This document shows positions 1-46,518 of a DNA stretch of 46,518 nucleotides, in pieces (positions within the stretch are counted from its first letter, which is position 1; every line of letters starts with the position of its first letter). This stretch comes from a candidate division WOR-3 bacterium (lineage in GTDB: Bacteria > Hydrothermota > Tepidihabitantia > SM23-42 > JAOAFX01), in NCBI GenBank assembly GCA_037444665.1, contig JBBILZ010000012.1, forward strand, positions 1 through 46,518. Direction: 5' to 3'. The position numbers were made by a program, and so were the translations under genes. The notes beneath the pieces are model-generated. The model had not been told where the DNA came from, made no database searches, and saw nothing but the letters and a program-made list of their open reading frames with translations.

Positions 1-136
1 CAAAATTTATGCCTGCCTTTTGCCAAAAACCAATGAAAAATCATACATTTATATTAAAAAAATACTATGATTATTGCACTTTTATATAAACCATGCACAA
101 AATCACAACATATTTGCATTTTTTTTCATCCATATC

Positions 137-382
137 TCATTCTCTTATCTTACCTTTCATTGGCACAAATCTAACCGGGATTAAATCTTCTTTTTCTAAT
201 TTATCCTTTATTTTTTTATATAATACCAACATCTGCCATTCATCGCCTTCTGGCATTACGAGCCTGCCGTTTTCTGCGAGTTGCTCAATGAGTGGTTCAG
301 GAACCCTTGGTGCAGCACAGGTAATTATTATGGCATCAAATAGTAAAAAAATAAAAAATCGCAGTAGTATTAAATTTTTCAT
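137..382 (-). pseudogene. pcm: Protein-L-isoaspartate O-methyltransferase, C-terminal fragment only
   Basis: FDAIIITCAAPRVPEPLIEQLAENGRLVMP...VRFVPM matches the Pcm C-terminal third. The SAM-binding N-terminal part is missing, and under 80 bp separate the Pcm-like part from the upstream gene. Confidence 0.7.
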
Positions 383-417
383 TTGATTATAACCAGCTAA
401 AAAACTTGTTCTAAAAA

Positions 418-717
418 TTAAATTTTTTCAAATTTTATTTTTATCAATCCTAAGTTTGCCTCTTTATCACTGATAATGAATAGAATACCATCGGGTTTTG
501 CTTTAGCAAGAAATACTAAATTTTCTGTATACAAAATAATTGAAGCATTTTCTTTTCCAAAACTTGTTTTCAGCTGGTTTACAATTTTTGCGGACATAGC
601 CCCGAATTTCTCAGCATCATAGCCATGAGCAAACTGGCTATCAATTATAAAACCATCATAGCTTGCCACACCCGCACCAAGGACATGTGGTATCTTTGTA
701 AGGTCAAATAGATTCAT
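418..717 (-). CDS. Roadblock/LC7 (MglB-like) domain protein
   Basis: 99 aa; VLGAGVASYDGFII...KEANLGLIK pattern typical of the Roadblock/LC7 fold. Confidence 0.75.
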   Translation of the reverse strand: MNLFDLTKIPHVLGAGVASYDGFIIDSQFAHGYDAEKFGAMSAKIVNQLKTSFGKENASIILYTENLVFLAKAKPDGILFIISDKEANLGLIKIKFEKI

Positions 718-719
718 AA

Positions 720-1766
720 TTATCCCAGTATTTTTATTATTTCTTCAATAATTTTCCGAGCATAAACAAACACGAGCCCGGGTTTTGCCTCAGGTTTAGT
801 AATAATACAAAGCAGAGATTCACCGGCAGTAATTGCACAAATTGTCTCATCTTTATTTTCAATGATAAATTTTTCCAAGCCACCTGCTTTAAGAAATTTG
901 AATGCATTATCTGCCTCATTAAAAATTCCTGCAATAAGGGCACAAAGTTCTTCCAGGTCAGATTTTTCAGGATAATAACTCTGAATTAAAAGTCCATCAC
1001 GGGAAAGGATAAAAGCACCTTTGACTGTTTTTATAGCAGTCAATTTTTGCATCGGCGCATTCAGGGCATCCAGCGGACTCGGCTTTTCTATTCTTTCTTG
1101 TTCAACAACTGGTTCAAGACCAATTTCGGGCAGAATTGGCACAGATTCAATAGGTTCAGTGACTGCCGGTTTTTCTGCTACAACCTTTTCCGGCTCTATA
1201 ATTTTTTCAGGTTCTGGTTCTTTCTGAGTAATTGCTTCAGAAGTGGGTTCAATCTTTTCAATAATTTCTTCAACCTTCACCTCAGGTATAATCGGTTCTT
1301 CTTTTGGAACAGCGACCATCTCTGGTGTAACCGGCTCGGTCGGTTTTTGAATTTCAACAACTGGTTTTTCTGCAGGCTCAACTCTCGCTCCTTCTGGCTT
1401 TAATAAACTTAGTTCTTGTTTTGCTTCCTTATTTTCAGGATTAATCTTTAATGTTGCATCATAGAATTTAATCGCCTTTTCATAGTCTCCCAATTTCTTA
1501 TGGATATGGCCCAGATAAAGGTTCTCATTCTCACTCTCCTTTGCCTGCTCATATATCTCTTCCAGTGTCTTCAGTGCCTGTTCTGTTTCGCCTTTAAGAT
1601 AATATGCCCTGCCCAGAATTATTTTCGCAAGTGTATAATTGGGGTTTCTGTTTAACCCATCTTTTAATATAGAAATTGCTTCATCAACCATACCTGAGGA
1701 AAGATAAACATCAGCAAGTGTAGCAAAGATCAGAGCTTTTGAATCCATTGCAAGTTCATCAGGCAT
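720..1766 (-). CDS. TPR protein with Pro/Glu-rich linker and C-terminal Roadblock/LC7 domain
   Basis: N-terminal TPRs (FATLADVY...; LGHIHKKLGDYEKAI), a PE/K-rich linker, then VKGAFILSRDGLLI...AKPGLVF. Confidence 0.8.
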   Translation of the reverse strand: MPDELAMDSKALIFATLADVYLSSGMVDEAISILKDGLNRNPNYTLAKIILGRAYYLKGETEQALKTLEEIYEQAKESENENLYLGHIHKKLGDYEKAIKFYDATLKINPENKEAKQELSLLKPEGARVEPAEKPVVEIQKPTEPVTPEMVAVPKEEPIIPEVKVEEIIEKIEPTSEAITQKEPEPEKIIEPEKVVAEKPAVTEPIESVPILPEIGLEPVVEQERIEKPSPLDALNAPMQKLTAIKTVKGAFILSRDGLLIQSYYPEKSDLEELCALIAGIFNEADNAFKFLKAGGLEKFIIENKDETICAITAGESLLCIITKPEAKPGLVFVYARKIIEEIIKILG

Positions 1767-1796
1767 ATTCTACACCTCTTTTAATCAAATTAAACA

Positions 1797-4181
1797 TTAT
1801 ATTTCCTTTTTTAAAAATTCCATCATTTCCATTGTGATATTCAGACAATGTGTTATTTTATTTGTAAGTTCCTCATCAGGGCTCAAAAGCATAGCCTTTT
1901 TCCAAAAACCGCACGCTTCTTCAAATCTACCTTCCTGGACTAAAAGGATTCCAAGATTATAATATGGAAGCGGTTTGGAAGGCTCAATCTCAACCGCACG
2001 CTCCAGATAGGTTTTTGCTTTTAAGCGCTCACTTTTTTCTAACCAGTACTGCCCGGCAGAAATATAAAAATCATAAACTTCTGGTCGTTCATTTTCAAGA
2101 AAATCAATAAAAATCTTTGCCTGTTCTAAATCTTTTTTCTTGATATATATATTCAAAAGTCCAAGGTTTACCGCAATATCATTTTTATTCTTCTCATACA
2201 ATTGAGTATAGATTTGGAGGGCTTCATCAACTTTATTTAATGCAAGATTGATATTGGCAAGTTCAGTGAGCCATTCTACATTATCACTCTGGATATTCAA
2301 TAATTTTTTATACTGGTCCTTTGCCTGATTTAACCTGCCCAGAGATTTTAGCATACCAGCAAGTGTGAGCATTACATTTAAATCATCAGGATGCCTGCGG
2401 CTATAGTTATCCAGTTGATTGAGTGCATCATCAATATTATTGGATTGGAACAAAATCTTTGACTTCAATATGATTGCTTCACTCATCTCTGGCACAAGTT
2501 TCAGCGCTTCATCTATCATATTTAACGCCTTATCATAATCTTTGTTCTTCAAAAAAGACTCTGCTTCTTGGATATAATCTTGTGGTGTGGGCACTTCAAG
2601 TGTTGGAAAGAATTCTTCAACTTCTTCAACAATCTTTTCTTCAATCTTTGGTAGAATATAATAAGGTCCAAACTCATATAATTCCGACGCAATCGCAATA
2701 CGATACTTATCTTTTTCATAATTTGGCTCTATCTCCATTCCGCGCCGGATATTTGAAAGTCCTTCTTCAAATTGTCCAATCTTCATCAAAAGAAATCCTA
2801 AATTATAATATGCTCCAGTATAGGTGGGAAGTAAACCAATTATTTTTCTGAACGCAGTGATTGCCTCTTCATCTCTGCCAATTTCTGCATAGACCAGCCC
2901 CCGGAAAAATATACTATCAACATTGTCGTCATTAAATATTTTTAAAGTATATTCATAATCACCTTTTTTAAAATAATACATTCCTAAATTATACTTCGCC
3001 TCTTCACTACCCTGGTCTTTTGCGGTATTAAAATTCTTTATGGCTTCTTCTATATCATTTAATAAATATTGAGATAAGGCAAGATTGGTTAATGCCTGGA
3101 CATAATTCTTATCTACTCCCAGGGTCTTTTCAAAATAGTTTTTTGCCTGTTTATAATCATGTTTTTTCAGGTAAAAAACACCCATCCCATTGAGCCCGCG
3201 TGTAAAAAGTGCATCCAATTCAAGACAGCGGCTAAAATATTTTTTTGCCTCTTCAAGTTGATTTAAAAATATGCTCACTTCACCAAGCGCAGCAAAAAGT
3301 TCTGCGTCATTATCCTTTAATTTTAAAGCCTCTTCAAATTCCCGACGGGCCTCAGTAAAGAGCCCTTTATTACGATATGTCATACCGAGGTTAATATGTG
3401 CCTGATATTCGTTTATTGATGTCTTAGGAACACCAAGCTGCTCTTTCAAAAATTCCAGATGGCCCTTATGTTCTTTCAATTCAATCGGTAGATTCGGCTC
3501 AAACTGAGCCAAAGCAGGGTTTATCTGAATAGCCTTTTTTATCTCCTCCCTGCCCTCTTTATGCATCCCCTTTTCACCATAGGCAAAGCCTAAAAAGAAG
3601 TGTGCCTCCGCAGATGAAGAATCAAGGAGCAATGATTCCTGAAAATTTTTTATCGCAAGGTCAATTATCCCTTTGTTGAAATATATTTCACCGAGAAGAC
3701 GATAACCCTCAGGCGATATCTTTATCTCTAAACTCTTTTTAATTTCTTCAAGGGCATCATCGTACTTACCGAGATTTTTGAGGGTAATACCCAACCCGAA
3801 TCGGGCTTCATAAGAACCCGGATTAAAATCAAGAACTTTACGGTAATAAATTATTGCCTGCGAATATCTATTCAATTTGCGATATGTGTCAGCAAGTTCT
3901 AAGGTCTTTATTTCATCAAATGGTTCAACCTCAATGTGATGCGCAAGTTCTTTTACCCGATTGTCCAGTTTTCCAGATTTCTTAAGAATAATCTCTAAGT
4001 TGTTACGAGCAAGAATGAAATTGGGGTCAATACTCAATGCCTTTTCTAATTCCTGAATCGCCTCTTCGTAGAGCCCTTTATTGTAGTATACTACTGCAAG
4101 GTTATTATGTGCACCCGGGTCATTATCCGGAATCCTTTCCGCAAAACTCTTCAAAACTTTATATTCTTCAGGTGAAATCAT
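1797..4181 (-). CDS. Large tetratricopeptide repeat protein
   Basis: 794 aa of tandem TPR motifs (AHNNLAVVYYNKG, AHFFLGFAYG, AYYNLGFLL). No signal peptide. Confidence 0.9.
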   Translation of the reverse strand: MISPEEYKVLKSFAERIPDNDPGAHNNLAVVYYNKGLYEEAIQELEKALSIDPNFILARNNLEIILKKSGKLDNRVKELAHHIEVEPFDEIKTLELADTYRKLNRYSQAIIYYRKVLDFNPGSYEARFGLGITLKNLGKYDDALEEIKKSLEIKISPEGYRLLGEIYFNKGIIDLAIKNFQESLLLDSSSAEAHFFLGFAYGEKGMHKEGREEIKKAIQINPALAQFEPNLPIELKEHKGHLEFLKEQLGVPKTSINEYQAHINLGMTYRNKGLFTEARREFEEALKLKDNDAELFAALGEVSIFLNQLEEAKKYFSRCLELDALFTRGLNGMGVFYLKKHDYKQAKNYFEKTLGVDKNYVQALTNLALSQYLLNDIEEAIKNFNTAKDQGSEEAKYNLGMYYFKKGDYEYTLKIFNDDNVDSIFFRGLVYAEIGRDEEAITAFRKIIGLLPTYTGAYYNLGFLLMKIGQFEEGLSNIRRGMEIEPNYEKDKYRIAIASELYEFGPYYILPKIEEKIVEEVEEFFPTLEVPTPQDYIQEAESFLKNKDYDKALNMIDEALKLVPEMSEAIILKSKILFQSNNIDDALNQLDNYSRRHPDDLNVMLTLAGMLKSLGRLNQAKDQYKKLLNIQSDNVEWLTELANINLALNKVDEALQIYTQLYEKNKNDIAVNLGLLNIYIKKKDLEQAKIFIDFLENERPEVYDFYISAGQYWLEKSERLKAKTYLERAVEIEPSKPLPYYNLGILLVQEGRFEEACGFWKKAMLLSPDEELTNKITHCLNITMEMMEFLKKEI

Positions 4182-4185
4182 ATTA

Positions 4186-4797
4186 TCAAATTAAATTCAA
4201 TTTTTTAAGCATAATTTCCAAACTTGAATTATCCGGTAACAAGAGAAAGAATGCCGAAAGTGGTTTATTAAAATCGCCAAAATCAAACTGGGTCTCAATA
4301 CAGAAAATGAAGTCCTTCTCATTCCCGAATTCCACAATAACACTTGAAAGAACTGCGCCCACCATATCAATGATCATCCCTGGCACTGAGGGAAGAATCA
4401 ATAAGCCCAATAGGTCACCAAGGGCATTCATATAAGCACACGATAGGATATTTGATACTTCCTTCAATAGTGATTCCTGAAGTTCAATGGTATTCTCCTG
4501 GTCTTCAGGCATCAATAATTTTGTCAATTCCTGGGCATCATCATAAGGATAAATGAGCAGAGTTCTACCAGTGAGGTCACCAAGAAAATATAATAAAACT
4601 GAAGCCACCACATCATTCGGGTCAGCAATCTTTAGAATTACTTCCTCAAGCTGTCCAGTATATAGTTTAGGGACTCTAATCATCACCTTTTTCCCTAAAA
4701 GCTGGGATAAAGATGTTGCTGCATGGCCGCCACCAATATTTGCAATTTCAGTCAATGCATCAATTTGTTTTTCTGTAAGATTTTTTGCATCAATCAT
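4186..4797 (-). CDS. cheC: Chemotaxis phosphatase CheC
   Basis: Two ExxN motifs: DALTEIANIGGGHAATSLS and LLKEVSNIL. Overlaps the cheA stop. Confidence 0.9.
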   Translation of the reverse strand: MIDAKNLTEKQIDALTEIANIGGGHAATSLSQLLGKKVMIRVPKLYTGQLEEVILKIADPNDVVASVLLYFLGDLTGRTLLIYPYDDAQELTKLLMPEDQENTIELQESLLKEVSNILSCAYMNALGDLLGLLILPSVPGMIIDMVGAVLSSVIVEFGNEKDFIFCIETQFDFGDFNKPLSAFFLLLPDNSSLEIMLKKLNLI

Positions 4798-6302
4798 TCA
4801 AAACCCCTTGGTTCAAGAATTAAAATAGGTTTACCATCGGCATAGACAGAACATCCTGAATATAAAGAAGAAGGTAATAGTTTATCTGCCTTCTTTACCA
4901 CAATCTCCTGTTCATCAATAATTTCATCAGTCACAAATCCCCTTTTTTTACCTTCATAATCAACCACAATGACTGATTTTTTTCTTGATTTATGTGAAAA
5001 ATTCAATTTTTCTCCTATGTTAACCAAAGGCAGAATGTCATCTCTTAACTTCAAAAGGTCGCGCTTATAGACCCTTTGCACACTATTTTCATCAATATAG
5101 AATGACTCCCGAATATAACTTAATGGTAGTGCGAAGCGCTGGCCACCAAGACCAAAAATGATGGCTCTAATAATTGCGAGGCTGATGGGCAGCTCAATGG
5201 TAAATTTAGAACCCTTGCCTTTTTCAGATTCAATTTCTAAGTTCCCACCCAACTCACCCACTAACGAATGGACAATATCAAGCCCGATTCCCCGTCCTGA
5301 AACTGCTGAGACATCCTTTTTCGTAGAGAAATCTGGCCTCAGCAAAAATTTATACAAATCTTCTTTGCTCAATTTTTGCGCTGATGTCTGGTCAATCAAT
5401 TTCCTCTCCACAACCAATCTACGAATTTCTTCTACATCAATACCCCGACCATTATCAATTACACTGATTCTTATGAATTCACGCTCTTTGGTTGCCTGTA
5501 ATATGATCTTACCTTCTTTTTCAATACCATGGTCAAGCGCATTACGCAAAAGATGCATAATTGGTTCTTTGAGGACATCAATGATTGAACGGTCAACCTC
5601 AACTTCTCCACCAATCATCTGAAAATCAATTTCTTTGTTCTGTCTCTTTGCTTCATCTCTTAACCAGCGCGGGAAAAATTCAAAGACGGTCGTTAATGGC
5701 AGCATCCTCAATCGTGCCACTTCATCCTGTAATACTGCAATTAGTCTTGAAGCAGTCTCGCTGAGCGTCTGTAATTCAATACTGCCCATCTCTGAACTTA
5801 TTTTATTTAATCTTGACCGGACAATAAGCAGTTCATTTGTAAGATTGAACAATGTATCAAGCTTTGCCATCTTAATTTTTATTTCACCCATCTCCTGTGT
5901 TGCGGTTATTGATTTTTCAATGGCAACCTCTTTACCTTCTTTAATATCCTCGCAGGTCTTCAACAGCATCTCAGTAGATGGCAACATACTTTTGTTCTTT
6001 AAAGCCTTTATAAAATTACTCAGAAAATCGGTAATCACAAAGATAAAATCAACGACCCGTTTATCAATTTCACCTTTTGTCTTGGGTTCAGAGAGTAAAT
6101 CTTCTATTGAGTGAGTAAGATTACCTAAATCTTCAAAACCCATTGTTTGTGCCATCCCTTTAATTGTATGCAAAATTCTGAAAACTTCAAGAATTGCCTT
6201 ACGATTTTTGGTATTCTTTTCAAGATCTAAAAGTTCACGGTCTAATTGTTTTATATAAGATTCAATTTCACTAATAAAAAGGTCTAAATATTCTTCCATC
6301 AT
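4794..6302 (-). CDS. cheA: Chemotaxis histidine kinase CheA (no P2 domain)
   Basis: HPt FRILHTIKG, HLLRNALDHGIE, DNGRGID, SGRGIGLDIV, C-terminal CheW-like domain; only 502 aa. Confidence 0.95.
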   Translation of the reverse strand: MMEEYLDLFISEIESYIKQLDRELLDLEKNTKNRKAILEVFRILHTIKGMAQTMGFEDLGNLTHSIEDLLSEPKTKGEIDKRVVDFIFVITDFLSNFIKALKNKSMLPSTEMLLKTCEDIKEGKEVAIEKSITATQEMGEIKIKMAKLDTLFNLTNELLIVRSRLNKISSEMGSIELQTLSETASRLIAVLQDEVARLRMLPLTTVFEFFPRWLRDEAKRQNKEIDFQMIGGEVEVDRSIIDVLKEPIMHLLRNALDHGIEKEGKIILQATKEREFIRISVIDNGRGIDVEEIRRLVVERKLIDQTSAQKLSKEDLYKFLLRPDFSTKKDVSAVSGRGIGLDIVHSLVGELGGNLEIESEKGKGSKFTIELPISLAIIRAIIFGLGGQRFALPLSYIRESFYIDENSVQRVYKRDLLKLRDDILPLVNIGEKLNFSHKSRKKSVIVVDYEGKKRGFVTDEIIDEQEIVVKKADKLLPSSLYSGCSVYADGKPILILEPRGFE

Positions 6303-6318
6303 TTTTTAATTCAATTAT

Positions 6319-6678
6319 TTATTTTTTCATTATTCGTTCAATTGATTCCAGCACCCTTGAGGGTTGGAATGGTTTAACAACATAGTCTATTGCGCCCGCC
6401 TGAACTGCTTCAAGAACCAATGCCTGTTGACCCATTGCTGAAACCATTAATATCTTTGCCTTCGGGTCAATTTTTTTAATCTCTTTGACCGCCTCTATTC
6501 CGCTCATATCGGGCATAATAATATCCATTGTTACCAGTTCAGGTTTCAATTCTTTATAACGCTCAACTGCCTCTTTACCGGTTGACGCTTCTCCGCACAC
6601 AGTATGTCCGCCTTTTTCTAAAATATCGGTTAGCATACGACGCATAAACATTGCGTCGTCAACGACCAGGATTCTCAT
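6319..6678 (-). CDS. cheY: CheY response regulator
   Basis: VVDDAMFMR, TMDIIMPDM, SAMGQ, VKPF; GGAGG RBS upstream. Confidence 0.95.
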   Translation of the reverse strand: MRILVVDDAMFMRRMLTDILEKGGHTVCGEASTGKEAVERYKELKPELVTMDIIMPDMSGIEAVKEIKKIDPKAKILMVSAMGQQALVLEAVQAGAIDYVVKPFQPSRVLESIERIMKK

Positions 6679-6761
6679 TTAACCTCCTTTTTCCCATATT
6701 GAAAATCCCATAAAACCCTACATTCAAACCATAAAAAACCAACCACTGGCTTAAGAATAGT

Positions 6762-6789
6762 ATTTTATCATAATTTTGAAAAAAGTCAA
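6762..6789 (-). promoter_or_regulatory. Sigma70-like promoter for cheY-cheA-cheC-TPR-Roadblock
   Basis: TTGACT-N16-TAAAAT with extended -10 TGn. Confidence 0.6.
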
Positions 6790-6796
6790 GATTTTT

Positions 6797-7207
6797 TTAT
6801 GTTAATACCTTTTGAAGATTTAGAATAAGAATTGGCTTTTCATCTGTTTCATAGACACCGAGGAAAAAATCCTTCTCTTTCTTTGTAGAAAGCAGTTCAG
6901 AATTTTTGTTAATATTTTTTTCGTTGATCTTCTTTGTTCCTACAAGTTCATCAACACGCAAACCAGCAATCCGTTCATCCTCTTCAACAACCAGCGAGAG
7001 ATTGCAGATTTCATCACCACTCAAACCCAGACGTCTTCGTAAAGAAATAATCGGTATAACTTCTCCACGAATATTTGCAAGACCCAGAAGAAACTCGGGC
7101 GCTCTGGGCACAGATACAACTGCGGGCAGTTCTGTTACTTCACGCACCTTTTTTATATCCAGACCAATCAATTCATCAAGTATTTTAAAAATAATCAAGG
7201 TATCCAT
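6797..7207 (-). CDS. cheW: Chemotaxis coupling protein CheW
   Basis: VPRAPEFLLGLANIRGEVIPIISLR. Start reassigned to ATG 7207 (MDTLIIFK), immediately after the upstream stop. Confidence 0.9.
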   Translation of the reverse strand: MDTLIIFKILDELIGLDIKKVREVTELPAVVSVPRAPEFLLGLANIRGEVIPIISLRRRLGLSGDEICNLSLVVEEDERIAGLRVDELVGTKKINEKNINKNSELLSTKKEKDFFLGVYETDEKPILILNLQKVLT

Positions 7208-7208
7208 A

Positions 7209-10200
7209 TCACACACAATAAAGGTTACGAAAACGGACAATGCCAAATGGGTCAACAACAAAACCTTTGATGTCCTTCTTAACCGCATAACAATCAACTC
7301 CGTGAGACAAAAAGACCCAGAGCGCATTGTCAACAATCCATTTTTCTATTTTCTGATATAATTCAATGCGGCGACGCGGTAACTGTTCAGAACGTGCAGA
7401 CTCAATCATTTTATCAAGTTCTTCATCAGAATAGAAAGACGTGTTGCCACTGGCACCAAAACTATGAGAATGGAAAAGCGTATAGGTGAAATTGTCTGGG
7501 TCGCCATTATCTGAAACCCAACCCCTTAAACTCATTATACTATTGCCACTATAAGTTTTTTCCAAAAATTCCTCCCAGGATAAAGGATTGATTTGAAGAT
7601 GGATGCCGATCTTACCGAGCGAATCCCTTAAAAATTCTGCCCTTTTTACTGAATCCTTGCCAGTTCTCACATCAAGCACAAAAGTATCGGGTATGCCTGC
7701 ACCGTACCCTGCCTCTTTCATCAGTTCCCTTGCCTTTTTAAGGTCATAAGGGTAACCAATTATGTTATTGTTATATCCGGGCAATCCTGGTGGATAAACA
7801 CCACGAGCAGGGATTGCTTTTTCTTTAAGTAATTCGCGACAATAATATTCTTTATCTATCGCATAATTCATTGCCTGGCGCACACGCACATCTAAAAATG
7901 GAGATTTTTTAGAAAAGTTGACGGTGAGATATTGAGTGGAAAGCACTGAACCTGAACAGATATCTTCTGGTGAAAATTCCTTTAGCATATCTGAAGTCAA
8001 ATTCAATATTGATATCTCACCTGCCTTAAATAGTTCTAATGCCTCTTTATCATCGGCAACCTTTTTGATGATACATTCATCAATGTAAGGTCTGCCATCA
8101 AAAAAATCATCAAATGCCTCAAGAATAACTTCTTTGTCTTTTTCGTAAGAAATCAACTTAAATGGACCACATCCAATTGGGCTCTCTGTATTCCAATCCT
8201 GCGGCACAATATCACCAACACCGCAGGCAAGGTTTGCAAGAAATGGAACATAAGGGAATTTCAACATAAATCTAATATGATACGGGTCTATTACTACAAT
8301 ATCAGAGAGATACTCAAAAAAATTCGCATTTGGTCCCTTTTTCACACGATTTAAAGAACTGAGCACATCTTTAGCCAGAACCTCTACACCATTGTGAAAT
8401 TTTACCCCTTTCTTTATATAAAAATCCCAAATTCTACCATCTTCAGAAACAGAAAATGAACGGCCAACAGCAGGAATTAAATGATTTAACTGGTCAAATG
8501 TATAAAGACCTGTGAATATCTGTTCAATAACCTGATGGCTTGTTGTATCAGTTCTAATAGCAGGGTCAAGGACAATCGGGTCTTCTGTTGTCCGAAAAAC
8601 GATTCTCTTTTTCTCCGCAGGTATGAATGTAATCTCTTTTTTAAATTCCTGAACAACACCCGCCATCTCTTTTGTCAATGCCTTTTCTGATTTTATTGTT
8701 TCATTATAGGTGACAAAATATTCACTTATTTTTTTATATTCAGATTCAAAATTCCGATGGTGCTCTCCGAGCAGACCACACTGGCTTATCATCTGCTCTG
8801 TAGAACCGAGCATTTCCTGACAAAGGGCTGAAAGATTATCAATAACTTTAATACTTTCATTCACCGCAACTAAAGAGGTATTTAAGGCATCCTGCCCTAA
8901 TTCTACATCTCCCAAGCCTCTAATAAAACAGGAAATGAGCACCTTAAAATCCTTCATAATTTCATTTTTTAAAACATCAATACTTGCGACAAACTCTAAT
9001 GACCTTACGGAAAGCGTTTTTATCTCATTAGTCACCACCTCAAGTGCACTCGCATATTCACCACTTCTGGCACTTTCAATACCAGCATATAATCCGAGTA
9101 ATTTAGAGCGCTCAGTAATTCTTTTTAACTCCTGTAATGGTTTATCAACTTTGTTAATAAGTTCCTTTAACTTATATGATTTATTATTTAAAGAACTGAG
9201 TAATTCTCTAATATCCTGATAAAATACTTTAGCCCTGGAAAGTGTCTCATTGGCAAAATTATGTGTTTTTGACCAGGACTTTATCCTTTCTGTAATCTGT
9301 ATAATAATTTCATTAAGATGTTTAGCTTCAGCAACAAATTGAAGAATAAATCTTTCTGCAGAATACAGGTCAAGTTTTTTAAATGCGCCACCCACCAACT
9401 TATCAAATCCCTCTTCTATTTGCGGTTCGTTCTCTAATATTTTACTGAATGTATTAAAGAAACAATTAAAATTATAATCATCGTCTACTGTCATCAAATT
9501 ATTCTTAACATTATTTAAGTGTTGAAAAAATGCTCCTAAAAATATTTCAGTTATTGCTGTAGTTCTTGTTATATTATATATCTCTTCCAGATATACGGGT
9601 AATTTTTCACTTTCCTGATGCAAATTTGTATGCAATTCTTTCTGTGTCGTAATAGTTTTAGATACATCTTTTATTGCATTTTCAAGATAAGGGACTAAAT
9701 TGAGTAATTCATTATTTATATTTATAAATTTTTCTGCAATCTCTTTTAAATAATCTATTACACCCTGAATTTTCTTTAAATCCTGTGCCAATTCCTCAAC
9801 CCCAATGATTAATTCATTGATAATAGTAGGAATGGTTTTCGTAGGTTTTTGTGAATGGCGCACCAGACCTGTCATTTCTCGGGCTATCACTTCAAACCCT
9901 CTACCCTGTCTGCCCGCATGATAGGCGGTGATCCCGGCATTGCGAGAAGCAACTTCAATTGACTCGGATACAAGTCCAATATCCTGAATTATTCCACCAA
10001 GTTTATCTGCCTGCTGGTGAATTTTCTTAAGAATATCTGTTATATTATTGAGGTCAAAACTGACCTTCTCTGATATGGTAAGCGAATCATTAAAATTTTT
10101 AATACTTTTTTTTAGCAGTTCATGTGTTTTTTTGATTTCATTATCAAATACTGCGACTCCTTCAAAAACGAGCTCTACGGTGACAGATAGATTATAGAAC

Positions 10201-10352
10201 CTTTGGCGGATTTCAACGAGAAGTTCTGAACTGATCTGAAGCGTATTATCAATATTTTGACCAGTATTTAAAAAATTATGGAAGTTCGCATCATATTGTG
10301 ATAACAAAGGCTTAAGCCTTGCGATAAATTCTTCGCGAAAACCATTATCCAT
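7209..10352 (-). CDS. Soluble chemoreceptor-like protein: two MCP signalling hairpins fused to a family-5 (Opp/Dpp-type) solute-binding domain
   Basis: Hairpins ASRNAGITAYHAGRQGRGFEVIA and KLLGLYAGIESARSGE. SBP_5 motifs LDPA, GVKFHNG, PIGCGPF, VRQAMNYAID. Start ATG 10352. No TM segment or signal peptide seen. Confidence 0.85.
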   Translation of the reverse strand: MDNGFREEFIARLKPLLSQYDANFHNFLNTGQNIDNTLQISSELLVEIRQRFYNLSVTVELVFEGVAVFDNEIKKTHELLKKSIKNFNDSLTISEKVSFDLNNITDILKKIHQQADKLGGIIQDIGLVSESIEVASRNAGITAYHAGRQGRGFEVIAREMTGLVRHSQKPTKTIPTIINELIIGVEELAQDLKKIQGVIDYLKEIAEKFININNELLNLVPYLENAIKDVSKTITTQKELHTNLHQESEKLPVYLEEIYNITRTTAITEIFLGAFFQHLNNVKNNLMTVDDDYNFNCFFNTFSKILENEPQIEEGFDKLVGGAFKKLDLYSAERFILQFVAEAKHLNEIIIQITERIKSWSKTHNFANETLSRAKVFYQDIRELLSSLNNKSYKLKELINKVDKPLQELKRITERSKLLGLYAGIESARSGEYASALEVVTNEIKTLSVRSLEFVASIDVLKNEIMKDFKVLISCFIRGLGDVELGQDALNTSLVAVNESIKVIDNLSALCQEMLGSTEQMISQCGLLGEHHRNFESEYKKISEYFVTYNETIKSEKALTKEMAGVVQEFKKEITFIPAEKKRIVFRTTEDPIVLDPAIRTDTTSHQVIEQIFTGLYTFDQLNHLIPAVGRSFSVSEDGRIWDFYIKKGVKFHNGVEVLAKDVLSSLNRVKKGPNANFFEYLSDIVVIDPYHIRFMLKFPYVPFLANLACGVGDIVPQDWNTESPIGCGPFKLISYEKDKEVILEAFDDFFDGRPYIDECIIKKVADDKEALELFKAGEISILNLTSDMLKEFSPEDICSGSVLSTQYLTVNFSKKSPFLDVRVRQAMNYAIDKEYYCRELLKEKAIPARGVYPPGLPGYNNNIIGYPYDLKKARELMKEAGYGAGIPDTFVLDVRTGKDSVKRAEFLRDSLGKIGIHLQINPLSWEEFLEKTYSGNSIMSLRGWVSDNGDPDNFTYTLFHSHSFGASGNTSFYSDEELDKMIESARSEQLPRRRIELYQKIEKWIVDNALWVFLSHGVDCYAVKKDIKGFVVDPFGIVRFRNLYCV

Positions 10353-10360
10353 ATATGTTA

Positions 10361-10388
10361 ATTTTATTAAATTTTTGCCACTTGTCAA
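10361..10388 (-). promoter_or_regulatory. Sigma70-like promoter for the chemoreceptor-cheW genes
   Basis: TTGACA-N16-TAAAAT; ATG follows 8 nt later. Confidence 0.6.
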
Positions 10389-10396
10389 TGGGAAGT

Positions 10397-11293
10397 TTAG
10401 ATGAGAAAAATAATTGTAACACCACAAAGTGCAATGATTGTGCCAATTATTGAAATATAGGTGATTCTTTCTTTAAAGACCCAGTGCGAAATTGGTATAA
10501 GGATTACTGGCGGTAATGCCATCAATGTTGATGCGATTCCTATATAAGCATACTGAATTGCTACTAAGGAGAGCCAGACTCCGATGAATGGACCGAAGAC
10601 CGCACCACCAAGCATTGCCAAATCTGCCTTTTTATTGACCAATTTACTCAGAGTCTTTTTTGTCTCTCCCTGAAAAAGAGTTATTAACCAGATGAAAATT
10701 GCGCCAAATAGCACTCTAATTAAATTGCCTGAAAGTGCTGAAAAATCATTAAGCAGGAGCCCTTTTTTTGAAGCAAAATAGCCAAGAGCCTGGCATAACG
10801 AAGCCAAAATTCCGCAGACCACTCCCGTAAAAAAATTTCCTTTCTTTGTGTTTTCGCTCGTTTTGTCATAAAGAACCATAATGATGCCGCAAATTGTAAT
10901 AATAATTGCAACAATTTCTAAGAAACTCAAAGATTCTTTAAGGAATATCCAAGCTAATACAGTTCCAAAGATAGGAGAAAGTGACATCAATAGCATAGTC
11001 AGACGAGGTCCAATCAGAACATATCCACGAAACAAAAATGTATCACCAATAGTGAATCCGATTACACCGGAGATACCAAACCAGAACCAGTGGTATGGCT
11101 GGGCATTTAAAGGAAGCACCATCCCGGATATGAGCCAGTGCGTAAAAATTAAAAAAAGCATACCCAGAACGAGCCTGATGCGGTTGACCTCAGTTGAGCC
11201 AATCAACCGGGAAGCGATTGTAAAAAATACAGAACCAAATGACCAGCAAAATGAAGTTCCCAATGCAGCAAATTCACCAATATACCTGTTCAT
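10397..11293 (-). CDS. DMT/EamA family transporter
   Basis: About 10 hydrophobic helices in two EamA repeats (GFTIGDTFLF, LSPIFGTVLAWIFLKE, FKERIT). Confidence 0.9.
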   Translation of the reverse strand: MNRYIGEFAALGTSFCWSFGSVFFTIASRLIGSTEVNRIRLVLGMLFLIFTHWLISGMVLPLNAQPYHWFWFGISGVIGFTIGDTFLFRGYVLIGPRLTMLLMSLSPIFGTVLAWIFLKESLSFLEIVAIIITICGIIMVLYDKTSENTKKGNFFTGVVCGILASLCQALGYFASKKGLLLNDFSALSGNLIRVLFGAIFIWLITLFQGETKKTLSKLVNKKADLAMLGGAVFGPFIGVWLSLVAIQYAYIGIASTLMALPPVILIPISHWVFKERITYISIIGTIIALCGVTIIFLI

Positions 11294-11337
11294 TTATGAT
11301 GTAGTAAATTTTTTGTTAAAAATATATATAATATAAA

Positions 11338-11410
11338 TGCCAGGGCGCAGAATCGAACTGCGGACACCCGGATTTTCAGTCCGGTGCTCTACCAACTGAG
11401 CTACCCTGGC
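11338..11410 (-). tRNA. tRNA-Phe (GAA)
   Basis: GCCAGGGTAGCTCAGTTGGTAGAGCACCGGACTGAAAATCCGGGTGTCCGCAGTTCGATTCTGCGCCCTGGCA folds as a cloverleaf; CCA not encoded. Confidence 0.97.
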
Positions 11411-11421
11411 TAATGTGAATT

Positions 11422-11449
11422 ATTATATAAAAATTTTGACGAAAGTCAA
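11422..11449 (-). promoter_or_regulatory. Promoter for tRNA-Phe
   Basis: TTGACT-N16-TATAAT. Confidence 0.7.
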
Positions 11450-11457
11450 GAAATTTT

Positions 11458-12384
11458 TTACCTCTCCTCCCTTATGGCGCCGACGAGCTCTTCAATAAGG
11501 TCATAGATGGTTACGATACCAGTGACTTCATTATTATCGTTCTTAACAATGGCAAAAAACTCTTTATTTTCCTTCATCTTCAAAAATGTCGGCATACATC
11601 GCTCATTTTCATTCACAAAAAAAGGAGGTCTGATTTCCGCCCGTCCATTTAAAAAATAGTCCCTGGTATTTACAATGCCGATAATATTAATCTTGCCCTT
11701 CTCATAGATTGGTATATACCGAAAAATTTTTGGTGATTCAAAACAGAATTTATCAAAATCCTCACCCTTTTCGCAGGCAACGGTCATTGCAATAGGAACC
11801 ATCACTTCGTTGACCTTTCTTTTAGAAAAATCAAATAGCCTTGAAGCGAGTAAACTTGTATCCTTCTCGTATTCACCAATTGCAAAAACAATATCCTGAT
11901 GCCTTATAATTGCATTCTTTTGCCGATTTTTGAACAAACTTGCAATACCTTGACTGATACCCGCAAATAATGCCACGACCGGTATAAGAAGTATTCTAAA
12001 ATACCAGATGATACCTGTTGTAAAATTCAATGTTTTCTCTGGATAGTTCAAGGCAATTGATTTAGGAATTAACTGTCCAAAAATTAAAGAAAAGAGCGAA
12101 AGTATTATCGTTGATAAAAATACCCAGTTTTCTCCAAAATTTCTGATAAAAAATAGCGCCAGCAGATTGGATGATATTACAATCAGAAAATCTTCACACA
12201 CCAGAATTGTAGAAAAGAATTCTGCTGGGTTCTCAACAAATCGCTTGGTTATAAGTGCCCAGGTCTTCTTCTGTTCAGCAGCATAAAAAACCTTTGTTTT
12301 ATCAACACACAAATAGCCTGTTTCTGAAGCAGTAAAAATACCCATAACCAGAATAATAAATAGTGAGGCAAGAATTAAAAGCAT
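11458..12384 (-). CDS. CNNM (DUF21)/CBS domain protein
   Basis: FTASETG, FGQLIPKSIA, GIVTIYDLIEELVG. Confidence 0.85.
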   Translation of the reverse strand: MLLILASLFIILVMGIFTASETGYLCVDKTKVFYAAEQKKTWALITKRFVENPAEFFSTILVCEDFLIVISSNLLALFFIRNFGENWVFLSTIILSLFSLIFGQLIPKSIALNYPEKTLNFTTGIIWYFRILLIPVVALFAGISQGIASLFKNRQKNAIIRHQDIVFAIGEYEKDTSLLASRLFDFSKRKVNEVMVPIAMTVACEKGEDFDKFCFESPKIFRYIPIYEKGKINIIGIVNTRDYFLNGRAEIRPPFFVNENERCMPTFLKMKENKEFFAIVKNDNNEVTGIVTIYDLIEELVGAIREER

Positions 12385-12385
12385 A

Positions 12386-13357
12386 CTATGGCCCTGTTAT
12401 TTCTCCAAAAAGATACCTGAATACATCATTCAAAGTCACAATACCCAAAAAAAATTCGCTTTCATCATTGACCACAGCAAAATGGACTGCCTTTTTTCTA
12501 AATTCAGTAAGTAGTTCATCAATTGGTTTATTTTTCAATACAAAAAATGGTTTACGCATCACCTCTGAAATTTTTGTCTCAAGTGGTAATGCCTGCGAAA
12601 GAATGTCTTTGGCATATAATACACCGACCACTCTATTTTTATCATCATAAACAACAACCCGTGAATGGCCACTTTCTTTAATTATTTCCATTGCCTCAGA
12701 TAATGTCTTATCCGCTTCTAAACCGACTACCTGCGGTGCTGGTATCAAAACTTCTTCAACAAGTGCCCGACCAAATTTTAGTATCTGATAGCCTAATCGT
12801 TCTTCATTCTCATCAAGGATCCGCATCTTTTTCGCCTCCAGTAGCATCGCCCTTATATCTTCTTCAGAGATTGCGACAACTTTTTCCTGTGGTATAATTA
12901 AATGAACAATTTTAGAGGTCAACGCTGTAATAGGTTCTGTTATTTTATTTAAAAAAATAATGATAAAACTTAAATTTAAACCAAAAAACTCCGCATTATT
13001 CAATGCAATCGTTTTGGGGGTGATCTCGCCAAACACAAGGAGAACAAATGTCATTAAAAAAATTTCAAGAACAACAAAAAAAATAGGATTCAGATGGTAT
13101 TGTATAAATATCTGGTTGATAATGACCGCTGCCACTGATGAAGCGCCAATATTTACTAAATTATTTAGCAGTAGTAATGCTGAGAGAGTCTTTCCCGGGT
13201 CCTCTTTTACCCGGCTCAGGCTTTTTGCACCCCTGATGTTTTCAAATAAGAGACTCTTTACCCGGAACTTGCCTATTGAAAATATTGCCGCCTCCATACC
13301 AGAAAAAAAAGCACTGCATACGAGAAGAATCAATATTAAAATAATATGGTATAACAT
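12386..13357 (-). CDS. CNNM/CBS (HlyC/CorC-like) transporter
   Basis: SAFFSGMEAA, FGEITPKTIA, GHSRVVV, GIVTLND. Confidence 0.88.
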   Translation of the reverse strand: MLYHIILILILLVCSAFFSGMEAAIFSIGKFRVKSLLFENIRGAKSLSRVKEDPGKTLSALLLLNNLVNIGASSVAAVIINQIFIQYHLNPIFFVVLEIFLMTFVLLVFGEITPKTIALNNAEFFGLNLSFIIIFLNKITEPITALTSKIVHLIIPQEKVVAISEEDIRAMLLEAKKMRILDENEERLGYQILKFGRALVEEVLIPAPQVVGLEADKTLSEAMEIIKESGHSRVVVYDDKNRVVGVLYAKDILSQALPLETKISEVMRKPFFVLKNKPIDELLTEFRKKAVHFAVVNDESEFFLGIVTLNDVFRYLFGEITGP

Positions 13358-13370
13358 AAAAAAACAAGAC

Positions 13371-13784
13371 CTACAAAATTAAAAAATCTCTCAAATACAA
13401 TCGGCACTTATTGTCCATCAGCTGTTCTGTTCTTTTATTATAATGGTCATAGCCTATAATATGTAATAGTCCGTGAACAATATAATAATAAAAATCTTCA
13501 GGAAAATGAACATCATCACGGGAAATATAAATCTCACCAACACCATCTAAATTAAATGAGATAACATTCGTGGTTTTATTTTTATGAAAAAATTTTTTGT
13601 TCAGTCCTTTTAAATATTGAGCATTTGCAATGATAATATTCAATGACATAAGTTTTTTATAATTTTCTTTTTTAATAACATATTTCACTAACCGCTTTAA
13701 CTTCATTTCATTACCAATCTTATGCTTTGTTATATTAAATATGTTTATCTTTAGTGTTTGCGTCTTCTTCTTCATAATCAACAC
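13371..13784 (-). CDS. ybeY: rRNA maturation RNase YbeY
   Basis: HGLLHIIGYDH metal motif; phoH-HD-ybeY context. Start may be ATG 13775. Confidence 0.85.
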   Translation of the reverse strand: MLIMKKKTQTLKINIFNITKHKIGNEMKLKRLVKYVIKKENYKKLMSLNIIIANAQYLKGLNKKFFHKNKTTNVISFNLDGVGEIYISRDDVHFPEDFYYYIVHGLLHIIGYDHYNKRTEQLMDNKCRLYLRDFLIL

Positions 13785-15807
13785 GGGGATGGAAGATACC
13801 CATCAATATTGGTAAAAAGGCAGTCTTTATCTGTTCCAGGTCAACCCGGTTAATGGGACAGTCGTCCAGCTGCCCTTCATTAAATTTTTTGTCAAAATTC
13901 TCTTTCAGAATCTTCTGTAATTTGCTTACAGTAATATTTTTTTCTGCCCGTGCTGTTGCTTCTACAGAATCCGCAAGCATCACGACTGCGGCTTCTTTGG
14001 TCTTCGGCTTTGGACCAGGATAATTGAATACTTCTTCACTCACCTTCTCTGCAGAGTGTAATGCCTTACGATAGAAACTTTCAATACGCGATGTCCCATG
14101 ATGTTCAGCAATGATGGACAAAATATTTTTTGGTAATTTCATATCTTTCCCCGTCTCATAGCCGTCCTTGACATGGGAGATGATAACCAATGCACTCATC
14201 TGTGGTTTCAAATTATCATGAGGGTTCTTCTGACCAATCTGGTTTTCAATAAAATATTCTGGCTTCTTTAATTTCCCTATATCATGATAATAAGCACCGA
14301 CCCGGGCAAATACTGGGTCAGCTCCAATTGCTGATGCACCTGCTTCAGCAAGATTCCCTACCACAACAGAATGATGATAGGTTCCAGGTGCACGCATTGA
14401 CATCTCTTTAAAAATAGGAAGGTTAAGATTTCCCAATTCTAAGAGTGTAAAATCAGTTGTAAAATCAAAAATGCTTTCAAAGAGCGGCAATAATATTATC
14501 AATGCTACAACACTTATAATCCCGTTTAATAAACCAGCACCAATATTGATCAGGTTAATGCGTGAAGCAGACAAATAAAGATCAATAAAAATAATGGTAA
14601 CAGCATTAGTGGTACACATATATATCATCGGCTGGAACATAAGATATCTACTTTTTATCGCGTGCGTTGTGAGGCTCGCAATTATTCCACCCACGAGCAG
14701 AAATAAAAAAATCGGCAGTGAGTTGTAAATAACACCAATAAGCGAACTAAAAATAATAGCAAAGAAGAATCCAGCAAATACATTAAAATAGAGAGAAAAC
14801 AAAAAAATAAAAAATGATACAGGGAGAAGATATATAGCATTGGTCTCGTATGTTATCCTGCCAATTACAGCATAAATTAAAAATAGTGCGACACTGAACA
14901 TTAGATTTTTGTTTTCAATAATATCCAGTTTTGTTCTTCTGGCAAAATAAACGACGGAAAAAATGAGGCTCAAAAACAATAGATTACGAAAAATCAAAGT
15001 TTTCAATATTTGCCAGGTTCCATAAGATATGTATGTTCTTTCCAAAGCAACAATCTTTTCCAGGGCTTTACGGTCAATCTTCTTATGTTTCTCTATAATT
15101 AATTCTCCTTTTAAAACTTCTCCCTTTGTTTTTTTCACATTGGCAAAGACTTCTTCAATCCGCGCATTAGTTTTCTGTTCGTTAAATATAATGTTCGGCT
15201 TAATAAAATATTTAATTAATTGTCTATACTCATTTACTGCCTTTATGCTGAGTAAACTTTCTACCTCAGCAATTGCATAGACTTCATCAATTGAAATTAA
15301 TGTTTCCTTGTCTCCACGGGTAATAATTAAAATTCTATTCGGGACAGATTTGTTTATAACAATACCCTTTGAAAGATAAAAACTGAGGTCTTTCAGCAAT
15401 CTTTTTAAGAGATACTTGTAATTATTTTTTAATAAATAAGAAATAACATCCTTAGGCAATCCGTATTCTTTCTGAATTATGTAAACTAAGGTATCTCTGG
15501 GATAACGATTTTTCAATGTATCAATCAGCACTTCTAATTGATTGATACTCTGCTCTAAATTTTCTATAATACCAGTATTATAATCGTAAATTAAAGGCAA
15601 ACGCTGTGCAATCTGATTTTTTTCTTCAATCAATTCCTGCTCTGTTTTGGGAATGGAAAATTTGTATGGTGCGATTACATCTTCAGTAGCTATTTCTCCT
15701 TCTTTAAAACTAAAATGTCTACCCCGGAATTCAGGTAAAAAAATGATATTCAAAAATATTAGAATCCCAATAAAAACAGGATATTTATAAGGAATTTTTA
15801 TTTTCAT
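13735..15807 (-). CDS. 7TM-HD (HDIG) phosphohydrolase, PgpH-like cyclic-di-AMP phosphodiesterase family
   Basis: APGTYHHS, YYHDIGK, EHHGT, MLADSVEA and a 7TM region. Start reassigned to ATG 15807. Confidence 0.88.
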   Translation of the reverse strand: MKIKIPYKYPVFIGILIFLNIIFLPEFRGRHFSFKEGEIATEDVIAPYKFSIPKTEQELIEEKNQIAQRLPLIYDYNTGIIENLEQSINQLEVLIDTLKNRYPRDTLVYIIQKEYGLPKDVISYLLKNNYKYLLKRLLKDLSFYLSKGIVINKSVPNRILIITRGDKETLISIDEVYAIAEVESLLSIKAVNEYRQLIKYFIKPNIIFNEQKTNARIEEVFANVKKTKGEVLKGELIIEKHKKIDRKALEKIVALERTYISYGTWQILKTLIFRNLLFLSLIFSVVYFARRTKLDIIENKNLMFSVALFLIYAVIGRITYETNAIYLLPVSFFIFLFSLYFNVFAGFFFAIIFSSLIGVIYNSLPIFLFLLVGGIIASLTTHAIKSRYLMFQPMIYMCTTNAVTIIFIDLYLSASRINLINIGAGLLNGIISVVALIILLPLFESIFDFTTDFTLLELGNLNLPIFKEMSMRAPGTYHHSVVVGNLAEAGASAIGADPVFARVGAYYHDIGKLKKPEYFIENQIGQKNPHDNLKPQMSALVIISHVKDGYETGKDMKLPKNILSIIAEHHGTSRIESFYRKALHSAEKVSEEVFNYPGPKPKTKEAAVVMLADSVEATARAEKNITVSKLQKILKENFDKKFNEGQLDDCPINRVDLEQIKTAFLPILMGIFHPRVDYEEEDANTKDKHI

Positions 15808-16687
15808 AAGCTTTAATAATATCTTGAACAAGTCTATGTCTAACAACATCCTTTTCATCAAGGTATACAAATTTGATTCCTTTAATACCAGATAAAAGTT
15901 CTTGAATCTCAATAAGTCCGGAGAGGACATTTTGCGGTAGGTCAACCTGCGTAATATCGCCGGTAACAACAACCTTTGACCTCCAGCCCATTCTTGTAAG
16001 AAACATCTTCATCTGCATACCGGTTGTGTTCTGGGCTTCGTCAAGGATTATAAAAGAATCATTGAGTGTTCTACCACGCATATAGGCAAGCGGTGCAACT
16101 TCAATAACCTTCATATCAAGATATTTTCTAATGCGGTCATAAGGTAAAAAATCATTCAGGGCATCAAACAGAGGCCGTAAATAAGGGTCTACTTTTTCTT
16201 CAATTGCACCTGGAAGGAATCCGAGCGATTCACCCGCTTCCACTGCTGGACGGGTAAGGATAATCCGTTCCACTTTTTTCTCCATCAGATATGCAACTGC
16301 TTTAGCAACACCAAGATAGGTCTTACCAGTGCCTGCTGGACCGATGCTGACCACAATATCATATTCATCAATTGAACTTAAATATACTGATTGTCCAGGA
16401 CCTTTTGCCCAAATCTTTCTTTTAGGAGTTATTACTGCGTGAGCATCTTCAGGTTGATTATTTTCAGCCGATTTCTTAAAAATGAATGGCTTCGGATAGA
16501 CCTTGAGCACTTCCTGGATAAAATTCTTTGCCAGTTTAACTTTATCAGAGGAACCCTTGAGATATATTGTATCATTGCGCATTACCACAATGATTCCAAA
16601 CTCATGTTGAATATATCTCAATAATTCATCCTGCATACCCAAAATGTATGCAGGGTCATAACCGACAAGTGAGATTTCGGCTTTCAA
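15785..16687 (-). CDS. phoH: PhoH family ATPase
   Basis: GPAGTGKTYL, RPAVEAGESLGFLPG, LAYMRGRTL, DEAQN. Confidence 0.95.
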   Translation of the reverse strand: MKAEISLVGYDPAYILGMQDELLRYIQHEFGIIVVMRNDTIYLKGSSDKVKLAKNFIQEVLKVYPKPFIFKKSAENNQPEDAHAVITPKRKIWAKGPGQSVYLSSIDEYDIVVSIGPAGTGKTYLGVAKAVAYLMEKKVERIILTRPAVEAGESLGFLPGAIEEKVDPYLRPLFDALNDFLPYDRIRKYLDMKVIEVAPLAYMRGRTLNDSFIILDEAQNTTGMQMKMFLTRMGWRSKVVVTGDITQVDLPQNVLSGLIEIQELLSGIKGIKFVYLDEKDVVRHRLVQDIIKAYENKNSL

Positions 16688-16707
16688 TAAATTTTTTAGA
16701 AATTAAC

Positions 16708-16731
16708 AGGAGGGGCATTTCAGCCCCTCCT
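16708..16731 (-). terminator. Hairpin downstream of the LysM gene
   Basis: AGGAGGGGC/GCCCCTCCT 9-bp stem with 6-nt loop; weak U-tract. Confidence 0.6.
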
Positions 16732-16741
16732 AAATCTTTAA

Positions 16742-17332
16742 TTAATCGTGCGGTATGGTCAGAACCTGTTTGGGATAAATCAAATCAGGGTCCTTAATCT
16801 TATCTTTATTAGCCTCATATATCTCTGGCCATCTTTTGGCATCAGAATATATTGATAAATATGTGGCAATTAGCCAGAGGCAGTCACCTGGAACAATGGT
16901 ATAGTTATCAAGGGTTGGTATTAAAAGGACCCAGTTCGGATAGATTAGATTTGGATTTTTAATCTTATCCTTATTTGCCTCATATATCATAGGCCATTTT
17001 TTACCATCGCCATAAACATTGCGCATACTGGCAATCTTTGATAGCCAATCACCCTCATTGACCTTATACCTGCCATATTGGCATATTTTCCAGGCTTCCT
17101 GCAGTTGGGCAAGTTTGTTCTTTAATTCATCGCGCCTTGCCTCAAGGCTTGCAATATCTGATTTCAAAGATGCAATCTCAGATTCCAGAGAGGCTATACG
17201 CTGTTCAGCTTGCTGGAGTTTTTCTTTTACTGATGCAAGCTCTGCTTGCGCCTGTTCTTCAGTCAATTTCTCCTGAGCAAATGCAGGGAGAATAAGAACC
17301 AATATAAATAATATTCCAATAAGTCTTCTCAT
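16742..17332 (-). CDS. Secreted coiled-coil protein with two LysM domains
   Basis: Signal peptide (PAFA-QE), heptad coiled coil, two copies of YxV..GD.L..IA...WP.IYEANKDKIK.P.LIYP. Confidence 0.9.
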   Translation of the reverse strand: MRRLIGILFILVLILPAFAQEKLTEEQAQAELASVKEKLQQAEQRIASLESEIASLKSDIASLEARRDELKNKLAQLQEAWKICQYGRYKVNEGDWLSKIASMRNVYGDGKKWPMIYEANKDKIKNPNLIYPNWVLLIPTLDNYTIVPGDCLWLIATYLSIYSDAKRWPEIYEANKDKIKDPDLIYPKQVLTIPHD

Positions 17333-17341
17333 TTTTGCCTC

Positions 17342-17602
17342 CTATTTCTTTTTGCAACGCGTATCAATCTTTGTCTGCAATGCATCAACCTCAGCAGATA
17401 GATTCGCAATTTCCTGTTCCAGTTCCGCCTTTTGAGCAAGCAATTGCGTTTTCTCGTTCTCCAGCTCGCTTATCTTTGCCTCAGCTGCTTGTAGGGCAGC
17501 ACGTGCTTCATTAAGGGCATCCATCGTTTCCTTCTTTGCCCATTTAGGACCACAACCAACAAATATCAAAGCAAGAAGGAAGATCGCAACTATCTTTTGC
17601 AT
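17342..17602 (-). CDS. Small coiled-coil lipoprotein
   Basis: Lipobox FVG-C, heptad repeat, C-terminal RCKKK. AGAGGAGG RBS supports ATG 17602. Confidence 0.8.
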   Translation of the reverse strand: MQKIVAIFLLALIFVGCGPKWAKKETMDALNEARAALQAAEAKISELENEKTQLLAQKAELEQEIANLSAEVDALQTKIDTRCKKK

Positions 17603-17636
17603 AATGCCACCTCCTCTAATCGTTAGCATTATTTTA

Positions 17637-17664
17637 ATTATATATAAATAATGTCAAAAGTCAA
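17637..17664 (-). promoter_or_regulatory. Promoter for the lipoprotein-LysM genes
   Basis: TTGACT-N16-TATAAT. Confidence 0.65.
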
Positions 17665-17670
17665 GCACAT

Positions 17671-17966
17671 TTTGGTCTATTCCCTCGCATTTGCTCGGGA
17701 CCTTCGGCTGGTCTATTTGGTTTATCTGGTTTGTGAAGTTTTAAAACACGCTACATGACACTTTGACGATTGACGAAACGCTTTTCGCAACCGTATAACG
17801 AAAGACGATTAAGTGAATGGTCTATGGTTATAGGGCATGGATGTTTCTTTGATTCTCGATTCTGGATACTTGTTTCTACCTACTACTTGCTACCTACTCA
17901 TCCCCCCATCCTCATATCTGCCCTTTTTCGCCCTCTTGCCCTCTTTAGCCCTTTTTCGCCCTCTTT
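17671..17966. repeat. Mosaic of degenerate 7-10-bp tandem repeats
   Basis: Blocks based on TGGTCTATT, ATGGTY, GATTCTN, CTAC and GCCCTYTT. Confidence 0.75.
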
Positions 17967-18009
17967 ATTGTATAAGGATATTTACTCTAAAATCTACCTT
18001 ATCTTTTTA

Positions 18010-18037
18010 TTGACTTGAGTATAAAAAGGCATATAAT
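18010..18037 (+). promoter_or_regulatory. Promoter of the rnf operon (likely leaderless)
   Basis: TTGACT-N16-TATAAT; ATG 18045 follows 7 nt later with no SD. Confidence 0.7.
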
Positions 18038-18044
18038 ACCGCTG

Positions 18045-19325
18045 ATGTTAAATTTTCTTAGTGGCGGAATATACCTGGGCAAACAGAAAGATCTAATGAA
18101 TTCAGGCATTGAGGTAATGCCTATGCCAAAAAAAGTATATATTCCGTTTATTCAACATCAAGGGAAACCTGCTATTCCTTTAGTCAAATCAGGCGACATC
18201 GTGCAAATTGGTGCAAAGATTGGTGCAGCAGATGGTGACCTATCCGCACATATCCATTCAAGCATCTCTGGAAAAATAATTGATATAAAAATGCATCCAC
18301 ATCCACTACTCGGTGAAGCACTATGCTGTGTCATTGAATCTGACTATTCTGAAAATTGGGAACACCATTTTATTGATACTGACCATCACTCACTTACTAA
18401 GCAAGAACTCTTAGACCGAATAAAGGAGGCAGGCATTGTGGGATTGGGTGGTGGCGCATTTCCTACGAATATAAAACTTTTATCTGGTGCTGAAAAAAAA
18501 ATAGACTTTTTGATTATAAACGGTTCTGAATCAGAACCAAATCTCTCTGCTGATTACCGTATGATGCTTGAATACCCAATGTGTGTAATAGAAGGTGCGA
18601 GAATTATTCAAAAGATTATTGGTGCGAGGGACTTAATCTTTGCCATTTCAAAGACCTATAGACCGGCAGCAGATTTATTCAAAAAAGAAGGTGTCAGGGT
18701 ATTGATTGTTCCTGATAAGTTTCCACAGGGTGCAGAAAGATTATTGATTAAAAAAATTACCAGGAGAAATGTTCCAATTAATAAATTACCCGTAGACATA
18801 GGCTGTATGGTTCATAATGTCAGTACCTGTTATGCAGTATTCCAGGCAGTAAAATACAAAAAACCCCTGATTGAAAGGGTCATCTCTGTGAGCGGTGATG
18901 CAATAAATGAACCAAAAAATATTTTAGTGAGGCTGGGCACTCCAGTCTCTGATATTATCCAATTTTGCGGCGGCATAAAAGGAAATTTAAAAAAGGTCAT
19001 ATTTGGTGGTCTGATGACTGGTATTGCCCAATTTTCCCTTGATACACCAGTGATAAAACAGGTTAATGGTATTGTGTTCCAATCAGAAATAGCCGAACCT
19101 GAGATAAAGGATTGTGTTCGCTGCTCTGCGTGTATTGATACCTGCCCAATGAACCTGTTACCTAATGTGCTCTTCTATAACATAAAACAGGATAAATTAG
19201 ACCAAGCGTATGAATATGGTCTGAGTGAATGTATTCAATGTGGTTGCTGTTCTTATGTATGTCCGGCGAATATTCCTCTCTTACATTATTTTAAATTTGC
19301 AAAGATGAGAACCGCAAATGGATAA
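18045..19325 (+). CDS. rnfC: Rnf electron transport complex subunit C
   Basis: AHIHSSISG, AGIVGLGGGAFPT, two 4Fe-4S motifs (CVRCSACIDTCP, CIQCGCCSYVCP). Confidence 0.93.
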   Translation: MLNFLSGGIYLGKQKDLMNSGIEVMPMPKKVYIPFIQHQGKPAIPLVKSGDIVQIGAKIGAADGDLSAHIHSSISGKIIDIKMHPHPLLGEALCCVIESDYSENWEHHFIDTDHHSLTKQELLDRIKEAGIVGLGGGAFPTNIKLLSGAEKKIDFLIINGSESEPNLSADYRMMLEYPMCVIEGARIIQKIIGARDLIFAISKTYRPAADLFKKEGVRVLIVPDKFPQGAERLLIKKITRRNVPINKLPVDIGCMVHNVSTCYAVFQAVKYKKPLIERVISVSGDAINEPKNILVRLGTPVSDIIQFCGGIKGNLKKVIFGGLMTGIAQFSLDTPVIKQVNGIVFQSEIAEPEIKDCVRCSACIDTCPMNLLPNVLFYNIKQDKLDQAYEYGLSECIQCGCCSYVCPANIPLLHYFKFAKMRTANG

Positions 19326-20310
19326 TTTACTTATTGTATCATCATCGCCCCATATCTTATCAAGGAAGACCACAGGTCGTGCAGTATCCATTGTCTGCCT
19401 TGCACTCCTCGCCTCTCTGGTCTTCAGTATATTCAATTTTGGAATATACGCTTTGATTGTTGTTATCTCCTGTATTGCTTCCTGTGTAATCTCTGAACTA
19501 ATCTATGAATATTTTAGAAAAAAGCAGATAATTTATGATGAAACTTCTATTTTAACCGGGATGCTTCTGGGAATGAGTCTACCACCTGCTGTTCCTTTAT
19601 GGATACCGATTACTGGTGGTGCTTTTTCAATAATACTTGTCAAAAAAATTTTCGGTGGCTTGGGATTTAATATTTTAAATCCAGCACTAACAGGCAGGGC
19701 ATTCTTGATGTTCAGTTTTCCGGGGTTGATGACCACTGCCTGGCACAATCCATTTAATGGAACAATTTCTGGTATTGATACAATTACTCAGGCAACACCA
19801 TTAACGATTCTGAAAAATCCTGGCTACTATGGAGATGCAGGGACCATTATTAATAATTATAATTCTTTCAGTTTTTTAAAGATTTTATTCCTTGGTAATA
19901 TCGGTGGGTCTATTGGTGAAACCTGTAAACTGACCATAATTTTTGCGGGAATCTTCCTGCTATTTTTAAAAATCATTGATTATCGGATTATTCTGGGCTA
20001 TGTTCTAAGTTTTCTCTTGTTAAGTGCATTACTATTCAATAAAGTAAGCCCGCTCTTCTATCTATTTTCTGGTGGTCTTTTAATTGCAATATTCTTTATG
20101 GCAACAGACTGGGTCACGACACCACTAACAAAGAATGGTAGGTGGATTTTCGGCATTGGCTGTGGCATTCTTACCGTGGTCTTAAGATTATATTCTATTT
20201 TTCCTGAAGGGGTTACCCCGGCAATACTTATTATGAATATCTGCACGCCATTTATTGACCGAATCACCATTACAAAAAGGGTAACAAAAATAAATGGGAA
20301 AAATTATTGA
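19318..20310 (+). CDS. rnfD: Rnf subunit D
   Basis: SSPH, FGGLGFNILNPAL, FMN site DTITQATPL, GSIGET, FMATD. Confidence 0.93.
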   Translation: MDNLLIVSSSPHILSRKTTGRAVSIVCLALLASLVFSIFNFGIYALIVVISCIASCVISELIYEYFRKKQIIYDETSILTGMLLGMSLPPAVPLWIPITGGAFSIILVKKIFGGLGFNILNPALTGRAFLMFSFPGLMTTAWHNPFNGTISGIDTITQATPLTILKNPGYYGDAGTIINNYNSFSFLKILFLGNIGGSIGETCKLTIIFAGIFLLFLKIIDYRIILGYVLSFLLLSALLFNKVSPLFYLFSGGLLIAIFFMATDWVTTPLTKNGRWIFGIGCGILTVVLRLYSIFPEGVTPAILIMNICTPFIDRITITKRVTKINGKNY

Positions 20311-20334
20311 AAAAATAATAATCAGGAGGTCAAA

Positions 20335-21228
20335 TTGAAAAAGTCAATCTTAACTATAGTTTTTCTGCTGGTCAGTATTCTATTTCTGACCATAATAAAT
20401 TTTTATACAATGCCACTCATTGCCCAGACCGAGACTCAAAAATATATCAATATTCTTAAAAGAGTAATGGATGCTAATGAATTCATTCCCATAATTCCTG
20501 ATACAGTATTTCAGGCGTTTGATTCGTCAAAAAATTTAAAAGGGATTGTATTCAAAGTATGGAGCAGAGGATATATTGGAATTATTCCCATTACAGTGGG
20601 CATTAATCTTGAAGAGAAAATAACAGGAATCTATATCGGTGGTAAAAGCGAAGGATTTAAAGAAACTGAAGGACTCGGCTCAAAAGTAAGGGAAAAAGTA
20701 TTTATTAATCAATTTATTGGAAAAGATATCTCTCAAATCTCTTTAAAAAAGGATGGTGGTGAAATAGATGCAATAACCGGGGCGACAATTTCATCAAAAG
20801 GGGTTTGTGAAGGTATAAAAAATGGACTACAGAAATATAGCCAATTTTTGGCACAATGTAAAACAGATGACCCAAAATGTCAAATTTTTCCTGAGGCAAA
20901 AAATTTTATTGAGGTAATAAAAGACACACTCTGGTATGCACTGGCATATCCTGAGACACTCGGTATTGTATTCAATGGACAGACATTTGGATATCTTGAT
21001 GCCATAAAATATATTGTGGGAATACGCAAAGATGGAATGACTGAAAAAATTATAATCACTTACTCAAAAGAAACCGAAGGTATTGGTGAACAGATAAGGA
21101 ACCCTGAATTTCTTGAAAAATTTAAAACCGGTATGCCTGATGCCATCTCCGGAGCAACCATCTCTTCACAGGCTTTAATTAAAAGTGTCCAGGCGAACAT
21201 TGAAAAGTATAAAGAATATCTGAAATGA
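20335..21228 (+). CDS. rnfG: Rnf subunit G with two FMN-binding domains
   Basis: N-terminal TM; ETEGLG..DAITGATISS and ETEGIG..DAISGATISS; AGGAGG RBS before the TTG start. Confidence 0.88.
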   Translation: MKKSILTIVFLLVSILFLTIINFYTMPLIAQTETQKYINILKRVMDANEFIPIIPDTVFQAFDSSKNLKGIVFKVWSRGYIGIIPITVGINLEEKITGIYIGGKSEGFKETEGLGSKVREKVFINQFIGKDISQISLKKDGGEIDAITGATISSKGVCEGIKNGLQKYSQFLAQCKTDDPKCQIFPEAKNFIEVIKDTLWYALAYPETLGIVFNGQTFGYLDAIKYIVGIRKDGMTEKIIITYSKETEGIGEQIRNPEFLEKFKTGMPDAISGATISSQALIKSVQANIEKYKEYLK

Positions 21229-21800
21229 ATAATAATTCAAAAACCAATGATTTATTGATTATTATTGGTTTGATACCTTTTATTGCACTCACCAATTCAG
21301 CAATCAATAGTCTCTCTATCGGTTTAGTTGTCATTATTGTCTTTATCATCTCCAGTATTATTGCCAACCTTTTTAAAAAGTATCTCATCAAATCTAATAG
21401 CACAATTATTCTGATTATTATTTCTGCAACAATTGCCAGCCTCATTGACCAGTTTATGCAAATCCATATACCATCAGTGCACAGCGAAATAGAACTATTC
21501 TTACCACTCACTGCTGTGAGCAGTTTTCTTTTTAACTATATAAACAATTTCAAAAATACCGATGAAACATTATCATTTACTTTTAATGGCGTAAAAAAGT
21601 GGTCAAAGATCTCATTAATTTTTCTTGTGGTTGGTATGGTCAGAGAAATTTTCGGCAGAGGAACACTATTCAATCAACCAGTGCTAAGTTCTGACCCGGC
21701 AGCAAATCCACTAATCATTTTAGGCGCACCATCTGGTGCGTTTATAATAACTGCATTTGTCCTGGCAATATTTTTCAAGGTAAAACGAAAAAATGAGTGA
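21225..21800 (+). CDS. rnfE: Rnf subunit E, divergent and cysteine-free
   Basis: REIFGRG and PSGAF motifs plus operon position; no Cys in the protein. Confidence 0.8.
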   Translation: MNNNSKTNDLLIIIGLIPFIALTNSAINSLSIGLVVIIVFIISSIIANLFKKYLIKSNSTIILIIISATIASLIDQFMQIHIPSVHSEIELFLPLTAVSSFLFNYINNFKNTDETLSFTFNGVKKWSKISLIFLVVGMVREIFGRGTLFNQPVLSSDPAANPLIILGAPSGAFIITAFVLAIFFKVKRKNE

Positions 21801-22371
21801 TACATTAATATCAATATTCATCAAAAATATAACTGTAAATAATATAGTATTATATTCACTCTTAGGTATCTGTCCATTAATATTATACCAGTTGAGTATC
21901 AAAGAATGTCTAACTATCGGTATTATTACTACTGCGATTATGCTCATTAGCACCTGGTTTACAATGTTAATCCACCATTTTCTGATAATACCATTGAACC
22001 TCAGCTACCTGAAGATTTTCGATTTTATAATCATAACATACCTGATAATAGAGTTAATAAAGACCATTATCAATAAATTGAATTCTCCTTATGCAGAAAT
22101 ATTTAATGCCTATCCAGAGTTTTTTCAAACAAATTTTGCAATTTATGGTTCAGCCTTTTTGAATATAAATTCCAGTTTTAATTTTTTGAACATCACGGTA
22201 AATACACTCGGTGTCGGGGTTGGATATTTAATATTATTACTAATTTTTAATTGTATAAAAGAAAGATTTAATAATAAGCAAAATTTATCACGAACAGATA
22301 GATTATTAGTTGATCTCGTCGTCCTGGGGCTGATAAGTCTGGTGTTTGTTGGCGCGATTGGTTTAAGGTAA
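21793..22371 (+). CDS. rnfA: Rnf subunit A, divergent
   Basis: NNIVLYSLLGICP, GVGY, IKER; the canonical TNC motif reads TNF. Confidence 0.8.
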   Translation: MSDTLISIFIKNITVNNIVLYSLLGICPLILYQLSIKECLTIGIITTAIMLISTWFTMLIHHFLIIPLNLSYLKIFDFIIITYLIIELIKTIINKLNSPYAEIFNAYPEFFQTNFAIYGSAFLNINSSFNFLNITVNTLGVGVGYLILLLIFNCIKERFNNKQNLSRTDRLLVDLVVLGLISLVFVGAIGLR

Positions 22372-22376
22372 TTGCT

Positions 22377-24311
22377 ATGCCTTCAAAAGAGATTACTGAT
22401 TTTGAAAAAGAACTGAATAAAGAGCAATGGCAGGCAGTCCAGATATTAAATGGTCCATTACTTATTCTTGCTGGAGCAGGCAGTGGCAAAACCCGTGTGA
22501 TTACCTACCGCATTGCCTATCTTATTTCAAAGGGAGTAAATCCTTTAAATATCCTTGCGGTCACATTCACCAACAAAGCTGCAGACGAAATGAAACAGCG
22601 CGTGTGCAATCTTCTAAACAATGAAAACCCAGATATCTGGATAAGAACATATCACTCCACCTGTGCAAGGATTTTGCGAAAAGAATCACATCATATCGGT
22701 ATAGATACAAATTTTACAATCTACGATGAAGCAGACCAATTGTCCCTTGTAAAAGATTGCCTCAGAGAATTGCTGCTGGATATTAAAGAATTAAAGCCTG
22801 ACTTTATCCTTCAATGTATAAATCGTGCAAAGGAAAATCTTGTTAACCCGAATAATTATCATTCTCCTGTATATAACCAATATGGTAATATTATCAAAAC
22901 AGTATACAAACTATATAATCAGCGGTTGCAAGAATGCAATGCCCTTGATTTTGATGACCTGATTCTAAAGACAGTTGAACTCTTTAAAAGCAAATCCGAT
23001 ATTCTTGAATATTATCAGGATAGATTCAGGTATATTCTGGTTGATGAATATCAGGATACCAATCATGCCCAGTATGTATTTACTAAATTACTCGCACAAA
23101 AATACCGTAATCTTTGTGTTGTTGGAGACGATGACCAGTCAATATATTCCTGGCGCGGTGCAGAAATCAAAAATATCCTTGATTTTGAAAAGGATTATCC
23201 AGAAACAAAGATTATAAAACTGGAACAGAATTATCGTTCCACAAAAATAATTTTAAAGGCTGCTTCTGAAGTCGTAAAAAATAATCGTGGCCGTAAGAAA
23301 AAAGTGCTCTGGTGCAAAAATGACATTGGTGAACCAATTGAATACTATGATGCACATCATGACAAAGAAGAGGCTGAATATGTTGCAGAAAAGATCTATC
23401 AAGAACATCTCCGTGGCACTGATTTCAATGAAATTGCAGTATTCTACCGCCTCAATTACCAATCAAGAATTTTTGAAGAATGTTTTGCCCAGAATAGAAT
23501 ACCTTATGAAGTGGTCGGGGCATTGAAGTTTTACGAGCGTGCAGAAATAAAAAATATGCTCGCATATTTGCGGGTAATCAATAATCCGAAAGATAATATC
23601 TGTCTCAAACGTATCATAAATCTCCCCGCAAGAAACATTGGTAAAGAAACGCTTGATAAGTTGGTCACTTATCAAAAAGAAAGGAACATAACGCTTTTTG
23701 AAGCACTGAAAAGATGTGCAGAAATAAAAGATTTACCACAAAATAAAATTGGTCACATAAAATCATTTGTTAAAATGATGGATGAATTTATAGAGCTGAG
23801 TAAAAAACTTAATCTCTATGACTTGGCACTGCGTATTGCTAAAGAGTCAGGTTACCTTGAATTTCTTAAACGGAGGCAGACTGAAGAAGAGATTGACCGT
23901 CGGAAGAATGTGGAAGAACTGCTCATTTCCATTAATGATTATGTAAAAAATAATCCGCAGGCATCAATTGCGGATTATCTGGAAGGTATAACATTAAAAA
24001 GTGATATTGATGAGTGGTCAAATGAAAAGGTATCTTTGATGACCCTGCACAATGCCAAAGGGCTTGAATTTGATGTCGTATTTATAACCGGATTAGAAAA
24101 AGGAATCATCCCGCACTATAAATCACAGGAAGAAGGAAGGTACGAAGAAGAACGAAGATTATTGTATGTTGGTATTACCCGGGCAAAGAAAAAATTATAT
24201 ATGACAAGGGCTAATGCCCGCAAAACATATACAGGAAATCTTTCTTTTACCACAAAATCACCATTTTTAGAGGAAATACCCGATGAAGTCTTTGCTACAA
24301 CCACCAGATAA
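22377..24311 (+). CDS. pcrA: UvrD/PcrA superfamily 1 DNA helicase
   Basis: AGAGSGKT, VDEYQDTN, VGDDDQSIY, QNYRS, HNAKGLEF, EERRLLYVGITRA. Confidence 0.93.
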   Translation: MPSKEITDFEKELNKEQWQAVQILNGPLLILAGAGSGKTRVITYRIAYLISKGVNPLNILAVTFTNKAADEMKQRVCNLLNNENPDIWIRTYHSTCARILRKESHHIGIDTNFTIYDEADQLSLVKDCLRELLLDIKELKPDFILQCINRAKENLVNPNNYHSPVYNQYGNIIKTVYKLYNQRLQECNALDFDDLILKTVELFKSKSDILEYYQDRFRYILVDEYQDTNHAQYVFTKLLAQKYRNLCVVGDDDQSIYSWRGAEIKNILDFEKDYPETKIIKLEQNYRSTKIILKAASEVVKNNRGRKKKVLWCKNDIGEPIEYYDAHHDKEEAEYVAEKIYQEHLRGTDFNEIAVFYRLNYQSRIFEECFAQNRIPYEVVGALKFYERAEIKNMLAYLRVINNPKDNICLKRIINLPARNIGKETLDKLVTYQKERNITLFEALKRCAEIKDLPQNKIGHIKSFVKMMDEFIELSKKLNLYDLALRIAKESGYLEFLKRRQTEEEIDRRKNVEELLISINDYVKNNPQASIADYLEGITLKSDIDEWSNEKVSLMTLHNAKGLEFDVVFITGLEKGIIPHYKSQEEGRYEEERRLLYVGITRAKKKLYMTRANARKTYTGNLSFTTKSPFLEEIPDEVFATTTR

Positions 24312-25434
24312 TAAAAATATAGATAATTTTAGAAATCTGTTTCCAATAACGCAGAAAAAAATCTATTTAAATCATGCCGGCACTGGTCCGATGTCAGTGC
24401 GCGCTGAGAGTGCCATCAAGGAGTGCATAGAAACTTATAAAAATCAGGCTGAATTTGATTTTAATGATTATTTTGAAAGGTTAAAGCAGAGCAGAGAAGT
24501 ATTTGCAAAATTGATAAATGCTGAACCAGAAGAGATTGCATTTACACAGAATACTTCTTCTGGAATCTATATTTCGCTAATCAATCTACCATTGAAAGAA
24601 AATGACGAAATCATTGTTATGTCTGAGGTATTTCCTGCAGTGCGGTATGTGGTAGAATATAATTTACCAGGAATTACGAAAAAATTTATCAGTTTCAAGA
24701 GCAAAGAGACCCTTGAAATTCTAAAAAAATCAATAACAAAAAACACTCGTGCGGTAGTTATTGACCACACACAATTCTTTACTGGAGAAATGATTGATTT
24801 GCATACCATTTCAAAATTCTTACAGGAATTAGAAATATTTTTAGTGGTAGATGGGATTCAATCTGTTGGTGCCATTGAAATTGACACAAAAACATTAAGC
24901 ATTGATTTTCTTGCGAGCGGTGGTGGAAAATGGCTGTTTGGACCCGGAGGGATAGGATTTTTGTATGTCAATAAAAAAAATTTCAGCAAACTAAAAAGAC
25001 TCCATACTGGCTGGCTCGGTGCGGATTGGCAGAGTTTTGAAAATTTTGAAATCTCTCCCCCGCTCTTTGCTGATGCACGGATGTTTGAACAGGGAACAAG
25101 GAATGTCATTGGCATAAGTGGTTTAACCGAACACATAAATATATTGTTAGAATTTGGATTAAAAAATGTTGAATGTAGAATACTACAATTGAAAGATAGA
25201 TTGCGGCAGGCTTTTAAAAATCTCGGATTGCCGGTGCTAACACCGGAAACAGGTCCTCAGTCCGGAATCATTACAATAAAACCAGAAGATGTGCATAAAA
25301 TTTTTGATTATCTTAAACAACATAATATTACCATATCATTACGCAATAACTGCTTAAGATTCTCTCCCCATTTCTACAATACTGAACAAGAGATTGACCG
25401 AACCATTGAATTGCTAAAAAACTTTAAACCTTGA
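24283..25434 (+). CDS. Class V PLP-dependent aminotransferase
   Basis: YLNHAG, DGIQSVG, GGGKWLFGP (PLP lysine), RFSPHFYN. Confidence 0.88.
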   Translation: MKSLLQPPDNKNIDNFRNLFPITQKKIYLNHAGTGPMSVRAESAIKECIETYKNQAEFDFNDYFERLKQSREVFAKLINAEPEEIAFTQNTSSGIYISLINLPLKENDEIIVMSEVFPAVRYVVEYNLPGITKKFISFKSKETLEILKKSITKNTRAVVIDHTQFFTGEMIDLHTISKFLQELEIFLVVDGIQSVGAIEIDTKTLSIDFLASGGGKWLFGPGGIGFLYVNKKNFSKLKRLHTGWLGADWQSFENFEISPPLFADARMFEQGTRNVIGISGLTEHINILLEFGLKNVECRILQLKDRLRQAFKNLGLPVLTPETGPQSGIITIKPEDVHKIFDYLKQHNITISLRNNCLRFSPHFYNTEQEIDRTIELLKNFKP

Positions 25435-25459
25435 ATATATACTGGATAACAGTAATAGG

Positions 25460-25584
25460 TTAGCCATTCTAAAAAATGGAATTAAATCAATGTAGTTGCC
25501 CAATTTTCCGAAGGGACTCTCGTCCCATCGGGACGGAGCATTGGGCTTTTTTTAGTGCTTGATAAATCAAGCAACTACAATTTC
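25460..25584. mobile_element. 125-bp REP-doublet (REPIN-like) element, copy 1
   Basis: Inverted copy at 44499-44623 with 3 mismatches; two inverted GTAG-TTGC hairpins. Confidence 0.8.
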
Positions 25585-26030
25585 AGGGCGGCTGAACTAT
25601 TACGGATAATAATAATTAGTATAGTAGTATAAATTCCTGCACCAAGGTCATCAAGCATAATACCAAAACCACCAGGAAGCTTCTCCAATTGACGCAATGG
25701 CGGAGGTTTCAAAACATCAAATATTCTGAAAAGAAAAAAGGCGATGAGAAAAAGAACAATATTTTTCGGCACAAAATATAAAGGTAAAAGAAGGGCGCTA
25801 TATTCGTCAATTACGATTTTTCTCGGGTCACTCCCCCATTCTTTTGTAAATTCATTGCTGATAATCAAACCCCATAAAAAAAGGTTGATAAAGATTCCAA
25901 AGTATATAAAAGGATAATTTGCAAGAAAATACCATATAACAATGCTGATAAGGCATCCGAATGTTGCTGGTGCAAGTGGCAAATAACCAAGCCCACATCC
26001 AGTAATTAATCCTATCTTGAGAAATCTCAT
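25575..26030 (-). CDS. pgpA: Phosphatidylglycerophosphatase A
   Basis: APATFG, DPRKIVIDE, FRIFDVLKP, GIMLDD. Confidence 0.92.
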   Translation of the reverse strand: MRFLKIGLITGCGLGYLPLAPATFGCLISIVIWYFLANYPFIYFGIFINLFLWGLIISNEFTKEWGSDPRKIVIDEYSALLLPLYFVPKNIVLFLIAFFLFRIFDVLKPPPLRQLEKLPGGFGIMLDDLGAGIYTTILIIIIRNSSAALKL

Positions 26031-26054
26031 TTAATTGAGATTCTGATTAAATTA

Positions 26055-26954
26055 CTATTTCTTTTTCTTCTGGGGCGATCTTAATTCCCACTCGGTTACC
26101 AGGGCACAAACCACAAATGTTGAAGAGTATGTTCCAAATATCAAACCCACAATAAGGGTGAAGGCAAAGTCTGCAATCACTGGTCCACCCAGAAATAATA
26201 GCAAGAAAAGTGTAATAATCACAAATAAGCCGGTCAGGATGGTTCGGGAAAAAGTTTCATTGATACTCGTATTTATTAAATCAATGAATGGCATACCGCG
26301 AACTTTTTTTCTATTTTCACGGACACGGTCTGAAATGACAATCGTATCATTAATGGAATAACCAACAATGGTCAAAAGTGCACCCACTATCACTATGGTA
26401 AATTCCCTGCCCGTAAGTATCAGTGCACCGATAGTAATGAGTAAATCATGGATTATAGAAATAACTGACGCAATCCCGAAACGGATATCAAATCTGAACC
26501 AGATATAGATCCCCATTAAAAACATTGCTACAAGTACACCAATCAATGTATTCCTTGTGAGTTCCTGGCTTATTTTGGGTTCAACTGTCTCTTTTGCACG
26601 CAGATCAATCGGATTATCAGAAAAATCCTTTTTCAATTGCTCAAGCACACTATTGGCAAATGCATCAGGGTCAGTTTTGGTAACCGAACGGATGACAAAT
26701 TCATTGGTTCCTGACAATCTCTGAATTGATGCCTGTTCCTGCCCGATTCTGGCAAGAGATGAACGAATATCTCCTATATCAAGGGGCTTTTCAAACTTGA
26801 CCCAGACCAATGCGCCACCTGCAAAATCTACACCAAGCCTCGGTCCCTTAACAATGATGAGCACAAGAGCAATAATTACAAGCACACCGGAGAAAATAAA
26901 GCCGTATTTTCTCCAGGACATAAATGGCAGATTTGGATTTTTTATCAGTTCCAT
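26055..26954 (-). CDS. secF: Protein translocase subunit SecF
   Basis: LGVDFAGG, HDL, GYSINDTIVISDRVRE. Confidence 0.95.
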   Translation of the reverse strand: MELIKNPNLPFMSWRKYGFIFSGVLVIIALVLIIVKGPRLGVDFAGGALVWVKFEKPLDIGDIRSSLARIGQEQASIQRLSGTNEFVIRSVTKTDPDAFANSVLEQLKKDFSDNPIDLRAKETVEPKISQELTRNTLIGVLVAMFLMGIYIWFRFDIRFGIASVISIIHDLLITIGALILTGREFTIVIVGALLTIVGYSINDTIVISDRVRENRKKVRGMPFIDLINTSINETFSRTILTGLFVIITLFLLLFLGGPVIADFAFTLIVGLIFGTYSSTFVVCALVTEWELRSPQKKKK

Positions 26955-26956
26955 AA

Positions 26957-28468
26957 TTATATCCTCAATTTTGATACTTCAAATTTGTATGTAAAATAAG
27001 TGAGAATTGCTTTGGTAACAAAGACCGCACAGATAAGATTCGCAATCAGACCAATAATCAGTGTCAGAGCAAAACCACGGATCGGACCGGTTCCAAAAAT
27101 ATACAGCACAATTCCCGTAATAATAGTAGTAACATTTGAATCAAAGATTGCTAACCAGGCACGGCTAAAACCCTGGTCAATTGCAGTAAGCACAGTTTTA
27201 CCGATACGCAACTCTTCTCTTATCCTCTCAAAGATAAGGACATTTGCATCAACAGACATCGCAATTGTTAAGGCGATTCCTGCGATACCGGGCATAGTCA
27301 GTGTGCCACCAAATGCCGAAAGTATACCGACGAGTAATATTACATTCAACACAAGGGCAAAATTTGCAACAAGTCCGGTCAATGAATAGTAAACCAGCAT
27401 AAATATCACTACAAATAGTGCACCCAGAAGTGATGCACGAATACCACTGGTGATTGAATCCTTACCCAGTGAAGGACCAACTGAGCGTTCTTCAGCAATC
27501 TTTAATGGCGCAGGTAGTGCACCTGCCCTTAACACAATCGCCAAATCCCTTGCCTCTTCAGCCTTGAAATTACCGGTAATGACTGCCTTTCCCTGAGGAA
27601 TCCTTTCCCTGATATATGGCGCAGACTGAACAACATCATCAAGCACAATTGCCAATCTTTTACCAACATTCCTGCCAGTAACTGAAGCAAACTGCCTTGC
27701 TGCTTCTCTTTTAAACTCAAGGTCAATCATCCAGGCACCAGAATATTGTAATTCGGAACCCTGGTATGGCCTATGTGTGGCATCACGAATAGTCTCGCCG
27801 GTCAATTCTGGTTCTTTTTTCAAAAGATAGAGCCTCTTAACTTCTTTTCCCTGATAGACCTCTTTTGTCCCAAAATAGAACTGCAAATCTTCAGGGATGA
27901 CACTCTGAGCCTGGGTAATAGCCACTTTTAAAGATTCTTCATCCCTGACATCAAATCCGATATCACCTTCCACACCGAATAGATATGAGCCGAACGGTTC
28001 TTCAAAACCGCTCGTATCTCCCTTAGCAAGGTATTTATCAATTGCCTTTATTACATCCTGTGTTTTATCACTCACAAGTTTAAATTCAAGATGTGCAACC
28101 TTCCGTATAATATTCAATGCCCTTTCTCTATCTACGCCAGGCAACTGGACAATAATTCTGGAATTACCCTGTTTTTCAATGGTGGGCTCAAATACACCAA
28201 ATTCATCAATACGATTCTTCACAATCTCTAAGGCACGGTCCCTGAGGTCTGTTGGTTTTTCTTTTAACCCTGTGGTGTCTATTTCAAGAACAAGGTGCAT
28301 CCCACCCTTCAGGTCAAGTCCAAGGTGGATTGCCTTTTTCATCAAACTATTTTCTTCTTCTGATGAAAGTTCCTTTGTAGTATAGAATCGTAAAGTGGGG
28401 TATATGGTGTATAACCCAACAACTATAAGAATTATGACTATCGCCAGTTTCAAACCAATATTTTTCAT
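26957..28468 (-). CDS. secD: Protein translocase subunit SecD
   Basis: LGLDLKGG, LRAGALPAP, VGPSLG, VDANVLIFERIREE. Confidence 0.95.
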   Translation of the reverse strand: MKNIGLKLAIVIILIVVGLYTIYPTLRFYTTKELSSEEENSLMKKAIHLGLDLKGGMHLVLEIDTTGLKEKPTDLRDRALEIVKNRIDEFGVFEPTIEKQGNSRIIVQLPGVDRERALNIIRKVAHLEFKLVSDKTQDVIKAIDKYLAKGDTSGFEEPFGSYLFGVEGDIGFDVRDEESLKVAITQAQSVIPEDLQFYFGTKEVYQGKEVKRLYLLKKEPELTGETIRDATHRPYQGSELQYSGAWMIDLEFKREAARQFASVTGRNVGKRLAIVLDDVVQSAPYIRERIPQGKAVITGNFKAEEARDLAIVLRAGALPAPLKIAEERSVGPSLGKDSITSGIRASLLGALFVVIFMLVYYSLTGLVANFALVLNVILLVGILSAFGGTLTMPGIAGIALTIAMSVDANVLIFERIREELRIGKTVLTAIDQGFSRAWLAIFDSNVTTIITGIVLYIFGTGPIRGFALTLIIGLIANLICAVFVTKAILTYFTYKFEVSKLRI

Positions 28469-29175
28469 TTTACTCCTTTTATTAATCTGACCATCTCTTC
28501 AGTTGCCTTTCTGAAACCAACAAAGACAGAACGGGCAACAATTGCAAAACCTATTGAATAACCTGTAATCTCTTTAATCATTAACAGGTTCATAATATTT
28601 TTATAATCAATACCATGGCCTGCATGGACTGAGAGTCCTGATTCAGATGCCTTCTTTGCCATATTCTTGATTTTTTCAATCTCTATTAAATCCTTCGGAT
28701 TCTTTGAATATTCATTGGTGTTTATTTCAATATACTCAGCGCCAATTTTTTTTGCTTCAAAAATTTGTTCTGGCTCCGGGTCAATAAATACACCAACCTT
28801 TATTCCTGAATCTTTCAGCCCTTTTACAAACTTATTCAAATCTCCTTTAAAATTGACCAAATTCAAACCACCCTGTGTTGTTACTTCTCCTGGTGACTCT
28901 GGCACGAGTGTAACCCGGTCAGGTTTTATAGATACAGCAATTTTAAACATTTCTTCAGTCACTGCCATCTCCAAATTCAATTCGGTCTTGATGACTTCTC
29001 TGAGTAGTTTCAAATCCCTTTCTTTAATGTGCCTGCGGTCACCCCTTAAATGGACAGTAATTCCATCTGCACCACCGAGTTCAGCCTCTACCGCGGCAAA
29101 GACCGGGTCAGGAAATTTTTCTTTGCGCGCCTCGCGCAAGGTTGCAATATGGTCAATATTGACTGAAAGTTCCAT
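28465..29175 (-). CDS. pdxJ: Pyridoxine 5'-phosphate synthase
   Basis: VNIDHIATLR, GITVHLR.DRRHI, HAGHG. Start ATG 29175. Confidence 0.95.
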   Translation of the reverse strand: MELSVNIDHIATLREARKEKFPDPVFAAVEAELGGADGITVHLRGDRRHIKERDLKLLREVIKTELNLEMAVTEEMFKIAVSIKPDRVTLVPESPGEVTTQGGLNLVNFKGDLNKFVKGLKDSGIKVGVFIDPEPEQIFEAKKIGAEYIEINTNEYSKNPKDLIEIEKIKNMAKKASESGLSVHAGHGIDYKNIMNLLMIKEITGYSIGFAIVARSVFVGFRKATEEMVRLIKGVK

Positions 29176-29180
29176 TGGCA

Positions 29181-29208
29181 ATTATATCCAAAATTTTATC
29201 AGTGTCAA
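29181..29208 (-). promoter_or_regulatory. Promoter of pdxJ-secDF-pgpA (likely leaderless)
   Basis: TTGACA-N16-TATAAT; ATG follows 5 nt later. Confidence 0.7.
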
Positions 29209-29231
29209 CTGAACAATTAAAAAAGCAATAA

Positions 29232-29267
29232 ACCCCCTGAATTTTAAATTATAAACACTCAGGGGGT
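29232..29267 (-). terminator. Hairpin after the secreted protein gene
   Basis: ACCCCCTGA/TCAGGGGGT stem followed by a T-rich tract on the minus strand. Confidence 0.55.
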
Positions 29268-29287
29268 CTATTGTTAAAAAGTATTTC

Positions 29288-30910
29288 TTACTGCAGTAAT
29301 ACTGCCTTTTGAGTAAGGATTCTATCACATGTAGAAATACTCAATATATAGATTCCTACAGGCACTTTCCTTTCATAATTATCAGTTCCATTCCACAGAA
29401 CAGAAGAACTATTAGCAATAATGGATTGGGTCTTAATCAATTTTCCTGATAGGTCATAGACCTTCAGTAACAGCTTCTTTCCGATAAGTTCAGAACTCAG
29501 ATTAATGGAGACTTTATCCTTAAATGGATTAGGATATAATCGCAATTTATTAGATTTTGTAAAATCAGACTCACTGATACCGATAGGTGCATCCCTTCGT
29601 GCGGCATAGATCTCAATACCATCAGTGCCGGAATTTCTTGTATCTTCCCAGGTTGAATGGAAATAAGCAGGTGTCCACAAGAGTGCGGTAGCATGATAGG
29701 CATTATTTGCCGATGCATTGTCTGTTACAATCTCAGGGCTCGTCTGCCAGGTTCCTTCCTGTCCATTCCAGACAGAAAAGTTATGTCTAACAGTATTAGC
29801 ATCATAGATATAATTACAGCCAATCGTAGTTGCAAAGCCACCCAATCTCGGATATGTTTCGTTTGTAGCATCATTTGTAATATCAATGAGATTCCCATTC
29901 CAGGTTGCGCCATAATCAGTTGAGAAGTTGAACAGAATATCATTATTACCACTACCAACATCTGCCTGTATTGCAATATAGGCATAACCCTGCGTGCAGA
30001 AGACTGAAGGATAGCGGTCATTAAGTGTATTATTTGTTGACCAACCATAGAAATTGCCTGAACCATTGAGTGTATCAAGATACCAGACCACATCCCAATC
30101 ATTGCCAGTAGCATCAAAATATTCAATGCCATGGATGAGAATAGTATCAGTCCCAGAGACATCAAGACCGATTGAGGTCATACCAGGGTTACCTCCAGGC
30201 GGTCTGATAGTAAAAACCCAGTAATTCGTGCTGTCATAGGAAAAAATGCAAAAGACACTGTCATTATTACCTGTCCGGTCAACGGTATATTGGGCAAAAA
30301 GCATTTGATTACCATTACCCCAGGTTACACATTCGGGATAGACACGATAAGGAATGTCAAAGTAGCTAAAGCCGCGAAGACTATCAGGATTATTATAACA
30401 GGTCGCACTTGAACGCAAAAAGCATGGGGCGTTGTTTATCCCTCCCTGACTTAGAACGCCCCACATCAGGATCTTTCCATCATTGGTCACCGCAACCTCG
30501 GGATTAGATTCACTATATGTCGTGCCCCCTGTTCTATATAACCTGTTGTCCCAGGTCAAGCCACCATCTGTAGAACTTGCCAGCCCAAAACCATATCTAA
30601 CAGGCGCTGCATTATAAATGCCAGTATAAGCAACATAAATCCTACTGTCCGGTCCCACTGCCATAGAAAGCATCTGGTCGTCAAGGTTACTTACATCAGG
30701 TATCTGAACGCTTGTGCTCCAGGGCGGGTCACGATACAATAACCAGGGTGGAGTTGTAGAGATACCAGTATTAATACACTCAAGTGGTTCCTGTAGTTCC
30801 ACAGGCTGAATCGGTTGAATATCCACTGCAATTTGAGGCACTTGCACAATGCCCAGTTGATTTGCAAAAGACAAAACCAACCCAACCATTATTAACCCTA
30901 AAACCTTCAT
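29288..30910 (-). CDS. Secreted BNR/Asp-box-like protein with C-terminal T9SS/FlgD-like sorting domain
   Basis: Signal peptide; STDGGLTW and STDYGATW; C-terminal YPNPF..VYDLSGK..WNG..GIY. Confidence 0.8.
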   Translation of the reverse strand: MKVLGLIMVGLVLSFANQLGIVQVPQIAVDIQPIQPVELQEPLECINTGISTTPPWLLYRDPPWSTSVQIPDVSNLDDQMLSMAVGPDSRIYVAYTGIYNAAPVRYGFGLASSTDGGLTWDNRLYRTGGTTYSESNPEVAVTNDGKILMWGVLSQGGINNAPCFLRSSATCYNNPDSLRGFSYFDIPYRVYPECVTWGNGNQMLFAQYTVDRTGNNDSVFCIFSYDSTNYWVFTIRPPGGNPGMTSIGLDVSGTDTILIHGIEYFDATGNDWDVVWYLDTLNGSGNFYGWSTNNTLNDRYPSVFCTQGYAYIAIQADVGSGNNDILFNFSTDYGATWNGNLIDITNDATNETYPRLGGFATTIGCNYIYDANTVRHNFSVWNGQEGTWQTSPEIVTDNASANNAYHATALLWTPAYFHSTWEDTRNSGTDGIEIYAARRDAPIGISESDFTKSNKLRLYPNPFKDKVSINLSSELIGKKLLLKVYDLSGKLIKTQSIIANSSSVLWNGTDNYERKVPVGIYILSISTCDRILTQKAVLLQ

Positions 30911-30929
30911 TTAACCTCCTTTTATATGC

Positions 30930-30957
30930 ATTTTACATAAAATTCAATGGTTGCCAA
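30930..30957 (-). promoter_or_regulatory. Putative promoter
   Basis: TTGGCA-N16-TAAAAT upstream of an AGGAGG RBS. Confidence 0.5.
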
Positions 30958-30959
30958 TG

Positions 30960-31100
30960 GAAACTTGATACTGGATACTTCCTTGATTCTTGATACTGGA
31001 TAAAGGAAATGCGGAAAACTGAGACCGAGCACTGGCGGGAGCCTCAGGGGAACGGGGTGTCGGAGGGTCGGTGCCTCGGAGCTACTTACTACCTACTCTT
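30960..31100. repeat. Degenerate 7-8-bp repeat mosaic
   Basis: GATACTG/GATTCTT 7-mers, CGG-initiated 8-mers, CTAC repeats. Confidence 0.6.
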
Positions 31101-31685
31101 ACTATTTTCATTGTTCATCTTTGACTTTAAAGAGATCCAGAAACCAGGGAACAGGTCTAATGATAAATAAAGACTTCCCCAATCAATTGGCCAGTCATTA
31201 AATCCTTCCTCTTCTACATTAAAGAATATCCGACTATCGGTCTTTACTCTATTATAACCAATGCGAAAACTGAAAAGATAATAAGTAAAACCAAAACCTA
31301 AATCAAGGAGCATACCCCGCTGGAATCCCCAGGGGCAGAAACCTGCGTAAAAATATGAAACCATTGGTGTTATATCCCCGGTCCTGCGGTGTGAGGCAAA
31401 GGGAATACCATATAAATATACTGGTGCAATAAAACCAGCAAGTTCTATGCTATCACCGTCAAAAGTGCCGTTATTATAGAGCCTGAACCCCTTTGTGCCA
31501 ATGCCAAATGATTTATGGATAATAGCAAGTTCAACTGCCCGTCCATCAAGATGTTCTGTAATATCAACACTGGCATTCGCAATATTAAAATACCCACGCC
31601 ATAATGTTCTATAAGATTCAGCAAAACAAAGACCAAGGATACTAAATAAAAGCAATAACAGAACAAAAATTGAAAAATTTTTCAT
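31089..31685 (-). CDS. Secreted hypothetical protein, possible outer-membrane beta-barrel
   Basis: Signal peptide; aromatic/Gly-rich alternating segments. Confidence 0.65.
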   Translation of the reverse strand: MKNFSIFVLLLLLFSILGLCFAESYRTLWRGYFNIANASVDITEHLDGRAVELAIIHKSFGIGTKGFRLYNNGTFDGDSIELAGFIAPVYLYGIPFASHRRTGDITPMVSYFYAGFCPWGFQRGMLLDLGFGFTYYLFSFRIGYNRVKTDSRIFFNVEEEGFNDWPIDWGSLYLSLDLFPGFWISLKSKMNNENSKSR

Positions 31686-31686
31686 T

Positions 31687-32463
31687 TTAAGATTCTCCTG
31701 ACAATTCTAAAGAAACTTTTTCTACAGTTTTTCTAACTTTTTCAATATCCTCTATATTATCAATTATCGGCTTAAGATAATTTTCGCTAAAAACTACAAA
31801 GCCATTTTTGAGTAGAATAAAATATTTGCGAAAAGAATCTAATGCCTTTACATAGCCATTTTTATCCTTAACTCTGGGACTTTCACTTCTTCTTACGAAT
31901 TCTTCAATATTGAAAACAGCATACGGAATGGTAATTACAGTCTTCTTGCTCCCAGCTGTTCGCGCTTCTTTTCTTTGGCTTATCTTAGATACTTGAAAAT
32001 TAATCTCATTAACTTTTGCATCTATTCCTTTAACATCCAGTTCTGCATTACATTCAAGTCGCAAGTTCTTATTTTCTTTTGCGCAGACATACTCAAACAT
32101 ATAACAAAAGTCTAACTGCGTGAGAACTGAAACCCAGGTTCTATACATTCTGGCTTTGAATCCTTTCTTAAACCAACCATCATTGTCTTTATCAAAATAG
32201 TACTTCTTAAATTGCCTAAGTGCTCCTTTACTTTGAGGTTCTGTATTAATTTCTTCCCAAAAAGTTTCAAACCAATCTTCAAAACTTAAAAATTCTCTTG
32301 TTTCCCAGTAATACTTGAAAATTGATGCCAGCGGCAATATTTCTTTAGGTAAATTCTGTTCTACCCATTTAATATCTTTTAATTCTTCTCTATATTTATC
32401 CAGCGGGATGCTTTCAAGAAATTTACGATATTTTCCAAAGTCTTCAATGGGATTTTTCTTCAT
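31687..32463 (-). CDS. TaqI-family type II restriction endonuclease
   Basis: IKWVEQNLP, ARMYRT..S..TQ.DFCY, ELDVKGIDA, IPY and NGFVVF parallel R.TaqI as recalled. ATGA overlap with the MTase stop supports ATG 32463. Confidence 0.88.
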   Translation of the reverse strand: MKKNPIEDFGKYRKFLESIPLDKYREELKDIKWVEQNLPKEILPLASIFKYYWETREFLSFEDWFETFWEEINTEPQSKGALRQFKKYYFDKDNDGWFKKGFKARMYRTWVSVLTQLDFCYMFEYVCAKENKNLRLECNAELDVKGIDAKVNEINFQVSKISQRKEARTAGSKKTVITIPYAVFNIEEFVRRSESPRVKDKNGYVKALDSFRKYFILLKNGFVVFSENYLKPIIDNIEDIEKVRKTVEKVSLELSGES

Positions 32464-33881
32464 AATTTTGCCTCTCTTTTTATCTTTTGCCATTCTCTTT
32501 TATTTGGTAAAGGTAAGTTTTTTAATTGAGTAATACTTAAATGATAAGTTATTTCTCTATAAGTATCTTTCACATATTTTCTTAAATATTCTGAGTTAAG
32601 ATATTCAACCACCTCTGAATCATTTAAATCATATTCAACCGTAAACAAATCACTTTTTCTTAAAAGATGGTAAACATCTCCCATCCAGGGGTAACATTTC
32701 CCATCAATTGCAGCAGCAACTTTCCCATTTTCTCGAAACCCTAATCCGACTACAATATGAGGAATAGAAAAATATGTGCGAAGTTTCTTTGCATCTGTTT
32801 TTTTAATCCAGTAGCCTGTAAAGTTATCATAGATAATTTTCCCACATTTTAGATTTCTACCATTCAAAAGTGGGAAATAATTATTTTTGTTGGTTCCTTT
32901 ATAGTTTTCATTTTTTATTATGTAATCATTATTTTTTATTTCCGGGGTCCTTGGAGAAATTCTTATTTCATAAACATCTTCTAACTTATAAGAACAATTA
33001 CTCTCTAAGGTGCTGGTCCAATCTGTCTCAAACTTAATCACTTCACCTTGCCAGTTAGAGTCCATTTTTATTGTCCTAATTTTGTTGTCTCTATATTCTA
33101 AAAATTCTAATCTATGAACAAACCTATCAGATCTAATAAAATTTAACACAACCGATGAAACATCTGCCTCTGGTTTAAATATATCTGGTCCCATATAGAT
33201 TATTGCGGTTCCTCCATTTTGAGATAAAAAAGTTCTCAGTTTTTTAAATTCATCGAGAATCATAAATGTTGCAGGAATAATAAAAATTAGTTGTCCTTCA
33301 GGCTTAAGCAATTTAATGGATTTCTCTATAAAGGCACCGTAAACATTGTATTTTCCATACCAGGTTTCATAAAGACTTTTATATCTTTCTTTAGTAGAAC
33401 TGTCCACTTTGATTGTATAATGATCAGAAAGACTTGGAATGCCATAAGGTGGATTTCCTATTATTAAATCAAAAAAGAATGATGATTGCCATAAAAGATA
33501 ATCAGCATTAATTATCTCAATATCATTTCCAATATTTACAGTGGCTAAATAATTGACAATGTCTCGATTAATTTCTACACCAAAGAGTTTTGCTTTTTTG
33601 AAAACAGCGGGCAAATTCCTTTTTATTCCGATTAGAAACTGTGCCAAACCACAGGCAGGTTCTAATATGGTAATACCCTTCTTATCAAAAAATTTAGCCA
33701 CATCAATAAGGTTAACCATAAAATCAACGACCCATTCCGGAGTGAAAAACATTCCATAATCTTTCTTGATACTTTTTAGATTGTCATTCACTATGCATTG
33801 ATGGACTTTGTAGTCCACCAATGCTTCTTCTCTCACCAGTAATGGTTTGTATCTGTTTTGCCGATATTTTATCTTTTTCAT
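32460..33881 (-). CDS. TaqI-like N6-adenine DNA methyltransferase (gamma class)
   Basis: TPEWVVDFM, LEPACG, GNPPYG, GKYNVYGAF and GRNLK parallel M.TaqI as recalled. Confidence 0.92.
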   Translation of the reverse strand: MKKIKYRQNRYKPLLVREEALVDYKVHQCIVNDNLKSIKKDYGMFFTPEWVVDFMVNLIDVAKFFDKKGITILEPACGLAQFLIGIKRNLPAVFKKAKLFGVEINRDIVNYLATVNIGNDIEIINADYLLWQSSFFFDLIIGNPPYGIPSLSDHYTIKVDSSTKERYKSLYETWYGKYNVYGAFIEKSIKLLKPEGQLIFIIPATFMILDEFKKLRTFLSQNGGTAIIYMGPDIFKPEADVSSVVLNFIRSDRFVHRLEFLEYRDNKIRTIKMDSNWQGEVIKFETDWTSTLESNCSYKLEDVYEIRISPRTPEIKNNDYIIKNENYKGTNKNNYFPLLNGRNLKCGKIIYDNFTGYWIKKTDAKKLRTYFSIPHIVVGLGFRENGKVAAAIDGKCYPWMGDVYHLLRKSDLFTVEYDLNDSEVVEYLNSEYLRKYVKDTYREITYHLSITQLKNLPLPNKREWQKIKREAKL

Positions 33882-34102
33882 ATGCTTATGACTCTTTTAA
33901 GGTGACCGATGGCGTATAATTTGTCCATACCCGAACAGGTTCGTTTATAGTCCATAGTTGGAATGATAAACGAACTATTACATTTATCTCCCTTCTGCTT
34001 GGAGTGCCAGATTCTATTCTGTATTGAATCTCTTTTATCCATTACCACTCCTGAGCTTATCTCAATTCTTATACCTTTCTTAATTTGTTCTGCCTTAACC
34101 AC
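33878..34102 (-). CDS. Small ORF upstream of and coupled to the MTase
   Basis: GTG start at the predicted TSS; stop overlaps the MTase ATG (ATGA); no recognised motif. Confidence 0.35.
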   Translation of the reverse strand: MVKAEQIKKGIRIEISSGVVMDKRDSIQNRIWHSKQKGDKCNSSFIIPTMDYKRTCSGMDKLYAIGHLKRVISI

Positions 34103-34108
34103 AATTTT

Positions 34109-34136
34109 ATTATATATAACATTAAAAAATAATCAA
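34109..34136 (-). promoter_or_regulatory. Promoter upstream of the RM cassette
   Basis: TTGATT-N16-TATAAT. Confidence 0.55.
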
Positions 34137-34470
34137 GGGGAATAAAAGGAGAAGGCAATTGGGGGCAATTTAAGGCAGATAGAGGCAAAAGGGGTAAAGA
34201 AGGTGGAAGAAGGGGGAAAAGGAGTAAAGAAGGGGGAAAAAGATGTAGTATCGCTTCACTTGCAGTATTATTCGTGATTGAAAGGGTAATAAAGGGGTAT
34301 CAAGGGGAATTAGGGTGAATAAAGGAGCCTCAGGAGATGAAGCGATAGTATGTTGTAGATAGTAAACAGAAGATAAAATAAACAAAAAGAACAAAGAAAC
34401 TAAAAAGACTAAACAGACCAAATAGACCAGATAAACCAAATAGGCTAAAAAGGGCTAATGGGCGAAGAAG
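34137..34470. repeat. Repeat mosaic, opposite orientation to the one at 41.5-41.8 kb
   Basis: AGACCAAAT-type 9-mers, GGGG-containing 10-mers, GGCAATTTAAGGCA. Confidence 0.75.
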
Positions 34471-37222
34471 GAAAAATAAATAATTCCTCTGGTTCAAGCA
34501 CTCCCCTTGCTTCAACCGCATCAATCAGATATTGCGCCTCTTTTTTTAATGCGGGATAATCAGACCCTAAATATTTTTTAACAAGTTCCGCAAGTTCTTT
34601 TTTAAGTTCTGGTGTCTTTGCTGAGGTCTCAAGTTTTTCATAAGTCTTTCTGAGCGTCTTTATAATTATTGCCCTATGCTCGTCATTCTTTACCATCTTT
34701 AATTCCTGTTTTAATGTATCAATCGCCTTCTTACCTAAATTTGCAATGCCACTGATTGCTGCAACCTTTACAATGTATGATGTATCATATAATTGATGGA
34801 CCAATATTGGCAGCCCAAGCGTATCCTTAATATTCTGCAATGCCTCAGCAATGCGCAACCTCATCCGCTCATTCTTGTGGTCTTTATAATCATTAAAGAC
34901 CGATATTGCGAGGGTATCTTTCAATTTTCCTAAGGTGTAAATCAAAACACCGGCAACCTTGTCTTCTGGCTTTGCTTTAAGTATCAAGCGTAATGTATCC
35001 TTTGCCTTTGTATACTCAAGTTGTCCAAATAAATATATTGAATTTCTCACGATTGTATCATTTGATGAATGTAACCCCTGATAAAGGTAATATGCTGCTG
35101 TGTCTTTGAATGCCTTAAATATTTCTTCAATTGCACGCAGTTTCAGACCATCAAATGTCCGCATCTCGTTCTTAAAGATATATTCAACTGCCCTTTCTTT
35201 AAATTCATTTATCAGAATCCTTCTCCCGGTCCTTGCCTTAGCAATATCTGCCCTTACTTCCCAGAGTGAGCCATAATAAAATAATTTTGCCATCTTTGCC
35301 GAATCGCTCTGCATTGTATCAAGTTCGGGAAAAGTTGTAATCGTATCTTCCCAGGGCTCTTTTTTAGGCTCTACCGCCTCTAAATCCATTCCTAAGGCAT
35401 AGGTTCCTGATGTCCAGATATGGTTATTCTTTCCCTTGTCTTTTTCTGCATAACGGTCATCGCCCTGCAGGTCAATAAAGAGTCCAATACCACCAGTGCC
35501 CCTTGCCCAGTTTGCGCCCCCCTGGCTCATCCCTTCCCTTGAACCGTAATCATCATTTCCCCTTGTATCAACAAAGATTCCTACAGAGTTTGTCAGACCT
35601 ATGCCCTGGCCACCAGATGCATAATAGACATCATCACCATCTTTATCAAGTAGCCAGCCCACTGCCACATCATGGCCCTCTCCCTGGGATGGACCGAATC
35701 TTGAGAAATAGTGGTCATCGCCTTCTAAGTCAATCAAACCACCAACAGAAAGATGAATTCCTGCACCCTGTGAATATTGTGCTGCAGAATACAAATCATT
35801 GCCCTGCTCATCAAGGAGCATACCGAGCGCAAACCAGTAAGAGGTTGCCTGTCCATATACTTCAGAGATATATTTATCATTTCCCTTACAGTCATACAAA
35901 AATCCAATTCCACCTGATGTAACATCACGCCAGCCAAATCCAAAGCCCTGGGCAAATGAACGATACTGGTCAGGGTCTAATGGCATATGAAGATATTTAC
36001 CACCCGCATAATACAGGTCATCGCCATCTTTATCATAGAGCAACCCATATCCCCAGACTCCACCCATCCCCTGTGCCCAGGTAAATGTATGATACACATC
36101 ATCATCTTCATTATCAAGTAGAATTCCTGTGCCAAAATTACCCGCACCCTGGACAAAGTATCCACCACGATAATTATCAAATCCCTTTTCATCAATTAAT
36201 ATTCCGATGCCAAAGAGCCCTGCACCCTGGCTAATATGGAAACCAGTATATGTATCATTTCCTGATAAATCCCAGAGCAGACCAACACCAAATAGACCCG
36301 CACCCTGATTTACAAGTTTTTCCGAGTTTCTATAAACATCATCACCGGCAAGGTCAAGCAAAAGACCCACTGGTGTATTGAGCATACCGATTGCAGAACC
36401 ACACCTGCCCAGATATGTATCATTACCACCAAGGTCAATGATGATTGCGAAATCTTCTGTGTATACATTATCGCCAGAACCACCAATCACGCATTTGAAT
36501 CCACCGGGCAATTCAAAAACTTCATAGACACTGCCCTTAACACCAGGAATTTCTTTAAAAGGAAGATTTTCTTGTTTTGTAAGTTCTTTAGTTAATCCAA
36601 GAATCTGTTCAACACCATTGGCAAATATTTTACCTGCAGTATACAATTCAACTAAGTCTATCTTCTTTGCCAGTTGTAGTAATTGAACAGTCTCAATGGT
36701 TGTTCCGGTATCACGCTCAATACCGAATTCTTTATGCAATGCACCCGCATAACCACGCATCAGTGAATCTGCCTCATCTGCCCAGAGTGAAGGCGCAGTG
36801 TAAATTAAACTGTCAATCTGTTCTGATGTCAAGTTCTTAAATGCAAGGTCAAGATGCTTTTTGGTCAGGGAGAAGACTTCGGTTATTAATGGCTTCAATT
36901 CCTTTGAGTTGAACTTTTCAGAACCACATTTTTTCTGGGTTATTTCATTAGCACAAAATTCTATATAATCAGATATTCTGCTACAAGCATTTATTTTTTT
37001 ACCTGAATATAGCACATAATCAGGCACACGCATAGGAGCGTCCATCAATTCAATGATGGGCTTGATGCGGAAACTATCCTGTATCCAGTGTTTGTCATAT
37101 TCTAAATCAATCTTTGAAAGGTTCAAGAGTTTCAAGCCTTCGTAAATATATTGCTGTTCAACCCTCCACAATGTATCAGGTTGTTGCCCAATAAAGACTG
37201 AAAATAAAATAATCTGTATCGT
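34445..37222 (-). CDS. Large exported protein with Gly/Asp-rich repeats and C-terminal HEAT repeats
   Basis: Many QGxG..G.G.L.D..G[DN]D.Y repeats and HEAT-like helices. The frame is open upstream of TTG 37171 to ACG 37222, which follows GAGGTCTT. Confidence 0.8.
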   Translation of the reverse strand, partial: TIQIILFSVFIGQQPDTLWRVEQQYIYEGLKLLNLSKIDLEYDKHWIQDSFRIKPIIELMDAPMRVPDYVLYSGKKINACSRISDYIEFCANEITQKKCGSEKFNSKELKPLITEVFSLTKKHLDLAFKNLTSEQIDSLIYTAPSLWADEADSLMRGYAGALHKEFGIERDTGTTIETVQLLQLAKKIDLVELYTAGKIFANGVEQILGLTKELTKQENLPFKEIPGVKGSVYEVFELPGGFKCVIGGSGDNVYTEDFAIIIDLGGNDTYLGRCGSAIGMLNTPVGLLLDLAGDDVYRNSEKLVNQGAGLFGVGLLWDLSGNDTYTGFHISQGAGLFGIGILIDEKGFDNYRGGYFVQGAGNFGTGILLDNEDDDVYHTFTWAQGMGGVWGYGLLYDKDGDDLYYAGGKYLHMPLDPDQYRSFAQGFGFGWRDVTSGGIGFLYDCKGNDKYISEVYGQATSYWFALGMLLDEQGNDLYSAAQYSQGAGIHLSVGGLIDLEGDDHYFSRFGPSQGEGHDVAVGWLLDKDGDDVYYASGGQGIGLTNSVGIFVDTRGNDDYGSREGMSQGGANWARGTGGIGLFIDLQGDDRYAEKDKGKNNHIWTSGTYALGMDLEAVEPKKEPWEDTITTFPELDTMQSDSAKMAKLFYYGSLWEVRADIAKARTGRRILINEFKERAVEYIFKNEMRTFDGLKLRAIEEIFKAFKDTAAYYLYQGLHSSNDTIVRNSIYLFGQLEYTKAKDTLRLILKAKPEDKVAGVLIYTLGKLKDTLAISVFNDYKDHKNERMRLRIAEALQNIKDTLGLPILVHQLYDTSYIVKVAAISGIANLGKKAIDTLKQELKMVKNDEHRAIIIKTLRKTYEKLETSAKTPELKKELAELVKKYLGSDYPALKKEAQYLIDAVEARGVLEPEELFIFPSSPISPF

Positions 37223-37236
37223 AAGACCTCGCTATG

Positions 37237-37713
37237 TTATTTTAATGTTGCTATCCAATCACCAATAAAATGGGTAATGATGATGACCACAATGGCAATC
37301 AACAGATGTTCGCCAACAACCCGCCAGGGATTTGTGCCCTGTTCCTTACCCATTGCAAAACTGAAGAGTGTTATCAAAAGCAATCCCCATAAGACACTTA
37401 TGATAATTGCAACGGATAACGAGAATAACAATACCGGTATCAAAAATGTCAGGGCAAAGAAGAATTTGGCAAAAAAGGTCATCAAGGTTGATTCCCAGAT
37501 CTCATTTGTAGTATGTTTATTTTCTGATTCCTCAGAAATATGGATACCAAGGGCATCAGAAAATGCATCAGCAATTGCAATGGTCAGAATACCACCGATA
37601 ACCACAATCTTGGAATGGGTCCCGGAATGTAACCCCACCATCAAACCCAGGGTTGTTATAATCCCGGATGTTGAACCAAAACTAAAACCCGTTTTTAAAG
37701 AATGTTTAAGCAT
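37237..37713 (-). CDS. VIT1/CCC1-like membrane protein
   Basis: FGSTSGIITTLG, IAIADAFSDALG. Confidence 0.75.
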   Translation of the reverse strand: MLKHSLKTGFSFGSTSGIITTLGLMVGLHSGTHSKIVVIGGILTIAIADAFSDALGIHISEESENKHTTNEIWESTLMTFFAKFFFALTFLIPVLLFSLSVAIIISVLWGLLLITLFSFAMGKEQGTNPWRVVGEHLLIAIVVIIITHFIGDWIATLK

Positions 37714-37719
37714 AAATCC

Positions 37720-37835
37720 TTTCTGGTCTTTTTGGTCTATTTAGTCTTTTTGGTCTTTCTGGTTTATTTAGTTTATTTGTTTCCGTCCTCGTTTCTTCGT
37801 ATCGTCCCATCTTCATATCCCCGCCTCCTTCTTTC
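37720..37835. repeat. 9-bp tandem repeat block plus shorter repeats
   Basis: About six degenerate TGGTCTWTT units at 37723-37780. Confidence 0.75.
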
Positions 37836-38711
37836 TCATACCTCTATCCCAAACACCTTTCTCATAATTATCCCGATTAAAAAATTGATCACTGCAACAG
37901 CAAGACTTATTCCTGCCATCTCTAAGAATCTATCTTTAAATTTCAGCCCTTTGGCAACTGAGACATAATAATTAAAGAAAAAGATTAAGAAGAGCGCAGT
38001 GAAGATTGTAAATATCAGGCACAAAAATATATGCTGCAACAAAAAATATGGCAGAACCAGGAGTATTATTGTTCCAAGATAGGCGATGCCTGTGTAGAGA
38101 GCCGACTTTATGGGAATTTTTTCTGATGACTCTTCCTTTGCAGAAAGATACGAAGAGGAGCCCATTGACAAAGAACCAGCAATACCAGTAATCAATCCTA
38201 CAATCCCTACAATCTGTGATTTCTGTAATGCTAAAGAAAATCCTACCAGTGCCCCACTTATTTCAACAAGGGCATCATTCAAGCCAAGAACAATTGAACT
38301 CACATACTTCAATCGCTCTTCTTTAATAAGGGTTATTAGTTCCCTTTCATGCCTGTTTTCGTCCTGGATAATCCCATCTATTGCTGGTGCAACCTTGCGT
38401 ATCCCATCGTATGACTTTTGTGCAAGGTCTTCACCCTTTTCCATAAGTTTTAAAATAAAGTTCAAACCAAATAATCGTGCCAAAATTGTATAAAAAGATA
38501 CCCTGAATCTATTGGGAATAAGTTCTTGACCAGTCAGGCTTTTAAAAAAATTATAATGGCTCATCTCTTCATCGGCAATATGCAATAGAATTTTTGAATG
38601 TTCCTGATTTTTATTAAACTTTGCGAGATTTCGGTATATATGATATTCGTTCAACTCACCCTGCTGACTCTTGATTATCTTATCTTTAATTTCTGATGGC
38701 AATTTCTCCAT
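37836..38711 (-). CDS. Rubrerythrin/ferritin-like domain fused to a VIT1/CCC1 transporter (MbfA-like)
   Basis: ExxH motifs (DEEMSH, DENRHE), VLGLNDALVE, SLSMGSS. Confidence 0.88.
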   Translation of the reverse strand: MEKLPSEIKDKIIKSQQGELNEYHIYRNLAKFNKNQEHSKILLHIADEEMSHYNFFKSLTGQELIPNRFRVSFYTILARLFGLNFILKLMEKGEDLAQKSYDGIRKVAPAIDGIIQDENRHERELITLIKEERLKYVSSIVLGLNDALVEISGALVGFSLALQKSQIVGIVGLITGIAGSLSMGSSSYLSAKEESSEKIPIKSALYTGIAYLGTIILLVLPYFLLQHIFLCLIFTIFTALFLIFFFNYYVSVAKGLKFKDRFLEMAGISLAVAVINFLIGIIMRKVFGIEV

Positions 38712-38717
38712 CTTTCT

Positions 38718-38745
38718 ATTATATTCAGCAAAGGAAGGTTTTCAA
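38718..38745 (-). promoter_or_regulatory. Promoter of the VIT genes (likely leaderless)
   Basis: TTGAAA-N16-TATAAT; ATG follows 6 nt later. Confidence 0.6.
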
Positions 38746-38809
38746 GACTGAAGGTACAAGATGCAGGACCGCAGCGCCTGCAGTATCATCAAATTTAAAA
38801 TGCCTAAAA

Positions 38810-38833
38810 GTAGCGTCCGACTTCAGTCGGACG
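38810..38833 (+). repeat. GTAG-type REP hairpin, second subfamily
   Basis: GTAG-CGTCCGAC-TTCA-GTCGGACG. Confidence 0.65.
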
Positions 38834-38974
38834 ATGAGATTCGTCCATCTGTTTTTACCCTTGACCATGCCCTATAACCATACTGGCTGCCATGCCATAC
38901 AACCATATACCATTCACTTAATCGCTATTTGTTACACAGTTTCGCTGCCCGTATCTTCCTTCCTCTCTTTTAAA

Positions 38975-39415
38975 TCACTCCTTTAACTCTGATGTGCAGT
39001 TCGGACAGCGCACCGCCTTAATCGGAATCGCTGTAAAACAGAACGGACACTCTTTGGTTGTTGGTGCAGATGGCGCAGATGGTTTTGGTGCGGTCCAGCG
39101 ATTTACCTGCCTGATCATAAGAAAAAGTGCAAGGGCAACAATAATAAAATTGATAATTGTATTGATAAACAGACCGTAATTGAGCGTAGGGATACCCGCC
39201 TTTTTTGCCTCTGCAATACTCGCAATAGGCTGACCAGAAAGATTTATGAAGAGATTAGAAAAATCCACTTTATTTAACAGCAGACCAATGGGTGGCATAA
39301 TAATATCGTTGACGAGTGAATTAACAATGGCGCCGAATGCACCACCCATTATAAAGCCCACGGCGAGGTCAATTACATTGCCGCGCATTGCGAATTTTTT
39401 GAATTCAGAAAACAT
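38975..39415 (-). CDS. mscL: Large-conductance mechanosensitive channel with C-terminal CxxC pair
   Basis: [32 protein letters not shown]. Confidence 0.95.
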
Positions 39416-39435
39416 AAAACCTCCTTATATATTCA

Positions 39436-39472
39436 AAATACCTAAATGCCTAAACGCCTAAATTCCTAAACT
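39436..39472. repeat. 8-bp tandem repeat (CCTAAA core) x4
   Basis: ATACCTAA ATGCCTAA ACGCCTAA ATTCCTAA. Confidence 0.65.
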
Positions 39473-39552
39473 AATGATTAATCGTAAGGCTAATTAGAGA
39501 CATCTTATGTTTTTTGCCATTTTCGCATTAACATAAGTCTTTTTATATTCAC

Positions 39553-39582
39553 AAAAAGGGGAGGCTTATGCCTCCCCTTTTT
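39553..39582. terminator. Bidirectional intrinsic terminator
   Basis: AAAAA-GGGGAGGC-TTAT-GCCTCCCC-TTTTT. Confidence 0.85.
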
Positions 39583-39599
39583 AATATACCATTCGTTTT

Positions 39600-41438
39600 T
39601 TACTTCACAATTACAAATTCAACCCTGCGGTTCTTTGCCATATTCTCAGGTGTAGTATTAGGAACGACCGGTTTACTTTCACCATATCCCTGTGGAATCA
39701 ATCGTTCTGCGTCAAGATTATGTTTTGTCACAAGATAATCCTTTACTGCTCCTGCCCTATCCTGCGAGAGTTTTAGATTATATTTATCAGAGCCCCTGCT
39801 ATCAGTATGACCCTGAATTTTAATCTTTGTTGTCGCATTACCCGAAAAGATTTTTGCAATCGTTTTTGCGGCATCATCAAGGACTGGGTAAGATTCTGGT
39901 TTGATCTCTGATTTTGCGGTTTCAAAATAGACTTCAGGTAACACAATCTTGAACTCTTTCTTTACCAGTGGAACTTCAACTTCAAGTTTTGTGCCCGCTT
40001 CTAATTTCACAGTTCTTTCATAAGGCAGATAATTTTCATCCGCTGCAACCGCTTTAATCGTATAAGTCCCTGCCTTGAGTGAACGGGTGATGTTTGAAGT
40101 AGTCTCTTCAATCTGGTCACCAATTGTGACCTTTGCCACCATTGGTTGTTTTGTAGCAAGGTCAATTACATTAATCACAAGTTCTCCTTCGGTTGGAATT
40201 GGTTTCAGTCTCAAATTAAGAGGAATCTTTTCTCCGGGGCTAACGAGCATTTCCAGACTTTCGTCATAAAAACCATCAAGTGATGCAACAATCTTGTAAT
40301 CGCCTTCCTCTATGGCGGTAAATTCAAACTGCCCCTGGGCATTAGAACTCGTAGCCTTAATAAGCGCACCTTCGCGGTAGATTGAAATATTTGCAGAGAG
40401 TGGTTCATCAGTCTTGTCATTCACAACAGTTCCGGCAATGATTGCAGGTTTTGGTCCTTCAGGTTTGAAATCAACACAATACGAAAAACCAAGAATACCT
40501 GCCCATGCTGGTGCCACACCCCAGCCCGTTGTTATATTTGTGCTATCAGTGAGAGGAGTAGGAAATGCGCGGTCATTCAAACCTTCCCATGCCCGCACAT
40601 CAAATGCCAGATTTATAGAGAATCTGCCGGGTCTGAAACTGATTCCTGGTGTATAATACACTTCGTTAGCACCAAATATCTCGTCATCGTCAATAAAAGT
40701 AAAGAACTTGTCTTCGCCGCTATAATCAATGCCGCCGACTTCTATAAATGGCACAATCTTACCCAAATTCCAGCTCAATGCAGCACGATAGATAGTGTAG
40801 TTATTGCGCCAGCCCATTTCATCGTCATTCTTGTTTTTGTCAATATAACCGCCATTCAAATCAAGGATCATCAGTTTTGACTGAAAACTAATACCCATAA
40901 GCACTCCATAATCAATTGCACCACTGGAAAAATAGCGGAATACTCCACCATCATTACCATAGGCATCGCCAAAGATAGGATAGTTCCTCTGGGTAAGTGT
41001 AGTGCTACGGTCTGACCCTGTAGGAAGAGAAAGAACAGGTCCGATTGACCAGCCGAATTTTTCACTTCCCAGGCTGAGTTTTAACCCGACTTTTGTATCA
41101 CCCCAGCCCATACTTGCCCGATTATACTCGCTATCAGTATAGTTTACACCATCGCCATGGAATGATGTGGCAATGTTAAAGGCAAGATTATCAGTAATCG
41201 CATAGCCCAAACCAAAGAACATATCACCGCCACCATGGGTTGCTTCACCAGTGGAATCGCCAACTATTGCTACATCCCTTATTTCAGAAAAACCACGTGC
41301 AAACCAGCCGATATGGAAGTGTCCAGCCCCGCCATTATAGGCAGACTCAGTGCGGAACAGACCATACACGCCCTGGTTATTGGAATAACCACTACACAAT
41401 GCAAGTATTACAGATAGGGTAATAAGGATTCGGACCAT
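39600..41438 (-). CDS. OmpA family outer-membrane protein with carboxypeptidase-regulatory-like linker domains
   Basis: Signal peptide and barrel-like N-terminus; VYFETAKS, QGHTDSRG..YNLKLSQDRA, NRRVEF. Confidence 0.9.
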   Translation of the reverse strand: MVRILITLSVILALCSGYSNNQGVYGLFRTESAYNGGAGHFHIGWFARGFSEIRDVAIVGDSTGEATHGGGDMFFGLGYAITDNLAFNIATSFHGDGVNYTDSEYNRASMGWGDTKVGLKLSLGSEKFGWSIGPVLSLPTGSDRSTTLTQRNYPIFGDAYGNDGGVFRYFSSGAIDYGVLMGISFQSKLMILDLNGGYIDKNKNDDEMGWRNNYTIYRAALSWNLGKIVPFIEVGGIDYSGEDKFFTFIDDDEIFGANEVYYTPGISFRPGRFSINLAFDVRAWEGLNDRAFPTPLTDSTNITTGWGVAPAWAGILGFSYCVDFKPEGPKPAIIAGTVVNDKTDEPLSANISIYREGALIKATSSNAQGQFEFTAIEEGDYKIVASLDGFYDESLEMLVSPGEKIPLNLRLKPIPTEGELVINVIDLATKQPMVAKVTIGDQIEETTSNITRSLKAGTYTIKAVAADENYLPYERTVKLEAGTKLEVEVPLVKKEFKIVLPEVYFETAKSEIKPESYPVLDDAAKTIAKIFSGNATTKIKIQGHTDSRGSDKYNLKLSQDRAGAVKDYLVTKHNLDAERLIPQGYGESKPVVPNTTPENMAKNRRVEFVIVK

Positions 41439-41480
41439 AACAACCTCCTTTCTTTTATGTCTCCTAACCCTATATATATA

Positions 41481-41508
41481 ATTTTACCCGAAAACTGAAG
41501 TAAGTCAA
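41481..41508 (-). promoter_or_regulatory. Promoter of the OmpA-family gene
   Basis: TTGACT-N16-TAAAAT; AGGAGG RBS downstream. Confidence 0.65.
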
Positions 41509-41519
41509 TATGCAATAAA

Positions 41520-41800
41520 AATGGTTGTTGGTTATTGGGCATTGACGCCGGTATGGTCATAGGGCGTGGTCTTTTTAGTCTATCTGGTCTATTTGGTCTT
41601 TTTCGTTTCATAATTCATTTCTGCCTATCAACTGCCTACTATTGCTGTTTTTCCCCTCTTTACCCCTTTTCACCCTTCTTCACCCCTTTTTACCCTTTAA
41701 TATATAGCCCTTTTCCGCCCTTTAGCCATCTTTAGCCTTTTTTAGCCTTCTTGAGCCCTTTTAGTTCTACAATGCCTTAAATTGCCTTATCATCCCATTC
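41520..41800. repeat. Repeat mosaic
   Basis: TGG 7-mers, TGGTCTATT 9-mers, CTAC, ACCCCTTTT and TAGCCYTTT 10-mers. Confidence 0.75.
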
Positions 41801-42622
41801 TTATGTAATCCCCAATTTTTTCTTTTCCCTATATATCTCAGGCAATAATCTACGAAATCGGTCTTTGGTTGCAAGTATCCAATCTTTAAAATGTTCCTCC
41901 ATTTTTTGTTTTGTCCAGCGATGACTATTTAAATCCTTTTCATCAAAATAGAATCCCTTTTCTACCTGCTTTGCAGATGTTAAGCAGACCGGGCAACGGA
42001 ATAAGTCATTCTCAATCCTCTGGAATGAATTACAATAATCAACCGGGCAGTATTTTGAAATGACTGAAGAATATGGAGAATTGACAAAATAAATCATTTT
42101 TTCTATTGATTTTTCAAGATTTTTTGCTTTTTTATCAAGTAATACTTCACCCTGCCCTGCCCCAAACATAAAAAAACTATCAACAATCCTGCATCCGAGT
42201 GCAAGGAGTGTGATATTCATCAATGGGAGTTGGAACTGATTCCAATCAATTGGTGAGGCAATACCAATGCTTATTGCTGGTCTTTCTGGTTTGTCCTTTA
42301 TCAATGGATACAAACAGAGAAATCTATCAAGAAACACCTTCAGTTTTCCCGGAATTGTAAGAACATAGGTCGGAGCAATGAGGATTATGCCATCTGCATT
42401 TACAATCTTATCTGCGAGTTTATAAAGGTCATCATCAAGTTTGCATTTAACATTCTTAAACACACAGGACATACAACCCTGACACTGTTTTATAGCATAA
42501 TCCTTTAAAAAGATTAATTCAGATTCACTGCTCTGCGCATTTATCAATTGATTTATATATCTTCCAAGTAGTTCACTATTACCATTCTTTCTCTCTGATG
42601 CGATTAGAATTGCAATCTTCAT
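41801..42622 (-). CDS. Flavodoxin-fold (iron-sulfur flavoprotein-like) protein
   Basis: SERKNGNS, CQGCMSC-x5-C, APTY, extra C-terminal Cys pairs. Confidence 0.85.
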   Translation of the reverse strand: MKIAILIASERKNGNSELLGRYINQLINAQSSESELIFLKDYAIKQCQGCMSCVFKNVKCKLDDDLYKLADKIVNADGIILIAPTYVLTIPGKLKVFLDRFLCLYPLIKDKPERPAISIGIASPIDWNQFQLPLMNITLLALGCRIVDSFFMFGAGQGEVLLDKKAKNLEKSIEKMIYFVNSPYSSVISKYCPVDYCNSFQRIENDLFRCPVCLTSAKQVEKGFYFDEKDLNSHRWTKQKMEEHFKDWILATKDRFRRLLPEIYREKKKLGIT

Positions 42623-42948
42623 CTTCTTCTCCGTGCTGCATAATAAAAAGGCGCAAAATAATTACGCCACAATCTATCAGATGAGCCATATTGATTATCA
42701 CCACAAAAATAATCAAGCAAAACCTCACGCATTCTGAGCACCTCTTTCAATCTCTTTCTATTCTTCTCATCTGCAACTGTTAAATCAATCAATTCAAGGC
42801 CGCGTTCAATCGCCTTCATACAATAATCTTTATTCTTTTCGCGCCATAAAATTGCCCTTTCTACTTCACTGCCAATATGTGCCATCTGTTCAAGAAATGG
42901 TATTTGAAACCATCTTCCTTTAGCAAGTTCTTTATGCTGGTAAGTCAT
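42619..42948 (-). CDS. Conserved-looking helical hypothetical protein
   Basis: HKELAKGRW...EQMAHIGSEVERA; ATGA-coupled to the flavodoxin gene. Confidence 0.75.
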   Translation of the reverse strand: MTYQHKELAKGRWFQIPFLEQMAHIGSEVERAILWREKNKDYCMKAIERGLELIDLTVADEKNRKRLKEVLRMREVLLDYFCGDNQYGSSDRLWRNYFAPFYYAARRRR

Positions 42949-42989
42949 ACAGGAATCTTCTCTCTTATAATCAACATCTATTATAGAAT

Positions 42990-44213
42990 CTATTTCTCAG
43001 GCTCAACCACCCGTCCTATAAAAAGGATATTGCCCGTAGATTTTTCCTGAATAATAAAAATAAACGGATGGTCTGCACGGAAAACCGGAATCTGCGGTCC
43101 AACCGATGTTATACCCACTACTACACCGGTTGCTGCAGCAGCCTCAGTCCCTTCTTCATTTACCTCCACAAATGCCTTGTGCACCACTGCTTGAATATAA
43201 AGATTCTTTGTTCCATCAATACCTGAAAGGTCACAATGCGGTGCAAAGGCATTGGGCATACCGAGTTCAGAAAGGCTGATTGTCAAATCATATCTGGTAG
43301 TAAAAGTAAAACGAGGAATATAGACCTCTACCCTACGTGCAGTAAGCAATTTTTTCCACTCGTCCAGTTTTGCCATAGTAAGATTATTTTCAAGATTCTG
43401 CAGTGTCCTTTCTCGTGGCAAAAGGATGAGCATAGAGAGTTCATCACCTTCATAGTTCATTTCTAAGATTTGCAGGTCCTCTGTTTCTGCATAATTGAAC
43501 ATTGCCTCAGGGTCGGTCCTTCTCATCATTGGCACCTTTATTGATTTTGTTTCATTGACCCAGAAATCCTCTTCCATTGTCAGTTTTTTATCAAACTGCT
43601 TTACCCATATCCCCTTAAAATAGATGGCATTTGTGATAATCAATCTGGTCATTGTATTTACTGAACCAGGTGGTAAAAGGTCCTTTATCTTGTTGTTAGT
43701 CTTCTGTTCAACCCATTTATTAATTGTCTGGCGTGACTGCTCTGTCGCACCGACAAAATCAAGATTGGTTGCTTTGCCACCATAATATTTATCAATTGTA
43801 GAAAGATAGGCACTGAGCAATTTATAATCCTTTTGCACCCAGAGGGCATTTGCAATATTCAATTTATACTTTGCTGTTTTTTTATTCAGACGCTGGTACA
43901 GACCATAAAATGCATCCTGGCAGGCTTTTGTATCCTTAGGAAACTGAAATACCTGCTGAATTTCATTGGCAACCCAGCCCCGTGCACCTTCGTATACCAT
44001 TGCCATTGCGCTTGTAATACTGAATGGCGAATAGAATATATTACCGGAATCTTTCTGAGCAAGGTTCCTGTATAAATTAAGGCAGAACTGGTTATTTCCA
44101 TTGATTACTGTCTTCATATCTGCATCTGCAGATTCTGACGGGTTTGCCTTTGACCCCATAGCAAATAGAATTCCGGATATTAATATGGAATAGAATAAAA
44201 TTCTAAAGGGCAT
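42990..44213 (-). CDS. Serpin (predicted inhibitory), secreted
   Basis: NIFYSPFSI, NAIYFKG.W, hinge EEGTEAAAAT, FRADHPF; signal peptide. Confidence 0.95.
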   Translation of the reverse strand: MPFRILFYSILISGILFAMGSKANPSESADADMKTVINGNNQFCLNLYRNLAQKDSGNIFYSPFSITSAMAMVYEGARGWVANEIQQVFQFPKDTKACQDAFYGLYQRLNKKTAKYKLNIANALWVQKDYKLLSAYLSTIDKYYGGKATNLDFVGATEQSRQTINKWVEQKTNNKIKDLLPPGSVNTMTRLIITNAIYFKGIWVKQFDKKLTMEEDFWVNETKSIKVPMMRRTDPEAMFNYAETEDLQILEMNYEGDELSMLILLPRERTLQNLENNLTMAKLDEWKKLLTARRVEVYIPRFTFTTRYDLTISLSELGMPNAFAPHCDLSGIDGTKNLYIQAVVHKAFVEVNEEGTEAAAATGVVVGITSVGPQIPVFRADHPFIFIIQEKSTGNILFIGRVVEPEK

Positions 44214-44237
44214 AAGACCTCCTTATCTCAATTTTAT

Positions 44238-44265
44238 ATTATCCCTATTTTTACAATGATGTCAA
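44238..44265 (-). promoter_or_regulatory. Promoter of the serpin operon
   Basis: TTGACA-N16-GATAAT. Confidence 0.5.
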
Positions 44266-44282
44266 TATTTTTATATGCATCA

Positions 44283-44403
44283 AAACTTGTAGTTGCCCGA
44301 TTTATCGGGCACCCCCTTGCAAGAAACTTGTAGTTGCCCGATTTATCGGGCATAGATTAAATCTTCTAATCTATAAAAAAGCCTCATAAATGAGGCAACT
44401 ACA
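44283..44403. repeat. GTAG-REP cluster: two direct 29-bp copies and one inverted copy
   Basis: AAACTTGTAGTTGCCCGATTTATCGGGCA at 44283 and 44324; inverted GCCTCATAAATGAGGCAACTACA at 44381-44403. Confidence 0.85.
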
Positions 44404-44441
44404 AAATTTTTAAAAATATATCCCGGATTATTCATATTCAA

Positions 44442-44486
44442 TGTCATTGCGAGCCCGCCACGATTCCTGGCGGGCATGGCAATCCC
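44442..44486. repeat. GTCATTGCGAG...GCAATC palindromic element
   Basis: Outer ATTGC/GCAAT arms with inner GCCCGCCA/TGGCGGGC stem. Confidence 0.6.
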
Positions 44487-44498
44487 GAAGGTTATGAG

Positions 44499-44623
44499 GA
44501 AATTGTAGTTGCTTGATTTATCAAGCACTAAAAAAAGCCCAATGCTCCGTCCCGATGGGACGAGAGTCCCTTCGGGAAATTGGGCAACTACATTGACTTA
44601 ATTCCATTCTTTAGAATGGCTAA
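44499..44623. mobile_element. 125-bp REPIN-like element, copy 2
   Basis: Reverse complement of 25460-25584 with 3 mismatches. Confidence 0.8.
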
Positions 44624-44664
44624 ACTTTACAATGATAAATTGATAAAAAACAAATAAAGGTTTT

Positions 44665-46518
44665 CTAATGCAGATACACGAATTTGTGCATCTCGTTTAT
44701 TTTTTCACCTTCTATTTTAATAAAATAGACGCCAGTCACAAGGTTCACAGGATTAAAACTTAACACACCTGTTCCTTTTAATTCACCATTATAAATACTT
44801 TCAACGAGCCTGCCACTGATATCATAGATACCAATCTTAACCTTACGCATCTGCGCAATTTGATAATGGATATTGACTGCCTTTGATGTAGGATTTGGCA
44901 TTAACCTAAAACTCACTGGTTCAACTATTTCATTACCAATATCTTCTGCAGTAACTCCAACAAACCTGTCCCACCAGGACTGTGCACTATCTGAATTCAC
45001 TTTAGCATTCGTCGTATCATTGCCTCCTACAATTGCATAAGCAACACGCACATAATGGCCCACAGGAAGATCAATAGGACCAGTAGACACAATTATTGAC
45101 CAGTTTGTTGTGCTACTGCTTGCAGGCACCTTTTTCTTACCGGTAAGGAAACTGTCCTTCACTATCTCGGACATCATTGTTGATGGTGTTACATATTGCG
45201 CATGATTGATTGCGGAAAGGTTCCGTGCTGTAGTCGGTTCAAGGAGTCTAATCCCGACTGTTGGTCTTTGTGAAGTTGTTGAGCGTAACATATAGATAAA
45301 TCTCCTCAGGGAATCTGAACGAACAATATTGTTCACACTGTTATACACATCAAAGTCAAACATCATCCCTGAATAGAAATTATTTATTGCACTTGTGCCA
45401 TAGTTGTAGTAATAAAAACAGACAATTACCCAATCATCATAACCAGGCTGTGCAAGTGAAAGGCTCCATTGTCTTATGATGATTCCTCTGGGTGATGGAT
45501 GTCCAGAATCACTATACCATGCCTGATACTCTTCTTCAGCCTTGAGTGGTGGAATTAATGGCTTTAATGTATCTAAAATTTTGAAATCCTGATTTATGGT
45601 TGTTGATGAAGGCGGCCCGTAAAATCGGTCAACAATATACGATGGGTCAGTTCCACAGAGCATACTTCCGTAATATAAACAACCATAAGATGCCAATTTT
45701 GAATATTTAAATCCTGAACCTTCACCATAGGGGTAGGTCGTTCCAAAACTGCCATTGGTTGTAACAGTAAATGCACAGACACCAGTATCATGGTCTGCCC
45801 ATATTTTTCTCGGCTCTGGCGGTATACCAACCATTTCCTTGAAAAATGGCATCCAATTACCCTGATTAGATGTAGTATTCACCAGAAATTCAATCTCTGT
45901 GCCCTGTGGTGTATTAGGCGAAACCGAAATAGTGAATGTATCACCACCTGCGCTATCATTTATATTAATATTATTGTAGTAAGAGAGTGAATCAATAATT
46001 GTGATAAATGGATTTGAGGTGCGCAAAGTGCCAGATACATTTGTCGCATTTACATTGCCCTGATTCTTTAAGAAAACACGCATTTTTACAGTCTCGCCCG
46101 GGTCAAGTTTGCCATTATTATTGCCTGTCTGGTCATAGATGTAATGTGATTGATAGAGGATACAGGGCTGGGATGAACTGCCTGAAACCGTGCAAACACC
46201 TTCATAAGGTTTACAATCTGGCGCAGTAGCAGTGATGGTCATTGTGCCGCTACTTGTGGGATAGACAAATAGGTCAACCCAGCCAGATGAATTTGTTCTG
46301 CCTGTAGCATAGACCTCTGTCCCTTTCATTGCACAGACAAGGCAGTTTTTCAAAGGTTGCCCGGTAATTGACACAGTAACCCGTAGCATCTGTGGTCCAG
46401 CAGTGATTGAGTTGGCATGGCTAACAGTCAGGGTGCGCGGCTTCTGTGTATAGATTGCGCTATTCGGGTCGCCAAAGAGCGTGAGTTCATATACACACCA
46501 GCGTGTTGGTGCCTGGCT
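44665..46518 (-). CDS. C25 (gingipain-like) peptidase with C-terminal T9SS-type sorting domain, 5' end outside the window
   Basis: Frame open to the window end, reading ...YELTLFGDP... (C25 C-terminal motif); GNNNGKLDPGE; C-terminal PNP..IYDISGR..GVYF. Confidence 0.8.
   Translation of the reverse strand, partial: SQAPTRWCVYELTLFGDPNSAIYTQKPRTLTVSHANSITAGPQMLRVTVSITGQPLKNCLVCAMKGTEVYATGRTNSSGWVDLFVYPTSSGTMTITATAPDCKPYEGVCTVSGSSSQPCILYQSHYIYDQTGNNNGKLDPGETVKMRVFLKNQGNVNATNVSGTLRTSNPFITIIDSLSYYNNININDSAGGDTFTISVSPNTPQGTEIEFLVNTTSNQGNWMPFFKEMVGIPPEPRKIWADHDTGVCAFTVTTNGSFGTTYPYGEGSGFKYSKLASYGCLYYGSMLCGTDPSYIVDRFYGPPSSTTINQDFKILDTLKPLIPPLKAEEEYQAWYSDSGHPSPRGIIIRQWSLSLAQPGYDDWVIVCFYYYNYGTSAINNFYSGMMFDFDVYNSVNNIVRSDSLRRFIYMLRSTTSQRPTVGIRLLEPTTARNLSAINHAQYVTPSTMMSEIVKDSFLTGKKKVPASSSTTNWSIIVSTGPIDLPVGHYVRVAYAIVGGNDTTNAKVNSDSAQSWWDRFVGVTAEDIGNEIVEPVSFRLMPNPTSKAVNIHYQIAQMRKVKIGIYDISGRLVESIYNGELKGTGVLSFNPVNLVTGVYFIKIEGEKINEMHKFVYLH

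Follow-up and report, generated by a model that had tools for sequence, protein, structure and literature searches.

The chemoreceptor gene and its operon

The window, by which we mean the whole stretch of 46,518 nucleotides that was analysed, contains a chemoreceptor gene that heads the series cheW-cheY-cheA-cheC. The genes and features are as follows, with tip residues given in Tsr numbering.

10361..10388, minus strand: sigma-70-like promoter match (11/12, TTGACA-16-TAAAAT), ending 9 nt ahead of the receptor ATG (10352)
7209..10352, minus strand: tandem-hairpin cytoplasmic chemoreceptor with a C-terminal SBP_5 domain, 1047 aa (P0001; translation, Pfam, AF2 model)
9489..10352, minus strand: hairpin 1, residues 1-288, helices a1 and a2 (AF2 model, sequence comparison)
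9882-9950, minus strand: hairpin 1 tip motif, keeping N381, V384, G390 and GRGF
9363..9488, minus strand: variable linker with short helices, residues 289-330 (AF2 model, length comparison), the site of the first SBP_5 domain in tandem relatives
8631..9362, minus strand: hairpin 2, residues 331-574, helices a3 and a4 (AF2 model, sequence comparison)
9033-9104, minus strand: hairpin 2 tip motif, keeping L378, L380, V384, E385 and R388
7212..8615, minus strand: SBP_bac_5 domain of DppA type, residues 580-1047, lacking a signal peptide (Pfam, structure and residue alignment)
6797..7207, minus strand: cheW, single domain, 1 nt past the receptor stop (Pfam)
6762..6789, minus strand: promoter-like match (10/12, with TG) in the cheW-cheY gap (promoter scan)
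6319..6678, minus strand: cheY (Pfam, NCBIfam)
4794..6302, minus strand: cheA, 502 aa, with Hpt, dimer, HATPase and CheW domains (Pfam)
4186..4797, minus strand: cheC phosphatase (Pfam, NCBIfam)
1797..4181, minus strand: TPR protein, 794 aa, kept in the operon (Pfam, locus comparison)
720..1766, minus strand: TPR and Roadblock/LC7 protein, kept in the operon (Pfam, locus comparison)
418..717, minus strand: small Roadblock/LC7-like protein, marginally below the Pfam cut-off

The sequence-only reading had claimed a 1047-aa reading frame devoid of a transmembrane segment, and translation of 7209-10352 on the minus strand indeed shows no internal stop. No hydrophobic segment, and hence no signal-peptide feature, was found by Kyte-Doolittle analysis; the 19-residue maximum of P0001 is 1.24 and lies within the SBP domain. 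Seven of the 91 family representatives defined below exceed a mean of 1.6; in five of these the peak lies within the SBP domain, and in the other two it falls at residue 38 and residue 82. One base separates the receptor stop codon from the cheW ATG, as the same reading had it. An upstream TTG at 10427 would lengthen the frame and provide a leader, but is not favoured, since most homologues are 1043-1051 aa long, M1 is nearly invariant among them, and a promoter match lies close to the ATG at 10352. The scan of the region yielded 53 promoter matches, compared with 37.8 ± 5.7 in shuffled sequences, and the match at 10361..10388 is among the two best; its use would yield a nearly leaderless receptor mRNA. 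A chimeric assembly of two genes, a possibility raised at the outset, was rejected because SBP_bac_5 is also present in 66 of the 70 matches to the N-terminal half of the receptor and because a continuous 33-kb contig from run X3 covers this whole stretch, with 172 differences; the architecture is also conserved in the family. Run X4 looks like the same data as X3, and run X1 may be where this DNA comes from.

The tandem-hairpin receptor occurs in 87 of 272 genomes of the phylum, its homologues being named WOR-3. At 59 orthologue loci, cheW is the next gene in 53 and cheA follows in 48. The cheA of the operon is the only one found in the genome, which encodes two membrane MCPs elsewhere and carries CheR, CheD and CheB genes on contig C6. 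Related lineages retain the same che cluster without the tandem receptor. A conserved residue of CheW, E26, was considered as a compensating change and was dropped because Thermotoga CheW shares it. FliG was not found in this 99.5% complete genome; it is clear in 7 of the 272 phylum genomes and in none of the 87 that bear the receptor. PilB- and PilT-sized ATPases are encoded. This gene content (no FliG, pilus-type ATPases) would fit control of exopolysaccharide or pili by the Dif-like cluster.

The hairpins, the divided tip and the SBP domain

The two MCP hairpins and the family-5 solute-binding domain that had been read from the sequence were recovered by Pfam, with MCPsignal at E 1.5e-24 in two stretches and SBP_bac_5 at E 5e-80. 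Tested alone against MCPsignal, the hairpins scored 54.1 and 43.5 bits, both above the cut-off of 34.6. Both receptor halves have sequence matches to Tsr and Thermotoga MCPs, and both hairpins give long gap-free diagonals with the membrane MCP encoded on contig C15 of the same genome. The receptor model aligns to 2ch7_A with a TM score of 0.67 over 314 columns, revealing the long helical hairpin of the MCP superfamily. The two tip motifs are present where they had been placed, although the ranges first given for them were slightly too wide, and the SBP fold, expected from about 8610 downward, starts at about residue 580 (8615) and reaches the C-terminal end.

The proposal that the tips keep complementary halves of the MCP consensus holds in counts over the family, in which the consensus is divided by helix between the two hairpins. 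The counts refer to 91 representatives, obtained from 144 sequences, 22 of them selected by their tip motifs, by dropping those at least 80% identical to one kept; proteins shorter than 1000 aa, the DosM-like L063, all 36 paralogues and all two-SBP forms are excluded. With the tip positions that are conserved in 19 single-hairpin MCP-SBP5 proteins as the reference, the N-helix half (13 positions) is better kept in hairpin 2 in 84 of 91 sequences, with 6 ties (means 7.7 vs 5.1), and the turn/C-helix half (10 positions) is better kept in hairpin 1 in 89, with 2 ties (means 8.1 vs 4.0). P0001 scores 5/13 and 8/10 in hairpin 1 and 8/13 and 5/10 in hairpin 2, neither tip having a complete consensus. 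Hairpin 1 carries Arg at L380, Thr or Lys at E385 and His at R388; hairpin 2 carries Tyr at N381 and has lost GRGF. Among the six Tsr positions that touch CheW according to Table 1 of PMC13098124, five are retained by hairpin 2 and two by hairpin 1. N381 runs counter to the split pattern, being kept in hairpin 1 (90/91) and replaced by Tyr in hairpin 2 (91/91). The strict MCP methylation motif is found at Q512-E513 in 10 of the 91 representatives; E513 is present in 72 and E64 in 79. The domain architecture, its conservation, the operon and this helix-wise division of the tip are direct observations.

The SBP domain model has the SBP_5 fold, aligning to 6ofq_A with a Foldseek E of 5e-33 and a TM score of 0.83. 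The best-scoring NCBIfam model for the domain is DppA, at 195.7 bits and thus below the cut-off of 1005. In DppA, an Asp and an Arg hold the two ends of the dipeptide. W945 and D948 of the receptor correspond to DppA W433 and D436 (precursor numbering), and the pocket residues are strongly kept: W945 in 89 of 91, D948 in 88, D602 in 87 and W926 in 82. DppA R383 aligns to T897, and an Arg one residue off, at 896, is present in only 54 of 91. The title of structure 8z1z names R383 and D436. None of the genome's eight BPD_transp_1 (permease) matches lies on the contig of the receptor. The domain may sense intracellular peptides, but SBP_bac_5 has no clear ligand preference (PMC10443332).

Family series and predicted fold

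Relatives of the receptor form a series: a single hairpin-SBP5; (hairpin-SBP5)x2 with the same split tips; forms with the first SBP decayed; and forms in which it is absent. P0101 and P0246 (1605 aa) are of the second type and have the same tip polarity as P0001, and the first SBP is decayed in P0129, P0134 and P0242. Where their context is visible, full two-SBP forms have no che genes alongside. Hairpin 1 aligns with the single-hairpin family gap-free over 290 columns (E 3e-34). In the tree, the first hairpins of these two-SBP and decayed-SBP relatives form the sister group of all first hairpins from one-SBP forms (89, 98*), and the AU test does not reject that the one-SBP forms arose once (p-AU 0.67); a FastTree SBP tree nests the last SBP of two-SBP forms among the one-SBP forms, which leaves the order of events tentative. 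P0127, P0144 and P0168 represent a separate duplication, and here too the polarity is the same, in 3/3 for the C-helix half and 2/3 for the N-helix half. Among 80 family loci, only L063, the DosM-like control, lacks SBP_5, which is present at the other 79. Most hits in a scan of genome contigs were SBPs standing alone; of the 79 loci, 7 fall within the tandem family or match its C-terminal part, and L093 is a further locus that is likely a fragment. The gene probably arose when a hairpin-SBP5 gene was duplicated in tandem, after which the two tips would have taken on separate tasks and the first SBP would have decayed and then been lost. Given tandem relatives with the same split tips, a fused dimer is the natural origin.

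The family data also bear on whether the protein might be a scaffold or brake, with the SBP as a structural cap or without regulatory ligand, and the altered tips fixing the state of CheA or sequestering CheW. In its favour, PMC6681711 reports that E385T/K and R388 changes in Tsr shift or lock output. The scarcity of the strict methylation motif at residue 512 would suit such a role, as would the paralogue family of the P0072 type, in which both tips are decayed further and downstream che genes are absent at all 20 loci. Against it stand the strong retention of W945, D948, D602 and W926 and the fact that, in two-SBP forms, the first SBP decayed and the last was retained. We consider a scaffold or brake most unlikely.

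The sequence-only reading had suggested a single-chain pseudo-dimer, and this is supported by the AF2 model, by the split tips across the family and by the tandem relatives. The models (mean pLDDT 88) show a folded-back four-helix bundle. Residues 47-535 align to 6z0c (Z 21.3, rmsd 2.3, 199/199) and residues 62-517 to 1yo7 (Z 13.4, rmsd 1.8, 120/120), both of which are compact single-chain four-helix bundles. A DosM-type chain predicted in isolation might yield this bundle too, because a monomer prediction must bury its hydrophobic faces. The arm segments have a single length in 89, 91 and 87 of the 91 sequences, and the middle segment between the arms occurs in 17 different lengths within the range 80-136. 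The a1-a4 covariation has its peak at i+j = 577 (z 3.55), one short of the expected 578; 2 of 60 random swaps and 0 of 60 near-relative swaps reached it. Covariation is weak overall, the two within-hairpin positive controls reaching z of only 1.23 and 0.88; the a2-a3 value of 1.08 was equalled in 9 of 60 near swaps, and a wrong-orientation control reached 1.77. Parallel diagonals in the same analysis gave no signal. The control centre of 150 was chosen after two earlier passes had been seen. A seemingly strong first pass was set aside because invariant tip columns had inflated it, intermediate shuffles were discarded as their baselines had shifted, and the top pairs of mean-field DCA were noise.

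The main rival to the pseudo-heterodimer is a two-ended rod like that of DosM: a homodimer with a tip at each end that bridges two CheA/CheW baseplates of a cytoplasmic array, its SBPs hanging mid-rod. DosM, which also has tandem signalling domains, forms such a rod (PMC7534058, PMC9321776); the tip spacing of 282 resembles the 300 of the DosM-like L063 protein, and the outer arms of about 145 residues each could be long enough for the middle stretch. However, either end of a rod would hold two copies of a half-degenerate tip, whereas the L063 tips are nearly whole (13/10 and 9/9), and the triple CheW that accompanies L063 is absent here. The middle is also interrupted by turns, varies in length in non-heptad steps and holds an entire SBP in relatives; moreover, the hairpins of the P0001 family do not cluster with those of L063 in the tree, and a rod would not predict a1-a4 covariation. 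A rod is quite unlikely, although the model, the linker variation and the covariation, which speak against it, do not report directly on the oligomer. A subunit-swapped oligomer, in which hairpin 1 pairs with hairpin 2 of another chain and the linker ties pseudo-dimers into a soluble lattice, would have the same heterotypic tip pair as the folded-back chain. Engineered single-chain Tsr does swap, and its authors suggest possible relevance to natural soluble single-chain receptors (PMC4692393); the sequence evidence for hairpin 1-hairpin 2 pairing suits cis and trans equally. Against swapping, the linker spans only about 40 residues, some of them helical, and in the model the chain closes on itself in cis; we rate swapping just as unlikely as the rod.

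Proposed mechanism and known chemosensory systems

The receptor is probably a soluble single-chain pseudo-heterodimer with one sensor that feeds a Dif-like non-flagellar pathway. The chain is predicted to fold back as a four-helix bundle with both tips at one end, where a3 (hairpin 2 N-helix) beside a2 (hairpin 1 C-helix) would rebuild one near-canonical face, and a1 with a4 would make a remodelled face marked by a separate invariant set, R137, N138, aromatic 144 and H145. We lean slightly towards the canonical face docking CheW and CheA-P5 and the remodelled face serving a private trimer axis or another partner. Hairpin 2 retains E385 and R388, two residues that in Tsr form a bridge at the trimer axis and are not critical outside it (PMC6681711); this favours the reverse assignment, which is possible but overall rather doubtful. 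The absence of any trimer is unlikely. The SBP lobes may close on a compound with a free amino group, for which a short peptide is the best single guess. Closure would shift the directly joined helix a4 and alter the activity of the operon's CheA, and CheY-P, reset by CheC, would govern an output other than flagella, with type IV pili or surface polysaccharide the most likely. The receptor thus likely reports an intracellular small molecule to the chemosensory kinase encoded alongside.

In a homodimer, one set of residues has to do double duty, at the trimer axis and in contact with CheA/CheW, and PMC4692393 names the separation of these roles as an open aim. The tandem-receptor family appears to have separated them, and its invariant substitutions predict the residues needed for each. 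We give an even chance to the idea that gene duplication freed the "inside" and "outside" trimer subunits to specialise, so that each dimer has a canonical face for kinase binding, a new invariant face and a single sensor, the split having arisen twice with living intermediates at each step. If true, the family would allow the two roles of the trimer-contact residues to be probed separately, something that engineered single-chain Tsr did not cleanly permit, and it would establish a class of peptide-type chemosensors that work inside the cell and carry their sensor C-terminally. The receptor shows asymmetric input, one sensor on one helix, and cytoplasmic use of an SBP_5 domain is unstudied. 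Because the receptor is soluble, it could be reconstituted with CheW, CheA and CheY in a tube. In roughly one-third of the genomes of a little-known phylum, it is the leading candidate for the input to a non-flagellar chemosensory system.

Neither the tandem hairpins nor the hairpin-SBP_5 fusion is new alone, because tandem signalling domains are known from DosM and the F9 class, and single hairpins with a C-terminal SBP_5 form a wider, unstudied family in Bacillota. No description of the tandem-hairpin-SBP_5 architecture was found in open-access literature, although tables or supplements of sensor-domain surveys may list MCP-SBP_5, and literature searches found no studies of the single-hairpin proteins. 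The latter (WP_142414233.1 of Hathewaya; P0121, P0195) likewise have a soluble hairpin followed by a related SBP_5, but each has one canonical tip and is therefore presumably a homodimer with two sensors.

DosM (Vibrio cholerae VC1403, F9 class) is similarly soluble, with tandem MCP signalling domains and similar tip spacing; it comes with a triple CheW and 98% of its homologues are sensor-free (PMC7534058, PMC9321776), and L063 encodes a three-domain CheW. The present receptor differs in its complementary half-tips, single C-terminal sensor, single-domain CheW and CheC, and its hairpins stand apart from the DosM-like pair of L063; DosM/F9 membership was rejected, there being no triple CheW and a sensory domain being present. 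Dif-like clusters (Myxococcus dif; Geobacter, PMC2577667) also combine CheW, CheY, CheA and CheC; CheD, CheR and CheB are encoded in the genome as well, there are additional genes whose role is not known, and flagella are absent. The receptor of Dif-like clusters, however, is of the 44H class and has two membrane segments, whereas the cluster receptor here is soluble and tandem, and TPR, DUF4388, Roadblock and DnaA-like genes accompany it. In E. coli, a DppA-type domain provides chemoreceptor input with Tap (PMC8050422); there it is separate and periplasmic, whereas here it is fused, cytoplasmic and C-terminal. Engineered Tsr~Tsr (PMC4692393) also has two receptor subunits per chain, was designed to separate axis and periphery roles and was shown to signal; the same paper mentions natural soluble single-chain signalling domains of unknown role. 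Tsr~Tsr has identical transmembrane subunits, an artificial linker and subunit swapping, whereas the tandem-receptor family is natural and soluble, and its subunits have diverged with invariant differences.

Receptor gene and its divided tip consensus

Translation of the open reading frame at 7209-10352 (minus strand) yields 1047 amino acids, in which Pfam finds two stretches of MCPsignal and a complete SBP_bac_5 domain, the architecture proposed in the sequence-only reading. Its further claims, that the receptor lacks a transmembrane segment, carries two degenerate tips and lies 1 nt from cheW, hold as well: there is no hydrophobic segment in the receptor (highest 19-residue mean, 1.24), and the other features are located as follows.

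9882-9950, minus strand: tip motif 1 (hairpin 1)
9033-9104, minus strand: tip motif 2 (hairpin 2)
Start 1 base past the receptor stop codon, minus strand: cheW
Downstream, minus strand: cheY, 502-aa cheA, cheC, and genes for TPR, TPR-Roadblock and Roadblock-like proteins

A promoter-like match ends 9 nt ahead of the receptor ATG, and an independent contig covers this entire stretch with 172 differences. In two genomes, a CstA-family transporter gene is divergent and upstream of the receptor (L010:2918-4597, L011:3307-5019). Elsewhere in the window, a TaqI-like restriction endonuclease and methylase pair lies in a lower-GC stretch (31687-33881, minus strand).

Tip residues were counted in Tsr numbering (tool alignments give offsets of 243 and -41) among 91 representatives below 80% identity. 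Hairpin 1 has Arg at 380 (91/91), N381 (90/91), Ile/Val at 384 (91/91), Thr/Lys at 385 (90/91), an aromatic residue at 387 (91/91) and His at 388 (81/91), and retains G390, G393 and G395 (each 91/91) and F396 (89/91). Hairpin 2 has an aliphatic residue at 377 (89/91), L380 (87/91), Tyr at 381 (91/91), E385 (91/91), Arg/Lys at 388 (88/91) and Leu at 396 (88/91), without G393-R394-G395. Scored against 19 single-hairpin relatives, the N-helix half is better held by hairpin 2 in 84 of the 91 and the turn/C-helix half by hairpin 1 in 89, which bears out the earlier suggestion of complementary halves. The invariance of the substitutions argues that they are selected rather than products of decay. 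Tips at opposite ends of a homodimer would leave no complete face at either end.

Table 1 of PMC13098124 gives I377, L380, N381, V384, R388 and R404 as the Tsr positions that contact CheW in each of the two core-complex models. Five of these six are retained in kind by hairpin 2 versus two by hairpin 1, which points to the N-helix of hairpin 2 as the more likely CheW/P5 contact. The reverse face assignment is also plausible, since hairpin 2 carries the E385-R388 pair, described in PMC6681711 as an axis salt bridge in Tsr.

Predicted fold and sensor domain

Mean pLDDT is 88 in the AF2 models of both the full receptor and its hairpin half, which turn at the tips and are interrupted at residues 289-330. 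Because the hairpin model aligns with compact single-chain four-helix bundles over residues 47-535 and 62-517, the hairpin half is modelled as folded back on itself, toward which a monomer prediction is biased. Independently of the model, arm length is constant in 87 to 91 of the 91 sequences and the middle occurs in 17 lengths; helix a3, the first of hairpin 2, has two main lengths, one heptad apart. With the tips excluded, covariation between helices a1 and a4 peaks at i+j 577 (expected 578) and clears the controls, and the peak between a2 and a3, at 580 (expected 578), does not. This lends the fold modest support, the positive controls being weak.

The SBP domain most resembles DppA in sequence, fold and NCBIfam score, the last lying far under the DppA cut-off. 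W945 and D948 correspond to DppA W433 and D436 (retained in 89/91 and 88/91), D602 is a family-specific acidic residue (87/91), and the counterpart of the DppA Arg is uncertain in the alignment. There is also a weak match to SgrR, a cytoplasmic SBP_5 sensor. The receptor's contig holds no permease gene. The same genome has two exported-type SBP_5 genes (G000:C20:34550-36091 and C68:7672-9216). In each case the next gene encodes no ABC permease but a protein that is hydrophobic near its N-terminus; these perhaps encode signalling partners. Almost half of the SBP_bac_5 ligands reported in PMC10443332 are peptides; the others include nickel, glutathione, sugars and haem.

Distribution, genomic setting and origin

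SBP_bac_5 is also present in 66 of 70 matches to the N-terminal 580 residues, and those with phylum names belong to WOR-3. A two-hairpin profile has matches in 96 of the phylum's 272 genomes at E 1e-25; 87 score better than 1e-56, and the other nine hold ordinary MCPs or the DosM-like receptor of locus L063. One tandem-family member occurs in an Edwardsbacteria genome. A paralogue, P0072 (G000:C44:9333-12482 = L006:9333-12482), has the same two hairpins and SBP_5 domain, 29% identity to the receptor and more decayed tips; its family is sister to the receptor's group within the order. No che gene lies downstream of P0072-type paralogues in 20 loci, and the gene next after P0072 encodes a 726-aa coiled-coil protein.

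In 59 orthologue loci, picked for spread among the best matches, cheW is downstream of the receptor in 53 and cheA in 48; several loci short of the full set stop at a contig edge, three retain cheW alone and four have no adjacent che gene. The receptor's own genome encodes a single CheA, three CheW proteins, two membrane MCPs and pilus-type ATPases, with CheR, CheD and CheB on another contig, and has no FliG; a clear FliG occurs in 7 of the 272 genomes and in none of the 87 with the receptor. Since families f24 and f25 retain the che cluster without the receptor, the latter would be an input rather than a core part. Their loci L169-L173 read cheW-cheY-cheA-cheC-TPR with no receptor gene upstream, the L173 contig beginning just before cheW. 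The cluster at G000:C6:17271-24305 (L168) comprises Roadblock, DnaA-like ATPase, DUF4388-TPR, cheR, cheD, cheB and TPR genes; because such genes directly follow the che operon in L023 and L175, this cluster and the che operon appear to be parts of a single operon that was split.

A profile search against 1.84 billion representatives recovered, first, the tandem forms with one SBP and, next, hairpin-SBP5 proteins with a single hairpin (~820 aa, canonical tips), together with (hairpin-SBP5)x2 proteins of 1605-1687 aa. Those single forms that carry a name are clostridial (Hathewaya, Haloimpatiens), and Bacillota make up most of two Atlas clusters of such proteins. P0101 and P0246 share the receptor's split tips and carry an SBP domain between their two hairpins (tip spacing 797); in P0129, P0134 and P0242 the first SBP is decayed (686-687), and the spacing in the receptor family is 262-322. 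In a hairpin tree built by a quick method, with long branches flagged, the first hairpins cluster together, and within that cluster the two-SBP forms are the sister group of every one-SBP form. The second hairpins make up a cluster of their own, and P0127/P0144/P0168 and the DosM-like L063 represent separate duplications. SBP trees group both P0101 domains with all one-SBP forms (98*); a single SBP loss is compatible with (not rejected by) the SBP tree test, and the FastTree nesting differs. The simplest reading of these trees, which have no outgroup root, would be the order single, doubled, decayed, lost.

P0127, P0144 and P0168 are a second, independent (hairpin-SBP5)x2 lineage, which is related to the clostridial single forms and whose tips have decayed with the same polarity. 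At L091, L092, L095 and L096 (4/4 loci), the decayed-first-SBP tandem gene overlaps the end of a neighbouring gene of 561-563 aa. The single neighbour scanned encodes a PilB-like ATPase that carries an MshEN domain, which hints at a pilus connection. P0138, P0141, P0154, P0157 and kin are ~1060-aa single-tip MCPs with a C-terminal SBP_5 domain; P0138 has an N-terminal hydrophobic stretch, and one member of this cluster is from Acidobacteriota.

Proposed mechanism and known systems

Collectively, we consider it quite probable that the receptor is a single-chain pseudo-heterodimer with its single SBP sensor attached to helix a4, which would signal through CheW and CheA to CheY, with reset by CheC and a pilus or surface output. 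The family is real, conserved and unstudied; no prior description of two hairpins with SBP_5 was found in the open-access literature.

The receptor is proposed to work in like manner to an MCP dimer. DosM/F9 receptors are described with a triple CheW and, in nearly all homologues, no sensor (PMC9321776, PMC7534058), whereas here the triple CheW is lacking and a sensor is present, which rules out membership in that class. An F9-type cluster does occur in the phylum (L063:884-11432, genome G084), comprising a DosM-like receptor, triple CheW, cheB, cheR, cheY and cheA. The gene cluster resembles the Dif-like clusters described in PMC2577667 except for the receptor. According to PMC4692393, an engineered single-chain Tsr signals, and natural soluble single-chain signalling domains exist, their role being unknown. 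In the available text of PMC8050422, DppA-type proteins are given as separate partners only, whereas the DppA-like domain of this receptor is fused to it.

Follow-up and report, generated by a model that had tools for sequence, protein, structure and literature searches.

Structural work has made the membrane [2Fe-2S] cluster of RnfA and RnfE central to how Rnf and Nqr transfer electrons and pump Na+, and this Fe-S cluster is considered indispensable to pumping by either complex. Its published ligands are C25 and C108 of RnfE and C25 and C113 of RnfA, and A. woodii mutants in the AE1 or B8 cysteines can neither grow autotrophically nor reduce NAD+ with Fd (PMC11889175). The membrane cofactors are 'strictly conserved' according to a 2025 review, which also supplies a historical precedent in NQR, whose rnf-derived operon lost rnfB (PMC12174285). 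Multi-flavinylated RnfG has been proposed to open a second path to extracytosolic acceptors (PMC8238504), and two-subunit NQR/RNF-like systems have been proposed to transfer electrons one way, outward from NAD(P)H (PMC8238504; bioRxiv 10.1101/2024.03.13.584918).

Here we describe an rnf operon from a candidate division WOR-3 bacterium (assembly GCA_037444665.1), located in a 46,518-nucleotide stretch of contig JBBILZ010000012.1 (hereafter, the window). Our comparisons lend good support to the view, first put forward in the initial annotation, that the ferredoxin arm of this complex has been dismantled while the NAD(H)-RnfC-RnfD-RnfG arm survives: the genus as a whole lacks three of the four cluster ligands, the only rnfB homologue is N-terminally truncated family-wide, and all mappable cofactor residues of RnfC, RnfD and RnfG are retained.

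An intact operon with diverged RnfE and RnfA

All five core genes are retained as an intact, translationally coupled rnfC-D-G-E-A operon (18045-22371; Table 1), with junctions from rnfC through to pcrA of -8, +24, -4, -8 and +5 nt. Gene calls and junctions bear out the earlier description of an intact, coupled operon with pcrA 5 nt further on. RnfC (TIGR01945, 455 bits, cut-off 246), RnfD (TIGR01946, 259 bits, cut-off 207) and RnfG (110 bits) scored above their NCBIfam cut-offs. RnfE reached only 81 bits against TIGR01948 (cut-off 213) and RnfA only 99 bits against TIGR01943 (cut-off 229), which indicates that both are strongly diverged; the broader Pfam PF02508 cut-off was passed by both.

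Table 1 Genes of the rnf operon and the downstream neighbour (window positions)
Gene	Position	Strand	Description
rnfC	18045-19325	+	ATG start, 426 aa; cytoplasmic NADH/FMN subunit, two 4Fe-4S motifs
rnfD	19318-20310	+	membrane flavin subunit, 330 aa, PF03116 only
rnfG	20335-21228	+	TTG start; membrane-anchored periplasmic subunit, two FMN-binding domains
rnfE	21225-21800	+	cysteine-free; both [2Fe-2S] ligands absent (I17, S100)
rnfA	21793-22371	+	C27 ligand kept, F115 in place of second; remodelled PEFF(Y/Q)TN(Y/F)A motif
pcrA helicase	22377-24311	+	TIGR01073, 810 bits; downstream neighbour, outside complex

The same gene order, with all five genes intact, was found in every operon of the genus that we examined, and a 94% identical strain from a separate study covers the operon without a single gap. 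The rnfA-pcrA adjacency recurred in 7/7 further genus loci (in G005 the contig ends within pcrA), six of them also with an aminotransferase; pcrA did not adjoin rnfA in any of five main operons examined outside the genus.

Loss of the membrane [2Fe-2S] ligands

Ligand positions were mapped by phmmer alignment to the complexes of A. woodii (9eri), C. tetanomorphum (7zc6) and A. vinelandii (8ahx). The RnfE positions (full-length alignments to 7zc6_E and 9eri_E) are I17 and S100, and those of RnfA (aligned to 7zc6_A and 9eri_A) are C27 and F115. Canonical Rnf has two cluster cysteines in each of RnfA and RnfE; here three of the four are replaced, with RnfA Cys27 as the sole survivor. RnfE contains no cysteine and RnfA three (positions 27, 39 and 154), in agreement with the initial annotation, which had noted a Cys-free RnfE and a replaced second ligand in RnfA.

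The loss is a property of the genus. RnfE lacks the first ligand in 11/11 members and the second in 12/12, and RnfA has Cys (10/12) or Ser (2/12) at the first site and Tyr (10/12) or Phe (2/12) at the second. Since ligand loss is common to all 12 independently assembled genus genomes, and all four cysteines are kept in 18/18 relatives outside the genus, it reflects neither chance nor assembly error. Alternative ligands were not found at the cluster site, where RnfE offers no Cys and its position 17 varies among I, T, L and M. The 99.5%-complete genome holds no second rnfA/E (Rnf-Nqr) gene pair.

RnfA has also been altered around the site, with 24 genus-fixed substitutions beside 28 invariant columns across 12 species. 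The changes M21Y, V32Y, A83Y, L110F, I111F, C115Y, L118Y, F145Y, T38E and P109E are each present in 10-12 of the 12 genus members, with the canonical residue in 15-18 of 18 genomes outside the genus, and the substituted positions take in the half-helix that bore the ligand. The earlier view of RnfA/E as a scaffold only understates these changes to RnfA, many of which are to Tyr, Phe or Glu. It is conceivable, if quite improbable, that RnfA/E were rebuilt, the fixed Tyr, Phe and Glu residues creating an iron-free cofactor pocket or a redox-independent ion path in a complex that would still be ion-coupled. Such a complex could, for example, couple NADH-to-outside export to ion movement without an Fe-S cluster. 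The related possibility that the RnfA/E cavity has taken up another cofactor that contains no iron, or acts as an ion path independent of redox chemistry, as part of a two-path or ion-coupled mechanism without Fe-S, would account for the non-random nature of the RnfA changes; we regard it as very unlikely because the mobile RnfB domain, and with it a donor reaching the site, is gone, RnfE is poorly conserved around position 17, and aromatic filling of an empty cavity would explain the same pattern more simply.

A truncated rnfB outside the operon

The statement that rnfB is missing holds for the operon itself but not for the genome, in which contig C39 carries an unlinked rnfB-derived gene that lacks the N-terminal ~100 residues; no complete rnfB was found. 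In 16/16 family genomes, rnfB matches only residues ~91-101 to 341 of our reference (a 342-aa in-operon RnfB from a sister family), whereas full-length rnfB is present in 21/22 matched genomes of the two other families. In the alignment the N terminus is cleanly deleted, and the flanking genes are unchanged. The missing part comprises the membrane helix together with the mobile 4Fe-4S domain from which the cluster is fed; of the canonical RnfB parts (membrane helix, PF04060 mobile domain and polyferredoxin domain) only the polyferredoxin part is present. In G000 and 5/5 other family genomes, PF04060 occurs solely within a ~423-aa hydrogenase-like sensor.

The remnant is well conserved. It shares 58-76% identity with 17 aligned orthologues (60-68% with full-length ones), its six CxxCxxCxxxC-type motifs are all invariant among those 17, and it scores 88.5 bits against TIGR01944 (cut-off 68.7). 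The RnfC C-terminus, which in A. woodii binds RnfB, its helix holding the polyferredoxin part (PMC11889175), is likewise conserved, and some ferredoxin link could accordingly persist. A soluble six-cluster remnant might bind RnfC, or RnfA/E at their cytoplasmic face, and hand electrons on to NAD+ with no membrane crossing, making the complex a non-pumping, membrane-tethered Fd:NAD+ oxidoreductase. This would be consistent with the invariant cluster cysteines and with the family member G012, which keeps all four RnfA/E cysteines despite a truncated RnfB. However, the nearest RnfB and RnfC clusters lie >30 A apart in the solved complex, and direct transfer between them was judged unlikely (PMC11889175). 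RnfD and RnfG would moreover be superfluous in such an enzyme, yet their flavin residues are all kept under constraint equal to that on RnfC. In G014, from another genus of the family (89% complete), the remnant seems to be present with no type-1 rnfE detected, which suggests that it has a life of its own. We therefore consider a docked, ferredoxin-linked enzyme unlikely.

Cofactor residues of the NADH-linked subunits

Every mapped cofactor residue of RnfC, RnfD and RnfG is retained. RnfC carries the NADH/FMN site and the two 4Fe-4S motifs of canonical Rnf, with GLGGGAFP at residue 133 and both CxxCxxCxxxCP motifs (CVRCSACIDTCP at 357 and CIQCGCCSYVCP at 396), whose eight cysteines are invariant in 12/12 aligned orthologues. 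For RnfD, residue identities followed PMC11889175 and the motif followed bioRxiv 10.1101/2024.03.13.584918; the flavinylation-type motif DTITQAT lies at residue 154 (Thr in 14/14 orthologues), and the riboflavin ligands N123 and D249 of 9eri_D align to the conserved NP and FMATD(W) residues, so that the covalent-FMN Thr and the riboflavin-site residues of canonical RnfD are both present. The initial annotation had likewise recognised the RnfC motifs and the RnfD FMN threonine.

RnfG contains Pfam FMN_bind twice, with DAITGAT at 145 and DAISGAT at 269; the A. woodii counterparts of T151 and Y80 are T185 and Y113, and T275 marks the second FMN site. Its AlphaFold model (pLDDT 88) has a transmembrane helix (2-44) and two like domains (49-172 and 190-296), with 7zc6_G as top PDB match (TM 0.75 on target). 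The two-domain RnfG is order-wide and includes lineages with all four cysteines, and it is therefore no adaptation particular to cluster loss. The apbE gene, another check called for initially, was found in 10/12 genus genomes.

Selection on the rnf genes

Within the genus, mean identity was 65% for RnfC, 64% for RnfD, 64% for RnfG, 42% for RnfE and 49% for RnfA, compared with 58, 63, 50, 70 and 78%, respectively, among canonical relatives; RnfA and RnfE have moved from the best- to the worst-conserved subunits. They are nonetheless under purifying selection, with dN/dS mostly 0.1-0.3. In mid-diverged genus pairs, dN/dS was 0.21-0.29 for RnfE and 0.16-0.23 for RnfA, versus 0.12-0.18 for RnfC, RnfD and RnfG and 0.05-0.08 for PcrA; RnfE gave 0.10 in the G000-G008 pair. 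The closest pair gave 0.55 for RnfA, a value based on just 5 synonymous and 10 non-synonymous differences.

It could be argued that the operon is a slowly decaying relic, dispensable after RnfB function was lost, in which RnfA/E decay first. RnfE and RnfA are indeed the fastest-evolving subunits and fall far under their family cut-offs, the RnfA value in the closest pair is elevated, and two ligands are also lost in G013, from another genus of the family. Set against this, rnfA and rnfE are intact in 12/12 genomes, all five genes are intact and in unchanged order in the genus operons examined, the gap-free operon recurs in the 94% identical strain, dN/dS stays well under 1 at near-saturating synonymous divergence, RnfA combines its invariant columns with its fixed signature changes across 12 species, and RnfC, RnfD and RnfG are not relaxed. 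Purifying selection together with the fixed new RnfA motifs indicates that rnfA and rnfE are not pseudogenes, and the neutral decay named initially as a counter-explanation was not seen; a relic operon seems quite unlikely to us.

Proposed function and electron partners

We hold with moderate confidence that this is a derived Rnf without ferredoxin input that now serves as a non-pumping NAD(H)-to-outside conduit. Comparison across genomes reveals two steps. Throughout the family, the unlinked rnfB was shortened in place by the stretch encoding its membrane helix and its mobile single-cluster domain, the part ordinarily inserted into RnfA/E; as the second step, in this genus, RnfE and RnfA lost three of the four membrane [2Fe-2S] cysteines. 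Stepwise stages are visible within the family, with rnfB truncated but the ligands still in place, with two ligands lost and with three lost, and they look like intermediates that would link a complete Rnf to the minimal, one-way NQR/RNF-like type.

The chain that stays intact and under constraint runs from NADH to RnfC (FMN, two 4Fe-4S), then to RnfD (covalent FMN and a riboflavin site) and RnfG, whose two covalent FMN domains sit at the outer face of the membrane. Such a one-path, non-pumping conduit would connect cytoplasmic NAD(H) with a putative periplasmic or extracellular redox partner, possibly in either direction, the second RnfG flavin domain being the exit or entry point, and RnfA/E may be retained for assembly and positioning of RnfD and RnfG. 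A trans-membrane conduit had been proposed from the outset; the retained arm agrees with it, and an NADH-to-periplasm conduit is our best reading. An extracytoplasmic acceptor or donor was not found by genome screens: no ORF had at least two CXXCH motifs, as expected of a multihaem cytochrome, FMN_bind domains were confined to RnfG, and a crude Tat-signal screen returned only a 285-aa family-less protein and a radical-SAM protein.

Convergence on NQR, with NADH electrons leaving at RnfD for a membrane quinone, could be imagined given that RnfD, an NqrB homologue, retains its riboflavin-site residues. In a limited search, however, none of five UbiA-family genes matched the MenA or UbiA equivalog (E <= 1e-10), and there is no second Rnf-Nqr pair. 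Of the two FAD_binding_2 proteins, one is an L-aspartate oxidase; the other, a fumarate-reductase-like flavoprotein, reaches no family cut-off and lacks a signal-bearing partner. We consider quinone reduction highly improbable.

If the conduit reading is correct, the complex of a whole genus of uncultured anaerobic bacteria probably carries electrons only between NADH and the membrane exterior. A lineage without the cluster and its RnfB feeder, with all subunits under selection, offers a ready-made test of the other roles of RnfA/E and of the RnfC-RnfD-RnfG half alone as an NADH-linked trans-membrane wire. Metabolic reconstructions that call 'Rnf present' whenever the genes are found would assign to these organisms an ion pumping driven by ferredoxin, which they very probably lack.

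Comparison with described Rnf and NQR systems

The locus shares with canonical Rnf (RnfABCDGE; 9eri, 7zc6, 8ahx) the rnfCDGEA order, RnfC, RnfD and RnfG above family cut-offs with mapped cofactor residues kept, and RnfA and RnfE that can be aligned over their full length with the subunits of known structure. It differs in that 3/4 [2Fe-2S] ligands are gone and RnfA/E score far under family cut-offs, RnfB is an unlinked soluble six-cluster remnant without membrane helix or mobile cluster domain, and RnfG has a second FMN domain. This last feature, with more than one FMN-binding domain and an ApbE-type motif, is shared with the multi-flavinylated-RnfG RNF clusters of Meheust et al. 2021 (PMC8238504). 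In those clusters the extra path branches from a complete Rnf, whereas here the ferredoxin path appears gone, so that the branch would have become the sole outlet; the available portion of that article makes no mention of RnfB loss or RnfA/E cysteine loss.

Na+-NQR has core subunits homologous to those described here. There, NqrF replaced RnfB, the NqrD/E cluster was kept and NqrA is cofactor-free; here, no RnfB replacement was seen (NqrF was outside the search), the cluster site is lost and the RnfC cofactors are kept. We rejected membership in Na+-NQR on the grounds that the subunits score best as Rnf, the RnfC Fe-S motifs are present and the ligands are lost. The two-subunit NQR/RNF-like systems (Meheust 2021; Huang et al. 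2024 preprint) follow the same proposed one-way logic, in which electrons of cytoplasmic NAD(P)H pass via an RnfD-like membrane protein to an outer RnfG-like flavoprotein. As described there, their RnfD-like domain is fused to a PF00175 NAD-binding domain, lacks the conserved flavinylation Thr and works without RnfC, RnfA or RnfE. Membership was rejected here as well, RnfD being a 330-aa protein with PF03116 only and RnfC, RnfE and RnfA being separate; this locus thus differs from the two-subunit systems in its separate RnfC, its retained RnfA/E and its retained RnfD Thr.

Ligand loss in an intact rnf operon

Both the coordinates and the gene calls of the initial annotation, five forward-strand genes (rnfC-D-G-E-A) followed by pcrA, proved right. 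Successive junctions measure -8, +24, -4, and -8 nt, such that gene ends overlap or nearly abut, and pcrA starts 5 nt past the end of rnfA. The order and integrity of all five genes are kept in each of the seven further operons examined from the genus (12 genomes, including the source genome, that share the loss described below). A contig of a 94%-identical strain from a separate study covers the whole operon with zero gaps; this strain comparison is of contigs only, and data sets X2 and X3 look like the same data filed twice.

Coordinates of the rnf genes and of other features in the window and the source genome (G000)
Feature	Location	Strand	Remarks
rnfC	window 18045-19325	+	455 bits, above NCBIfam cut-off
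rnfD	window 19318-20310	+	259 bits, above NCBIfam cut-off
rnfG	window 20335-21228	+	110 bits, above NCBIfam cut-off
rnfE	window 21225-21800	+	81 bits vs NCBIfam cut-off 213; passes broader Pfam Rnf-Nqr model
rnfA	window 21793-22371	+	99 bits vs NCBIfam cut-off 229; passes broader Pfam Rnf-Nqr model
Methyl-accepting chemotaxis signalling domain plus family-5 solute-binding domain, 1072 aa	window 7209-10427	-	
TaqI-type restriction endonuclease and Eco57I/TaqI_C-type N6 methylase genes	window 31687-33881	-	the two genes overlap
Two adjoining VIT1-family iron-transporter fragments or paralogues	window 37237-38711	-	one with rubrerythrin-like N-terminus
Serpin, full-length	window 42990-44213	-	425 bits; neighbouring proteins carry type IX secretion sorting domains
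Hydrogenase-like sensor, 422 aa	contig C36, locus L011, 1480-2748	-	two ferredoxin motifs, C-terminal PF04060
Radical-SAM protein, 382 aa	contig C101, locus L190, 397-1545	-	apparent twin-arginine signal TRRQFIKSLVGIG

In Acetobacterium woodii, two Cys of RnfA (C25, C113) and two of RnfE (C25, C108) hold the membrane [2Fe2S] cluster; when these ligands, or the Cys of the mobile cluster in RnfB, are mutated, neither autotrophic growth nor ferredoxin-dependent reduction of NAD+ remains (Kumar et al. 2025, PMC11889175). Gap-free phmmer alignments to the A. woodii structure (9eri) place these positions at C27 and F115 of RnfA and at I17 and S100 of RnfE. The initial annotation was thus correct in describing RnfE as Cys-free and RnfA as keeping its first ligand and losing its second; RnfA has three Cys, and the genus conserves just one of them, C27. 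The alternative cluster ligands that had also been considered were not seen in RnfA/E, and position 17 of the Cys-free RnfE is variable (I, T, L, or M across the genus).

Among 30 aligned loci, RnfE ligand 1 is absent in all 11 genus members with readable sequence, and ligand 2 is absent in all 12 (S in 11, P in one). RnfA ligand 2 is likewise absent in 12/12 (Y in 10, F in two), whereas the position of RnfA ligand 1 still holds Cys in 10 members and has Ser in the other two. All four Cys are present in the 18 loci outside the genus. Within the family (16 genomes), G012 keeps all four Cys, while two of them, ligand 1 of RnfE and ligand 2 of RnfA, are gone from G013, a 67% complete genome. RnfE was detected in 40 of 41 related genomes. 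Modelled with AlphaFold on 11 sequences of the genus, RnfE reached a mean pLDDT of 53, and this model was set aside. The alignments confirm the ligand loss and put it at experimentally defined residues.

A truncated and unlinked rnfB

The source genome (99.5% complete) encodes a single rnfA/E pair, a single rnfD, and a single rnfC, and the second canonical rnf operon that was sought is not there. The earlier statement that rnfB is missing holds for the operon and for any complete copy, but an rnfB-derived gene without the N-terminal ~98 residues lies on contig C39. Although the RnfB model matches many ferredoxins in this genome, one 238-aa protein, encoded on C39, scored above cut-off; it is an orthologue (E 1e-95) of the 342-aa in-operon RnfB of a sister family. 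By alignment, the missing stretch is what forms the membrane helix together with the single-cluster domain, PF04060. In A. woodii, the corresponding 'B8 domain' (RnfB residues 30-100) is described as inserting between RnfA and RnfE and reducing the membrane cluster (PMC11889175).

The missing N-terminus is not in the DNA upstream of the C39 gene, where a small unrelated protein is encoded. The sole PF04060 domain of the source genome is inside the 422-aa sensor, and the domain is again confined to the sensor protein in 5/5 further family genomes. This sensor looks like a hydrogenase-like sensory regulator conserved across the family; its neighbours are presumably an anti-sigma-type ATPase, a DRTGG-like protein, and a PHP-domain protein.

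RnfB matches occur in 38 of 41 genomes; the three without a match belong to a single family. In the source family, the match covers solely residues from ~91-101 onward in all 16 genomes; RnfB is full length in 21 of the 22 matching genomes of two other families and begins at residue 37 in the remaining one. Truncated and full-length rnfB have the same neighbour genes, and hence the truncation occurred in place. We infer that rnfB was truncated first and the ligands lost afterwards, possibly more than once, an order that takes the assigned family and genus labels, rather than a rooted species tree, as the phylogeny.

RnfC, RnfD, RnfG, and flavin attachment

The RnfC 4Fe-4S motifs and the RnfD FMN threonine are retained, as initially annotated. 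RnfC has GLGGGAFP and both of its CxxCxxCxxxCP motifs, whose eight Cys do not vary across 12/12 orthologues; RnfD has the flavinylation-type Thr (DTITQAT) and keeps the residues aligned to riboflavin ligands N123 and D249. At RnfD residues ~198-205, GGC.GETSA of relatives reads GG(S/A)IGETCK in 9/9 genus sequences, a genus-specific shift of the cysteine.

T151 and Y80 of RnfG align with A. woodii T185 and Y113, and the protein has a further FMN-binding domain that is likewise complete and carries a separate DAISGAT motif. In a confident RnfG model (pLDDT 88), a membrane helix precedes two similarly folded domains, and the best structural match is RnfG of another solved Rnf complex (7zc6). FMN_bind domains occur only in RnfG in the source genome. 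A search for apbE, as initially suggested, found the flavin transferase ApbE in the source genome; it is encoded in 10 of the 12 genus genomes and was not found in G007 (85% complete) and G009 (98% complete). As far as sequence can tell, the RnfC-RnfD-RnfG half of the complex is untouched.

Selection on RnfA and RnfE

Among the subunits of canonical relatives, RnfA and RnfE rank highest in conservation (78% and 70% mean identity; C, D, and G, 50-63%); among those of the genus they rank lowest (49% and 42%; C, D, and G, 64-65%). The initial annotation had raised the possibility that rnfA/E are neutrally evolving incipient pseudogenes. This is contradicted by their intactness in the seven further operons and by dN/dS (Nei-Gojobori) in four mid-diverged genus pairs, which was 0.21-0.29 for RnfE and 0.16-0.23 for RnfA. 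In the same pairs, C, D, and G lay at 0.12-0.18 and PcrA at 0.05-0.08; given pS of ~0.5-0.67, these ratios are, if anything, overestimates. The closest pair gave 0.10 for RnfE and 0.55 for RnfA, a value that rests on 15 differences.

RnfA has 24 substitutions that are each shared by 10-12 of the 12 genus members, at positions where 15-18 of the 18 outsiders share another residue. Eight are to Tyr or Phe and two to Glu, and they include a rebuilt motif, PEFF(Y/Q)TN(Y/F)A. Considering the dN/dS values, intact operons, gap-free strain, and fixed substitutions together, constraint on RnfA/E is relaxed yet clearly present, and in RnfA it is redirected besides.

How widespread is the loss?

A profile of the genus RnfE, run against 1.84 billion representative proteins, gave 11 matches at E <= 1e-30 and then a sharp fall to canonical sequences, so this particular form is confined to about the genus. 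The best 150 metagenomic matches, a list biased to Cys-less sequences, aligned automatically and without genomic context, comprised 106 with both RnfE cysteines, 10 of the genus form, and 34 others without one or both. On a quick tree, these 34 (P0023, P0034, P0037, P0069, P0072, P0087, P0097, P0103, P0127, P0137, and 24 others) lie scattered, alone or in pairs; alignment artefacts may account for some.

Among 80 loci from species-representative genomes, 76 have all Cys, one was flagged merely for a cut-off RnfA, and the true exceptions are two genus members and one other MAG. In this sole non-genus exception (L133), from a different phylum, an RnfE/NqrD-type protein has Ser (GLSPL) where the first ligand Cys is expected, and its paired subunit reads GGSSL. 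The related-locus search of genome contigs recovered two genus members only. It is possible that RnfE/NqrD ligands were lost independently elsewhere in uncultured lineages, though rarely if so.

Two related bins, G008 (locus L056, contig C48) and G015 (L057, contig C261), contain a second rnfCDGEAB that is canonical: its RnfG has a single domain and its RnfB is full length. We rejected the second operon of G008 as a case of two coexisting Rnf types: C48 has a GC content of 41.5% vs 36.5% and flanking genes without a close match in the source genome, and is therefore probably mis-binned. The same doubt applies to the 2.4-kb C261.

Other genes

The 1072-aa chemotaxis-type protein adjoins CheA-like (window 4794-6302) and CheC/CheX-like (4186-4797) genes. 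The VIT1-family pair is ~15 kb away from rnf, and we claim no link. The twin-arginine signal of the radical-SAM protein is an unusual location signal for its enzyme class.

Predicted function

One intact redox chain is left, from NADH through RnfC and RnfD to RnfG, leading from the cytoplasm to flavins at the membrane's outer face. Since this chain is under selection, it must have a second partner, for which there are three candidates; we favour an extracytoplasmic acceptor or donor at RnfG, at about even chances. It is favoured because RnfG has a spare outward flavin domain, and because both multi-flavinylated RnfGs and minimal RnfD/RnfG-like systems, the latter drawing on NAD(P)H, have been proposed to feed extracytosolic acceptors (PMC8238504; bioRxiv 10.1101/2024.03.13.584918). 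The genus complex would be non-pumping, because in the A. woodii model the cluster controls Na+ pumping through RnfA/E (PMC11889175).

The proposal of a partner at RnfG has weaknesses. The two-domain RnfG is older than the ligand loss. The hunt for a partner came up empty: none emerged from a CXXCH count, FMN_bind search, or FAD_binding_2 search of the genome, or from a rough regex screen plus Pfam that covered Tat-dependent proteins only. Another is the strong conservation of the RnfB remnant, which speaks for a rewired ferredoxin link as the second partner; a predicted complex of RnfC with the remnant scored 0.11 (mark, 0.32), which favours neither side. A membrane quinone at RnfD is a further candidate, but none of the five UbiA-family genes, the part of the quinone route covered here, is a MenA equivalog.

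Comparison with known systems

Membrane cofactors are strictly conserved according to a 2025 review (PMC12174285), and the open-access text that we searched yielded neither a natural RnfA/E pair devoid of cluster cysteines nor an RnfB truncated at its N-terminus. The genus complex descends from a full Rnf. By cofactors it falls outside the functional Rnf family, because it lacks two defining features that were tested, the full set of membrane cluster ligands in RnfA/E and a complete RnfB. It is not a member of NQR, nor of the NQR/RNF-like two-subunit system, though it is predicted to work most like the latter.
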